In this document: one piece after another, positions 1-64,000 of the stretch
Numbering within the stretch: position 1 is the first letter of the stretch
How the letters are laid out: every line of letters starts with the position of its first letter
Source of the DNA: Isurus oxyrinchus
Taxonomy: Eukaryota
Direction of reading: 5' to 3'
Length of the DNA stretch: 64,000 nucleotides
Assembly (NCBI GenBank): GCA_026770705.1
Contig: JANJGN010000026.1
Span: 33,294,001 to 33,358,000 of the forward strand
Made by a program: the position numbers and the translations under genes
The notes under the pieces: model-generated
What the model was told of the DNA's origin: nothing
The model's database searches: none
What the model saw: only the letters and a program-made list of their open reading frames with translations

Positions 1-72
1 CAAGTTGTATCGATTGACCATCTCGGAGCTGCAGCTGTCTGACACCACGGTCTATTAGTGTGCACAGAGTCT
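1..72 (+). pseudogene. 3' end of a TCR alpha/delta V pseudogene (V1), truncated by the window start
   Basis: Frame from base 2 reads KLYRLTISELQLSDTTVY*CAQS (TAG at 56-58 in the YYC motif). It is followed by RSS CACAGCG (73-79), 23 bp, ACAACAACT (103-111). Confidence 0.9.
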
Positions 73-469
73 CACAGCGATGGAACCGAGCGGAACCCTC
101 GTACAACAACTGCTGCAGCTTTCTGGGTCGCAGTTGCTATCTGCTGAGGGCTGTTTATAACAACGAGTCAGACACTGGCACGTGAATCCATTCTGTGCCC
201 ACAGACCCCGAGCACAATCCACATAAACACCATCTAAAATCACTCACATCGAATACTGATTCAGTCTGATTAGTGTATTCATTGTGTGAGGTCAAAATTG
301 GCTTTTGTTTGATTGGGCTCTCTGGAAACGCGCAACTCCCATTGAGAATACAAACCCCTGTAGGCCGCCTGTAATCAGGTTTTTCCCTGTACCGCTGTTA
401 TGGAAAGAACCCAGGGAAAAAGAACAAATAATGTTTGTTTTGAAATATCAGTCTATAGTGGGTCTTTGG

Positions 470-725
470 TCACGTGTTGGTCAGACAAGACAAGGATGCC
501 AAATTTCCTTCCCAAAAGGCATTGGTGAACTAGGTATTCGGTGTCAATCGATGTCATCACTTCATTATCACCATTACCGAGATTAGTTTTATACTCTAGA
601 TTTATTAATTGAATTTAAGTTCCATCAGCTGTCGTGGTGTGATTTGAACCCGTGTTCCCCAAAGTGTTGGCCTGGATCCTGGATTACTAGTCCCGTGATA
701 TTGCCAACACTCCAACATCTCCTCA
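470..725 (-). mobile_element. Shark tRNA-derived SINE, decayed (related copies about 5430-5670 +, 8710-8900 +, 25330-25630 -, plus duplicates in the second copy)
   Basis: tRNA-like head (GGGTTCAAATC on the minus strand) and a body that is similar among these copies. The 5430-5670 copy ends in a CR1-type tail with AATAAA. Family assignment is from memory. Confidence 0.6.
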
Positions 726-1236
726 CATTTAGCATCAATTCCTGTCAGTAACATCAAAAACAATACAGACAACGACTACTCAGGTCCAAATTCGATTCCT
801 GTGAGAGATTGTCTGACATTGGCCCTTTAATATGAAAACCAAGAAGCCCTAGATCCTATCAATGACCACATTCCACTTATCAATGGCCCCATTCTAAACA
901 GGTCCGAACACACTTCGCCAGTAGAGGGCGTTCAGGGCATCACCAAGTCTCGTGAAAAGAACACCAAAGCCAATAGGGATGGTTTCTTGAGTGATGTTGC
1001 AATGGCCCCAGCCCTCTGCAGTGTGCACGTGGAACAATGAACTGAACAGAGCCCGGGTTCCTTCTCCACTTCTCAATCTCTGGATCGTTGAATTCACATT
1101 CACTGAGAAAGATTCAGTCAGACATTTATTTCTGATAATACTGACAGCTGTCTTGGACTGTCAATGCTGGATTATGTTCATCATTAAAATAAACAAATTA
1201 ACACAGTGATCCAATTGCAGCTTGTACAGGTATTCA

Positions 1237-1663
1237 GTGTTGTTAGCGATCCTGTATATGCATATTATGGACAGTTTGGTAGGTGGGAATTTACATAAAC
1301 TCATACAGCTAAACACAGGTTTAGATCGATCCGGTTTAACCTCCTGGATTTTGTTCCTCTAACTTCACAGGTGGACTATGTGCAGATGCAGTAACACAGT
1401 CTCTGGTGACACTGGCCGTGTCAGAAGGGGATTTGGTGAAGTGAGACTGCGGATATAAAACCCTGTATTTATACATCATGTAACAGTATTGGCAGAAACC
1501 GGCACAGCCTCCAAGCTGGATCATTAGCAAAGCAGCAGCACTGAAGGGATTGAAAATCTGAGAACGATATCTGGCTGCTGCTGACCAGGCTGCACAGCCC
1601 GATTACCTCAATGTAAGCAGCCTGGGTGTGGAGGACCGGGCGGTCAACTCATGTGCAGCGAGT
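1237..1663 (+). pseudogene. TCR V pseudogene (V2): leader plus V exon 1371-1663
   Basis: Acceptor TTCACAG at 1370. Exon reads GLCADAVTQSLVTLAVSEGDLVK*DCGY...M*QYWQKPAQPPSWII...LNVSSLGVEDRAVNSCAAS. RSS CACAATG (1664-1670), 23 bp, ACAGTAAGC (1694-1702). Leader LLAILYMHIMDSL starts GTG here and ATG in the duplicate. Confidence 0.85.
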
Positions 1664-2481
1664 CACAATGTCAGATAAAATCGAAGAACCCGGACAGTAA
1701 GCTCAGCGAGTGTTCACATCTCCATTAATTTCTCTTTGGCTCTTTCATCTGCGGGAAACAAAGCCGACTGAGAACAAAGATTAGCAGGTTTGTTTATCAA
1801 ACAATTGCATTGCTGTTTTTGTCCTTCTCCACATCAACAGGGAACAGGTCTGGGAAATCTTGAGCCTTATCTTCATGTCCAGAGCTCTATCTACTCAGTA
1901 AATGTCTCGAAGTTCACCCGGAATATTGATGTGTGAACAGAGGTAGAGAAGGTTCTCAGATATTCAGTAACTAAAGCCTAACATTATGAAATGTTCTTCC
2001 AGGCCGTTAACTCAGGCAGACCAGAGGACATTCTTCGCCATTCATTCCTGTAACAAAATATAGAATTTATCCAAGTCTGGGACTAGATGTAACATATGAA
2101 ATATACAACGGCGATTTTTACCTAGACTCAGCATATAACACAATTGTTACAATAAAGGGACGTGGAGAGCATCTGATTTCGATTTCGACAGGGAATAACT
2201 GAACGTAGAAAGTTTTTTTAGGTATTTTTGCTCTGATATTAAAGAGTGATCACATGTCAGGGGCAGAATCACTTATTGGGATACCGAGGGAGAGTGTTAA
2301 TAAACATGCAGCTCTCTGATAATGGCACAGGCGACAAACGGTCGTAAGAACAAACATCACAGGCCTCGCGTTTGCCAGTCGCTGGCACTTCAAAACATTA
2401 AAATGTGAATCGAGCACCGATCCAGATGGTTTTCCAGGAAAAATATCCTGCTGGTATTTCAGAACCAATATCTGAAATATA

Positions 2482-2863
2482 ATGCACCCTGCTGGGGCTT
2501 TCACCCTTATATTTCCATGGAGCTGTTCTGACTGAAGAAAAATAAGTTGGATGATAACGATTGTTTTGCATGATTAGTTTGCATTTACAGCGGCCTGTGG
2601 TGCAGATAGTATATCTCTAAGCGAGCAGGGGACGGCGCAGGTGGGGAAAGAGGCTCAGATCCGAATACCAGGAATGTTTGGATTCCATGGTGCCGGAAAT
2701 TATCATTCCCCACAGCAGAATTCATAATCTCCCTCTATCAGGGCAGAGCAACCAAGGAAACCGAACGGTTTGGAAAGTGTCTTGACAGGAAAATGATTTT
2801 AACACTCTTTGTAGGTAAGAAATGGCAGTTTCAGACACCTGGGTGTATGACTGCAGGAAGAGG
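2482..2863 (+). pseudogene. Highly degenerate TCR V pseudogene (V3)
   Basis: Leader-like MHPAGAFTLIFPWSCS and acceptor TTTACAG at 2590. Frameshifted pieces ACGADSISLSEQGTAQVGKEAQI / WCRKLSFPTAEFIISLYQGRATKETERF / MAVSDTWVYDCRKR, then a decayed RSS starting CACATGT at 2864. Confidence 0.6.
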
Positions 2864-3131
2864 CACATGTGGGAAACGGTTACCGATCTTGTAGAACGAC
2901 TCTCATTCTTCTCAATCATCGAGTTAATTACTTTCATCCTCACCACCTCGAGTAACCCTTTGTCAGTACAACAAAGAAAAATTATAGTATTGCCTTATAG
3001 TGTCATCTGACAAAGATCTGAAAGGTTAATGGCGTTGATGCTGTGGGCGGACACATTTGTTGGAACCCAAAATGACCTGGGATTGATGTGTCCGTGATTT
3101 CACCCGGAAACATCAAATATGATGGGCTAAT

Positions 3132-3269
3132 NNNNNNNNNNNNNNNNNNNNNNNNNNNNNNNNNNNNNNNNNNNNNNNNNNNNNNNNNNNNNNNNNNNNN
3201 NNNNNNNNNNNNNNNNNNNNNNNNNNNNNNNNNNNNNNNNNNNNNNNNNNNNNNNNNNNNNNNNNNNNN
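3132..3269. other. N-run (138 N); the paralogous site has 146 N at 50483-50628
   Basis: Directly visible, with identical flanks in both duplicate copies. Confidence 0.95.
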
Positions 3270-3749
3270 GGGTTGGATTGGTAAAGATGTGTGAGAAAAC
3301 CAGGGATGCATTAGAGATTGATATAATATTTCTGCTGTTTAATTGTATACCTCTGGAAATTAGCAACAGCTCCCTTGTTATGTAATGGCCTCGTGAGCCT
3401 GATGACTGTTGAAAATAACGTGTTAATCATTACATCTGGGATCAGCTGCTCCTATTGAATAATTCACCAGTTATCTCCTACGTTAAGTTTAAATACCTGA
3501 AGTGTATGTGAGGAATTTAATTTCTTATTGTCCAACGGTTAAGTTTGTATTATTGCAGTGAATGAAGTCAGTTAAAAGCAATCTATTGCTGTGAGCTTGT
3601 TAATGTTTTGTGTGAAATCACTAGATTCAACGTTTCAAATCAAGAATGAAACGGAGCTTAATTTCCACAGGATAAGGTAAGCGGTCTCTGTTTGTCTTTC
3701 ATTCCTTGATCAATCTCCTCTAACAAAACACTGAATGGCTTCAGAATGG

Positions 3750-4470
3750 TATCTACAAAATGCACTGCTGGAACTCACCAAGTTTCTTTCGACAGCACAT
3801 TCCAAACCCGCGGCCACGGAATCTAGAAGGACAAGGGCAGCAGATAGATGGGAACACCATCACCTGGAAGTTCCCCTCCAAATCACTCACCATCCTGACT
3901 TGGAAATATATCGCCGTTCCTTCATTGTTGCTGCGTCAAAATCCTGGGTCTCCCTCCCTAACAGCACTGTGGGTGTACACTGCTGCAATGAAAACTTCAA
4001 ATTGATGAATGAGTCTCTAGTAGCGATATGAGGGAAATTGCGCTTTCGCAGTTTCTGAAACTTAACGAAAAAATATCAGCAGCATCTTTTGTGGCCACCT
4101 AATGTGGCTATTTGAATGTATATGTATGTTTGCTCTTGTATGTTTATCTGTATGTACCCGTGCGGTGTTCCGATGTTCTCCAGTGGAGGGCGCTCGCTGC
4201 TGACTTGACCAACTGCAGGATGAGTTTTTTCATTCATTTATGGGGTGTGGGAGCCGCTAGCTGGATGATCATTTATCGCCCTTCCCTTATTGCTCTTGAG
4301 AAGGTGGTGGTGAGCTGCCTTCTTGAACCGCTGCTGAACTTGTGGTGTAGACAAACCGACAGTGCTGATAGTGGGGGAGTTCCTGGAACTTCACCCAGCG
4401 ACAGTGCAGGAACGGCTGACATATTTCCAAGTTAGTTTGGTGTGTGGCTTGGAGCGGAACTTCCAGGAGG
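3750..4470. mobile_element. CR1-type LINE 3'-tail fragments (about 3750-3975 +, about 4225-4470 -)
   Basis: Similar to the LINE 3' region at 32450-32800 (GAGAAGGTGGTGGTGAGCTGCCTTCTTGAAC motif). Confidence 0.6.
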
Positions 4471-4489
4471 TGTTGTATGTTTGTGTGGT

Positions 4490-4943
4490 TATGAAAGTGT
4501 CCAGCAGAGGACAGGTTGCTAAATGTCTGCATGTGTGTTTGTGTGTGTGATTATGTTAGTGTCCAGCAGAGGGTAAATTGCCAAAGATGTGCCTAAGGGT
4601 GATTATGACGGTGTCCAGCAGAGTGTAGATTGCTAAAATTGTGCATCCCTTTGTGCGTGTGTGTGTATGTGTGTGTGTGCGTGTGTGTGTGTGTATGTGT
4701 ATGTGTGATTATGGCAGTCGCAGCAGAGAGTAGATTGCAAAAGGTGTGTGAGGGTGTGTATGTGTATGATCATGACAGTGCACAGCAGAGGGAAGGGACT
4801 GAAGGGGTGTGTGTGTCTGCATGTGAGTGTGTGTGTGAAAGAGTGTGTGTGATTGAGTGCGTGTGTGTGTGTTTGCGTGTGTGTGCGTGAGTATGTGATT
4901 GTGACTGTGTCCAGCAGAGTGTAGGTTGCTAAAGGTGTGTGTG

Positions 4944-5005
<62 letters not shown>

Positions 5006-5050
5006 AGCGTGTGTGTGTGACTGTGTGATTCCGAAAGTGTCCAGCACAGC
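4490..5050. repeat. (GT)n-rich compound minisatellite with about 7 recurring GTGTCCAGCAGAG...TTGCTAAA anchors (duplicate about 51850-52385)
   Basis: Anchors near 4497, 4559, 4611, 4716, 4777, 4907 and 5037, separated by variable GT tracts. Confidence 0.85.
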
Positions 5051-6447
5051 AGCAAACGGCGATGTCGAATTGAAGGGCCGCATATTAAGGGAACCATTTC
5101 GTTTTCATTGTGTAAAACAGCAGACGCCATGACTGGGACATGTGGAAGCATTTACCCCGTCACCGAGCTACAATAGTGAACATCTTAGAGCTTCCAAGCG
5201 CTATTGGACATGGCAAAAGAGATTTGGCAGAGGTTGGCGAGTAACCACAGTGCAGTGATACCCAGGACAATTCACAATCTCTTCATTCTGAAAGGTGTTC
5301 AGAACCTGATTATTCGCCATTTTTTCTTGAAAGACAAAAGTAGAATATTTCAAAAGTCAGGGAGTAACCCTGGAAAACACGCTGGCTCTTCGAAACTGGG
5401 TTCACTGCGCAATTTGAGTTCTCTAAATAATCTGTAAATAAAAACCTAATGATGACCATGGAACCATTGCCGATTGTCATTAATAAGCCCATTTGGTTCA
5501 CTAATGTCCCTAGGGGACGTAAATCCGCTGCCCTTACCTGGACTGGCCTACATCCGACTCGTGGGCCACATCAATGTGGTTGACTTCTAAATGCCCTTGA
5601 ACCAGGGCAATTGGAGCTAGGCACTAAATGCTGGCCTAATCAGCGATGCCAACATCTCAGGAACGAATAAAAGCAAATGTTTAGAAGGTCTATTTTCTTC
5701 CAGACTCTAAGTACGAAGGATTTCCATGTGCAGTGTCCAATAAACAGGAGGCGTTAGAATCGATAAAATATAATCCCCTCAGGATAGAGAGAAGTTAAAC
5801 ACAGCAGGGGTTCCTTTCAAATCGCACACGAAAAGCTGAGAACCACAAATGCTGCGAATCTGAAATAAAAGAGCAGAAAATTCTGGAAAAGTAAAGGTTA
5901 GCCGGATAGGCTGCCTCCCAGTGGAGAGAGGATCAGAGCTAACGTTTCTGATTGGTGAAATTTTATCCGAACTACAAGATCTGGAAGTGCAGTAACTTTA
6001 GTTCAATATTTTGGTGTGACAAGGGATGTTTCATTGTACGGGATCCGGTTAATCTTTGTAGCAGTGCGTGGCTCATAGCGCGAGGACACACCGGCGGGCC
6101 GGAGGGTAGTTCCCAGCGATGTTTAAAGCAATCCTTCTGATTTCCTTTGCAAAACAACAGATACTTGTCCGGAGTCACAAGAACCAGGCAAGTGTTTGAT
6201 CCGCAACACTAACTATAAATTAGGAACCATCCTGTCTGTGAGCAGAGTGCTTGCAGTCCAGCTCGGGGCGTGTCCATTCACTAGCAGTCAGCTCCACACC
6301 CAGCACCACTGGCGGCACAAAGGAGTGAGGCGGGACTATCCTGAGTCACGAGAGCAGATTATTGCGAATGGGCTTTAGAACAGGTTTTCTCAAATATCCG
6401 ACTGCCCTTTTACAGAGCGACAATGCAGGGGTTAGAACGGGTGTCCT

Positions 6448-6705
6448 CACCTGAGGCACGTCATCAGGTTATTGAGGGCGGGGTTTGGAATTGGTGTTTT
6501 CACCTGAGGCACGTCATCAGATCATTGAGGGCGGGTTTCAGAATGGGTTCCTGCACGTGAGACACATCATCAGATTATTGAGGGTGAGGTTTTGAATGGG
6601 TATTTTCACGTGCGATTAGATTGTTGAAGGCAGGGTTTAGAATGCATGTTTTCACCTGAGATACGTCATCAGATTATTGAGGGCGGGGTTCAGAATGGGT
6701 GTCTT
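6448..6705 (+). promoter_or_regulatory. Five tandem 53-bp units forming an amplified V-gene promoter module (E-box, CRE half-site, GC-box)
   Basis: Units begin CACCTG/CACGTG at 6448, 6501, 6554, 6607 and 6653. Consensus CACCTGAGGCACGTCATCAGATTATTGAGGGCGGGGTTTAGAATGGGTGTTTT. The array ends about 40 bp before the leader ATG at 6745. Confidence 0.75.
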
Positions 6706-6744
6706 CAAATAGCCGACTGCCCTTTTACAGACGGGACAGCGACA

Positions 6745-7196
6745 ATGCATCTACTCGGCACTTTGGTTCTTTGGGGATTATTGATCACAGGCAATTGTGG
6801 ACTTAACATCAAGTCAACTTTGCTCCCGTTTCCTCGTCATGGTTCAAGTCATGTTTTAATCAGCCACCGTTCATATATTGCCTGATTTTGTTTTGTTTTC
6901 AGATCTCTGCGATGGAGATTCAGTCACTCAGCCGCTGCCCCCGTGTGTTAAGGCAGAAGGAGAACCGGTGACACTGACCTGTAGCTACGATCATACAGCA
7001 AGCAGGTATAGTCTATTCTGGTACCAACAACACCCAGACACACATCCCTAGTATACGCTCAGAAAGGATTGTGATGGTGATGAATTTAAAGCAGATTTTG
7101 CTGAAACTCGCTTCTTTTCTGACCTTCAAATCTCCAACAAAATCATCTACTTATCCATCAGCGGGTCTGCAGTGTATTACTGCGCTTTCTGGCACT
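6745..7196 (+). pseudogene. TCR alpha/delta V pseudogene (V4): leader 6745-6790, V exon 6903-7196
   Basis: Leader MHLLGTLVLWGLLIT with a GC donor. Exon DLCDGDSVTQPLPPCVKAEGEPVTLTCSYDHTASRYSLFWYQQHPDTHP*YTLRK...LSISGSAVYYCAFWH (TAG at 7049, FR3 deletion). RSS CATAGTG (7197-7203), 23 bp, ACAAGAACT (7227-7235). Confidence 0.92.
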
Positions 7197-9181
7197 CATA
7201 GTGACAGAATGCAGCCTCACCCCTGTACAAGAACTGCAGAGGGGGATTCAATGACTGTTGCGCATTGTGGTGAATCTCGGGCACATTTAGCCGCTCAACA
7301 CACACACCAGGAGGAAACCAAATGAACCTCTGATCGAACTGTCACACAGCAGTTTTCTAAGAGACGTTAAGAAAATAAATCTGCATCTTCGTATCGGGCA
7401 GAGAGACACAGAAGGGAATCCTATTGGGAGAGAGCCATTCACATCCCCACCCTCACTAACTTGCTGCCAGGTGAGAATGGTCGATGCTGAGCTGCATGTC
7501 AGTGAACTGGAACACCTTGAGATCGGCTGCACTCAATGGCCTGTTTGGAGTAATGGTTCTGGTGTTCGAGACCTGGGTGGAAATGGGAACGCCTGGCTAA
7601 TCAACTGGAAAGCAATGTTAATGGAGGAACAAATGTCCCAGCATTAGGAAGATGCCCTGAAGCACAATGGGCACTGAGGGCGGTCTATGCTTGGGTTTGT
7701 TTCAATGACCACAGTCACTAATTTGCAAGATCGTCAGACTGTGGAGAAACTGATTATGATCCAATAAGACACTTAGATTCACCATATCATGTGAACAGGC
7801 CTTGTTTCCCAAAACTGTCAGGGGAGATGGAAATAGAGAAATAGCTGCTGACAGGGCAGGAAAAGATTTTTTTAAAAGACGTGGTGCATTTATGACATTC
7901 AACTTTGGTTTATATTGCAAGTCGAAATAAACAAATATAAACCCAGAATTAATTCTCACCTGCATTCAATGGGCACAATATGCATAAAGGGAGAAGGCTG
8001 CGTGTAAGGAAAGGAATTTCCAAGATCTAACAAGTGTGAAAATCTTTCAATATCTCACAACTCAGTGCTGCTCTGTTTTCTGATATATCAGGCATGTCTC
8101 CCTGACACTCGCTGTGGAGTTTGAATGACCCCTCCTCCTCATTGGTGTGAGGAAGCCCTCTAGTGGGCATTGACCTCGGTGTGAGATCTTTTTACGGGCT
8201 CCTGGAAGGCACGTTCACTATTTATTTGTTATTCATTCGCGGGATGTGGGTGTCACTGGCTGGGCCAGCATTTATTGCCCATTCCTTGTTGCTCTTGAGA
8301 AGGTGGTGGTGAGCTGCCTTCTTGAACTGCTGCAGTCCATGTGGTGTTAGGAGGTAGGGCTGGGCGGAATTCAATGATTTTCACTGGCAGTTGAATATTT
8401 GCCTCGTTTTCAGGATAACCCCCAAACCCTCCCTTTTTTTCAAGTGCCACCCATGACATGTGCACCTAATCGAGCCAACTGGGTTCCTGCTTCCGCATCT
8501 CAAATGGAAGAGGGAACCTCCAGGAGCGTCAAACCTCTTTCAGTAACGGGACTGGCAGCAGCGCCCTAAATTTTGAGCTCAAATCGCTGCAACAAGGTTT
8601 AGAAACAGGCTCTACTGCCTCAGATGCCAGGGCCTTACCACTGAGGCAAATCTAAACCGCAGGATCTATACTTTAGACCCGCTCCTGTTAATCACAGCGC
8701 ATTCGAGGAGAGGGGTCGGCATAATGGTCTTGTAACTGGACTAACACCAGCGTGATGCTCTTTGTTCCCGGGTTCGACCCATGACACCTGATCAGGAAAT
8801 TGGAATTCTAATGTTATCCTCATTCAATGGAAGTCTGCCGTAAAAAAGAGAATCTAATGCCACTTTAGGGAATGAAATCTGTTGTTCTGGCCTGCATGTG
8901 GTTCAGTTATAGGTCAGGATGCCCCTCAGATCAATTAGAGTTCCATCGGCTTTGTGTGCACATTTTATTTGGTTCTGATCAGCCAGTCACGGCCTTTACG
9001 TTTGGAGTCTATGAATTTAGCCCATGGAAGTGAGATCTGCCCACCCTCCCAGCTGTTTCTATTTGGTGTTCCGCAGGGAGCGACATCAGACATATAGGAA
9101 AGTGACGCCAGTGCTTCTTGATTGGATATACTGCAACTCTCTGAGACATAGAGAAGCCCCTGGGATTATGGAGCAGCAGCA

Positions 9182-10182
9182 ACGAGGCTCTCCGTTCTCG
9201 CTGTAGCCTGGGGGCATTCATTGTCGATAAGAGGATGAAACGTTTATAAAAAAGAATATTAATTTCTGGATGAATCAATGTGAAAAGCAGAGAGTTAATG
9301 TAATCTTTTTACCGACCGGTTGTTGGACCACATTTGCAGTATTACCAAAAGGAGACAGAAGATCAGGAGGAATAATTGGAGAGGATGGGGTTGTTCTTCC
9401 CAGTTAAGTCAGGACTGAGGGACAAGGTGGGAGAGATCTGTAAATGGCTGAAGGAGTTTGATGGGGTTGAAATGGAAAATCTTTCCACATGTCACAGATT
9501 ATAAAGCTACGAGCCACAAATACAGGAGTGGGAAAAGTTATCCAAAGGGGGATTCAGGAGAAGGTTTATTCCCATGGAACGGTTAAAGTGTTGAATTCAC
9601 CTTCACAAAGAGGGTTTCGGGTGAATAGTATCCCTAATATAATTGGTCAGGTGCTGGGGGAATGAAGAGAAGGATATGTTGAGAGAGAAAATGAAGAGTG
9701 ATGGAAGGTACTCCTGGTGATTGTAAACACCCACAGACACCAGTTGTGCCCAATAACCTTTTCTATCATCTGAATTATATCTACATCAATATAACACTGT
9801 CTGTGAACTATTGCTGTCAGTTCAGTTCAATTGAAGTAATACTCTCTGATTTCCTCTTCCTTTGACCGTGTGTTCCAGATCTGAGCGATGGAGATTCTGT
9901 TACTCAGAGGGAATCCTCGCTCACACAGGCAGAGTGAGAAGATGTCGCTTTAACCTGCATCTTTACCGGCGATGGTTATTACTTATCCTGGTGCTGTCAA
10001 TACCCAGACAGACAGCCCGAGTTTGCACTCCAGAGACACATGGGCGGTGATTCTGAATTTAAGGCGGATTTTGCTTAGAGCCGGTTTTCTGATACATTCC
10101 AGCAGACAGACAGATTGTACCGATTGACCTTCTCGGAGCTGCGGCTGTCTGACACTGCAGTATATTACTGTGCACTGAGTCT
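9182..10182 (+). pseudogene. TCR alpha/delta V pseudogene (V5), same family as V1; V exon 9879-10182
   Basis: Exon DLSDGDSVTQRESSLTQAE*EDVALTCIFTGDGYYLSWCCQYPDRQPEFALQRH...FA*SRFSDTFQQTDRLYRLTFSELRLSDTAVYYCALS. RSS CATAGCG (10183-10189), 12 bp, TCAATAACT. Decayed leader near 9182-9227 with TGACGCCA and ATTGG upstream. The downstream flank matches 110-460. Confidence 0.9.
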
Positions 10183-10319
10183 CATAGCGATTGTTCCTCG
10201 TTCAATAACTGCTGCAGCTTTCTGGGTCACAGCTTCTCTCTGTTGAGGGCTGTTTATCACAGCGGGTCAGACACTGTCACGTGAATCCATTCCTACTAGC
10301 ACAAGAACAAGTACAACAA

Positions 10320-11190
10320 AAACTGCATCTGAAATCGGTCCCTTTGAATGCTGACCCTCTTCCTGATGATTGCATTAACGTTATGGGGGCTGAATTGGCT
10401 GCTCGCCATTCCCCATTTCCCAAAACAATCTCCAGACCCTTTCCTGGAACCGTTCTACCAGTTTAGCTTCAGAGGCAGTTCGTGGCAAACAGAAAAGGAA
10501 TAATTGTTCTGAAACATCAGTCTGCAGTGGAAACAGCAGTACTCCAAGCTATAAGGGCGTAATAATTATATGAACCAGTAAACGTTCCTAAATGTAAAAG
10601 AAATTTGGACATATTAAAACAGAGCTTGTGTAATCTGAGCAGTTCCTGAAAGTGTGCTGCCATCTTGCGGGAGAAATCAGAATTGTCCTCGTCATTGTTT
10701 CCTTCAGTTCAGAGAACTGTTGTTCAGGAATTATCTTCCGAAGACACTCAAAGGGCACAAATCCCTACGGCAATCCTCATAAGCACCATCTAATTACGTT
10801 CATGTTGAACAATGGCTCTCTCTTTGATGATTGCATGAACGGAATGAGGGCAGAATTGGCTGCTCCTTATTCCCATTAAGAAAACACCCGCTTTCCTGGT
10901 GCCAGTTCAGTTGGTTTCCTGCTTCTTCTGACATGGCTGCAATAATTGGTTGTTTCTACCAGCCTGTAGGGGAAGCAGAAGTCCGCCAGCTCGAGACGAT
11001 TCGAATAATTTGATGAGACTGTTTAAATGTCCCTCAGTGTTAAAGACTTCCGGACATATTGAAAAGAATTATCCGTTTCTGAGGTGTTGCTGCCACCTGG
11101 TGGAAGCAATCAGAATGCCGCCGGCAATATTTTCTTCAATTCAGAGCGACTGCTTAGGAGTAATATTTCTAGGAGACTCAAAAGGTAAGT
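10320..11190. repeat. Two diverged direct copies (period about 470 bp) of the V-downstream flank
   Basis: TGATGATTGCATTAACG...GAATTGGCTGCTC near 10364 versus TGATGATTGCATGAACG...GAATTGGCTGCTC near 10825. TGCTGCCATCTTGCGGGAGAAATCAGAAT near 10655 versus TGCTGCCACCTGGTGGAAGCAATCAGAAT near 11088. Confidence 0.65.
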
Positions 11191-11479
11191 AAGATCGATT
11201 GTTGTAATTCTATATCGTGATATTACTATAGTATTACTATAGTTGCTGCATTAGGGTGTACCTCTTTTTATATCACATTACACTGAGTGGTCAGCATTGA
11301 TTGTTGCCTGAATATACAGTGTGTGAAGGCGTAAGTTTGGTGAGTGAGGGTGTTCAGTGAAGATACAAATTAATTAATCAAAATAAATGTAATTCGCTCA
11401 GTAAAGTTGGCAGGAGAGGTGATGTGTCTCGGCTGCAGCATGTGTGAGCTACTGGCTTGCACTGCAATCCATGGCAACC

Positions 11480-12250
11480 ACATAAGACCATAAGACTTAG
11501 GAGCAGAAGTAGGCCATTCGGCCCATCGAGTCTAGGTCCGCCATTCAGTGAGATCATGGCTATTCTGATAATCCTCAACTCCACTTTCCTGTCTTTCCAC
11601 TATCACCCATGATTCACTTACTTACTGTATTTCTCAACCTTGGATATATTTAACGACCTAGCCTCTTTGGTAAACAATTCCACAGATTGACGACCCTCTG
11701 AGAGAATAGATTCCTCCTCATCTCTATTTTAAGTGGGGGGCCCCATTATTCTGCGATTATGCCCACCCCCACCCCCCCCCCCCCCCCCCCATCCCACGTC
11801 CTAGGAAACCCTGTGCCACTCTGCGTAACATCTGTCGCTTGTAAAATGCTAGAGTCAATTATTAAGGAAGTAGTAACAACCTAACTAGTGTCTTACAAAT
11901 GTTCAACATGACCTCATTACTCTTTTCCACAATGCCCCTATTAATAAAGCCTAATATACTGTATGCTTTATTAACTGCTCTCTCAACATGCTGTGCCATC
12001 TTCAATAGCTTATGTACATATATATATACATATACATGCAGGTTCCTTTGTGCCTGCATCTCCTTTAGAGTTTGTCCCTTTATTTTATACTATTTCTCCA
12101 TATTCTTTCGGCCAAAATGAATCGCATCACACTTCTGTGGCATTGAAATTCTTCTGGCAAACCACCCACATCTCTATGTCCTTCTGAAGTTCAAATCTAT
12201 CCCAAACAAAATTCACAAAGTTTCCAATCTTTGTATTATCTGCTAGTCTT
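11480..12250 (-). mobile_element. CR1-type LINE 3' UTR and RT C-terminal fragments
   Basis: CATAAGACCATAAGA..AGGAGCAGAAGTAGGCCATTCGGCCCATCGAG tail. Minus-strand ORF AVNKAYSILGFINRGIVEKSNEVMLNICKTLVR is typical of the CR1 ORF2 C-terminus. Confidence 0.8.
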
Positions 12251-12878
12251 GGAATCTATCTCAGAATAGCACAATCTAGTTTCTTACATCCAGGTCACCA
12301 TAAGAAGACAAGTGTTATTCGTGGGAGCGTTGCTGAGCTGGAAGTCAGTGAATAGAAGCAGCTCGAGCTGCGCTGCAGCCAGTGTCCTCATTGTGGGAAT
12401 AGTTCCGCTGCTAGAGACCGGGGTTGGGCATAAGAGTCCGGTACGTTCATTAGGGACTGTCTTGATGTCCTGGGCCCACATCCCACCTTTAACAAACACC
12501 ACGCAATACGAACACATGCACCGACCTCCCGGGGTAAGGAGGGCGGCAGCACAACTGGCAGAAAGAAAAGCTCCCTAACCCCAGCCCTGTACAACAGAGT
12601 ATTGTGGGAGAGGATTTCACATCCGGGTCACAATCCCAATGTAGAGTCAGAAAATTGCAGCCTCCTTTTATCAACCTGCCTCTTATTCACAAAACATTTA
12701 GCCAGCGACCCAAGAACCGTGCGGCCCATCAATGATCTCAGCTAAGCTGCCCTTTGTAAATCAACTCGATCCCCTAAGGTATTTCAGTCCAGCCCTGAAG
12801 TCCGGTCTCCCAGTGCAGTCCAGGGCTGCAGTCTCCAGCTCCCCGTCACATAAACCCCCAGCTCTAGGCAGCAGAGCG

Positions 12879-13357
12879 ATGGGAATCCTCCTTGTTTTCA
12901 CCATGTGTGTCTGTATACCCCGTGAGTACCGATCAAACAAACCGACATGTTGTGGGTTTAATATAAAGCTGCTCGAGTCCATCCCAATTACAGAAAATGT
13001 CTGCGGGTTTAACCCCGCTCCGTGGTTCGGCTCTGATGGTCCATTACACTCTCTCTGTTTAATTTCCAGGCTCTTTCAGTCAGTCAGTGACACAGACCCC
13101 AGCAGCGGTGACCAGGAAGGAGTGTCAGTCTCTCACCATCACTTGTATTTATTATGGTTATTATTATTTACAAAATGGACATTTCTTCAAACAAACCCAG
13201 ACCGGGACAGAGTGGGAGCAGATCTCCAGCGGGGAGAGATTTGTTGTGTCGGTGAATAAAGCAGGAAAGACATTTTCACTGGAAATTCGGGACGTGAGAG
13301 TTGAAGACACCGCCAACTATTACTGTAAAGCTCAGTACAGGTACAACATTGGTTAAT
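12879..13357 (+). CDS. NAR-TCR V segment (IgNAR-like V), intact: leader 12879-12921, V exon 13070-13357
   Basis: Spliced GT-AG product: MGILLVFTMCVCIPRSFSQSVTQTPAAVTRKECQSLTITCIYYGYYYLQNGHFFKQTQTGTEWEQISSGERFVVSVNKAGKTFSLEIRDVRVEDTANYYCKAQYRYNIG*. VNAR-like (short FR2, no CDR2, KTFSLEI..V.VEDT..YYCKA) with an extra FR1 Cys (KEC). Confidence 0.93.
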
Positions 13358-13385
13358 CACAGAGGAAAAGGCCTGAACAAATAGC
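13358..13385 (+). other. 12-bp-spacer RSS of the NAR-TCR V
   Basis: CACAGAG (13358-13364), GAAAAGGCCTGA (12 bp), ACAAATAGC (13377-13385). Confidence 0.8.
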
Positions 13386-13731
13386 TCCGTACAATTAAAA
13401 TATATATTCTCCGGGCCCAGATAGTCGGGTTGATGTTATCATCGCTGGAATCTGATTACATTTTATTGTAATTTCCACCATTCCATTATCTTTCTTTGAT
13501 ATTTGTCTCGGTTTATATGAAGCGAACATCTCGTTCCCTGGACCAGTTACTCAGCGCTCAGGGCCTCACAAAGCACAGTGTGAGCCGGCAGACATTTTGA
13601 AACATTGAATATTGTTTATTTTTTTCAATCCGCTGAATATATGGCAGTTTCTACTGTCTGGTGATGATTTCCCGCCAGGTTGAGTTGTCGGTGGTTCTTG
13701 TGCCAGGGAGACTGAGAGCAGTGTTACTGTG

Positions 13732-13784
13732 GTGGAAATATGATTCTGTGGATGGATCCGGTACGATGTTGACTGTCATAGCCG
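13732..13784 (+). CDS. NAR-TCR J segment with upstream 23-RSS (13693-13731)
   Basis: GGTTCTTGT, 23 bp, TACTGTG, then WKYDSVDGSGTMLTVIA and donor G/GTAAGT at 13785. The phase matches the acceptor at 16399. Confidence 0.9.
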
Positions 13785-14479
13785 GTAAGTGACTCCAGCC
13801 ACCCTCCCCCTCACACATGTTGCGGCCTGTCCTAGCTAATGTTCACCCGCTGCTTTTTATTGTGATCAGTGTCAGTTCAGTCCCACGAAAAGGAAAACAG
13901 ATGGTTTTCATAAGGAAACCTCTCTGTTGGCTTTTTCGATTTGGGGGCAGAATATTATTCAGGAGCCGGGTCGAATGTCTAGGTGAAACTATGTGTGAGA
14001 TCTGTCGGACTAGGCGGTCAACGGGATCAGGGTGGGTGGAGGATGGAGTGTGGGGACGTGGGGGAGGGGATTTTAAGTTTGGAGGAGCATGAGGGTTCGC
14101 TGCATCTGAACCATTATTAGTTTCACTGGTACATCGGGGGCCATCAATCCCTCTGATTCACAATCCTAATCATTTGTAAGTTTGGAATTGCTAACATTTA
14201 TCTCTTTTGAATGTAGATTTTTGAGATACTGGATTGCTTTAATTTATCTGTATCTGTGATTTCTGCAAATTAAAACAACACAGAGCAGTGGGAGAGTGAG
14301 GATGATGCACTAAACTGCTAGAAGGGAACAGGAACAAAAGAGAACAATAATCATCGAAATCAAGAGAAAGGTTGGATGATTTCTGGGGGCCGTTCAAAAT
14401 TCTTCCTGGCACGAGGGTGGGGGGTGAGGTTTATGGAGGGAAAGGCTGCAATGGGTCCAGTCCGGAATGCTAGGTAAAC

Positions 14480-15480
14480 GCTTGGCCTCTTTGTTAGGGA
14501 AAGATCTAAATCCTTTGGAGTGAGTGCAACAAAGTTTCATCAGACTGATTGCTGAGATAAAGTCTTACGAGAAGAGATTGAGTTGTCTGGGTCTATATTG
14601 CCCCGGGTTTCGAGGAATTGAGATGTAATCTCATTTGAAACATGTAATATGGAAGACAGGGCAGATTCCCGGTGGATGTTTCCCAAGGCTGGAAAGTCTA
14701 TAACTATGGGTCAAAGTTTCAGAATAAACATTCGGCCATTAGAACTCAGAAGAGGAGAAGTCAAACCATTGTTGTGAGTCTGTACCTCAGAGAGCTTTGG
14801 ATACTCAGTGCTGACTGTACTTAGGACGGTATTCGATAGATCTTTGGATACTAAAAGAATGAAGGGATATGGGGGCACTGCTGTAATGTGATTTTGAGGA
14901 TGGAGATCAGCGACGATGTTATTGAATGGCAGAGCAGGTTTGAAAGGTGCTATAGCGGCCTCTCCATCTTTTTGTTAGGTTCTCTGCTTTGATTTCTTAC
15001 ATTCCTGAGAAATGCAATCAGCAACAATCCACGTCTCTCTAGAACGATTGAACAGGCTGGGCCACTTTTCACTGTAAAAGAGGAAACCGAGGAGATATCA
15101 GAGAAACCTTTTAATTATGAATGTGTTCAATCGGGTGGATGTGGAGCAACTGGTAATTTGTGGCTGAGTCCAGAGCAATAGGAGATTATTATAAGGTAGC
15201 CACTAATTGAAAATAAAAGGCATTAAGAAAAATACATTTGCATGAACACCTGTCAGAATGTGGAACTGGAGGTCACATGGATTGGCTGGAGCAGAGAGCA
15301 TTGATAGATTTATGAGAAGAATTCAAAATACAAGAGGAAGAGCGGAATAAACAGGCAGAAGGATGTGGACCGAATTGGTCATTTAGATTTCGGGCAGGAA
15401 GGGCTGGTTTGGAGTGTAAACATAGGCATCAATCAATTAAGCCGAATGGCCTATTCCTCTTCTGCAGATTGTGTATAATG
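14480..15480 (+). mobile_element. Two old CR1-type LINE 3' fragments in the intron between J and the supporting V
   Basis: Degenerate similarity to 40900-41435 (GAAGAGATTGAG..CTGGG, TTGAATGGCAGAGCAGG, GCCGAATGGCCT). Confidence 0.6.
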
Positions 15481-16399
15481 TAAAACCTTCGAGAATACTC
15501 CGCTCAGAGAACCAGGGACAGAATCAGTCAATGAGCGGAAGGAATTGAAATTGTCAGAGAGCCGGAACAGACAGCTCCCAGTGAGTAACAGGGAAACCAC
15601 TGCGGAAACTGAACAGACTGATCCCAACCGACAACTGAGAGAGATTGGGACAAGTTCCCACGATTGCAAAAAGCGCAAACAGCACATTAACGTAAAATAA
15701 AGTGAGAGTAACTGTAATTATTTCAAATTAAAAGGACACGGAGAAATTTGGGCCCTCATGTTAGATGAATATAGAGAAACAGATCAAAAAGCTGATAGAA
15801 ACTCCCGAGCAGTGGTCAACTCCAGCAAATGATTAACCTTTGACCACCTATGTTCACTATCGGTTTGGCCCAATCAGTGCTGATGAATCTCATCAAGTTA
15901 TTATGGATCTTGCTTTGATGCTAAACAGTTCGGTTAGTCTCGGGCAATTATTTTGGAAACTGATTGCTTCGCTGATAATAAAATGTCCCTTCTGGAAAAA
16001 TAGAAACAGAAATGTAATATACATTACATGCTGCACTGCAGTTGAAATCCGGTCCATCCTGTCGGTGCTGCCCCTCTAAAAATGCAACCCAATTATCCCC
16101 ACTACTCTCTTTCCCCGTAGCCCTGTGTTTTTCCATGTTCCAACATTTATCCATTACTCGTTTGGAAAACACCCTTAACCAATTTCACCGTCTGTTCAGA
16201 CAATGCATGCCAAATAGTAAGAACTCGCTCTGAAACACAAAATAACACCTCATCCTTTCACTGCTTCATATTTCAATAACAGTGAATGAAGGTAAAGCAT
16301 GTTATAAATTAAACAAACTCACCCAAAACCACAGCATCTACTGCGATTAACAAGTTTCCCAGTCTCTAAATAGATTAAGATCAAATTTTTCTCCTGCAG

Positions 16400-16705
16400 A
16401 TTCCAGTTCCATTGTATCCCAGAATCCGCCTGTCCAAACCTCTGCTGTGGGTGACACCGTTACTTTAAGCTGTGAGTATTCAGGTGTCTGTCAGTACACA
16501 GTACACTGGTACCGTCAGTCCCCAGGACAGGCTCCGGATTACTTGCTTCAGAGACATGCTTCAGGAGAAGAGGATAAAGAAAACACTGTTGGGGGGAGAA
16601 GTTCTGCTTCTATCGATCCTGCCGAGAAAATCAGCCGGTTAAATATCTCCAAACTACAACTGAGCGATTCCGCTGGGTATTACTGTGCACTGAGACAGCG
16701 CACAG
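16400..16705 (+). CDS. Supporting TCR-delta V (leaderless membrane-proximal V of NAR-TCR), intact
   Basis: Acceptor CTCCTGCAG at 16399. Exon (D)SSSIVSQNPPVQTSAVGDTVTLSCEYSGVCQYTVHWYRQSPGQAPDYLLQRHASGEEDKENTVGGRSSASIDPAEKISRLNISKLQLSDSAGYYCALRQRT. CDR1 cysteine present. No leader exon seen upstream. In frame with the J donor. Confidence 0.93.
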
Positions 16706-16802
16706 CACAGTGATACAGAGCACGGAGGGTGCCATACAAAAACCTGAACATGGAGGGATTAGACACAGTGATAAAGAGCAGGGAGAGAGCTGTACAAAAC
16801 CT
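16706..16802 (+). other. Two tandem 23-RSSs after the supporting V
   Basis: CACAGTG (16706), 23 bp, ACAAAAACC (16736-16744), and CACAGTG (16764), 23 bp, ACAAAACCT (16794-16802). Period 58 bp, with a decayed third unit near 16825. Confidence 0.92.
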
Positions 16803-18339
16803 GAACATGGTGGGATTACAGACATACAATGACACAGAGTGCAGGGATATTGGGAACTCAAACATTATTCACGAACATTTTCTCAAAGGTTGTCCGCATT
16901 TTACCGCACAGGATAAAGTGCTTAAACTGATCAGGTCTGCATTTCCTTCTCGCTCCTCCCACCCTTGAATTTTCCTCTCTGCCCAATGCTCCTGTGAATA
17001 TACTTCATGAAATTATTTCACATTCTCACACTCCATTATTTCCCATGAATCGGTATTTTACCGATTCATAATAACTCAAGTGAGTTTATTGCCACCTTTT
17101 TCTACGGGGACCGGGAGATTTTTTTTCTCTCTCTTGTTTGGTCCAGTCCGCCTTTTACCGATTGAGTTGATAAGAAGTCACCGCCTCCTGTGATTTCCCG
17201 GATTCTGCCTACGATCGGCTGAGAGATTCCCTCAACTCAACAGGACATTTACTGTCTGTTGGAACCGAAAACTGGGGCACCTCTCGACTAGAAAGGATTT
17301 AGATCCAGACATGTAAGATAGCATCTCCCACAATTGAGCGTAGCTGGGAGTGGCCTCTATCTGTGACACGGACCGCTCTGCACTCGGGACAAACGGGCCA
17401 CACATGAGGACTGGAACAACACAGCCTCTTACAATCGGCCTGTTCTATTTTAATCAACCGCCGCAGCTGCGCAGCGGGTTACTGGCCTCAAACATGACCG
17501 AAATCAAGTTTTATGAAGCTGATCAATGATTTCCCCATAATGGATGACGTCAAAATGCCTTCTATCAGTCACAGCCCATGTTTCACCCAATCAACCAGGG
17601 CCAGGGGGTCGGGGATCGGTGGGTGGGGTAACAGCCGGGAGTGGGGCGCCTCCAGCTCAGCTGATAGCCTGGGCATAAGAATGGAGGCTATTTGACTAAA
17701 GGATGTAATCAGGAGCGAAATGGTGCTGGGCAAATAAATTACAACTGTTTCAAAGTCTGGATTTAGCTCAGTTTAGGGCCCCATTGTTCATAATTGATAT
17801 TAGAACATGCCTGGAGGCCGGATGTTACGTCACTATCCGTGTTCTCCTCTGTCTCCCCTGAGCAATTAGAGCTGCTCCGTCAGGTCTCACTACCTTCTCC
17901 CATTCCTCACTTAGATCAAGGGGGCGCTAATAAGATGATTTTGACCAGGTTCTCTCTTTCACCTGGTGAATCCTGTAAAGGGTACAAAGATATGAAGTCG
18001 AGGTAACTCTTTTTAGGCGAGGCCCCCAGAAGAAGTCCAGAATAAGCGTTGCCCACAAGTTGTTCATGCCCTGACAAGGTGTCTCAGGGAGTCTCCCAAT
18101 GTGGTTCACTTCACAGGTGCAGCAACAATGAGCATGAAAGGGTGACCCCCTGTCAGTGGCGAGCGTCCCTTTAAACTGCGTTTGCAATTAACACCAAGAT
18201 CGTGTTTTTTCCCCATCACCTGGACTCTGTTGGAGAGTGATTTACTTGAAGAATTTGCACCAACCGCTGTGCAGCATCTTTAAGTAAAGCGAGCACGCAT
18301 TTTTGCAGCCTCACTGCGGCTCCCAGCTCTGACTTCAAC

Positions 18340-18640
18340 TTCTTTATCGACATTACCTCGTGACCCCGAGTTCCATACTCCTCAGTTTGGGGAAACTTCC
18401 ACCCAGTATCTGCCCTGTAAAGCCCCTGAAGAATACTATTTGTGTTCATGAGATCACCTCTCATCCTCTTAAACTCTAGGGATTATAGGCCCGGGCTACT
18501 CAATCTCTTCCCATTGGACAATCCATTCATCTCAGGAATCACCCTGATGCACCTTTGCTGCACTCCTTCCAAAGCATCTTGATCTCTCTTCTGTAAAGAC
18601 ACCAAAACTTTACACAGTATTTCAGACTGGAGTCCATTTC
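18340..18640 (-). mobile_element. CR1-type LINE fragment
   Basis: Minus-strand peptides LKYCVKFW and MRGDLMNTNSILQGLYRADTGWKFP resemble the CR1 ORF2 C-terminus. Confidence 0.65.
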
Positions 18641-19219
18641 AGTCCTCTCCTGCATAAAACTCACCCAACATCCTGGGGTCGGATTGCACTTTGAAAGGCG
18701 GCCAGAGATCATCCAATCCTTTTCTCCCTTTGGACGAGCTATTTCTTGCTGGTTGTCAATGAACATGCCACCAGTTTCTAATGGTTCCCTTATGTTCATG
18801 TTCTCCTTTATAAGATTAATGCATCATCCTTATTCTCTCACTGCACTATGTTGTTTCCATTAACATTAATCAGGGATACAGATAAATTACAGCAATCCCA
18901 ACTCTCAACATCTGCTTTAAAATAGAGAGAAGTGTCTGCAGTTCCAAACTTTCACGTTTCAGCCTGAGGGCTGAAAAGGAGGAGAGTGATTGGTTCTACG
19001 AAGACAATTGAAAGATATGGCGGGGACAATGTCGCTAATTTCAGTCATTGATTGTCCAATAATAAAATTCCATATTTACCCACATCAGGATCACTTATAT
19101 CTGAAGTCCGTTGTGTCACTCTCCCGTTTTTCTCCCGGGTCAGGTATTGAACAAGCCACTGCAGGTATCCAAACTTGCCGCAGTTGTGTTGAGTTTATTC
19201 ACCTGGCGCCTCATTCACA

Positions 19220-19505
19220 TTGTACGGCTTGAGAGACTTGCAGCTGTTAACCGTTTACACTGTTCAGTTTCTGAATTCCAAACAGAACGGTTAAACGAGT
19301 GGTTTCTGCAGTGCGGCCGCCGACAGCTCGAAGACCATTGATCAGCGGAACCGGTTTTAGTCACGTTGAAATCACACAATGGGACAAAATTAAAACACAA
19401 TTTGCTGGAATTCAGAAATTGAACCGGATTTTATAGAATGAGCTGTTGGCTCTCTCTCTCTCTCTCTCTCTTTGTCTGTCTATTTCTCCCTGCCTCTATA
19501 TCTTT
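19220..19505. repeat. About 290-bp dispersed repeat, second copy at about 23805-24065
   Basis: Both start GCAGCTGTTAACCGTT, share CACAATGGGACAAAATTAAAACACAATTTGCTGGAA.TCAGAAATTGAACCG and run into (CT)n. Confidence 0.85.
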
Positions 19506-19810
19506 CCTTCTTTCCCTGTCTCTGTCTGGGCCTCTCTCCCTTTGTCTATTGCATTCTCCTTCCCTTTCTAAATTTCTGTCTTTGTTGTTGTGTCTCTCAG
19601 TTGTCTCTCGCAATCTCTCTCTCTCTCTCTCCCTCTCTCTCTCCCTCTCTCCCTCTTTCTCTCTCACCCCCTCCCGTCTCTCTCGCACACACACTTTCTG
19701 CTCTCTGCATCAATCTTTGTCTCCATCCTATGACTCTTTCTGAGTGTCTCGGCATATTTTCCTCCTTTTCTCTCCCTCATCTCTCACTTTCTCTCTTTCA
19801 TTCTACTTTC
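19450..19810. repeat. (CT)n-rich low-complexity tract
   Basis: Directly visible. Confidence 0.9.
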
Positions 19811-20083
19811 CTTGGCTTTCATGCTCTACTTTCATTGGTTCCAATCGAAAGTGTCACTTTTCCCTTTTTTGTTCAGAATCCGAAATATTCGCAAACTTGA
19901 CTTTCCGTCAATAAAACGTATTAACTTTGGATGCAAATTTACAGCCGGAAAGCGTCGGTTTCTGATTCTGGTGCTGTCAGAGGTGAAGATTCAGTGTTCA
20001 CAAAATGAACTCCCACCATTCAGGTATTATGGCAGCCTAGCGATATTTTCCGTACAGTGCCTATATCGGTTTGTATCACTGAA

Positions 20084-20383
20084 TATTCAGCACACAATAA
20101 AACATCCCACTGTCACTCAGTTCTACATCTTTCAGGATTAAACTGAAAAAACGATCTGATACCCGGAGTGTTGAATAGATTCGGCCGCCCACACGCTCTG
20201 CTTACTGCCCTCCCTCTGAATTCATTTTGATTTTCAGTGTCAGCGCCTTCTCGTTTCTTTGGTGCCAGAAAAGATCATATCGGCGGCGACCTGTGGAGTT
20301 TCAACAGGGCAATACCATTCATCCTTTCTCCAAACATGATACTGATGATGCAGGTTGCTTAATTGTATTTGAATAGTACAGAC
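20084..20383 (-). pseudogene. TCR V pseudogene (V6), inverted orientation, not in the ORF track
   Basis: Minus strand reads LYYSNTIKQPASSVSCLEKG*MVLPC*NSTGRRRYDLFWHQRNEKALTLKIKMNSEGGQ*AERVGGRIYSTLRVSDRFFSLILKDVELSDSGMFYCVLN. RSS TTCAGTG, 23 bp, ACGGAAAAT (20083 to 20045). Confidence 0.85.
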
Positions 20384-20469
20384 TTTCGAATAGTCAATGA
20401 ACAGAAGACAAATGGATGTTTAGATACTGGAGGCAACAATAAATCCTCGTTCCTTTCCTTCATCGCACC

Positions 20470-21200
20470 AACATTGTATGAGGCCATTCAGCTCATCGTG
20501 TCAGTGTAGCCTCTTTGGCAGAGGCACCAAATTGTTCGCACTTCACTGTTCACCCTGCTTTGTCTTGCAAAGGTTTCCATTTCAAGTAGTTACCCAATTA
20601 TGTTTTTGTCATTTGTTATTGAAACTGCTTCCACCAACCTATCCGGCAGGGCATTCCACAACTCAACAGCTTAGAGTGCAAATAAATGGCTGCTCAGGTT
20701 GCCTTTGATTCTTTTGCGAATTAATTCAAATCCAAGTTCTCTGATTACTGAGATTTCCGCCGGTGGATGCAACTTCCCTTATTTATTCAACTAAAACAGT
20801 TCATAATTGTTCATATCTCCATCGCATGTCCTCTCAATCGTTTCTGTTCAACACAGAACAACCGCAGATTCTCAAGTCGCTCCACAAAGCTAAAGCCTCT
20901 CATCAGTTGAAGCTTCCTAATAAATCTCTCCCGCACCTTCTGCAAGACCGTCAAATCATTCATCAGGTGTGGTTCACATATTTATACACAACAGTCCAAC
21001 TGAGAACTTAACAGCTTTCTAGAAATGTTTAGCAAAGCATCCTAATCCTATTGATAAAATCAAGAATTTAAATTCTTTTTTACAGCAGTCCCAGCCTCCA
21101 CTACCAACTTCAAACGTTTGTGCACTTTGCAAAGTCTCCATCTCTCAGTTCCGACAGCGCCAATGAACTTGCATCATTATGTTCATATCGGATATCCTCA
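20470..21200 (-). mobile_element. Old CR1-type LINE 3' fragment
   Basis: AGGCCATTCAGCTCATCG tail and degenerate similarity to other LINE copies. Confidence 0.55.
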
Positions 21201-22369
21201 TCACCTTCAGGCATGAAGAAAGTCAAACAGATAGGTGAGCAAAAAGTATCTGGAGAGGTGCAGAAGGGCTAACTGCAAGATACAGAACCATATGTAGATA
21301 ACTGTTGAATACCTTTAACAGAATGCACATCACTTAACTTGCTGGGATTGGGGGGTCTGGTGGTTGGGGGTTCCAAACAATTACATATTGTGTGGAGTCA
21401 GGATGTCACATTGGAAAGACAGGGATAGTTTTTTTGTACGGGCCTCTCGTTGTCTGGTGACGTTCTGTTTCCTAGAACCTAGCTATCCACAGTGCTGTCA
21501 GACAACTTCGCCTAGTGAATGGTTAAATGGACCGTTCTTGCAGCTTTATGTAAGGTAGCACATATCACATGCTTCCCAAAGATGTTTGTTATGCCTTGGC
21601 AGGCCTGGATGTGTGCCAGACGGACCAAACCCACAAGGGAAACTTGGCCACGTTATCACAGTTTTGCAATTTGTTTTTATTCCGAGAAGTTTTGTGCACT
21701 GAATTCAGAAGTAATGAGCCTACTGGAACCTTTAGAGATTTTTTAAAAACCATATTTAAACATATATTAACAACAGGAAATATTTCAAACACACACACAT
21801 ACGTTTAGAGTTGCTGAGTACTATAACAAATATCTAACTTCCTAATTTACCTGATTTCAACCTGCACACACCTATTGGGGAAATATTCTAAAATAGATTT
21901 TAAATTAAAATAAATACAAGCAAGCAAGGTTAGCAAAGGACACACTCGACAGCAGAATTCCAAAGGCTTTTACCCAACTTTAGCTCCTCGACACAGTTGA
22001 CGTTTGCTCACATGGTTAGAGGCTTCCCCAAGGCTATTTCACACACTCCTGTTAGATCTTACATACTTCCTGAAACACGGGCCCCATTACCTCAGTGGGT
22101 TGAATGATTGTGAATATCGGTGTCAAGCAGATGAAAGGCAGCATGTTATCAGATTAAGAAACACACCAGCAACAGAGGCTCAGGCCCACAGCAAAAACTT
22201 CATAAATCCTGAACAATATGGTATTGGGCACAATCAACCCTCCGAGTGAACAGTGGAGTTACATGAGTCAGCCACCTGAAAAATTCAAAGGAATTTAAAT
22301 CTCTGCGATCCATGTGTGGAAATGGCAGCTTCGATGACAGGCTGACAGGTCGTTCGACATATGTCAATT

Positions 22370-22565
22370 TCCATTACCCCCCGAATCAACATCACTGAAG
22401 CAGATCACCAGGTCATTATCACCTTGTTCTTTGTGGGAGCTTGAGGTGGTAAATTGCCTGCCATGTTTCCCACATAAAGACACTCCAAAGCCTTCTTTGG
22501 TTGTAAAGTGCTTTTTAAAGTTCTGATGTCATGAAAGGCACTGTATAAATACATGTTCTTCTTTC
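22370..22565 (+). mobile_element. DeuSINE/SacSINE-like element 3' part (others about 27010-27330 -, 39725-39800 +, 8480-8650 -)
   Basis: TTTGTGGGAGCTTG...AAATTGCCTGCCATGTTTCC...TTGGTTGTAAAGTGCTTT...ATGAAAGGCACTGTATAAAT matches the Deu-domain SINE pattern as recalled. Confidence 0.65.
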
Positions 22566-24139
22566 CTTATTGTTCTTGAGAGACATTTTGAGAATCAGAG
22601 CCAGAAGATGGGGTTGAGTTCTTTATACTAAGTGCAGTGTTAAACGTTACAATAAAACTCACCATCTGGACTCTCTCTCCCTCTGTATTTTACTCTCTTT
22701 GTGTATCTTTGTGTCACTCTCTAGCTCTTTATTTCCATAACTCTATCTCTGAATTGTTGTGTGTCTTGAAGGAAGTTGAAGAAAGAAATATGCAGACAAA
22801 TTAAGGAATTTAGTAACAAACAGATTAATAATAATGGGGCTTGCGCAACGTAGTATTACGTCAGTAGAAGAAGTATGTAAAGGGGCTAAGGGAATTGAGT
22901 TCCCACAATGTGGACTGTTGTCTTTATAAAGCAAAATGCAAATAAAAAAGAAAGGCAAGGTAACGGCGAATGAAACTGATCAGGGTGAGAAGTAAAGGCA
23001 GTGGAGCATCTAGGCATTGATGACTATAACAAAATATGCTCCAAGATGAGGATAGGGATTAATAAAATTTTGAGGGAAACCAACTAACCATCTGGTTGAT
23101 TGAACGCTAGGCAATTCCAGTGAAGCGGGATGGTCGAGTGATTGAGGTAATGGGCATAAAATAGAATAAATGAATGCTCACGTGCAATTGAACTCCATTC
23201 CTGGGAGTTTGTTTATCAGTGCTGCTCCTACTTTTGTTGATTAAAGAAAATGGAGGTAAGGTACTGAAGTTGATGGACAGAGCAACAATTCTCTTAGTAA
23301 ATGCGGAGCAAGCTCGAGGGGCTGAATAGCCTCCTTCTGTTCGTGTACGGAAATATTATGTCTCCAGATGCAGAGTTTAAGTTTGTCCCAGGGAGAGAGA
23401 TGCAGAGAGGGGGACCGAAAAATAGAATGTTGGGCTGACAGGGAAATAACAAGCAATTTATTTAAAGCAAAAAGAAATTTTGGCACAGTGTGTGACAATG
23501 ACAGATAAGTTCAGGGGTTTAAAAGACGCTCTTGGAAAGTCAGTTGTTGAAGACGATTGGGATTTAATTGGGGCAACTGAAGGCAATTGGGATTAAAACC
23601 ATTAAATACTGTAGTGATAAACAAAACAATGTTGTAGAATTGGCGGGTATATGAACTCCTCGTATTTCTGTCTTACATCTCCCCATCTTTTAGCAGATTA
23701 ATAAAAACAACTAATAAATAGTGGAGGTGAGTGGGGATGTTAGAGACTACCGCTCTGAACTACCACATTTTCTAACCACCTAGCCTCAATGCCTGAGGGA
23801 CGTGCAGCTGTTAACCGTTCTCACTGTTCAGTTTCCCCAGTTCTAAACAGCAGTTAAACGATCGGTTTCTGTACTGCGGTCGCTGACAGTTCGATGTCCG
23901 TTGCTCAGCAGAACCGGATTTAGTCAGACTGAAATTGCACAATGGGACAAAATTAAAACACAATTTGCTGGAAATCAGAAATTGAACCGAAGGATTTTAT
24001 AGAATGAGCGGCGGGCTCTCTCTCTCTCTCTTTGACTGTCTCTGTTTCGCCCTACCTCTATATGTTTCTGTCTCTGTCCTCGTCTGCCCCTCTCTCCCTT
24101 AGACTAACAGTTGCGTCAAATCTGGGTGTGATTTACAGG

Positions 24140-24366
24140 GACATTATAGAGGGAGCTTTACTCTGGATCTAACCCCGTGCTGTACCTGTCCTGGGGGTAT
24201 TTGATGGGGACAGTATGCAGGAAGCTTTACTCTGTATCTAACCCCGTGCTTTACCTGCTCTGGGAGTGTTTGATGTGGATGTTATAGGGGAAGCTTTATT
24301 CTGTATCTTTCCCCGTGCTGTATCTGCCCTGGGTTTCTTTTTGACAACGTAGAGGGAGCTTTACTT
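24140..24366. repeat. About 69-bp tandem repeat (3+ units) of a common shark minisatellite type
   Basis: Unit GAGGGAGCTTTACTCTGTATCTAACCCCGTGCTGTACCTGTCCTGGGAGTGTTTGATGGGGACAGT, starting near 24150, 24219, 24289 and 24354. Confidence 0.85.
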
Positions 24367-25829
24367 CGAGAGGGAATGAAATAGAGAAAGGACGCGCAGA
24401 GAGAGGACGAGAGAGAGATCGGGAGCATTAACTTTTCATATGCAACTTTAAAAATTATATTATTGTTCTAAAATGAGTTGGTTTTGTAGTTAAACCGACT
24501 GTCTTTTTTTTCCAGACCTGTTTGGCCGGACATTCAGAAACACAAGATCGTTTTTAAGAAATTGCTTTTTTACTGAAATAATCCTTTTCGGTTCAATCAA
24601 AGAAGTTCCTCGGGGTTATTTTCCTGTCGAACTTTTTAGCTTTTGATCTTTTATGCACCCTGGCATTTGAAAACCAACTGCTAACTGAATCCTAACGGAA
24701 AGTTTTCTGCTCGTGTTTGCACCGACTGTATTACGTTCAATGTTACCGTGCATAACTTCGTTTCATCTAGTATGTTTCACTTTCAGTTAGGTTTAAACAT
24801 CATTGCGTCAGATAGCTTGGAAATTGAAAATAAGATGATTTTGAAAATAACTTGATTTCTTTCACTATGTTGTCTGCTATGTTCCATTCTATTGCAGTTT
24901 TAGCTCCTTACTTTGCTCAGGAGTATTATAACAAATTATACACATTTTGTGAAATTTATCAATCGGTTTACTTTGTCTGTTTCTCTCTGTCTAACTTCAT
25001 TCGATTCCATGGATATGTTTTGTCCAAGTAGAGATTAACACCATATCTCAGCAACTGTAATTTTTGATGATTCATATTTGGCACTAATTCCGATGTGTCA
25101 ATGAAGAGAAAATGTCCACTAAATGGAAGCAACATCCTGTTCAGTGGGGAATTTGTAATCAACATGGGAGATAAGAGTGACTGATGATTTAGTAGAAGTG
25201 CCAGCGAGATTTGATTTAATCACACGACACTTTTAAATGCTGCATTAAGAGGGCAGCAAAGAGACCAAATATATCAGGGAATATATGAATACAGCCAGAA
25301 GTTGCTTCCCAACACGAATTACCTTGCTAGGCCATTCTAGAGGGCACTTAAAGCTCAACTACATGGCTGGGGCTGTGGAGTCACATGCAGGCCAGACCAC
25401 ATAAGGACTGCAGGTTCCCTTCTCGAAAGGACATTAGAGAATCAGATTTTTTATGACAATAGATGATCGCCATTGGGACTAAGCTGTTTTCAATTCGAGA
25501 TTGGTTTTATTAATTAATTGAACAGATTCAATTCCACTAGTTGCTGTGGGGGGGGGGGGGGGGGGGGGTTGGGTGGTGGGGGGGGGGGGGGGTGAGATTG
25601 AACCCAGTCTCCACATCAGCACCGCCTGAGAGTTGGAGAAGTTTTGTAAAGCGGGGAGAACAGAATAGAATCAGGAGGATAACAATCCTGGAAATATTGC
25701 ACCACATCATAAAGTAATCACGATGTAATACAACGCAGTCAACATCTGTAAGTGACAGACACCGGCAGGTTAACGCGTTCCTAAGTGACCTAAGGCCTTA
25801 CAGGGACCAGTGACATTGCAGCTACCCCA

Positions 25830-26472
25830 CCGTCTTCAGTGAAGCCCAATGCAAACTGGAGGAACAACACCTCATCTTCCGACTAGGCACCTTACAGCCT
25901 TCCGGTCTGAATATTGAGTTCAACAACTTCAGGTCGTGAGCTCCTTCCCCCATCCCCACCCCCTTTCTGTTTCCCCCTTTTTCCTTTTTTTTCCCATAAA
26001 TTATATAGATTTTTCTTTTCCCACCTATTTCCATTATTTTTAAATATTTTAAAATCTTTTATGCTCCCCCCACCCCCACTAGAGCTGTACCTTGAGTGCC
26101 CTACCATCCATTCTTAATTAGCACATTCGTTTAGATAATATCACCAACTTTAACTTTAACACCTATGTGTTCTTTTGTACCATTGTCGCTGACATCTTTT
26201 GATGATCTGCTTCTATCACTGCTTGTTTGTCTACACAAGCACCTCTGTCTCTCTCTCTCTCTCCGCCCCCCCCCCCCCCCCACCACACACCTTAAACCAG
26301 CTTATATTTCAACTCTTTCTTGGACTCGAAATCAAGTTCTGTCGAAGGGTCATGAGGACTCGAAACGTCAACTCTTTTCTTCTCCGCCGATGCTGCCAGA
26401 CCTGCTGAGTTTTTCCAGGTAATTCTGTTTTTGTTTTGGATTTCCAGCATCCGCAATTTTTTTTGTTTTTAT
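25830..26472 (+). mobile_element. Penelope-like retroelement 3' end (GIY-YIG C-terminus plus terminal repeat)
   Basis: Encodes SEAQCKLEEQHLIFRLGTLQPSGLNIEFNNFRS*. The terminal about 130 bp is nearly identical to 35710-35840. Confidence 0.8.
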
Positions 26473-27472
26473 CTTGGTAGAAACATTTGCTCAAGTTTAC
26501 AAACCGCCAGAAGAATTTGCTGGAATGCATATATTTCACTGTGGATTTTTTTTTCTGACTGGTATAACTGCCATCCTGCGGTTTTTGTTTTTCAGCTCAA
26601 AAAATAAACTAGGTCATCAAAACCCTGTTGTCTCAGATATAGATAAAGGGAAGATGGAGGAGAGCAGATTAATGAGTCAAATTATCAGAAAAGTGAAGGC
26701 GAGCTGTTTTAAATCCAGTCCAATATTCTTAGTGTGGGAGTAGAGAGCCTTTTGAAGGTCTGCGCTCAATAACTGTTCGTGGATTGGTGCACAGAATATC
26801 CCATTTGCTTACGCAGCGCCGCAAAGGCCAGTCCTGAGGCCAAGTCGAGTTACATACACCATTTGTACCAGTGTTGGGTGAAAAACAGAAAAAGATGTGG
26901 ACAGGCCCACAAGTTGCTATAATTAATTTACTATTTCCATCAACAATTACAGAAATCAAAGGACGGCCCAGTCCATCCAGACTGCCCCGTAGTAGGAATT
27001 AAGTAAATTGGAATTGCAGTCACTATGGTAATGTAGGAAATGGTCAAATTATGCACAGCAAGCTCCCACAAAGAGCAGTGTGATCATTTGTTTCATTGAT
27101 ATCGTTTGAGGTTTAAATGCACGGGAGATTTGACCAGCTCTTTTGGTGGGGTGTTTAAGGTCCTCCTCGGGGAGGAGGGCGGGAGTGCGTGAGAGGCAGA
27201 ATTTCCATTTAATAGCTCATCCGAAAAATGCCACCACGGACATTGCAGCACTCCCTTCATACTCGCAGAAGTGTCAGCCTGAGTTATGTGCTCACGCCTC
27301 TAGAGTGGGGCCTGAACACACACATTTCTGATAGAGAAGCACAGTTGTGAGATGGAACAGTTAAACTGAGCCGCGGATAGCACTTACCCACAAAGGGTGG
27401 GTTTCTATGAGCTGGTAGTTCTACATCACTGCGGGTTTTTTTACAGCGACAGATGAGTTTTAAACCAGTGTG

Positions 27473-27896
27473 TTGCGGCTGTGTCCTGGATTTCCGCTCA
27501 AGTGATCGTTAGAGGAAACTTCTTTCCTTCGTTAGTCTGACCCGCCTCGGATTTCCCTTTGGTAAAATCTGCATCTCTTTTACTGCTTCTATCTCGATAC
27601 AAAATAAAACGCAGAACCTGATTCGTGTGCTGTCTGTACCAGTACAGGCCGGGATTACTATGATTTGTTGTGTAGCTACAGTCTATTTTCTTGCTGTCTC
27701 CTTCAGTAACATGCAGTGAGGTCTCAGGTTGGGACACAGAATCTGCCTGAATCAAACCTGAAATAAAACGTAACGGAAAACGAATGCAATACTGAGTTTA
27801 AAAGTCTATTAACATCACATAACTGCAAACGGATAAAATGATCTGGCTGCACCTACCGAACATCAGCCACAATAAAATCAGATGACGATGTGGCAT
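27473..27896 (-). pseudogene. TCR V pseudogene (V7), inverted: leader 27896-27857, V exon 27757-27473
   Basis: Leader MPHRHLILLWLMF/GTAGGT. Exon LIQADSVSQPETSLHVTEGDSKKIDCSYTTNHSNPGLYWYRQHTNQVLRFILYRD...KKFPLTIT*AEIQDTAA with the YYC missing. RSS CACACTG, 23 bp, AAAAAAACC (27472 to 27434). Confidence 0.9.
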
Positions 27897-29295
27897 AAGC
27901 CACATTATATCCTGAGCAACAATCTCTTCGAAAAGCAGATATATTTACTGTTGCAATCTGTTACATTAAGAAACAGTTCTCCAGAGAGCTTTAACGGAAG
28001 GGGAGTAAGGGGCGGGGGCTTTTGTAATTCTTCTGTAATTCTTTTCCAATAAGAAGTAGCGAATGAGTTAACTCGGTCACCACATTTTGACACGAGTGCT
28101 GACTGGCCAAATATAGTTCCTCTACTTCCTCCTACGCCGTCTAATGGCATCACTCAGTAGATGGAAGGAGGAGGGGACAATGTTTGGCGGCTGGGGGGAA
28201 CTATTCTGGATGGAGTTTCTGTTTGGCAATTCGCCCCTCCCTCCCCTCCTCAGACCTTTTGGTCAGGAGAGAAAATAATGAGGTCATTTAAAGAACAACT
28301 GTACATTCTTCATGTTGCAGGAGGAAAATAGCGAACCAGAGAAACTCGGAGAGAGAATAACAGGACTGAAAAAGACGGAAGAGACACAAATAAGGAAGGG
28401 AAGGGTGAATAAGAAACACTGAGGAAGAAATCACGCGATGATTGCCATAAGGGAGCAGCTGCTTTTCCTAGTGTTGTTCTAGCCATTGCCCAGTAATGGG
28501 TGATGGTGGCAAGATCGGCATTTATTGCCCATCCCTTGCTTCACATAAGGATCTTATGATGAGCCTTCTCCTCCAACCACCAGTGTGTGTATGGTGAAAG
28601 TGCTCCACAGTACAGCTTACACCGGAGTGAGAATTGACTGTGGTTTGTAGGATTAATTGATAACACAGCACATAAAGAGGTCATTTGGTTAAGCGTGCAT
28701 GTGCTTGAAGCCTGCAGGAGTTATCCAATAAACGCGAGGCTATTTTCTTTTTCTGTAGACCTGCATGTTTCATTTTGAAACATTTATCCAATTGCTTAAT
28801 ATTGTATCTGCTACCATCATTCTTTCAGGAAGGCTTTCAAGATCACAATAACTCGCCTTGAAACAAATCATTAATCCGCCCCCCCCCCCCCCCCCCCCCC
28901 CGCCCACCGCCCACCACCCCTCGTCCCCGCCCGCCCCGGAATGATTAACTTGAATCGATACCATCTGTTTATCGACCCTCCTGCCAGAAGAAAAGGTTTC
29001 TCCTCATGTACTTTCTAAGGAAATTTTCATAAATTTGGTCACCTCAATTAAAATTCCCCTTACTTTCTCTGTTGCAAGGGAAAGAAAAGGTTTCTCGATT
29101 CACTCGAGCTAAATGATATCCGTAATCCTTGACACCATTGTGTTAGAACATGAAAAATGTGTTCTTCATCATTTTCTTAATGACAGATTTTATTTTTGAA
29201 GAGTTGCTCCGTGGCAGATGCCTTTGCTTATCTCTCCAGCTTTTCTCTGGTATAACGATGATTTATACGGAGTAGAGCAGCTTTGAAACACTGTG

Positions 29296-29918
29296 ACCCT
29301 CAATCCGCAGAAATAGATGGCGCTGTCTTTAGGCTCTGCTGCAGAAATTGACAAAGGAAAAACTTGATATTGATGGAAATCACGAGCATCGAATTTTCCG
29401 TTCCAAACTCGCATCCCTGCGCCTGGTTTTATCATAGTACAACAGAGACTGGGATGCCTGGTTCGGGCACAGCCGGTACCAGCAGCAACCCGGATCATGA
29501 GAACTGGAGTTGTATTTACAGTTCAAAAACGGATTATCTCCCTCATGTACCTTCAACTCATATTGACTCTGCATTACCGAACTCCCTTGGGTTTTATCTG
29601 TAAAATAATATAGAAACTTCAGTTAACACACTTACTGGTTACGAACATTCCAGTCCACAATTACGGTATAACTATTATAAGGGACATTTGGATAATTCAC
29701 ACTAGAGAAAGAAAGACATTTTAGCATTTACAGATTACAAGGGGTAGAATGATAAGTCATATCAACACAGGGCTCACATGTCCCAGTATACCTATTACAA
29801 AGGAGATCAGGAACAGCTCAACAGCCGTCATCTCTAAAGTCCTGGCAAAATATTCCTGACTATAATGTTAAAGTCTTACCGGGCACGTGCTTAATCAAGG
29901 TTTGTTTCCTTGGCTCAT
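29296..29918 (-). pseudogene. TCR V pseudogene (V8), inverted; V exon 29597-29296
   Basis: KTQGSSVMQSQYELKVHEGDNPFLNCKYNSSSHDPGCCWYRLCPNQASQSLLYYDK, frameshift, GKFDARDFHQYQVFPLSISAAEPKDSAIYFCGLR. Heptamer CACAGTG (29295-29289), about 22 bp, ATAAATCAT. Decayed leader with GTAAGA donor near 29879. TGACGTAA upstream near 30055. Confidence 0.88.
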
Positions 29919-30089
29919 GATCACCGCAATGATATCCCGAAAGTTGCTCTGTTACAAACAGCAGAAATGACCAGGTGATAGACGTGAGCAAGAAATAAAC
30001 ACAGTTAGCGGCAGTCTGGTTGGGCTAGCAAAGATCACTTGTGTGCATGGTTACGTCACTCTAGTGGAGTACTAGGTGCCACAAAACCC

Positions 30090-31860
30090 ACTGTAATATA
30101 AATAGACACATAATCTGGAGTATTATAAAAAATTATTTAGTTTCGTAATGCAATAACTGAGGCAGGCCTTGTGCAATATAAATGAAAGCAATGTTTCAGA
30201 TATTTTAACCAGAGACATATTCTAAGTAAGTGCTAACTCAGTGCTTTGCGAGGTAAGCATGGCATACCGAAGTAAAAACTGAAACAAGCATCTAGTGTAA
30301 TTCAAACGAAGACAAGATTTAGTGCTGATATAACTGCACAACCAGTGGTGAAGTTTAAACACTGACGGATCGTGGTCTAACATAAAGAAACAATTTCTTC
30401 AGTGCAGTGATTCCTTCCTCTGATACAAGGTCTAGAGTAAAATAAAGATAGAAATGGGCTACCGCGGTAATAACTGACGCAAGCCGATGGTAAACTAAAA
30501 GGATACACGTCTATTTTAAAATAAGCAATGACATTGACTTGTGCGATGAAACCTGAGATAGGGTCTTGCATAATATAAGCAACCACGTGATTTGAAGCAG
30601 AGCATAGAGAAAGCGCTACGCATAAGATAAAGAGTTACATAGTACAGTGCTAACAAAGAAAGGTCATCTAATGCAATAATTGCTTGGACACAGTCCAGCA
30701 TAATACAAATGGCGACATGATCTACTGTCGCAAAAACAGAGGCAAGGCCGAGTTTTTAATAAGTTGAAACACACATTCCTGTGCATTAATATCTGTGGCA
30801 GAGTTTTGTGTAATATGAACAGAGATAATATTCGTACACCAATAACTGAGATAGGATTAGTGTAACTTAAACAGTTGAACAGTGTAATGTAATATGTAGA
30901 ACAGCATCTACTGCAATATAAACATGGCTGGGAGCTTGTGTAATATGAACAAAGGCAGAGTCTAGAGTTGCAGTAACTGGGCAGGCCCTCAATTATTGTA
31001 AACAGTAACTTTATCCATTCCAGTTATGACGAATACAGCGCCCAGAGCAACAAAGGAAGTGTCATGTTCTTGTGTAATATAAACAGGAACAGGGTCTCCT
31101 GGCATATAAACTGAAATATGGCCGACTGCACGATTAACTGAATCATCCCCCAGTGTAATATAGCTGAAGCATAATTTAATTAATTAATATCTAAGACCTG
31201 GCCGACTGTAATGTCAGAAGGGATGTGTTGGACGGCAATGATAAACTGACGCCGGTTCCGTCCGAAAGCAAACAGACACATGGTCGAATGGAGTAACAAT
31301 TAAGAGATGGCCTAACACATGTTAAAGAGTAGAAGGAGCTGAGTTCGACACGGGTGCAAAGACGCAAGAGACGAGTCCAGTACAAAATAGAATAATATGT
31401 GATCTCGTGCAGCAACTACGGAATTGCACTGAGACCGAATCTGTAGGAGATAGAACAATGGCATGGTGTTCTGGGATATTGAGTCAGAAACATGATCTAG
31501 TGTGATATGAAATCAGATAAATGTCCGGGGTAATATGGACAAACAGAGATCTAGTGTAATGAAAACTGAGATAAGGCCTAGAATAATCTGCAAAGGGACA
31601 TTTCGCATTTTACAACAAACAAAGATAGGATGAAAGTTAACAGAACTATAGTCTGGTGCAGTATTAAATAAAATAGGACCTAGTGTGAAATAAGCAAGGG
31701 ACGAATCTCATGCTGCAATAAAATGCCACTTAGTCCAATATAAACAGAAACGTGATCTGGTTTAAAATTATCAGCGGCATGGTCTAGTGCATTAAAAACT
31801 GAGAGAGGACACCATTTAAAACCAGTGGCATCGTCTAAAGCATTTTTTAACAAAGCCTGC
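30090..31860. repeat. Ancient degenerate satellite, unit about 27 bp (further patches about 33920-34075, 36340-36760, 37300-37420, 45330-45720)
   Basis: Recurring TCTAGTGTAATATAAAC(T/A)GAGACA-like units, for example consecutive 26-28-bp units at 31497-31600. Confidence 0.7.
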
Positions 31861-32449
31861 TGTAATCGAAAGGAAGGTATGGTCCTACTGCCACCAGGTG
31901 GATGCTGAATGCAATGTCCCCAGTTCGCCGATGCCAAAACGTTGATGGAAAAGATAGCTCTCAGGAGGACGCTAAGATTCTGTAAAGGAATACAAACCGG
32001 TTAAATGTGTGGAAGCAGCATAGAAGACGGACTAAGCGTGAAATCCTGCACTTGGTGATGGTGTTGGATGGATGGAGGACTGGTGGTGGTGGGGGCGGGG
32101 GGGTGGTGGATGGGGACAGGATATTACTTATAGATCACGGAAAGTTAAAATTCTGGCACAGTCTGCAGTTAGGAAATCAAATGGTATGTTAGCCATTTTA
32201 GAAACGGATTAGAGTAAAAGAGTTTAGAAGCCTTACAGCAATTGTATAATTAATTGTATATATCCCGGTGAGATTTCCTAGGGTACTGTACACAGTTTTG
32301 GTTTTGAAACCTAAGGAAGGATGTATTTGCCTTAGAGAGGATAAAACAAAGGTTGACCACATTAATTCCTGGGATGAGGTGCTTGTCCCACGAGAAGAGG
32401 TTAAGTCGGCTTTGCACACGGTCCACTGAAGTTTTTTTAATTCTTTTTT

Positions 32450-33590
32450 TTAAGGGATGTGGGCTCCGCTGCCTGGGCCAGCATTTTTTGCCCATCCCTA
32501 ATTGCCCTTGAGAAGGGGTTGGTGAGCAGCCTTCTTGAATCGCTGCAGTTCCGGTGCTGCAGATACACCCAAAGTCCAATTACAGATGGGATTCCAGGAT
32601 TTTGACCCAGCGACAGTGAAAGAGCGGTGATATTTTCCCAAGTCAGGATGTTGGGTGGCTTGGAGGGCTGATTCCTGATGTTGGTAATCCCATGTGTCTG
32701 CTAGTCGTGGTCCTGAGTTTGGAAGGCGCTGTCTAAGGAGCCTTGGTGAATTCCTGCAGTGCAGTTTGTAGATGGTACACACTGCTGCTATGTGCGTCGG
32801 TGGTGAAGGGAGTGAATGTTTGTGGATGGGGTGCCAAATAAGTGGAGCGTTTCATCATGGGCTGTGTCAAGCTCCTTGAGTGTTGCGCTCATCCAGACAA
32901 GTGGACATTATTCCACCACACCCGTGACTTGTGCCTTCTAGATAGTGACCAGGCTTTAGTGAGTCAGGAGGTGAGTTACTCGAAGCACGATTCCTAGCTT
33001 CTGGCCTGGTCTTGTAGGCATACTTTCATGCGCCTAGTCCAGTTCAGTTTCTGGTCAATGATAACACCCAGGATGTTGATATTGGGGGATTCAGAGATGG
33101 CAATGCCATTGCACGTCAAGGGGCGATGGTCAGATTCTCTCTTGTTGGAGATGGTCATTGTCTGGTACCTGTATGGCGTGAATATTACTTGCCACTTATC
33201 AGCCCAAGTCTGGACATTGGCTCGGTCTTGCTGCATTTGGACATGGACTGCTTCAGTACCTGAGGAGTCGTGAATGGTGCTGAACATTGTGCAATCATCT
33301 GTGGACCTCGTCACTTCTAACATTCTGATCTAAGGAATGTCATTGATGAAGCAGCTGAAGACGGTGGGGCTAAGGGCACTACCCTGAGGAACTCCTGCAG
33401 TGATGTCCTAGAACTGAGGTGATTGACTTTTAACAGCCACAACGATCTTCTTTTGTGCTGTGTATGACTATAACCACCGGAGATCTTTCCTCCAAATGCA
33501 CATTGACTCCACTTTTGCCAGGGCTCCTTGACGCCACAGTCAGTCAAATGCTGCCTTGATGTCAAGGGCAGTCATTTTCAACTCCCCTCT
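32450..33590 (-). mobile_element. 5'-truncated CR1-clade LINE (RT domain plus 3' tail)
   Basis: ORF DDCTMFSTI...QMQQDRANVQTWADKWQVIFTP...NILGVIIDQKLNW with a decayed RT catalytic region, and the tail shared with local SINEs. Confidence 0.88.
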
Positions 33591-34619
33591 GATATTAACG
33601 AGAGAGGATCTCATATATAATTCTTAAGGGGCTGCAAGGATTTCGGCTTCACCGTGGAATTTAGTACCAAGGCTCACAGTCTCAGCATACGGGGTCGACA
33701 ATTTGGTACTGATGGTTCTGTACCCATTGAGCTGTGGGGCTTCTGGTGACAAAAAGAATTAAGGAATATGGGGATATTCCTGTAACATGGAATTGAGATA
33801 GAATATGAACCATGAATTCACTGCTTGGTGGTGAAGACTCGAATGATCGATTGCCTAATATATTCCTAGATCGTATATTTTTATGTTGAACTGTCTCCTT
33901 ATTTTTACATAAATAGAGAGACGTGGTCTAGTGCATTCATTCGTGTTCCAGTGTCTAGTGTAATATAAACAAAAATATGATTTGGTATAGTGCAACTGAG
34001 ATAAGTTCGAGTGGACTAAAGACAATGACATGTTCTTGTACAGTAATGACAGAGATAGGTCCTTGTGCACTATGAGCAGAATCTCCGTTCAGCTACCATT
34101 ACGTGTCTACAGATTTCCAAAGCGCCACTACAACACTGCCTCTTTATTTTTATTGCACATTTTTATTTTCAGCACTGTTTGAAAGTTTGACATTGTAGTT
34201 AATGTAAAAATGGTGGGTGCAAGTTACTGATTCTCGTACTAGCAGGTCAACAGACACTGATGACCACCTCATCACGTTCAGCAGGAGGTAAAATGGGTTT
34301 TATGTGCACTAATTGAAGATGAGCTTGTTTGATTTACGCACAGAAACATCAACGGCAGAGGAAAGTGGTTTGGACCCCAGCAATCTTTCTTTGGTTATTT
34401 AAGGTCAAGAGAGGGATATTGACCAATATATAGTGTAGGACCATGAGAACTTTAATTCCTCCCAGAACAGCCAAGGTTCATGATCTCCCCAAAAAGATAG
34501 CATCTTTTCAATAGCCCGATTAGAATTCTGATATTTATGCTCAGGTTCTGAAGTTGAGGTGGAATCCACAATGTAATGACACTCAAATCAGAACAATCAG
34601 AAAGGAATAATTGGTATTC

Positions 34620-34850
34620 TAGTTGTGCGAGGCTTCTTGAGGATGAGTGACCAGAATATGATAGAATTCTTCATTAAGATAGAGAGTGACATAGTTGATT
34701 CTGAGACTAGGGCCCTGAATCTTAATAAAGGAAACTACGATGGTTTGAGGCGCGAGTTGGCTATGATGGATTGGGAAACGATACTTAAAGAGATGACGGT
34801 GGATAGGCAATGGCAAACGTTCGAAGAGCGCATGGGTGAACTGAAACAAT
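34620..34850 (+). mobile_element. CR1 ORF2 fragment (end of the endonuclease domain)
   Basis: SDQNMIEFFIKIESD...LNLNKGNYDGLRRELAMMDWETIL (SDH motif region). Confidence 0.8.
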
Positions 34851-35709
34851 GTCACTTTAGCTGAAAGACTTGAGGTAATATCTTATATTTACAAATATAC
34901 CATTGCATTCGCTAATGTAGTTCCTGTTAAGCTTCCCTATGCTAATATCACATAAAGCAGCCTGAAGAATACAATTACTAAACTTAATTCATCCAATTCC
35001 AATTTATGGGCTCATCAAACCTAAAGGAAAGACGGGGCACACTCACCCCATCTAAACTGTGCCCGGTCTCAGGAAAAAAGTGCCTATAATTAGTTGTACT
35101 CTCTTTCTCTTTTTCCAAACTCCTGCACGTCTTCCACTTCCAAGCATCCGTACAATTTCCTTTTGAAGGTTACAACTGAATATGTTCCCATCTCCCTAAG
35201 GAAATAAAGCCCAGCTCACAGCAATTCGCTGCATTAAAAAAATTACCTTTTGCCCTTTATTCCTCTACGAATTGTCTGAACATTGGCTGCCGATCCTTCT
35301 GCCAGTGGAATTAGCATCTCACTAACAATTCTGTAAAACAAACCTTCAGAAATTTAGAAACCTCTATTATAATCCCCCTGTAAGATTCTTGTCCTTTTTC
35401 TCTAATTTCTTCAGATACCCGAGGTGTCTCATCTCTGGTTCAATTTGAATAAATATCTTCTGGGCCTGCTCCAAAACTATTGCATGCTCCTGAAAGTGTG
35501 GTTTCAAATAAATTCAATACCTTTTTATCCCTTCAGATAAATTCTAGCGATATATGTTCGCTTACAACTAGTCTAAGCAATAACTTGCGTAATTCCAATC
35601 TCTGTACTAAGACTATTACTTTCGCTGACAGCGCACAGAATCACCTGTATGCTCAACAAAATTGGTTTGGTTAGAATCACCTGTATGCTCAACAAAATTG
35701 GTTTGTCTA

Positions 35710-35842
35710 GTTCTTTCGAAGGGTCATGAGGACGCGAAACGTCAACTCTTTTCTTCTCCGCCGATGCTGCCAGACCTGCTGAGTTTTTCCAGGTAATTCT
35801 GTTTTTGTTTTGGATTTCCAGCATCCGCAGTTTTTTTGTTTA
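35710..35842 (+). mobile_element. Penelope-like terminal-repeat fragment preceded by a 36-bp tandem duplication
   Basis: Near-identical to 26336-26470. AGAATCACCTGTATGCTCAACAAAATTGGTTTG is repeated at 35637 and 35673. Confidence 0.8.
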
Positions 35843-36769
35843 TATATTATTGGTTTATTTTCAATGTCCGTTAGATCACTGCCGCCACCTGCTGACCAAC
35901 ACCCTCTACTACAGGCCCTGGAGTTTATCTAAAATGATTCAGAATTCTATACGTAACATTTGCTAGTGAATTTCACTCAGTGAAGTTTTTCAGCGCAAAC
36001 CACGAGAGACAAGAGATGAAAAGGATTTAAGACGCAAGTGCCAATATTACTGTTATGAATTTCGAGAAGTTTTCCGTGAGAAGGTGTGCAGTTACTGAGG
36101 AAGAGACTGGCAGTGAAGAAAGGAACAAAACCATTTCTGCCGGTGGAGTGGGTTGAACAGCTGCAGCTCAGTTTCTTCTGGCGGAGGCTCACTTGCGCCC
36201 ATTTTATAGCGCATTCCAAATATCTGCAACGAGCACAGGGCGTATCGAAATTTCAGTGATATTTTCAGTGCACAGTTGCAACACGGAGATGTTTGCGCCA
36301 TCTTTTTACTTATACTTTCATTACGCTAGACAGACGTTCATGTGATAGAATCAGAGGCATGGCGTAATAAAATATAAACAGGGCCAGGGCCCAATATAAT
36401 AAAAGTCCAGAGACAGCGTCTGATGCAATATAAACAAAGGTATGCATTTATGCAGCAACATCTGACACATGGCCAAATGTAATATAAATTATTATATTAT
36501 AATATAATGCATCGTATTATGAAATACTATAATATAATAATATTACATAATCAAATGTAGCTACGTAGGACAATCCGTTGTGACTCTATTCTATGCATGG
36601 GTAAGGCATCCAAAGTTTGTGGGCTTGAATCCCACCAGGGTCAAATTTTGAAGGGACGAATAGAGACAAACTCAGCTCTGATTCTGCAGCAGTGATAACT
36701 GCGACGGGGTTCTTGTGTAATGTCACGTGAAATAGATGCAAAGCTGGAATAAACTAGACAGGTTCTTCT

Positions 36770-37300
36770 GTTGAGGCTACAGCTGGAGTACTGTGTGCAG
36801 TTCTGGTCGCCACATTATAGGAATGATGTGATTGCACTGGAGGGAGTGCAGAGGAGATTCACCAGAATGTTGCCTGGGATGAAACATTTAAGTAATGAAG
36901 AGAGGTTGGATAGATTTGGGTTGTTTTCGTTGGAGCAGAGAAGATTGATGAGCGATCTCATCGAGGTGTACAAGATTATGAGGGTTAGCACCCCTTACTT
37001 GAAAGGTCAGTCATAAGGGGGGCATAAGTTCACGGTGAGGGGCAGGAGGTTTAAGGGGGATGTGAGGAAAGCTTTTTTGCCCAGAGGGTGGTGACGGTCT
37101 GGAATGCACTGCCTGGGAGGGGGGTGGAAGCGGGTTGCCTCACATCCTGAAAAAGTACCTGGATGAGCACTGGGCACGTCATAACATTTAAGGCTATGGG
37201 CCAACTGCTGGTAAATGGGAGCAGTTCGATAAGTCAGGTGTTTCTCAAGTGTCGGTGCAGACTCGATGGGCCAAAGGCCCTCTTCTGCACTGTGATTCTG
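36770..37300 (+). mobile_element. CR1-type LINE 3' end
   Basis: RLQLEYCVQFWSPHYRNDVIALEGVQRRFTRMLPGM...SDLIEVYKIM plus a 3' UTR ending GATGGGCCAAAGGCCCTCTTCTGCACTGTGATTCTGTGA. Confidence 0.88.
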
Positions 37301-37694
37301 TGAATATAAACAGATGTTTCATCAGTCCAGCAATATCAGAAACAGTGTCTCATATTGTATAAATGGAGAAAGAGCTTCGTGTTACATACACAGTGATAGA
37401 GAGCATATATATGGTTCTGAGCTAAGATATCCATTTGCTTGAGGAATCGAATGACCTCAACTATCAATAATCTATGAAAATTCAGTCACCTGAGCTTACA
37501 TTCATTAGACGCACAGTCACCTCCATTTGACCTTGCATGGCATGACCTATAGTCAATTCCCCACCAACAACATCCTGAACACCCGTGGCTACAGCAGCCC
37601 AACAGAGTTTGAACATTATGCGGATTCCCAATCGTAGCTGTTGCATGTGAAGCCCATAAGATACACTGCAGCAGCGCACAAAGCCTCTATTTTA

Positions 37695-38070
37695 TTAATT
37701 TATGGGATGTGGGCTTCGCTGGCAGGGGCAGCATTTATTGCCCACCACAAGTTGCCCTTTGGAACGTGGTGGTGAGCTTCCTTCTTCAACCACTGCAGTC
37801 TATGAGGTGTAGGTACACCCGCAGTGCTGTTAGGGAGTGCGAGGCTTTTGGCCCAGCAATAGTGGAGGAACAGCGATATATTTCCAAGTCAGGATGGTGA
37901 GTGACTTGGAGGAGAACTTCCAAGTAGTGATGTTCCTATCTCTCTGCTTCCCTTGTCCTTATAGGCTTTAGTGGTCGTGGGTTTGGAAGGTGCTGTCGCT
38001 GGAGCCTTGGTGAGTTCCTGCAGTGCACCTTTAGATGGTACACACTGCTGCCTCTGTGCATCGGTAGTAA
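37695..38070 (-). mobile_element. CR1-type LINE 3' tail
   Basis: Homologous to 32450-32800. Confidence 0.7.
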
Positions 38071-38917
38071 GTACCGCCCAAACCCATGATGTCAATCACT
38101 TAGAAGGGCAACTGAACATGGTAGAACCATCACATCCACTTTCCCCTCCAAGTCAAACATCATTCCAACTTAGTTATATCGCTGGTCTTTCATCGACCCT
38201 GGGTCTTAATTTTGTAAATCCTAGCTAACAGCATTGTGCAGACAACTTGCGCAGAGGGGCTGATGTGGTTCATGAAGGTTGCTCACCAGTGGGAAGTAGA
38301 AAACTGCATTAAATACCAGCCTTGATACTGATGTTCACATCATGAGTATAGAGGCGAAATAATACGAGGAACAGCGGATACAGAATCACAAATACCTGGC
38401 GTTATCTTTCTTGCTTTTGTTAGTTCTTTCTTTCATTTTTACTGTATATTTGAATTCTTTCCTTTTTCTTCTTTCTCTATTTCAGATTTTCTCTCCTCTC
38501 CTCCCTCTTCCACTTTGATTCATTAATTCTCTTTCTGCTTTTGGAATATGATGAGTTACCTTGCATCACAAGAGTATTACTTTTTTGAGCATGACGATAA
38601 GGCAGTGATGGAACGGCGAATTTTTAAACACAAACCCCGCCCAGCACGGTGTTCTACGCAACCCGGGTCTCTCCTCCTCCTCTATGAATGACATTGTGAG
38701 CGATGCCGTCAAATGCGGCAGGAGGACGAGACAGTTCTCCTGTTCAAACCCAGATAATTGATTCGTTACGTTTTGATAACAGCAGAATTGCACGAGACGC
38801 TTCCTCCTCTCTAGCTCTACATATATGCAAACCCGTTTTTCCACGGTACTCTAACAGATTACAACAACTAATAGAACTGCTCTTCCAAGGGGCTGTTATT
38901 GCATCATAATAGATCCC

Positions 38918-39367
38918 ATGTCGTACCGCTGTCCCGTTATATTCTGATTGGTGTTCGGCAAGTACGGCCAGGCCTGGTATCTGTTTACACTTTTGTGGTG
39001 CCATGAGGCGTTCTAACACAGTTAGAGTTATAGTTGCCCCTCAGTTCTGTTTTATTTCAAGGGAGATCCGGGCAGATTCGGTATAACAAGCTCAGATAAC
39101 ACTCTACGTGGCTGAATGAGATGGTGTGATAAAAGATTGTAGGTAATAGACACAACAAACCTCCGTGACCCCGATCTGTAGTGGCACTGACAGCGCACAA
39201 AGGCTCCCCGTTTTATTTTTCATCGGGATAACAACAGGAAAATTGACATGGATTTTGCCAAGAGAAGATTCGAGGCCAAGCAGACTAATTCAGAAAAAAA
39301 AGTTTCCTTTATCGATCACTGGAGAGGAAATCTAGGACACCGCCGCATCTTTCTGTGTGCTGAGGAT
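38918..39367 (+). pseudogene. TCR V pseudogene (V9), paralog of V7 in the opposite orientation
   Basis: Leader MSYRCPVIF*LVF/GCAAGT and mutated acceptor TTTCAA at 39060. Exon EIRADSV*QAQITLYVAE*DG...MDFAKRRFEAKQTNSEKK with frameshifts. Heptamer CACAATT at 39368, and spacer TTTCAAACTCATCTGTCGCTG shared with V7. Confidence 0.85.
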
Positions 39368-40339
39368 CACAATTATTTCAAACTCATCTGTCGCTGCAAA
39401 AACTTCAGCGATATAGAACTGCCATACGCTTTCTCTCCAGGTCAAACGAACATGACCTACTCTGTTAGTGCCATCCGCTGCTCAGTCGGTCTGACTCCTG
39501 CATCTGAATTATAAGCTTATAAATTCAATTCTCACTCCAGAGAGCTCAGTCCACAATCCAGGCTGATTCTTGGGTGCCAGAGGAGACGTTGAACCGCGGG
39601 TCCGGCGACTCTCTTAGATAAAATGATTCCAGGCCTCCATTTGGTAGAATGATAGAGGATTTCTCTCAAGTTTCCTGGACCTATTCTAATGTCTAAACCG
39701 ACATCACTAAAAGAGCTTACCACGTTGCCTTTTTGTGGGAGCTTGTTGTGTATATATTAGTTACCGCATTTCCTACATTTCAACAGCGGCTGCCCTGCGA
39801 ATTGCTGCATTAACGTTTTAAGGTGTGTAGGGAAGGCTGGATTTGCTCACTGCCATTGTTCGTATGTGTAACATATTAAATATTGCAATTCCTGGAACTG
39901 TCTCAACTTCTAGAATCACTTCGATGATGTTAGTTACTTGACTGGGTCTCACACCTGCACAATGGTGCGCTGTGCCTTCAAAGGAGCTGAGACGATTTGC
40001 AACAATCTGCAAAAAATATTTGAGCAGAGACCCGAAACAACTCTTTATATCTGAGCGATCAATGTCAGGGTGAACACACAGCAGCTTACCGCTGATTTCA
40101 ACGAGCTTCATTAACTTTCATCTGGCTTTCTCCTCCATGTTTTGTTTACACACATCCTCCAAATCAAGATTTTGGATAACTCAGTGTTATTTGGGAAAGT
40201 CAGATGGGAAACTCAGGATGGCAGCTATTTTCAGTAACATGTTAAAAATATAATCCACTATATTAGTCGAAATTCTATTCTCTTGCTCTTTGTAATCTGA
40301 AGCAACGGTTTACTTCCAATGGCTTGTTAAAGTCAAAGG

Positions 40340-41435
40340 TTAACTTCAGTTACCTGGATGGCTGGCGGACAGCAGAGAGCGTGGATAAATGGCTCTTCTT
40401 CAGTTTAGCAGGATGTAATGAGAGGAGTCTGTATGGGGCCTCATTTTTTTTAACGATTTACATCAATGATTTGGATGAGGTGAGTGAAGTCAAGCTAGCT
40501 AATTTTGCAGATGACACAGAGATAGGTAGGAAAGTATGCTGCGAAGAGGGCATGAGGAGGTTGCAGGTGGATATGGATAGGTTGAGTGAGTGGGCAAAGA
40601 CCTGATAAATTGAGTGTAATGTGGGAAAATATGAAGGTGTTCACTTTGGCAGGGAGAAGAAAAAAGCAAAGTATTACTTAAATGGATAATGACTGCATAA
40701 TTCTGAGGTGCAGATGGATCCATGTGTTCTAGCTCATGAGTCACAAAAAGTGATTTTGCGGACACTGGAAATAAGTAAGAAGGCTAATGGAATGCTATGC
40801 TTTATTACGAGAGGGATTGAATATAAAAGTACGAATGATATGCTTCAGTTATACAGGACATTATTGAGACGGCACCTCGAATACTGTGTGCTGTTCTGTT
40901 CTACTTTTTTAGGGAAGGTTGTAAATGCATTACAGGTGGTTGAAAGGAGATTTACTAGATTGATGTCTGGAATGAGTGGGTTGTCTTATGAGGAAAGGTT
41001 GGACAGACTGGGTTTGTTTCCACTGGAGGTTACAAGAGTGAGGGGTGATTTCGTTGACGTATACAAAATCCTGAACGGCCGTGACAAGGTGGATGTCAAA
41101 AGAATGTTTCCTCTTGTGGGTGAGCCCAGAACTAGGGGGCACTGTTTTAAAATAAGTGTTCACCCTTTGAGAACAGAGATGAGGAGAATTTTCTTCTCTC
41201 AGAGGGTTGTGCGTCCTTGGAACTCTGCCTCAGAAGGCAGTGGAGGCGGGGTCATTGAATAGTTTTAAGCAGAGGTAGACAGATTCTTGTTAGGCAAGGG
41301 AATCACAGTTATTTGGGTTAGATAGGAATGTGGAAATCAAAACACAAGAAGATCAGCCACGATCTTATTGAATGGCGGAGCAGGCTCGAGGGGCCGAATG
41401 GTCCACTCCTGTTCCCAGTACTATGTTCTTATGTA
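40340..41435 (+). mobile_element. 5'-truncated CR1 LINE (RT domain to 3' UTR)
   Basis: FLTIYINDLDE...FADDT RT motif, KKANGMLCFITRGIEYKS...HLEYCVLFCS, and tail TTGAATGGCGGAGCAGGCTCGAGGGGCCGAATGG...TATGTTCTTATG. Confidence 0.92.
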
Positions 41436-41946
41436 ATCAGTTCTTATACCTTTGAAAGCCTTTTTTGTGCTCGCTGTGTGAGGGTCGGAGAGGATGTGTT
41501 GTTAAGCGCCAACAATGATTTCAACCAGTTCACTTGGATATCTCTTAACATATTTCGGGAACATTAAAGCATCAAAAAAGTTTTTAAAAAATACACAGAC
41601 TAATCTGACACCAAAAAGCACGAAATAATGGGGCACGTGACAATGATTGGAAGAGACGGTCTTTGCTTCGGGATCGGGTAACAAGCTCAGTGTCTGCCAT
41701 CGTCGGCTGCTCTTGAGGAAGACCCAAAGACACGGTTGTGGGGAAGGGGAACCACATAATTTTCAGCAAACAGTTAGCCCAGATGAACAAATGGAAGAGA
41801 GAAACAGTGAGTCAATCTGTTTGTTCACTGACCTGTAACTAAGGTGCAGATTGTAATTTCATTGTCCCTCTGGAGACTGTCATTTAGAATAAATGAGGGA
41901 TGCTTTGATACACAGCTTCGGTAATTCCTTGAGTTTCTGAGAGACG

Positions 41947-44433
41947 ATGCACGGGCCAGCAAAAGGCCTCTTCTTCGCTATTTGCTATCCCATTCTCGCT
42001 GTTATTGGTGCGCCTGGTAAGTGATGAATCCCGAATAAATGTTTGTGTTGATGTAAATCTCCAGATGTTTAGTCTCTTCTCTTCAGAGTCTGCATTTAAG
42101 GGAGTTTAATCGAATTATATCGGTGCTCTGTATGATATTATACTGTGTTATGTTGGATTATAGCTCTACTTTCGCTTGCATTATGGGGCATTGCAAAATA
42201 TTATTCAATTTATTATGCTGCATATTTAGAGAAATGCTTTTTATTAGAATGCTGACATATGAATTGTAATGTTTGCCTTTGCATAGACATTAACCTGTTA
42301 TATTGTTGAACATCGTGTTTTATTCTAATCCAGTCAAATGCAATCTAGCATTTTGAGTATTGAGCGAGATCATTGCATATCATCATGTACTGACCTGCAT
42401 TTTCGTGCGCTGGTCCTATCAATATATCAGAAAATTAATTGTTACAGTGCAATTATTCAATTAAATGAATTGTAATATAAAATACTTTCAGTGATAATAC
42501 ACATATACAATGCAACCTCTAGAACTATGTAAAATTTACAGTATGATTTCCCACTGGGCAGTCCTAATTGTTAATCTGGCTTTGGGATTTAATTATGGAA
42601 TCGTTTGAAAAAGGGGAGTGAGGTCTCAAGATTTTTAATGTGCTTTGCTTTGTGCTGGTAGGTCTTATAAATTTTGGATAGTTATATTTTTAATCAGCAG
42701 CGGGATGTGGGTGTCCGTGACAAGATCAACATTTATTGCTCTTCACTAGTTTCCACTTCAGAAAGTGGGGTTGCATTTGTTTCTTCAGCCGATCCTGTAT
42801 GTATGGCACGGATGCTTCACAGGAACTTCACCTGATTAATTTCATACTGAACGGCGCAAGGGGATATTTGACCAAAGGGTACTCACAGAGTTTACTTCTA
42901 AGGAACGTTCTAAAGAGGAAAGAAGAGCTGGAGCCGTAGAGGGAGGGGTTTTCAGAGATCAGAGCATCGGCAGCTAAACGCTGAACCTCTACAAATGAAA
43001 AGATTAATGCCAGGGGCACGAAACTGCAGAATTGGAAGCATATGATGGATCTCAGACAGTTGCAGTGTGTTACAGGAATTGAAGAAGGCGAGATAACAGA
43101 AGAAATTAAAAATAGACGGACGAGGTTATTAAAACAGAGACGTTGCCATTCAGGGGGGCATTGGGCTGATGGATGGGCAGAACTTTTGCCGTTTTATGCC
43201 AATAAGGGCAGCGGTAGCATATGTTTCAGATAATCTTAAATTGGATAGTTAGGCCTGAAGATTGCCTCAGTGTACAGAGAGTGAAGTTTGGAGTGAGAAT
43301 GAGAGGATTGCCTCATGTTTTGACTAATAATTAATCCAGCATTGGATGCCAGACAATTACCAAAGACTTGACAATAGTCGCAGCCTGGAGGTGGCAAAAT
43401 GACGGGTAAGGAGGGTTTAAGTAACAGATTCGATGAGGCAGTATCTCATGTTTGGAATCCGCTTGGTAACATCTCTACCCCTTTATCCCTCACAGCCAAC
43501 TTGCTAGCGATCGTAATTCTATCTCGAGGGTGCTGCGGGCTCTCCCGCTGCACCACCTACTACCTGGTGGCAATCGCGGTGAGCGATTTCCTGGTCATCA
43601 TCACCGCCGGCATCCTCAACCGGATCGGCCGCATCTACTTTCAGGACAGTGTCCTCTCCACCACTCCCGCATGCGCACTCAGCAATGTGCTGGTCTTTAC
43701 CATCCGGGATGTGTCAGTCTGGCTGACGGTCGCCTTCACCATTGACCGTTTTGTGGCCATCTGCTGTCAGAGCCTGAAGAGCAGATATTGCACTGAGAAA
43801 ACTGCGTTGCTGGTTATAGGACTGGTCAGCGCCCTGAGCTGCGTGAGGAATGCCCCTTTCTACTTCAGCTACCAGCCTTTGTACATCCTGGACGGAGTGT
43901 CCTGTTTCTGTGCCATTAAGCCTGCCTTTTATATTCTTACCGCCTGGCACGCCTTCGATTGGCTGGACCACATCTTAACCCCCTTTCTCCCATTCCTCCT
44001 CATTCTGCTTCTCAATGCCCTGATCGTAAGGCACATTCTAATGGCCAGCAGAGCCCGCAGGAGGCTCCGGGGCACCGAGAGTCACGGAGACCAGGAAATC
44101 ATCAATCGCAAGCGGTCCATTGTCCTGCTTTTTGCCATCTCGCTCAGCTTCCTCCTCCTGTGGGCCATCTTTGTTGGACATTTCCTCTATGTCCGGATTA
44201 CAGGCGAGGGTTATCTCACCAGCCTGAATTTCAATGATCCAGATTACATCCTTCAGGAGACCACCAACATGTTCCAGTTGTTCAGTTCCTGCAACAATGT
44301 CTTCATCTATGCCGTGACCCAGAACAAGTTCCGAGAACAGCTGAAGAAAGTGATGATGTGTCCCTTCACCACGGTCACTGTTTGCTTTAAATGGTTAAAA
44401 CACCTTTGCGTTAATTCACTTCCATCAGAGTAG
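41947..44433 (+). CDS. Class A GPCR, GPR139/GPR142-like, two exons (41947-42016, 43496-44433), 335 aa, intact
   Basis: Exon 1 MHGPAKGLFFAICYPILAVIGAP-G/GTAAGT splices in phase to CACAG/CC-NLLAIVILSRGCCGLSRCTTYYLVAIAVSD. Seven hydrophobic helices, SVWLTVAFTIDRFVAIC and SCNNVFIYAVTQNKFR. The ORF-track start at 43399 is intronic. Confidence 0.9.
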
Positions 44434-45069
44434 TTCAGTGTGTCGCTCTGTCCAGCATAAAAAAGTCCTAGGGTCTGTCTCTCGGACTTGAGAGATGTAA
44501 GGCCCGTATTCCATTGGCGACAGTCCCCCTGTCTGAAGGGATTTTGAAATATCACAGTTGCTGCCTGCCTAGATGAGATACAAAGGCTGATTCTTCCTTT
44601 CTCTTTCTTTCTTTCCTTCTTTCTTCCTTTCTCAGTCATTCCACTAAGTCTCTAACCCCTCGAAGTTTACACCGAATGCAGAAAGGAAAGCATTTGAACA
44701 AATGGGAAATTCTTCCTTTCTCAGTGAATCGTGATCTGAAATTTGTTGCCTGAAAGGGAGCTGGGCGCACAGTGGATTAAAATTTTCAAATGTTCATTAA
44801 TAAATACTGGAACAGGACGACATTTAGAAAAGAGCAAGGGAAACTAAGTAACTTGATGGATCTATCAGAAACCCGGAATACACATCGTGGCCTACTGACC
44901 TCCTCCAAAACTCTATTGTTACACAACACTGCAGTGGTATTTCACACTGGATGAAGACCCTTATAAGAAATGCTGCAGCTAATTGCTCAGCGTCAGATCC
45001 CCAATCTCATTCAGAACATTGAAGGCCACCTATCTGCTCATCGGTTGGTGAGAGAGTTTGGGTGGGAGC

Positions 45070-45245
45070 AAAATAAAGCAAATGCTGGAAATCAGAAATA
45101 AAAACAGAAAAGGTTGGAAAACTCAACAGGCCTGACAGTGTCTGTGGAAGAGTCATGAGGACATGAAACGTTAACTTTGTTCCTCTTTCCACAGATGCTG
45201 CCAGGCATATTGAGTTTTTCCTGTATTTTCCATTTTTATTTCAGA
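45070..45245. mobile_element. Penelope-like terminal-repeat pieces in inverted (fold-back) arrangement
   Basis: GAAATAAAAACAGAAAA..GGAAAACTCAACAGGCCTGACAGTGTCTGTGGA is reverse-complementary to TCCACAGATGCTGCCAGGCATATTGAGTTTTTCCTGTATTTTCCATTTTTATTTC. Confidence 0.7.
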
Positions 45246-45722
45246 GTGTAGATGGATGCGGGAGGTTCAAAACACAGCAAAACAATGACATACCCTCTTA
45301 TAATATTAACAGCGACAGTGGATGATCTAATGAAATGAAAACAAAACAGGTGTCTGCTGTCACATGAACAGAGTCGAAATATGTCATGATGTAATCACAA
45401 CATATGAACTAATCTCCTGAAGAGAACCGGTTTAATTTAATAGAGACATGTTCTCATAAATTCATACCAGAGAAAGGAACTAATCTAATGTAAACGTGTA
45501 TCTGTTTTACTTCATCAATAACTGAGCCAGAAATTCACGTTATATAAAAAGAGAAACTCTGAAGTGTAATCAAAGTTTAAGCAGGATCGCCTGTTAGTTA
45601 AGCAATGGCATGTCCTTGCACAATGTTAAATGAGACCTGGTGTGTGTAAGATAACCAGTGACTTGCATTTGCAAACGGAATGATGTGTTTTGTACACACA
45701 TGCGCTTTAGATAGTGTATATG

Positions 45723-47100
45723 TGTTGTGGTCACTTTGACAAATGGACCACAGGAGTCTCAGGTGCAGGTCACGATCGTTTATTCGAGCAATTGCAAGGA
45801 GAGAACCATCTCGATACAGCTTGAGATAGCACTCTGCTAATTTACAAGTGTTCAACATATTAATACATTATTGGTCACAAACAAGAACAGTTTCCAGATT
45901 CCGATCTCGTCAACATGTAGGTTTACATTAAACATAAATCTCTGGTAACAGGTACATGCATTGCATGTCCCTATTTTCACCCAGGCAGAGACTTTCCCTC
46001 CCATCTAAACTGGGACCATCTGTCCTTCCCCTATCTGTTGAAGAGCACACATAAACTTCGTTGTTTTCCAACCTAAGTCTCCGGTCTAACTCCCAGGACC
46101 TTGCTAGCAATGCTCCACCCTGTTGCTGTAGTTTATAATATGTTTTGTATATCTGCTGAGCCTGTCTCCGAATTTTGGTTAGGTGCTCGGGTAAAGTGAG
46201 AGTTTCATGGGACAACTGGTTGAAATACTGTGCCACGTTATCCTTACGGCTTTCCTTGACCTGAATAGTAGTCGTTCTTCTCTTGTACATTTCAACCAGT
46301 TCCACTTACCCTACCCTTGCTGGAGCCGGTGAGTGTTGGCACACTGAATGATTATGTATGGTCACATCGGTTGTTCCCGTATTGGATCTTCTGCTGCCAC
46401 GTGGTAATACAATCTCTCCCATTCCCCATGTATGCAACATGGGTCGGTTCTTTTGCAGCCCATATTGCTTCCATTGTACAATGTTGTTGCTGCTTTAAAT
46501 CAGCACTTAGCTTCACCTGTCTCTTTTATTGGGTGTGCATACCACTGCGTTGATCTCTATCCTGCACTCTTCTAACGTGGTCCTAACTATATTCCTTTCT
46601 ATGTATACTGCATATGGTGGAATGTCATGATTCCTAATGAAGTAATTCTCCCATATAACGCCAATAATTTCTACTCTATGTCCTGCCGAGTGTTGAAATA
46701 GGAATGCCAGGTATTACTAATACAATACCTATTAGCATATTACTATTCACTATACATTCAACATTCATTCTATATACGCATTTTAAGCCTCTGAGCAGGC
46801 AATGGTCAAGTCAAGACCCTTGCATCGTGAAAGGTTAAATAAATGCTCATTAGTTACCCATAAAGGATCTACCCCTTCATTAATCTGTCTTAAATTCCTT
46901 CACGCTTGTTCCAGTGCCCAGGATCTATAAGTGCTGCAAACATCACTTCTGCCTGCTTCGTCCGATATATTTTTCCCCATTTCAGTTAGTTTGTTGATAG
47001 TCCCCGCATGACTTTCGAGCATGGTAGCCAGACTTCGGATTAATCGTGTCATGCCCTGGCCTGTATTTAATTGGGTGTTATGAATTATGATAGCCGTCAG
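45723..47100 (-). mobile_element. Decayed endogenous retrovirus remnant: env ectodomain fragment (about 47100-46070) plus probable 3' LTR (about 46050-45723)
   Basis: Frameshifted minus-strand translation: GQGMTRLIRSLATMLESHAGTINKL...VCSTYRSWALEQA*RNLRQINEGVDPLWVTNEHL / MLIGIVLVIP / HRVEIIGVIWENYFIRNHDIPPYAVYIERNIVRTTLEECRIEINAVVC / HCTMEAIWAAKEPTHVAYMGNGRDCITT / heptad-like IRRQAQQIYKTYYKLQQQ. AATAAA lies about 60 bp before a terminal CACAACA. Confidence 0.65.
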
Positions 47101-47382
47101 GTGTTCAATGCAATTAATGATCTAAAGTAAAATAGCAAAACGTGCCATTTCTATTTGCCTCATGCAAAAAAAAACTAAAATGTAAAATCGACGAGAAGCA
47201 AAAGCAACTTACAAATAAGTATTAATTGAAACGAGTAAAGGAGGAGAAAGAAATCAGTGTTGAGTGCAAGAAGTGAGGAATAAGTTGTTGATGCTGTTCA
47301 AACGGACTTCAGAAGTGAAAGCGAAACAAGGAACAAGGCCAGACTGAGACATCCCGGGTGGCATAGACAAGCACGGTGCTGA

Positions 47383-47423
47383 CAGCTGTCTGACACCACG
47401 GTCTATTAGTGTGCACAGAGTCT
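47383..47423 (+). pseudogene. Orphan 3' stub of the V1 duplicate with retained 23-RSS (47424-47462)
   Basis: QLSDTTVY*CAQS, CACAGCG, 23 bp, ACAACAACT. The upstream V sequence is absent. Confidence 0.85.
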
Positions 47424-48585
47424 CACAGCGATGGAACCAAGCCGAACCCTCGTACAACAACTGCTGCAGCTTTCTGGGTCGCAGTTGCTATCTGCTGAGG
47501 GCTGTTTATAACAACGGGTCAGACACTGGCACGTGAATCCATTCTGTGCCCGCAGACCCCGAGCACAATCCACATAAACACCATCTAAAATCACTCACAT
47601 CGAATATTGATTCAGTCTGATTAGTGTATTCATTGTGTGAGGTCAAAATTGGCTTTTGTTTGATTGGGCTCTCTGGAAACGCGCAACTCCCATTGAGAAT
47701 ACAAACCCCTGTAGGCCGCCTGTAATCAGGTTTTTCCCTGTACCGCTGTTATGGAAAGAACCCAGGGAAAAAGAACAAATAATGTTTGTTTTGAAATATC
47801 AGTCTATAGTGGGTCTTTGGTCACGTGTTGGTCAGACAAGACAAGGATGCCAAATTTCCTTCCCAAAAGGCATTGGTGAACTAGGTATTCGGTGTCAATC
47901 GATGTCATCACTTCATTATCACCATTACCGAGATTAGTTTTATACTCTAGATTTATTAATTGAATTTAAGTTCCATCAGCTGTCGTGGTGTGATTTGAAC
48001 CCGTCTTCCCCAAAGTGTTGGCCTGGATCCTGGATTACTAGTCCCGTGATATTGCCAACACTCCAACATCTCCTCACATTTAGCATCAATTCCTGTCAGT
48101 AACATCAAAAACAATACAGACAACGACTACTCAGGTCCAAATTCGATTCCTGTGAGAGATTGTCTGACATTGGCCCTTTAATATGAAAACCAAGAAGCCC
48201 TAGATCCTATCAATGACCACATTCCACTTATCAATGGCCCCATTCTAAACAGGTCCGAACACACTTCGCCAGTAGAGGGCGTTCAGGGCATCACCAAGTC
48301 TCGTGAAAAGAACACCAAAGCCAATAGGGATGGTTTCTTGAGTGATGTTGCAATGGCCCCAGCCCTCTGCAGTGTGCACGTGGAACAATGAACTGAACAG
48401 AGCCCGGGTTCCTTCTCCACTTCTCAATCTCTGGATCGTTGAATTCACATTCACTGAGAAAGATTCAGTCAGACATATTTCTGATAATACTGACAGCTGT
48501 CTTGGACTGTCAATGCTGGATTATGTTCATCATTAAAATAAACAAATTAACACATCGATCCAATTGCAGCTTGTACAGGTATTCA

Positions 48586-49011
48586 ATGTTGTTAGCGATC
48601 CTGTATATGCATATTATGGACAGTTTGGTAGGTGGGAATTTACATAAACGCATACAGCTAAACACAGGTTTAGATCGATCCGGTTTAACCTCCTGGATTT
48701 TGATCCTCTAACTTCACAGGTGGACTATGTGCAGATGCAGTAACACAGTCTCTGGTGACACTGGCCGTGTCAGAAGGGGGTTTGGTGAAGTGAGACTGCG
48801 GTATAAAACCCTGTATTTATACATCATGTAACAGTATTGGCAGAAACCGGCACAGCCTCCAAGCTGGATCATTAGCAAAGCAGCAGCACTGAAGGGATTG
48901 AAAATCTGAGAACGATATCTGGCTGCTGCTGACCAGGCTGCACAGCCCGATTACCTCAATGTAAGCAGCCTGGGTGTGGAGGACCGGGCGGTCAACTCAT
49001 GTGCAGCGAGA
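48586..49011 (+). pseudogene. V2 duplicate (pseudogene)
   Basis: ATG leader at 48586, exon from 48720, the same stops plus an extra 1-bp deletion after the first Cys. RSS 49012-49050. Confidence 0.85.
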
Positions 49012-49832
49012 CACAATGTCAGATAAAATCGAAGAACCCGGACAGTAAGCTCAGCGAGTGTTCACAGCTCCATTAATTTCTCTTTGGCTCTTTCATCTGC
49101 GGGAAACAAAGCCGACTGAGAACAAAGATTAGCAGGTTTGTTTATCAAACAATTGCATTGCTGTTTTTGTCCTTCTCCACATCAACAGGGAACAGGTCTG
49201 GGAAATCTTGAGCCTTATCTTCATGTCCGGAGCTCTATCTACTCGGTAAATGTCTCGAAGTTCACCCGGAATATTGATGTGTGAACAGAGGTAGAGAAGG
49301 TTCTCAGATATTCAGTAACTAAAGCCTAACATTATGAAATGTTCTTCCAGGCCGTTAACTCAGGCAGACCAGAGGACATTCTTCGCCATTCATTCCTGTA
49401 ACAAAATATAGAATTTATCCAAGTCTGGGACTAGATGTAACATATAAAATATACAACGCCGATTTTTACCTAGACTCAGCATATAACACGACAATTGTTA
49501 CAATAAAGGGACGCGGAGAGCATCTGATTTCGATTTCGACAGGGAATAACTGAACGTAGAAAGTTTTTTTAGGTATTTTTGCTCTGATATTAAAGAGTGA
49601 TCACATGTCAGGGGCAGAATCACTTATTGGGATACCGAGGGAGAGTGTTAATAAACATGCAGCTCTCTGATAATGGCATAGGCGACAAACGGTCGTAAGA
49701 ACAAACATCACAGGCCTCGCGTTTGCCAGTCGCTGGCACTTCAAAACATTAAAATGTGAATCGAGCACCGATCCAGATGGTTTTCCAGGAAAAATATCCT
49801 GCTGGTATTTCAGAACCAATATCTGAAATATA

Positions 49833-50214
49833 ATGCACCCTGCTGGGGCTTTCACCCTTATATTTCCATGGAGCTGTTCTGACTTAAGAAAAATAAGTTG
49901 GATGATAACGATTGTTTTGCATGATTAGTTTGCATTTACAGCGGCCTGTGGTGCAGATAGTATATCCCTAAGCGAGCAGGGGACGGCGCAGGTGGGGAAA
50001 GAGGCTCAAATCCGAATACCAGGAATGATTGGATTCCGTGGTGCCGGAAATTATCATTCCCCACAGCAGAATTCATAATCTCCCTCTATCAGGGCAGAGC
50101 AACCAAGGAAACCGAACGGTTTGGAAAGTGTCTTGACTGGAAAATGATTTTAACACTCTTTGTAGGTAAGAAACGGCAGTTTCAGACACCTGGGTGTATG
50201 ACTGCAGGAAGAGG
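49833..50214 (+). pseudogene. V3 duplicate (degenerate pseudogene)
   Basis: Near-identical to 2482-2863. Confidence 0.6.
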
Positions 50215-53200
50215 CACATGTGGAAAATGCTTACCGATCCTGTAGAACGACTCTCATTCTTCTCAATCATCGAGTTAATTACTTTCATCCTCACCACCTC
50301 GAGTAACCCTTTGTCAGTACAACAAAGAAAAATTATAGTATTGCCTTATAGTGTCATCTGACAAAGATCTGAAAGGTTAATGGCGTTGATGCTGTGGGCG
50401 GACACATTTGTTAGAACCCGAAAGGACCTGGGATTGATGTATCCGTGATTTCACCCGGAAACATCAAATATGATGGGCTAATNNNNNNNNNNNNNNNNNN
50501 NNNNNNNNNNNNNNNNNNNNNNNNNNNNNNNNNNNNNNNNNNNNNNNNNNNNNNNNNNNNNNNNNNNNNNNNNNNNNNNNNNNNNNNNNNNNNNNNNNNN
50601 NNNNNNNNNNNNNNNNNNNNNNNNNNNNGGGTTGGATTGGTAAAGATGTGTGAGAAAACCAGGGATGCATTAGAGATTGATATAATATTTCTGCTGTTTA
50701 ATTGTATACCTCTGGAAATTAGCAACAGCTCCCTTGTTATGTAATGGCCTCGTGAGCCTGGTGACTGTTGAAAATAACGTGTTAATCAATACATCTGGGA
50801 TCAGCTGCTCCTATTGAATAATTCACCAGTTATCTCCTACGTTAAGTTTAAATACCTGAAGTGTATGTGAGGAATTTAATTTCTTATTGTCCAACGGTTA
50901 AGTTTGTATTATTGCAGTGAATGAAGTCAGTTAAAAGCAATCTATTGCTGTGAGCTAGTTGATGTTTTGTGCGAAATCACTAGATTCAACGTTTCAAATC
51001 AAGAATGAAACGGAGCTTAATTTCCACAGGATAAAGTAAGCGGTCTCTGTTTGTCTTTCATTCCTTGATCAATCTCCTCTAACAATACACTGAATGGCTT
51101 CAGAATGGTATCTACAAAACGCACTGCTGGAACTCACCAAGTCTCTTTCGACAGCACATTCCAAACCCGCGGCCACGGAATCTAGAAGGACAAGGGCAGC
51201 AGATAGATGGGAACACCATCACCTGGAAGTTCCCCTCCAAATCACTCACCATCCTGACTTGGAAATATATCGCCGTTCCTTCATTGTTGCTGCGTCAAAA
51301 TCCTGGGTCTCCCTCCCTAATAGCACTGTGGGTGTACACTGCTGCAATGAAAACTTCAAATTGATGAATGAGTCTCTAGTAACGATATGAGGGAAATTGC
51401 GCTCTCGCAGTTTCTGAAACTTAACGAAAAAATATCAGCAGCATCTTTTGTGGCCACCTAATGTGGCTATTTGAATGTATATGTATGTTTGCTCTTGTAT
51501 GTTTATCTGTATGTACCCGTGCGGTGTTCCGATGTTCTCCAGTGGAGGGCGCTCGCTGCTGACTTGACCAACTGCAGGATGAGTTTTTTCATTCATTTAT
51601 GGGGTGTGGGAGCCGCTAGCTAGACCTGCATTTATCGCCCTTCCCTTATTACTCTTGAGAAGGTGGTGGTGAGCTGCCTTCTTGAACCGCTGCTGAACTT
51701 GTGGTGTAGACAAACCGACAGTGCTGATAGTGGGGGAGTTCCTGGAACTTCACCCAGCGACAGTGCAGGAACGGCTGACATATTTCCAAGTTAGTTTGGT
51801 GTGTGGCTTGGAGGGGAACTTCCAGGAGGTGTTGTATGTTTGTGTGGTTATGAAAGTGTCCAGCAGAGGACAGGTTGCTAAATGTCTGCATGTGTGCTTG
51901 TGTGTGTGATTATGTTAGTGTCCAGCAGAGGGTAAATTGCCAAAGATGTGCCTAAGGGTGATTATGACGGTGTCCAGCAGAGTGTAGATTGCTAAAATTG
52001 TGCATCCCTTTGTGCGTGTGTGTGTATGTGTGTGTGTGCGTGTGTGTGTGTATGTGTATGTGTGATTATGGCAGTCGCAGCAGAGAGTAGATTGCTAAAG
52101 GTGTGTGAGGGTGTGTGTGTGTATGATCATGACAGTGCACAGCAGAGGGAAGGGACTGAAGGGGTGTATGTGTCTGCATGTGAGTGTGTGTGAGAGAGTG
52201 CGTGTGATTGAGTGCGTGTGTGTGTGTTTGCGTGTGTGTGCGTGTGTATGTGATTGTGACAGTGTCCAGCAGAGTGTAGGTTGCTAAGGGTGTGTGTGTG
52301 TTTGTCTGTGAGTGTGTGTGTGTGTGTGTGTGTGTTAGCGTGTGTGTGTGACTGTGTGATTCCGAAAGTGTCCAGCACAGCAGCAAATGGCGATGTCGAA
52401 TTGAAGGGCCGCATATTAAGGGAACCATTTCGTTTTCATTGTGTAAAACAGCAGACGCCATGACTGGGACATGTGGAAGCATTTACCCCGTCACCGAGCT
52501 ACAATACTCAGTGAACATCTTAGAGCTTCCAAGCGCTATTGGACATGGCAAAAGAGATTTGGCAGAGGTTGGCGAGTAACCACAGTGCAGTGATACCCAG
52601 GACAATTGACAATCTCTTCATTCTGAAAGGTGTTCAGAACCTGATTATTCGCCATTTTTTCCTGAAAGACAAAAGTAGAATATTTCAAAAGTCAGGGAGT
52701 AACCCTGGAAAACACGCTGGCTCTTCGAAACTGGGTTCACTGCGCAATTTGAGTTCTCTAAATAATCTGTAAATAAAAGCCTAATGATGACCATGGAACC
52801 ATTGCCGATTGCCATTAATAAGCCCATTTGGTTCACTAATGTCCCTAAGGGACGCAAATCCGCTGCCCTTACCTGGACTGGCCTACATCCGACTCGTGGG
52901 CCACATCAATGTGGTTGACTCTTAAATGCCCTTGAACCAGGGCAATTGGAGCTAGGCACTAAATGCTGGCCTAATCAGGAATGCCAACATCCCAGGAACG
53001 AATAAAAGCAAATGTTTAGAAGGTCTATTTTCTTCCAGACTCTAAGTACGAAGGATTTCCATGTGCAGTGTCCAATAAACAGTAGGCGTTAGAATCGATA
53101 AAATATAATCCCCACAGGATAGAGAGAAGTTAAACACAGCAGGGGTTCCGTTCAAATCGCACACGAAAAGCTGAGAACCACAAATGCTGCGAATCTGAAA

Positions 53201-53782
53201 TAAAAGAGCAGAAAATTCTGGAAAAGTAAAGGTTAGCCGGATATGCTGCCTCCCAGTGGAGAGAGGATCAGAGCTAACGTTTCTGATTGGTGAAATTTTA
53301 TCAGAACTACAAGATCTGGAAGTGCAGTAACTTTAGTGCAATATTTTGGTGTGACAAGGGATGTTTCATTGTACGGGATCCGGTTAATCTTTGTAGCAGT
53401 GCGTGGCTCATAGCGCGAGGACACACCGGCGGGGCGGAGGGTAGTTCCCAGCGATGTTTAAAGCAATCCTTCTGATTTCCTTTGCAAAACAACAGATACT
53501 TGTCCGGAGTCACAAGAACCAGGCAAGTGTTTGATCCGCAACACTAACTATAAATTAGGAACCATCCTGTCTGTGAGCAGAGTGCTTGCAGTCCAGCTCG
53601 GGGCGTGTCCATTCACTAGCAGTCAGCTCCACACCCAGCACCACTGGCGGCACAAAGGAGTGAGGCGGGACTATCCTGAGTCACGAGAGCAGATTATTGA
53701 GGATGGGCTTTAGAACAGGTTTTCTCAAATATCCGACTGCCCTTTTACAGAGCGACAATGCAGGGGTTAGAACGGGTGTCCT

Positions 53783-54047
53783 CACCTGAGGTACGTCATC
53801 AGGTTATTGAGGGCGGGGTTTAGAATTGGTGTTTTCACCAGAGGCACGTCATCAGATCATTGAAGGCGGGTTTCAGAATGGGTTCCTGCACGTGAGACAC
53901 ATCATCAGATTATTGAGGGTGGGGTTTTGAATGGGTATTTTCACGTGCGATTCATCATTAGATTGTTGAAGGCAGGGTTTAGATTGCGTGTTTTCACCTG
54001 AGATACGTCATCAGATTATTGAGGGCGGGGTTCAGAATGGGTGCCTT
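53783..54047 (+). promoter_or_regulatory. Duplicate of the 5 x 53-bp promoter array
   Basis: Units at 53783, 53836, 53889, 53942 and 53995 (exact 53-bp period). Confidence 0.75.
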
Positions 54048-54086
54048 CAAATAGCCGACTGCCCTTTTATAGACCGGACAGCGACA

Positions 54087-54538
54087 ATGCATCTACTCGG
54101 CATTTTGGTTCTTTGGGGATTATTGATCACAGGCAATTGTGGACTTAACATCAAGTCAACTTTGCTCCCGTTTCCTCGTCATGGTTCAAGTCATGTTTTA
54201 ATCAGCCACCGTTCATATATTGCCTGATTTTGTTTTGTTTTCAGATCTCTGCGATGGAGATTCAGTCACTCAGCCGCTGCCCCCGTGTGTTAAGGCAGAA
54301 GGAGAACCGGTGACACTGACCTGTAGCTACGATCATACAGCAAGCAGGTATAGTCTATTCTGGTACCAACAACACCCAGACACACATCCCTAGTATACGC
54401 TCAGAAAGGATAGTGATGGTGATGAATTTAAAGCAGATTTTGCTGAAACTCGCTTCTTTCCTGACCTTCAAATCTCCAACAAACTCATCTACTTATCCAT
54501 CAGCGGGTCTGCAGTGTATTACTGCGCTTTCTGGCACT
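54087..54538 (+). pseudogene. V4 duplicate (pseudogene)
   Basis: Same TAG and FR3 deletion. RSS CATAGTG at 54539, 23 bp, ACAAGAACT. Confidence 0.9.
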
Positions 54539-57235
54539 CATAGTGACAGAATGCAGCCTCACCCCTGTACAAGAACTGCGGAGCGGGATTCAATGACTGT
54601 TGCGCATTGTGGTGAATCTCGGGCACATTTAGCCGCTCAACACACACACCAGGAGGAAACCAAATGAACCTCTGATCGAACTGTCACACAGCAGTTTTCT
54701 AAGAGACGTTAAGAGAATAAATCTGCATCTTCGCATCGGGCAGAGAGACACAGAAGGGAATCCTATTGGGAGAGAGCCATTCACATCCCCACCCTCACTA
54801 ACTTGCTGCCAGGTGAGAACGGTCGATGCTGAGCTGCATGTCAGTGAACTGGAACACCTTGAGATCGGCTGCACTCAATGGCCTGTTTGGAGTTCTGGTG
54901 TTCGAGACCTGGGTGGAAATGGGAACGCCTGGCTAATCAACTGGAAAGCAATGTTAATGGAGGAACAAATGTCCCAGCATTAGGAAGATGCCCTGAAGCA
55001 CAATGGGCACTGAGGGCGGTCTATGCTTGGGTTTGTTTCAATGACCACAGTCACTAATTTGCAAGATCGTCTGACTGTGGAGAAACTGATTATGATCCAA
55101 TAAGACACTTAGATTCACCATATCATGTGAACAGGCCTTGTTTCCCTAAAACTGTCAGGGGAGATGGAGATAGAGAAATAGCTGCTGACAGGGCAGGAAA
55201 AGATTTTTTTAAAAGACGTGGTGCATTTATGACATTCAACTTTGGTTTATATTGCAAGTCGAAATAAACAAATATAAATCCAGAATTAATTCTCACCTGC
55301 ATTCAATGGGCACAATATGCATAAAGGGAGAAGGCTGCGTGTAAGGAGAGGAATTTCCAAGATCTAACAAGTGTGAAAATCCTTCAGCATCTCACAACTC
55401 AGTGCTGCGCTGTTTACTGATATATCAGGCAGGTCTCCCTGACACTCGCTGTGGAGTTTGAATGACCCCTCCTCCTCATTGGTGTGAGGAAGCCCTCTAG
55501 TGGGCATTGACCTCGGTGTGAGGTCTTTTTACGGGCTCCTGGAAGGCACGTTCACTATTTATTTGTTATTCATTCGCGGGATGTGGGTGTCACTGGCTGG
55601 GCCAGCATTTATTGCCCATTCCTTGTTGCTCTTGAGAAGGTGGTGGTGAGCTGCCTTCTTGAACCGCTGCAGTCCATGTGGTGTAGGTATACCCACATTG
55701 CTGTTAGGAGGTAGGGCTGGGCGGAATTCAATGATTTTCACTGGCAGTTGAATATTTGCCTCGTTTTCAGGATAACCCCCAAACCCTCCCTTTTTTTCAA
55801 GTGCCACCCATGACATGTGCACCTAATCGAGCCAATTGGGTTCCTGCTTCCGCATCTCAAATGGAAGAGGGAACCTCCAGGAGCGTCAAACCTCTTTCAG
55901 TAACGGGACTGGCAGCAGCGCCCTAAATTTTGAGCTCAAATCGCTGCAACAAGATTTAGAAACAGGCTCTACTGCCTCAGATGCCAGGGCCTTACCACTG
56001 AGGCAAATCTAAACCGCAGGATCTATACTTTAGACCCGCTCCTGTTAATCACAGCGCATTCGAGGAGAGGCATCGGCATATTGGTCTTGTAACTGGACTA
56101 ACACCAGCGTGATGCTCTTTGTTCCCGGGTTCGACCCATGACACCTGATCAGGAAATTGGAATTCTAATGTTATCCTCATTCAATGGAAGTCTGCCGGAA
56201 AAAAGAGAATCTAATGCCACTTTAGGGAATTAAATCTGTCGTTCTGGCCTGCATGTGGTTCAGTTATAGGTCAGGATGCCCCTCAGATCAATTAGAGTTC
56301 CATCGGCTTTGTGTGCACATTTTATTTGGTTCTGATCAGCCGGTCACGGCCTTTATGTTTGGAGTCTATGAATTTAGCCCATGGAAGTGAGATCTGCCCA
56401 CCCTCCCAGCTGTTTCTATTTGGTGTTCCGCAGGGAGTGACATCGGACCTATAGGAAAGTGACGCCAGTGCTTTTTGATTGGATATACTGCAACTCTCTG
56501 AGACACAGAGAAGCCCCTGGGATTATGGAGCAGCAGCAACGAGGCTCTCCGTTCTCGCTGTAGCCTGGGGGCATTCATTGTCGATAAGAGGATGAAACGT
56601 TTATAAAAAAGAATATTAATTTCTGGATGAATCAATGTGAAAAGCAGAGAGTTAATGTAATCCTTTTACCGACCGGTTGTTGGACCACATTTGCAGTATT
56701 ACCAAAAGGAGATAGAAAATCAGGAGGAATAATTGGAGAGGATGGGGTTGTTCTTCCCAGTTAAGTCAGGACTGAGGGACAAGGTGGGAGAGATCTGTAA
56801 ATGGCTGAAGGAGTTTGATGGGGTTGAAATGGAAAATCTTTCCACATGTCACAGATTATAAAGATACGAGCCACAAATACAGGAGTGGGAAAAGTTATCC
56901 AAAGTGGGATTCAGGAGAAGGTTTATTCCCATGGAACGGTTAAAGTGTTGAATTCACCTTCACAAAGAGGGTTTCGGGTGAATAGTATCCCTAATATAAT
57001 TGGACAGGTGCTGGGGGAATGAAGAGAAGGATATGTTGAGAGAGAAAATGAAGAGTGATGGAAGGTACTCCTGGTGATTGTAAACACCCACAGACACCAG
57101 TTGTGCCCAATAACCTTTTCTATCATCTGAATTATATCTACATCAATATAACACTGTCTGTGAACTATTGCTGTCAGTTCAGTTCAATTGAAGTAATACT
57201 CTCTGATTTCCTCTTCCTTTGACCGTGTGTTCCAG

Positions 57236-57539
57236 ATCTGAGCGATGGAGATTCTGTTACTCAGCGCGAATCCTCGCTCACACAGGCAGAGCGAGAAGAT
57301 GTCGCTTTAACCTGCATCTTTACCGGCGATGGTTATTACTTATCCTGGTGCTGTCAATACCCAGACAGACAGCCCGAGTTTGCACTCCAGAGACACATGG
57401 GCGGTGATTCTGAATTTAAGGCGGATTTTGCTTAGAGCCGGTTTTCTGATACATTCCAGCAGACAGACAGATTGTACCGATTGACCTTCTCGGAGCTGCG
57501 GCTGTCTGACACCGCAGTATATTACTGTGCACTGAGTCT
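57236..57539 (+). pseudogene. V5 duplicate V exon (pseudogene)
   Basis: Retains the TAG. The FR1 TGA of copy 1 is CGA here. RSS CATAGCG at 57540, 12 bp, TCAATAACT. Confidence 0.9.
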
Positions 57540-59393
57540 CATAGCGATTGTTCCTCGTTCAATAACTGCTGCAGCTTTCTGGGTTACAGCTTCTCTCTGT
57601 TGAGGGCTGTTTATCACAGCGGGTCAGACACTGTCACGTGAATCCATTCCTACTAGCAATAAAACAAGCACAAGAACAAGTACAACAAAAACTGCATCTG
57701 AAATCGGTCCCTTTGAATGCTGACCCTCTTCCTGATGATTGCATTAACGTTATGGGGGCTGAATTGGCTGCTCGCCATTCCCCATTTCCCAAAACTATCT
57801 CCAGACCCTTTCCTGGAACCGTTCTACCAGTTTAGCTTCAGAGGCAGTTCGTGGCAAACAGAAAAGGAATAATTGTTCTGAAACATCAGTCTGCAGTGGA
57901 AACAGCAGTACTCCAAGCTATAAGGGCGTAATAATTATATGAACCAGTAAATGTTCCTAAATGTAAAAGAAATTTGGACATATTAAAACAGAGCATGTAT
58001 AATCTGAGCAGTTCCTGAAAGTGTGCTGCCATCTTGCGGGAGAAATCAGAATTGTCCCCGTCATTGTTTCCTTCAGTTCAGAGAACTGTTGTTCAGGAAT
58101 TATCTTCCGAAGACACTCAAAGGGCACAAATCCCTAGGGCAATCCTCATAAGCACCATCTAATTACGTTCATGTTGAACAATGGCTCTCTCTTTGATGAT
58201 TGCATGAACGGAATGAGGGCAGAATTGGCTGCTCCTTATTCCCATTAAGAAAACACACTCCCACCCGCTTTCCTGGTGCCAGTTCAGTTGGTTTCCCGCT
58301 TCTTCTGACATGGCTGCAATAATTGGTTGTTTCTACCGGCCTGCAGGGGAAGCAGAAGTCCGCCAGCTCGAGACGATTCGAATAATTTGATGAGCCTGTT
58401 TAAATGTCCCTCAGTGTTAAAGACTTTCGGACATATTGAAAAGAATTATCCGTTTCTGAGGTGTTGCTGCCACCTGGTGGAAGCAATCAGAATGCCGCCG
58501 GCAATATTTTCTTCAATTCAGAGCGACTGCTTAGGAGTAATATTTCTAGGAGACTCAAAAGGTAAGTAAGATCGATTGTTGTAATTCTATATCGTGATAT
58601 TACTATAGTTGCTGCACTAGGGTGTACCTCTTTTTATATCACATTACACTGAGTGGTCAGCATTGATTGTTGCCTGAATATACAATGTGTGAAGGCGTAA
58701 GTTTGGTGAGTGAGGGTGTTCAGTGAAGATACAAATTAATTAATCAAAATAAATGTAATTCGCTCAATAAAGATGGCAGGAGAGGTGATGTGTCTCGGCT
58801 GCAGCATGTGTGAGCTACTGGCTTGCACTGCAATCCATGGCAACCACATAAGACCATAAGACTTAGGAGCAGAAGTAGGCCATTCGGCCCATCGAGTCTA
58901 GGTCCGCCATTCAGTGAGATCATGGCTATTCTGATAATCCTCAACTCCACTTTCCTGTCTTTCCACTATCACCCATGATTCACTTACTTACTGTATTTCT
59001 CAACCTTGGATATATTTAACGACCTAGCCTCTTTGGTAAACAATTCCACAGATTGACGACCCTCTGAGAGAATAGATTCCTCCTCATCTCTATTTTAAGT
59101 GGGGAGCCCCATTACTCTGCGATTATGCCCACCCCCACCCCCACCCACCCCCCCCCCCCCCCCCACCCCCCATCCCACGTCCTAGGAAACCCTGTGCCAC
59201 TCTGCGTCACATCTGTCGCTTGTAAAATGCTAGAGTCAATTATTAAGGATTTAGTAACAACCTAACTAGTGTCTTACAAATGTTCAACATGACCTCATTA
59301 CTCTTTTCCACAATGCCCCTATTAATAAAGCCTAAGATACTGTATGCTTTATTAACTGCTCTCTCAACATGCTGTGCCATCTTCAATAGCTTA

Positions 59394-59425
<32 letters not shown>

Positions 59426-60280
59426 CGCAGGTTCCTTTGTGCCTGCATCTCCTTTAGAGTTTGTCCCTTTATTTTATATTATTTCTCCATATTCTTTCGG
59501 CAAAAATGAATTGCATCACACTTCTGTGGCATTGAACTTCTTCTGGCAAACCACCCACGTCTCTATGTCCTTCTGAAGTTCAAATCTATCCCAAACAAAA
59601 TTCACAAAGTTTCCAATCTTTGTATTATCTGCTAGTCTTGGAATCTATCTCAGAACAGCACAATCTAGTTTCATACATCCAGGTCACCATAAGAAGACAA
59701 GTGTTATTCGTGGGAGCGTTGCTGAGCTGGAAGTCAGTGAATAGAAGCAGCTCGAGCTGCGCTGCAGCCAGTGTCCTCATTGTGGGAATAGTTCAGCTGC
59801 TAGAGACCGGGGTTGGGCATAAGAGTCCGGTACGTTCATTAGGGACTGTCTCGATGTCCTGGGCCCACATCCCATCTTTAACAAACACCACCCAATACGA
59901 ACACGTGCACCGACCTCCCGGTTCATCACTGTGGGGTAAGGAGGGCGGCAGCACAACTGGCAGAAAGAAAAGCTCCCTACCCCCAGCCCTGTACAACAGA
60001 GTATTGTGGGAGGGGATTTCACATCCGGGTCACAATCCCAATGTAGAGTCAGAAAATTGCAGCCTCCTTTTATAAACCTGTCTCTTATTCACAAAACATT
60101 TAGCCAGCGACCCGAGAACCGTGCGGCCCATCAATGATCTCAGCTAAGCTGCCCTTTGTAAATCAACTCGATCCCCTAAGGTGTTTCAGTCCAGCCCTGA
60201 AGTCCGGTCTCCCAGGGCAGTCCAGGGCTGCAGTCTCCAGCTCCCCGTCACATAAACCCCCAGCTCTAGGCAGCAGAGCG

Positions 60281-60758
60281 ATGGGAATCCTCCTTGTTTT
60301 CACCCTGTGTGTCTGTATACCCCGTGAGTACCGATCAAACAAACCGACATGTTGTGGGTTTAATATAAAGCTGCTCCAGTCCATCCCAATTACAGACAAT
60401 GTCTGCGGGTTTAACCCCGCTCCGTGGTTCGGCTCTGATGGTCCATTACACTCTCTCTGTTTAATTTCCAGGCTCTTTCAGTCAGTCAGTGACACAGACC
60501 CCAGCAGCGGTGACCAGGAAGGAGTGTCAGTCTCTCACCATTACTGTATTTATTATGGTTATTATTATTTACAAAATGGACATTTCTTCAAACAAACCCA
60601 GACCGGGACAGAGCGGGAACGGATCTCCGGCGGAGGAAGATTTGTTGTGTCGGTGAATAAAGCAGGAAAGACATTTTCACTGGAAATTCGGGACGTGAGA
60701 GTTGAAGACACGGCCAACTATTACTGTAAAGCTCAATACAGGTACAACATTGGTTAAT
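60281..60758 (+). pseudogene. Second NAR-TCR V, frameshifted; 12-RSS at 60759-60786
   Basis: Leader 60281-60323, exon from 60472. ACCATTACTGTATT versus ACCATCACTTGTATT in copy 1 is a 1-bp deletion at the first canonical Cys (about 60545). Confidence 0.88.
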
Positions 60759-61139
60759 CACAGAGGAAAAGGCCTGAACAAATAGCTCTGTACAATTAAA
60801 ATATATATTCTCCGGGCCCGGATACTGAATTGTCGGGTTGATGTTATCATCGCTGGAATCTGATTACGTTTTATTGTAATTTCCACCATTCCATTATCTT
60901 TCTTTGATATTTGTTTCGGTTTATATGAAGCGAACATCTCGTTCCCTGGACCAGTTACTCAGCGCTCAGGACCTCACAAAGCACAGTGTGAGCCGGCAGA
61001 CATTTTGAAACATTGAATATTGTTTATTTTTTTCAATCCGCTGAATATATGGCAGTTTCTACTGTCTGGTGATGATTTCCCTCCAGGTTGAATTGTCGGT
61101 GGTTCTTGTGCCGGGGAGACTGAGAGCAGTGTTACTGTG

Positions 61140-61192
61140 GTGGAAATATGATTCTGTGGATGGATCCGGTACGATGTTGACTGTCATAGCCG
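61140..61192 (+). CDS. Second NAR-TCR J segment with 23-RSS (61101-61139)
   Basis: Coding sequence identical to 13732-13784. Donor GTAAGT at 61193. Confidence 0.88.
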
Positions 61193-63806
61193 GTAAGTGA
61201 CTCCAGCCACCCTCCCCCTCACACCTGTTGCGGCCTGTCCTAGCTAATGTTCACCCGCTGCTTTTTATTGTGCTCAGTGTCAGTTCAGTCTAACGAAAAG
61301 GAAAACAGATGGTTTTCATAAGGAAACCTCTCTGTTGGCTTTTTCGATTTGGGGGCAGAATATTATTCAGGAGCCGGGTCGAATGTCTAGGTGAAACTAT
61401 GTGTGAGATCTGTCAGACTAGGCGGTCAACGGGATCAGGGTGGGTGGAGGATGGAGTGTGGGGACGTGAGGGAGGGGATTTTAAGTTTGGAGGAGCATGA
61501 GGGTTCGCTGCATCTGAACCATTATTAGTTTCACTGGTACATCGGGGGCCATCAATCCCTCTGATTCACAATCCTAATCATTTGTAAGTTTGGAATTGCT
61601 AACATTTATCTCTTTTGAATGTAGATTTTTGAGATACTGGATTGCTTTAATTTATCTGTATCTGTGATTTCTGCAAATTAAAACAACACAGAGCAGTGGG
61701 AGAGTGAGGATGATGCACTAAACTGCTAGAAGGGAACAGGAACATCAGAGAACAATAATCATCGAAATCAAGAGAAAGGTTGGATGATTTCTGGGAGCCG
61801 TTCAAAATTCTTCCTGGCACGAGGGTGGGGGGTGAGGTTTATGGAGGGACAGGCTGCAATGGGTCCAGTCTGGAATGCTAGGTAAACGCTTGACCTCTTT
61901 GTTAAGGAAAGATCTAAATCCTTTGGAGTGAGTGCAACAAAGTTTCATCAGACTGATTGCTGAGATAAAGTCTTACGAGAAGAGATTGAATTGTCTGGGT
62001 CTATATTGCCTCGGGTTTCGAGGAATTGAGATGTAATCTCATTTGAAACATGTAATATGGAAGTCAGGGCAGATTCCCGGTGGATGTTTCCCAAGGCTGG
62101 AAAGTCTATAACTATGGGTCAAAGTTTCAGAATAAACATTCGGCCATTAGAACTCAGAAGAGGAGAAGTCAAACCATTGTTGTGAATCTGTACCTCAGAG
62201 AGCTTTGGATACTCAGTGCTGACTGTACTTAGGACGGTATTCGATAGATCTTTGGATACTAAAAGAATGAAGGGATATGGGGGCACTGCTGTAATGTGAT
62301 TTTGAGGATGGAGATCAGCGACGATGTTATTGAATGGCAGAGCAGGTTTGAAAGGTGCTATAGCAGCCTCTCCATCTCTTTGTTAGGTTCTCTGCTTTGA
62401 TTTCTTACATTCCTGAGAAATGCAATCAGCAACAATCCACGTCTCTCTAGAACGATTGAACAGGCTGGGCCACTTTTCATTGTAAAAGAGGAAACCGAGG
62501 AGATATCAGAGAAACCTTTTAATTATGAATGTGTTCAATCGGGTGGATGTGGAGCAACTGGTAATTTGAGGCTGAGTCCAGAGCAATAGGAGATTATTAT
62601 AAGGTAGCCACTAATTGAAAATAAAAGGCATTAAGAAAAATACATTTGCATGAACACGTGTCAGAATGTGGAACTGGAGGTCACATGGAGTGGCTGGAGC
62701 AGAGAGCATTGATAGATTTATGGGAAGACTTCAAATTACAAGAGGAAGAGCGGAATAAACAGGCAGAAGGATGTGGACCGAATTGGTCATTTAGATTTCG
62801 GGCAGGAAGGGCTGGTTTGGAGTGTAAACATAGGCATCAATCAATTAGGCCGAATGACCTATTCCTCTTCTGCAGATTGTGTATAATGTAAAACCTTCGA
62901 GAATACTCCGCTCAGAGAACCAGGGACAGAATCAGTCAATGAGCGGAAAGAATTGAAATTGTCAGAGAGCCGGAAGAGACAGCTCCCAGTGAGTAACAGG
63001 GAAACCACTGCGGAAACTGAACAGACTGATCCCAACCGACAACTGAGAGAGATTGGGACAAGTTCCCACGATTGCAAAAAGCGCAAACAGCACATTAACG
63101 TAAAATAAAGTGAGAGTAACTGTAAATATTTCAAATTAAAAGGACACGGAGAAATTTGGGCCCTCATGTTAGATGAATATAGAGAAACAGATCAAAAAGT
63201 TGATTGAAACTCCCGAGCAGTGGTCAACTCCAGCAAATGATTAACCTTTGACCACCTATGTTCACTATCGGTTTGGCCCAATCAGTGCTGATGAATCTCA
63301 TCAAGTTATTATGGATCTTGCTTTGATGCTACACAGTTCGGTTAGTCTCGGGCAATCATTTTGGAAACTGATTGCTTCGCTGATAATAAAATGTTCCTTC
63401 TGGAAAAATAGAAACAGAAATGTAATATTCATTACATGCTGCACTGCAGTTGAAATCCGGTCCATCTTGTCGGTGCTGCCCCTCTAAAAATGCAACCCAA
63501 TTATCCCCACTACTCTCTTTCCCCGTAGCCCTGTGTTTTTCCATGTTCCAACATACATCCATTACTCGTTTGGAAACACCCTTAACCAATTTCACCGTCT
63601 GTTCAGACAATGCATGCCAAATAGTAAGAACTCGCTCTGAAACACAAAATAACACCTCATCCTTTCACTGCTTCATATTTCAATAACAGTGAATGAAGTT
63701 AAAGCATGTTATAAATTAAACAAACTCACCCAAAACCAGAGCATCTACTGCGATTAACAAGTTTCCCAGTCTCTAAATAGATTAAGATCAAATTTTTCTC
63801 CTGCAG

Positions 63807-64000
63807 ATTCCAGTTCCATTGTATCCCAGAATCCGCCTGTCCAAACCTCTGCTGTGGGTGACACCGTTACTTTAAGCTGTGAGTATTCAGGTGTCTGTCA
63901 GTACACAGTACACTGGTACCGTCAGTCCCCAGGACAGGCTCCGGATTACTTGCTTCAGAGACATGCTTCAGGAGAAGAGGATAAAGAAAACACTGTTGGG
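63807..64000 (+). CDS. Second supporting TCR-delta V (5' part, truncated by the window end)
   Basis: Matches 16400-16593 and is open so far. Confidence 0.9.

Follow-up and report, generated by a model that had tools for sequence, protein, structure and literature searches.

A NAR-TCR cassette of Isurus oxyrinchus whose NAR V exon appears to be joined to its D in the germline

Introduction

An intact double-V receptor cassette lying among dead V genes raises the question of whether it is simply one more NAR-TCR gene or departs from that design. In NAR-TCR, a receptor of cartilaginous fish, an NAR V domain with a leader, a cysteine in the a-b loop and no WYRK tryptophan is combined with a leaderless supporting V-delta carrying a CDR1 cysteine, and the disulfide between the two domains is called putative (PMC1845163). 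Since NAR-TCR is already known, an intact cassette would by itself be ordinary. The cassette considered here lies in a 64,000-nt stretch of the I. oxyrinchus genome (the whole stretch that was analyzed, hereafter the window; contig JANJGN010000026.1, abbreviated C26). What sets it apart is a germline fusion of V and D within this known receptor type; elsewhere in the genome there is a multi-V arrangement that, in the literature searched, is in print only as a one-line label in a supplement.

Anatomy of the cassette

The leader, NAR V, NAR J and supporting V were confirmed from their exon sequences at the positions and with the compatible splice phases given in an initial annotation (Table 1). 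Splice sites follow GT/AG throughout the cassette, every junction is phase 1, and the NAR J and supporting V share one frame. That annotation described all four segments as open, which holds for the leader, J and supporting V but not for the NAR V, whose frame ends YRYNIG followed by a stop. Both of the non-canonical cysteines that it reported, in RKEC and SGVCQY, were found, whereas the 12-spacer RSS of the V and the missing free D had been overlooked.

Table 1. Positions of the features discussed, numbered from the first nucleotide of the window
Feature	Position	Strand	Remarks
Dead conventional V	9887-10183	+	Accompanies every cassette copy checked
Upstream octamer-like motif, altered form	12753-12761	+	Same altered form in 13/13 family copies
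Leader exon	12879-12921	+	43 nt, phase 1, GTGAGT donor
NAR V-D exon, germline-joined	13070-13357	+	Acceptor at 13070; FR1 Cys 13123-13125 (RKEC)
D remnant in NAR V-D exon	about 13347-13357	+	
In-frame TAA closing the NAR V frame	13354-13356	+	One base 5' of heptamer
12-spacer RSS, former D 3' signal	13358-13385	+	Single heptamer change (position 6)
23-spacer RSS of NAR J	13693-13731	-	Heptamer and nonamer both known among split-cassette J signals
NAR J segment, DGSGT type	13732-13784	+	Open, phase 1, GTAAGT donor
Leaderless supporting TCR-delta V	16400-16705	+	Open; CDR1 Cys 16489-16491 (SGVCQY)
Tandem 23-RSS array behind supporting V	16706-16863	+	Perfect copy 16706, second 16764, degenerate third ~16825
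Second copy of the VD-joined cassette	60281-64000	+	V frameshifted, 1-nt loss near 60545

The window NAR V lacks the FR2 tryptophan (GHFFKQ), and its FR1 cysteine is shared by all 92 readable NAR Vs among 107 examined; the CDR1 cysteine occurs in 42 of the 44 readable supporting Vs (60 examined). Between two and eight 23-RSS signals follow 25 of the 32 supporting Vs with sufficient 3' sequence. Within 700 nt 5' of the window's supporting V, no exon running from an ATG to a donor was detected. No D is present between the 12-RSS of the NAR V and the 23-RSS of the NAR J. A lone CACAGTG near 13575 was considered as a D candidate but dismissed, since no nonamer accompanies it and it is part of the ordinary D-J intron. 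The octamer-like motif at 12753-12761 is altered in the family to which the window cassette belongs, and its octamer-like form is present in 23 of 27 other readable cassettes.

Identity as a NAR-TCR gene

Identification of the cassette as NAR-TCR, as originally proposed, is borne out by its defining features, by the grouping of its V with NAR-TCR Vs and by the presence of TCR-delta D, J and C on the same contig. It possesses a leader and an IgNAR-related V with the FR1 cysteine and without the WYRK tryptophan, a leaderless supporting V with the CDR1 cysteine and 23-RSS, and a J of its own whose donor is phased to the supporting V. Separate V, D and J segments in the NAR domain, a further feature of NAR-TCR, were not found, V and D being fused. 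Because this fusion is nested among split members, it is best regarded as a derived state and the cassette as a variant of NAR-TCR. A C-delta gene with a 12-D-23 segment and 12-RSS Js lies at C26:29.90-29.93 Mb on the minus strand, 3.4 Mb from the cassette, and a second C-delta is located on contig C242.

The PDB sequence matches at E<=1e-12 number 24, and the best of them are VNAR domains, with E-values down to 8e-17. They would favor derivation of the V from a secreted IgNAR cluster, a vanishingly improbable origin that tree topology and exon order both refute. A search of the tree for clustering of the window V with IgNAR, the outcome that would contradict a NAR-TCR identity, found it well apart. 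The tree, built from 100 distinct rows and with a topology that gene conversion may blur, recovers the window family as a single clade (100/96) that nests among the split Vs, remote from the IgNAR-type Vs, which form a separate 100/100 clade. Moreover, the window V is only 41-44% identical to the seven IgNAR-type Vs of the same genome, which retain the FR2 tryptophan, lack the FR1 cysteine and have longer, multi-signal V-to-J spans, and the exon following the NAR J is a TCR-type V. The structure predicted for P0002, a RefSeq model from C. carcharias, contains two Ig-like strand sets (pLDDT 76, pTM 0.54), and Foldseek matched it only to generic tandem-V antibody constructs.

Germline fusion of V and D

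Sequence comparison with split cassettes indicates that the NAR V of the window cassette is already fused to its D in the germline. Split cassettes align to the window 12-RSS and the next 433 nt through their D 3' RSS and D-J intron, with a best identity of 85%; the offset is 0 in 45 of the 46 cassettes that could be compared. The V-D intron of about 390 nt is missing together with both inner signals; when the V-D introns of 51 split cassettes were compared with the part of the window between 12 and 18 kb, nothing beyond one 32-nt match was obtained. From the V cysteine to the heptamer, the window cassette measures 31 nt, compared with 16-26 nt of V end plus 11-20 nt of D in split cassettes (mean sum ~39, n=42), a shortening that fits a trimmed coding joint. 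The alignment, the lost intron and the short span jointly argue for a germline-joined VD. One hallmark of RAG-type germline joining, namely loss of the inner RSSs and the intervening DNA at the coding ends, is present.

The D remnant is too diverged for a parent D to be assigned or for P or N nucleotides to be displayed, and the nearest split cassettes differ from the window cassette by 10-15%. Such divergence, by hiding any P or N nucleotides, is compatible with an ordinary genomic deletion in place of a RAG coding joint. We nevertheless judge a deletion quite improbable, since both breakpoints lie no more than about 15 nt from the inner heptamers of the lost intron and the same breakpoint pattern recurs in six VD junction classes.

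The junction is also present outside the assembly. It is bridged by a contig from sequencing run X3 (13310-13535, 6 differences) and by a 1126-nt contig from run X1, guessed to be RNA but possibly DNA, which covers 13068-13859 in unrearranged form with 13 differences; it recurs, with open exons, in C. carcharias model P0002. These occurrences mark the junction as inherited rather than an assembly slip. C. carcharias LOC121270140, listed as 'NARTCRdVV', shares its product name with P0002 and spans 3.84 kb, compared with 3.83 kb in the window (PMC12227049 table S1); judged by name and size, it is probably the orthologue of the window cassette. Among 50 split-cassette D 3' signals, none has the heptamer variant of the window 12-RSS, though a heptamer can tolerate change beyond its CAC (PMC2193808).

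Model P0002 additionally introduces a RAG-independent way of completing the tip domain, in which the unrearranged VD is spliced to J in RNA, from a GT where the VD ends to an AG that lies within the J signal, reading YRYNI-AVLLW-WKYD in frame. Against such splicing, which we consider very improbable, models of other cassettes (P0008, P0013, P0017-P0019) share this AG, whose use therefore resembles an annotation habit; the donor departs from the consensus, a pyrimidine tract is absent at the acceptor, and the X1 contig crosses VD-J unspliced. A run X2 contig contains a GT..AG joint 12921>13070, although it is paralogue-like (10 differences in 168), and in an X2 contig the end of a NAR J abuts the NAR V acceptor (loose end at 13067). 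Over 12700-17000, contigs of four runs displayed neither a joint from J to 16400 nor a rearranged VD-J joint, and the two guessed-RNA runs have no cover of the supporting V, an outcome that speaks neither for nor against such joints.

Expected use of the cassette and selection on its copies

In our rather probable reading, the window holds a germline-joined NAR-TCR cassette, most likely made by RAG, that is finished by a single VD-to-J cut and is usable but inefficient. RAG acting in germ cells would have fused the NAR V to the D. In a developing T cell, a single 12/23 join of VD to J would follow, productive only with at least 2 nt trimmed, and the tip domain would likely need one cut fewer because V and D are pre-fused. 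In a toy simulation, in-frame VD-J joints were open in 0% of cases at 0-1 nt trimmed, 42% at 2 nt, 76% at 3 nt and >90% from 4 nt. The 23-RSS of the supporting V would then join the 12-RSS of D-delta or J-delta, carrying the cassette along by inversion across 3.4 Mb; inversion is proposed since C26 carries its C-delta on the minus strand, at that distance from the cassette. Splicing would produce an L-VDJ-V(D)J-C-delta chain in which the N-terminal half of CDR3 is fixed and a putative interdomain disulfide links the domains.

The window cassette belongs to a family of 13 near-identical copies, a count in which unplaced contigs may repeat haplotypes. Nine of the copies are intact and four are broken, and nine of the 13 are on C26. 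The second copy in the window, whose supporting V extends past the window end, sits in a duplication of about 47 kb with 97-99% identity. The original description of the cassette as complete and apparently functional has to be qualified for the joined V-D, the terminal stop, the odd heptamer and the altered upstream motif. The stop and the worn signals probably make the window copy inefficient, and it may be a low-use family member that was recently amplified along with its dead neighbors.

The initial annotation also proposed that selection acts on the cassette while its neighbors are duplicated with it. This is not upheld: within the expansion, amino-acid changes are not depleted relative to the intron-rate expectation (15 vs 14.1; 11 vs 15.5), a dead neighbor has the same excess of synonymous changes, and 4/13 copies are broken. 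An early N/S count (26/19, p=0.003 vs site expectation) had pointed to purifying selection; it was dropped because the dead neighbor gave the same picture (3/7) and the intron-calibrated rates revealed no loss of N changes. Compared with split paralogues, the V framework has a dN/dS of ~0.5 (n=41) and the supporting V one of ~0.4 (n=15). Purifying selection is visible only over deeper time, and no cassette-specific selection can be detected within the expansion.

The same counts bear on a possible but doubtful reading in which the germline-joined cassette is effectively silent, a decaying unit that is open only through young duplications and is itself a passenger. The average difference of 1.2% among the copies, the undepleted amino-acid changes, the broken copies, and the fixation of the terminal stop, drifted heptamer and altered upstream motif in 13/13 are all in keeping with silence, as are joined shark H-chain genes, for which adult expression was reported to be undetectable (PMC2193156). 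Silence is less readily reconciled with the open exons at the same junction in C. carcharias, with dN/dS below 1 against split paralogues, or with the splice sites and 12-RSS, which are invariant in 13/13 copies, though this invariance alone is not significant.

Joined NAR Vs across the genome and multi-V chains

A search of the I. oxyrinchus genome returned 151 matches, of which the 150 listed comprise about 143 of NAR-TCR type and seven IgNAR-like. Among the NAR-TCR type, 107 NAR Vs were classified, three without a readable second cysteine being left out: 57 are split or degenerate, 26 VD-joined and 24 VDJ-joined. Split cassettes typically have the layout V-22RSS / 12-D-12 / 23-J. The VD-joined Vs fall into six different junction classes of 13, 2, 1, 4, 3 and 3 members. 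Every VD or VDJ join lacks the inner signals, and in the tree the classes with joins branch from within the split Vs.

The VDJ exons differ from the other NAR Vs in leader and position. Dead leaders, caused by a stop, a lost ATG, a lost donor or a deletion, accompany 21/24 VDJ exons but only 12/83 others, and 23/24 VDJ exons follow another NAR V on the same strand at a distance of no more than 10 kb (vs 4/83), with no supporting V seen between, a reading for which some of the intervals are covered incompletely. Nineteen of the 24 have an AG acceptor and an open frame, while a phase-1 J donor and a CDR3 cysteine are present in every one. These counts do not represent independent events, given possible descent from one or two joins. 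Leaderless VDJ exons behind other NAR Vs, together with the X2 contig in which a NAR J is spliced onto a NAR V, predict chains with 3-5 V domains.

We give roughly even odds to a broader proposal, that the window cassette represents an intermediate in a series of germline RAG events leading from split cassettes through half-joined ones to leaderless VDJ stalk domains, with TCR-delta chains of 3-5 V domains as the outcome. Split V-D-J tips would first turn into half-joined ones, in which one half of CDR3 is fixed. Full VDJ exons would lose their leaders and be kept as invariant internal stalks, with a rearranging tip on one side and the supporting V on the other, and each domain would be linked to the one above it through its germline CDR3 cysteine, paired with the FR1 cysteine. 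At one multi-V locus (L079), the contigs of four runs were dominated by repeats and uninformative.

Relation to known receptors

The window cassette shares with published NAR-TCR the same cysteine and tryptophan features and two separate rearranging units; in PMC1845163, however, both domains derive from separate somatic VDJ joins, whereas the window tip is VD-joined and ends in a stop. PMC12227049 gives no VD join for LOC121270140 in table S1, its accessible main text is silent on joined NAR-TCR, and the same table labels C. carcharias LOC121270133 'NARTCR V(gj)V(gi)V'. Apart from this label, VD-joined or multi-V NAR-TCR was undescribed in the accessible text of the literature searched. The accessible portions of PMC5931798, PMC6795676, PMC3457774 and PMC3964593 do not mention joined NAR-TCR segments.

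RAG-type joining in germ cells is established for shark Ig, as VD, VDD and VDJ in IgH and as VJ in NS4 (PMC2193156). As in the window locus, partial and full joins stand beside split genes, signals are lost and several independent events are involved; the present case differs in being a T-cell receptor cassette. Marsupial TCR-mu was called in 2023 the only TCR with a germline-joined V (PMC7615758), and a pre-joined TRD VJ of newt was added in 2025 (PMC12698447). Both resemble the window cassette as germline-joined exons of delta-type TCRs. V-mu-j, however, is an invariant structural domain attributed to retrotransposition (PMC7615758), and both it and the newt VJ are fully joined, whereas the window exon is half-joined, retains its leader intron and forms the tip rather than the support.

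A germline VD join in NAR-TCR is noteworthy because, among TCRs, joined exons have been called unique to marsupial TCR-mu (PMC7615758). No fewer than six VD junction classes, along with full VDJ joins, occur within a single shark TCR locus; they imply both repeated access of RAG to TCR genes in germ cells and semi-invariant T-cell receptors. The 13-copy family, with its fixed CDR3 half, lends itself as a marker to repertoire studies and to the search for a NAR-TCR ligand. If chains of 3-5 V domains are expressed, sharks would own length-variable, antibody-tipped TCRs.

Dead conventional V segments around the cassette

All nine conventional V segments nearby had been called pseudogenes. Every readable one is indeed broken, but their number is 12-13 copies of about nine types: 11 were identified by tblastn and a copy at ~47.3 kb by self-alignment, in addition to a weak remnant at 21.5 kb. 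The suggestion that these dead Vs hitch-hike on the cassette duplications agrees with the distribution of the pseudogene at 9.9 kb, which is upstream of 9/9 other cassette copies checked and has one stop common to 10 of 11 copies.

Cassettes with multiple V exons

In the Isurus oxyrinchus genome, multi-V NAR-TCR cassettes follow the order of a rearranging V with its leader, one to three germline-joined VDJ exons and a supporting V (loci L017, L083, L048, L036, L079 and L080). The leader is dead in 21 of the 24 germline-joined VDJ exons, and all 24 encode a CDR3 Cys. This organization predicts TCR-delta chains with three to five V domains. A RefSeq model from Heterodontus (P0003) also displays a J-V-J-supporting V arrangement, in which the same junction is repeated and the CDR3 Cys is absent; this may be a tandem of independent origin, or an artefact of the model.

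Among the VD-joined exons, a YTYKNFTM junction class with a destroyed 12-RSS was identified at three loci, and a similar junction is present in a Cetorhinus model (P0027).

Positions of NAR-TCR and associated features in the Isurus oxyrinchus genome
Feature	Contig	Position
Multi-V cassettes (among others)	C26	38769374>38750348
	C26	37914977>37894876
	C26	35936085>35946104
	C26	31164889>31154555
	C26	30061971>30051617
YTYKNFTM class, L053	C26	29987241
YTYKNFTM class, L055	C26	30013678
YTYKNFTM class, L056	C26	30036288
TCR-delta-like D-J-C unit	C26	29902127 (-)
TCR-delta-like D-J-C unit	C242	616927 (+)
Window-family copy, L094	C26	36473065
V pseudogene copy, L145	C26	36519700-36529699
Tandem 23-RSS array	window	16706-16863
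Start of X1 contig match	window	13068

Recombination signals and D-J-C units

The window supporting V is followed 3' by a tandem array of 23-RSSs. Behind supporting Vs, the number of tandem 23-RSS copies ranges from one to eight, with at least two in 25 of the 32 having enough sequence. Two TCR-delta-like D-J-C units were found, each comprising one detected 12-D-23 segment and a row of Js, with C identities to the query C of 71% and 75%; these units could represent two loci or two haplotypes.

Window family and its relatives

A 1126-nt contig from sequencing run X1, presumed to be RNA but possibly DNA, matches the window only from the V acceptor onward. Its remaining 327 nt match neither the leader nor the intron of the window and may derive from an unrearranged transcript with an exon further upstream. 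In the window-family copy L094, the J-to-supporting-V intron is about 1.3 kb shorter, with exons intact. One of the 11 copies of the V pseudogene located at 9.9 kb in the window, L145, has an open frame and lacks the shared stop.

Follow-up and report, generated by a model that had tools for sequence, protein, structure and literature searches.

The tandem 23-RSSs behind the supporting TCR-delta V of the analyzed window (here the whole stretch of 64,000 nucleotides) are the two-unit form of a ca. 62-bp minisatellite, which is built from the V segment's own 23-RSS plus a linker. This array is restricted to one V family, its proximal signal is conserved, its distal signals change in a nearly neutral manner, and its unit number changes fast. 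Clear preservation is confined to the first copy, so that the others probably represent a drifting repeat, copied from the conserved RSS and kept by repeat turnover, with decoy cutting tolerated as a side effect; we assign this reading a probability of roughly 0.6. The array is real, family-wide, and probably mostly neutral, and it is well suited as a natural test system for RSS choice.

The window cassette and its tandem signals

As a rule, each joining end of an antigen-receptor segment has a single signal. The features of the window cassette, including the stacked signals behind its V segment, are as follows.

12879..12921, plus strand: leader exon of a NAR-type V, from ATG to the GT donor
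13070..13357, plus strand: NAR-type V exon, apparently joined to D in the germ line, running directly into a D-type 3' 12-RSS
13358..13385, plus strand: 12-RSS, the 3' RSS of the joined NAR D
13693..13731, minus strand: 23-RSS of the NAR J
13732..13784, plus strand: NAR J with splice donor
16400..16705, plus strand: supporting TCR-delta V exon, open and leaderless, with an extra cysteine in CDR1 (features as in the available text of PMC1845163)
16706..16744, plus strand: unit 1, proximal 23-RSS with perfect heptamer and nonamer (0 mismatches), abutting the coding end
16745..16763, plus strand: linker of unit 1, 19 bp against 23 bp in the family; the 4-bp deletion can be placed at the next heptamer
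16764..16802, plus strand: unit 2, distal 23-RSS with heptamer 7/7, a 23-bp spacer, and nonamer 7/9 (16794-16802)
16802..16824, plus strand: linker of unit 2, identical to the family consensus at 23/23 positions
16825..16863, plus strand: unit 3, an old decayed terminal unit that starts with TAC, with a broken heptamer and no recognizable nonamer

Judged from its sequence, the segment at 16400-16705 is a leaderless NAR-TCR-type "supporting" TCR-delta V; the initial annotation, too, had taken it for a supporting V. It is an open V-set domain, no leader-like ATG..GT exon was found in the 2.6 kb inspected upstream, and CDR1 has an extra cysteine (CEYSGVCQY in P0001), a criterion taken from the available text of PMC1845163. 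The NAR-type V upstream has a leader, the motif KECQS with the a-b loop cysteine, and the motif HFFKQ, in which the W of WYRK is absent; a J follows at 13732. The frame of this V exon is open, and an in-frame TAA located just before the 12-RSS heptamer would need trimming. Unjoined paralogs of the window cassette have a V-22/23, 12-D-12, 23-J layout. In contigs of two other organisms, the NAR J is spliced directly onto the homologous V at exactly the acceptor of the window V (X18 and X19), and a supporting-V paralog with ca. 90% identity carries a V-N-D-N-J1 joint at the proximal RSS, with D-delta sequence present (organism A, X17 record 3); runs X17-X19 were classed as RNA-type by presumption.

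The cassette was labeled shark-type because its architecture matches the NAR-TCR features given in the available text of PMC1845163. There, too, the supporting TCR-delta V is leaderless, has a CDR1 cysteine, and lies downstream of a NAR-type V(D)J whose J is spliced onto it. The supporting V described there also rearranges to D-delta and J-delta; in the present family, one such joint was seen, in a paralog of the window copy. In contrast, no tandem RSS is given in that part of PMC1845163, whereas most members of the present family carry 2-10 head-to-tail 23-RSSs.

Window positions 13-16593 and 47363-64000 represent a 47.4-kb segmental duplication with 97-98% identity, and its second supporting V lies just beyond the window end (L010). 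Broken TCR V segments with single 23-RSSs are located between the cassettes (1-111, 47363-47462, and 27434-27770 on the minus strand). The window also contains unrelated tandem repeats of 53 bp (5 copies; 6428-6707 and 53763-54043) and of 69 bp (3 copies; 24138-24333).

The initial annotation had described a duplicated 58-bp unit, both copies of which keep a perfect heptamer and a 23-bp spacer, followed by a decayed third signal. TRF over 16706-16818 returned a period of 58, 2.0 copies, and 85% matches, with the two signals at 16706 and 16764, and the third signal lacks CAC as well as a nonamer, in agreement with this description. The spacers of units 1 and 2 had been called diverged, and they differ at 6 of 23 positions. 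Its account of the nonamers as consensus or near-consensus was right for the first, which is perfect, and needs qualification for the second: this one matches at 7/9, and alignment shows the consensus minus one A instead of two substitutions. Two nonamer changes can strongly alter RSS efficiency, according to the available part of PMC2193808. The RSS of unit 2 is canonical for a 23-RSS but adjoins no coding segment; unit 3 has no canonical signal, and similar terminal remnants close most arrays. From their sequence, two signals behind the window V look usable. A TGA at 16711-16713 in unit 1 is in frame with the supporting V; a distal join would retain this stop together with the intact proximal RSS, as had been predicted.

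An assembly artefact was rejected, with contigs from independent DNA runs of organisms A and B crossing both heptamers (X5 record 10, X8 record 26, and X13 record 6; 1-5 differences). Chance origin was rejected as well: a tandem pattern consisting of a perfect 22-24 RSS and then a perfect heptamer within 10-40 bp gave 75 genome-wide matches in 4.98 Gb and 0 for the reversed control. All 75 matches carry the spacer and linker of the supporting-V family.

RSS arrays in the supporting-V family

The array unit of the family is 62 bp long and consists of a heptamer, a 23-bp spacer, a nonamer, and a 23-bp linker, so that the 58-bp first unit of the window is a deletion variant; arrays terminate in a half or decayed unit. 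On contig C26, 2-10 full units were found at 37 of 43 V-bearing loci and one unit at the other six, a count that combines loci found by V similarity with those found by the RSS pattern and is a lower bound. A DNA search by V similarity gave at least 40 V-length matches (the best 40 of 126 candidates), and at least two units were present in all 30 loci fetched in this way. A duplication private to the window copy was rejected on these two counts. The window-type V exists in at least 13 copies at 96-100% identity and lies at the small end of the range of array sizes. Organism B has the window-type tandem and other array units, and a contig of organism C contains a linker plus RSS. The tandem is kept beyond the window copy, both in paralogs whose V identity is as low as 80% and in three or more organisms.

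Other signals are single. Around 12 other perfect 23-RSSs, of which 7 lie behind a recognizable V, no second RSS was found within 1.1 kb, and the signals of NAR V, D, and J are not duplicated in those mapped cassettes that retain them (13 of 15).

Minisatellites and VNTRs have a head-to-tail unit of ca. 60 bp, interspersed variant units, and a copy number that outpaces change in the flanks. The present array resembles them in its short head-to-tail unit, its interspersed variant units, and a variable copy number (1-10 among paralogs) that outpaces the flanks. Unlike theirs, the unit here forms a full target of the recombinase, and its first copy cannot be dispensed with.

Within antigen-receptor loci, a likeness is offered by mouse TRBJ1-7 and TRBJ1-2 and human TRGVB, where, according to the available text of PMC6857471, another signal lies some tens of bases away from the edge of the gene, and its use retains germline DNA including the first RSS. 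Those signals are single, dissimilar, and cryptic, whereas the ones described here are near-consensus duplicates, expandable, and present throughout a V family. RSSs in tandem arrays that follow V genes were not found described among the literature matches listed, in the available parts of PMC12227049, PMC5931798, PMC3457774, and PMC2996982, or in one elephant shark supplement; the main NAR-TCR locus papers or their supplements may hold one. The parts are known, and the expandable RSS array behind a V family is apparently new, with a prior mention being possible.

Three proposals on the origin or role of the linker were rejected. Derivation from D-delta, with which the linker shares a GTGGG(G)ATTA stretch before the heptamer, rests on a weak, post hoc likeness (p about 0.025), since shuffled sequences attained the anchored alignment in 2.5% of cases and random genomic 35-mers in 2.7%. 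Derivation from the V end was matched in score by 28% of shuffles. As for the array serving as a private D set, the linker's inverted heptamer-like motif lacks a nonamer, and the sole joint seen used the real D-delta.

A 50-bp unit variant occurs in L014, L035-L037, L042, L045, L048, L050, and L051; the 12 linker bases before the next heptamer were bluntly lost, without microhomology, probably in one old event.

Conservation and turnover of array units

To estimate selection, identical units were collapsed, unit trees were made, and parsimony steps per site were expressed as the ratio of signal (heptamer and nonamer) to non-signal (spacer and linker) positions. The V-less arrays L034, L047, L059, and L110, the terminal half-unit of L032, and L039 were omitted. 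With units of 62 bp, such trees contain much noise, and the counts of events are blurred by gene conversion. The ratio of proximal units was 0.16 (32 distinct units, p<0.0001). Since many loci had been found through a perfect RSS, the proximal test was repeated on the loci found by V similarity, and the ratio was 0.25 (20 units, p 0.0014). The ratio of distal units, in contrast, was 0.83 (98 distinct units, bootstrap 0.60-1.11, p 0.14), and that of second units alone was 0.91 (p 0.42). It stayed below 1 in every distal subset (0.66-0.91), including the subset behind intact Vs (0.74, p 0.067). The three CAC positions of the 98 distal units had changed 5, 5, and 6 times, and a perfect RSS was present in 26 of 28 distinct proximal units versus 3 of 30 distinct second units.

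These distal ratios fit neutrality, because ascertainment, as well as descent by copying from a purified proximal unit, drives the ratio below 1; weak to modest constraint on distal units is possible. The suggestion that signals are conserved better than spacers, which had been taken as a hint of selection, was therefore not borne out for distal units. It also fails for the distal signal of the window itself: compared with the family consensus, the proximal unit accounts for 4 of the 6 spacer differences and the distal unit for the other 2; the linker of the distal unit is consensus, and its nonamer is damaged. A per-site test of this kind would hardly reveal selection on the whole array for enough good units if single units turn over. 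The persistence of arrays among distant paralogs and in several organisms, their restriction to one V family, and the many distal signals that still look usable likewise count against pure drift.

Turnover of units was conspicuous. Vs with 96-99% identity differ in unit number (8 vs 5, 5 vs 8, and 3 vs 10), and L076 contains an exact repeat of a block of two units. Among 31 intact Vs, 4 have a single unit; broken Vs have 1-8. Comparison of L054 with L041 indicates that a former distal unit is now the proximal RSS of L054 after unit loss. In L031, whose V is intact, the proximal RSS is mutated and the second is perfect.

As a drifting repeat, the array would have started from an old duplication of the RSS and its flank before the paralogs diverged, and unequal exchange or slippage would then add and remove units. 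New units would begin as copies of a good RSS, which would account for the many distal units that still look usable. Since a crude rule classes 58 of the 92 distinct distal signals as perfect or usable-looking (the set includes the V-less L110), RAG is predicted to cut a distal heptamer at times. Such a join would be out of frame through the TGA in unit 1 and hence sterile. After it, the proximal RSS would stay free to join one of the J-delta segments left, in most cases without D, which would keep the cost low. Through the extra 23-RSSs, the 12-RSSs within the cassette would also meet unsuitable partners, as in L034.

One alternative, which we regard as rather doubtful, is that the array acts as a heritable dial of recombination, in which the number and quality of units would set RAG loading or diversion and germ-line RAG cuts would remodel the array. 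In another reading that we hold to be unlikely, the array would be a selected platform that raises local RAG occupancy and thereby lets a remote cassette, which has to make its own NAR V-D-J joins as well as the join of the supporting V to D-delta/J-delta, recombine efficiently, selection acting on having several good signals and on no single unit. The confinement of the array to the doubly rearranging family, its presence in 37 of 43 C26 loci and in organisms A, B, and C, and distal point estimates that are all below 1 would suit such a platform. Against it, the distal CAC and nonamer mutate freely, intact single-unit Vs exist, intact Vs have no more units than broken ones, and V-less arrays keep 3-6 units. 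The drifting repeat remains our preferred reading.

About 40 related V genes with 1-10 near-consensus 23-RSSs form a natural series graded in number and quality. This series bears on whether RAG chooses, among adjacent signals, the one nearest to the partner, the strongest, or the gene-proximal one, and on whether extra signals boost or drain usage. Even a neutral array changes the annotation of shark TCR-delta and the reading of its repertoire, in which sterile distal joints and D-less rescue joints may appear.

Joining partners and probable germ-line RAG products

Scanning of C242 DNA located only one clear D-delta in 530-720 kb (G000:C242:590149-590210; L103), which is missed by a pattern search for two perfect heptamers. 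Beyond it, 11 J-like segments with 12-RSSs lie before 610 kb, and from 657 kb on there is an extended cluster of J segments. Because these 11 segments follow the single D-delta, the geometry permits re-rearrangement from the proximal RSS. The D and J of the joint of organism A were located on the same contig. Among the 12 contigs that four putative RNA-type runs gave in all, a single V(D)J joint was seen, which had used a proximal RSS, and no distal joint; this is too little to weigh and does not speak for an absence of distal joints. A putative RNA-type contig (X17 record 2) extends out of a supporting-V paralog, across RSS 1 and into unit 2, and is either an unrearranged transcript or DNA carry-over.

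It is quite improbable, in our estimate, that the distal signals are selected as decoys or for a two-step reaction, in which the distal RSS is cut first, D-delta is consumed, and the proximal RSS then joins J-delta directly, giving fewer NAR-TCRs or a short, D-less CDR3 in the supporting domain. The geometry permits this (unit 1 contains a stop, and the lone D-delta precedes 11 J-like segments with 12-RSSs). Mouse TRBJ segments use alternative RSSs 31-39 bp from the gene (PMC6857471, available text), and platypus TCR-mu, which has lost D, has a short D-less supporting CDR3 (PMC3457774, available text). However, the only joint seen is of the ordinary proximal V-N-D-N-J1 kind and includes D-delta sequence, distal units carry no conservation signal, and a first join of this sort, being sterile every time, squanders a chance instead of providing a second one.

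Two loci contain a precise 12/23 signal joint, in which the 5' 12-RSS of the NAR D is fused head to head with an array heptamer and no base is lost or added.

L034:3973-4039: signal joint on G000:C26, joint at 29964819/20
L114: signal joint on G000:C242, near 380225, minus strand

D, J, and the supporting V have been lost by deletion, and in L034 the NAR V is retained upstream of the joint. The flanks of L034 and L114 are 91% identical, which shows that the joint was inherited, and 3 and 6 units, respectively, persist there without any V to serve. RAG very likely cut an RSS of the supporting-V family in the germ line, proximal and distal units being indistinguishable in the joint sequence.

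Coding joints are inherited as well. Eight cassettes on C26 (L035, L036, L037, L071, L072, L073, L076, and L077) share an in-frame joined NAR V-D-J and have 3-10 RSS units behind the supporting V. A V-D joined in the germ line was found in the window (13070-13385), in the copy with its 12-RSS at 60759, and in L080-L087, L038, and L055; the V-D junction of L038 and L055 differs from that of the other V-D-joined cassettes. Germ-line V(D)J joining in sharks is established for Ig genes (PMC2193156 and PMC2193153, available parts), and the NAR-TCR cassettes likewise carry inherited RAG-type joints, comparable to those of NS4 light chains, joined IgH clusters, and one hybrid joint described there. 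The available parts of these two papers report coding and hybrid joints, whereas V-D, V-D-J, and signal joints occur here. The term "signal joint" is absent from the available text of PMC2193156, that of PMC2193153 has germline signal joints only as a model, and neither, in these parts, contains a retained chromosomal signal joint that deleted D, J, and the supporting V. The inherited signal joint thus adds a kind of germ-line RAG product to those found described for sharks.

At L059:3000/3001 (G000:C26:29872902), an array heptamer abuts GTG with no V upstream, resembling a joint to a cryptic signal. In mouse thymocytes, RSS ends are known to be reinserted at sites that resemble an RSS (PMC2118463, available part).

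Germ-line RAG breaks at array heptamers might also have seeded and reshaped the array, either by cutting, trimming, and resealing or by break-induced unequal repair, in which case the repeat would drive its own turnover. This proposal is compatible with a drifting repeat and names a different engine for it; that RAG is the main engine of turnover seems to us improbable. The signal joint in the diverged L034 and L114, the V-D and V-D-J joined cassettes of the supporting-V family, and the GTG fusion in L059 are in its favor. All three distinct inter-unit deletions of at least 4 bp can be placed so as to end at a heptamer edge, which is a hint but no proof, and the 12-bp one is blunt, without microhomology. 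However, the 4- and 6-bp deletions slide over microhomology in the CA-rich edge and fit slippage, whole-unit gains and losses resemble ordinary unequal exchange, the unit cut for the signal joint is indistinguishable, and only one event is blunt.

Other deletions have joined a truncated supporting V into the middle of an array (L047 and L110) and, in L113, an IgH-like V fragment.
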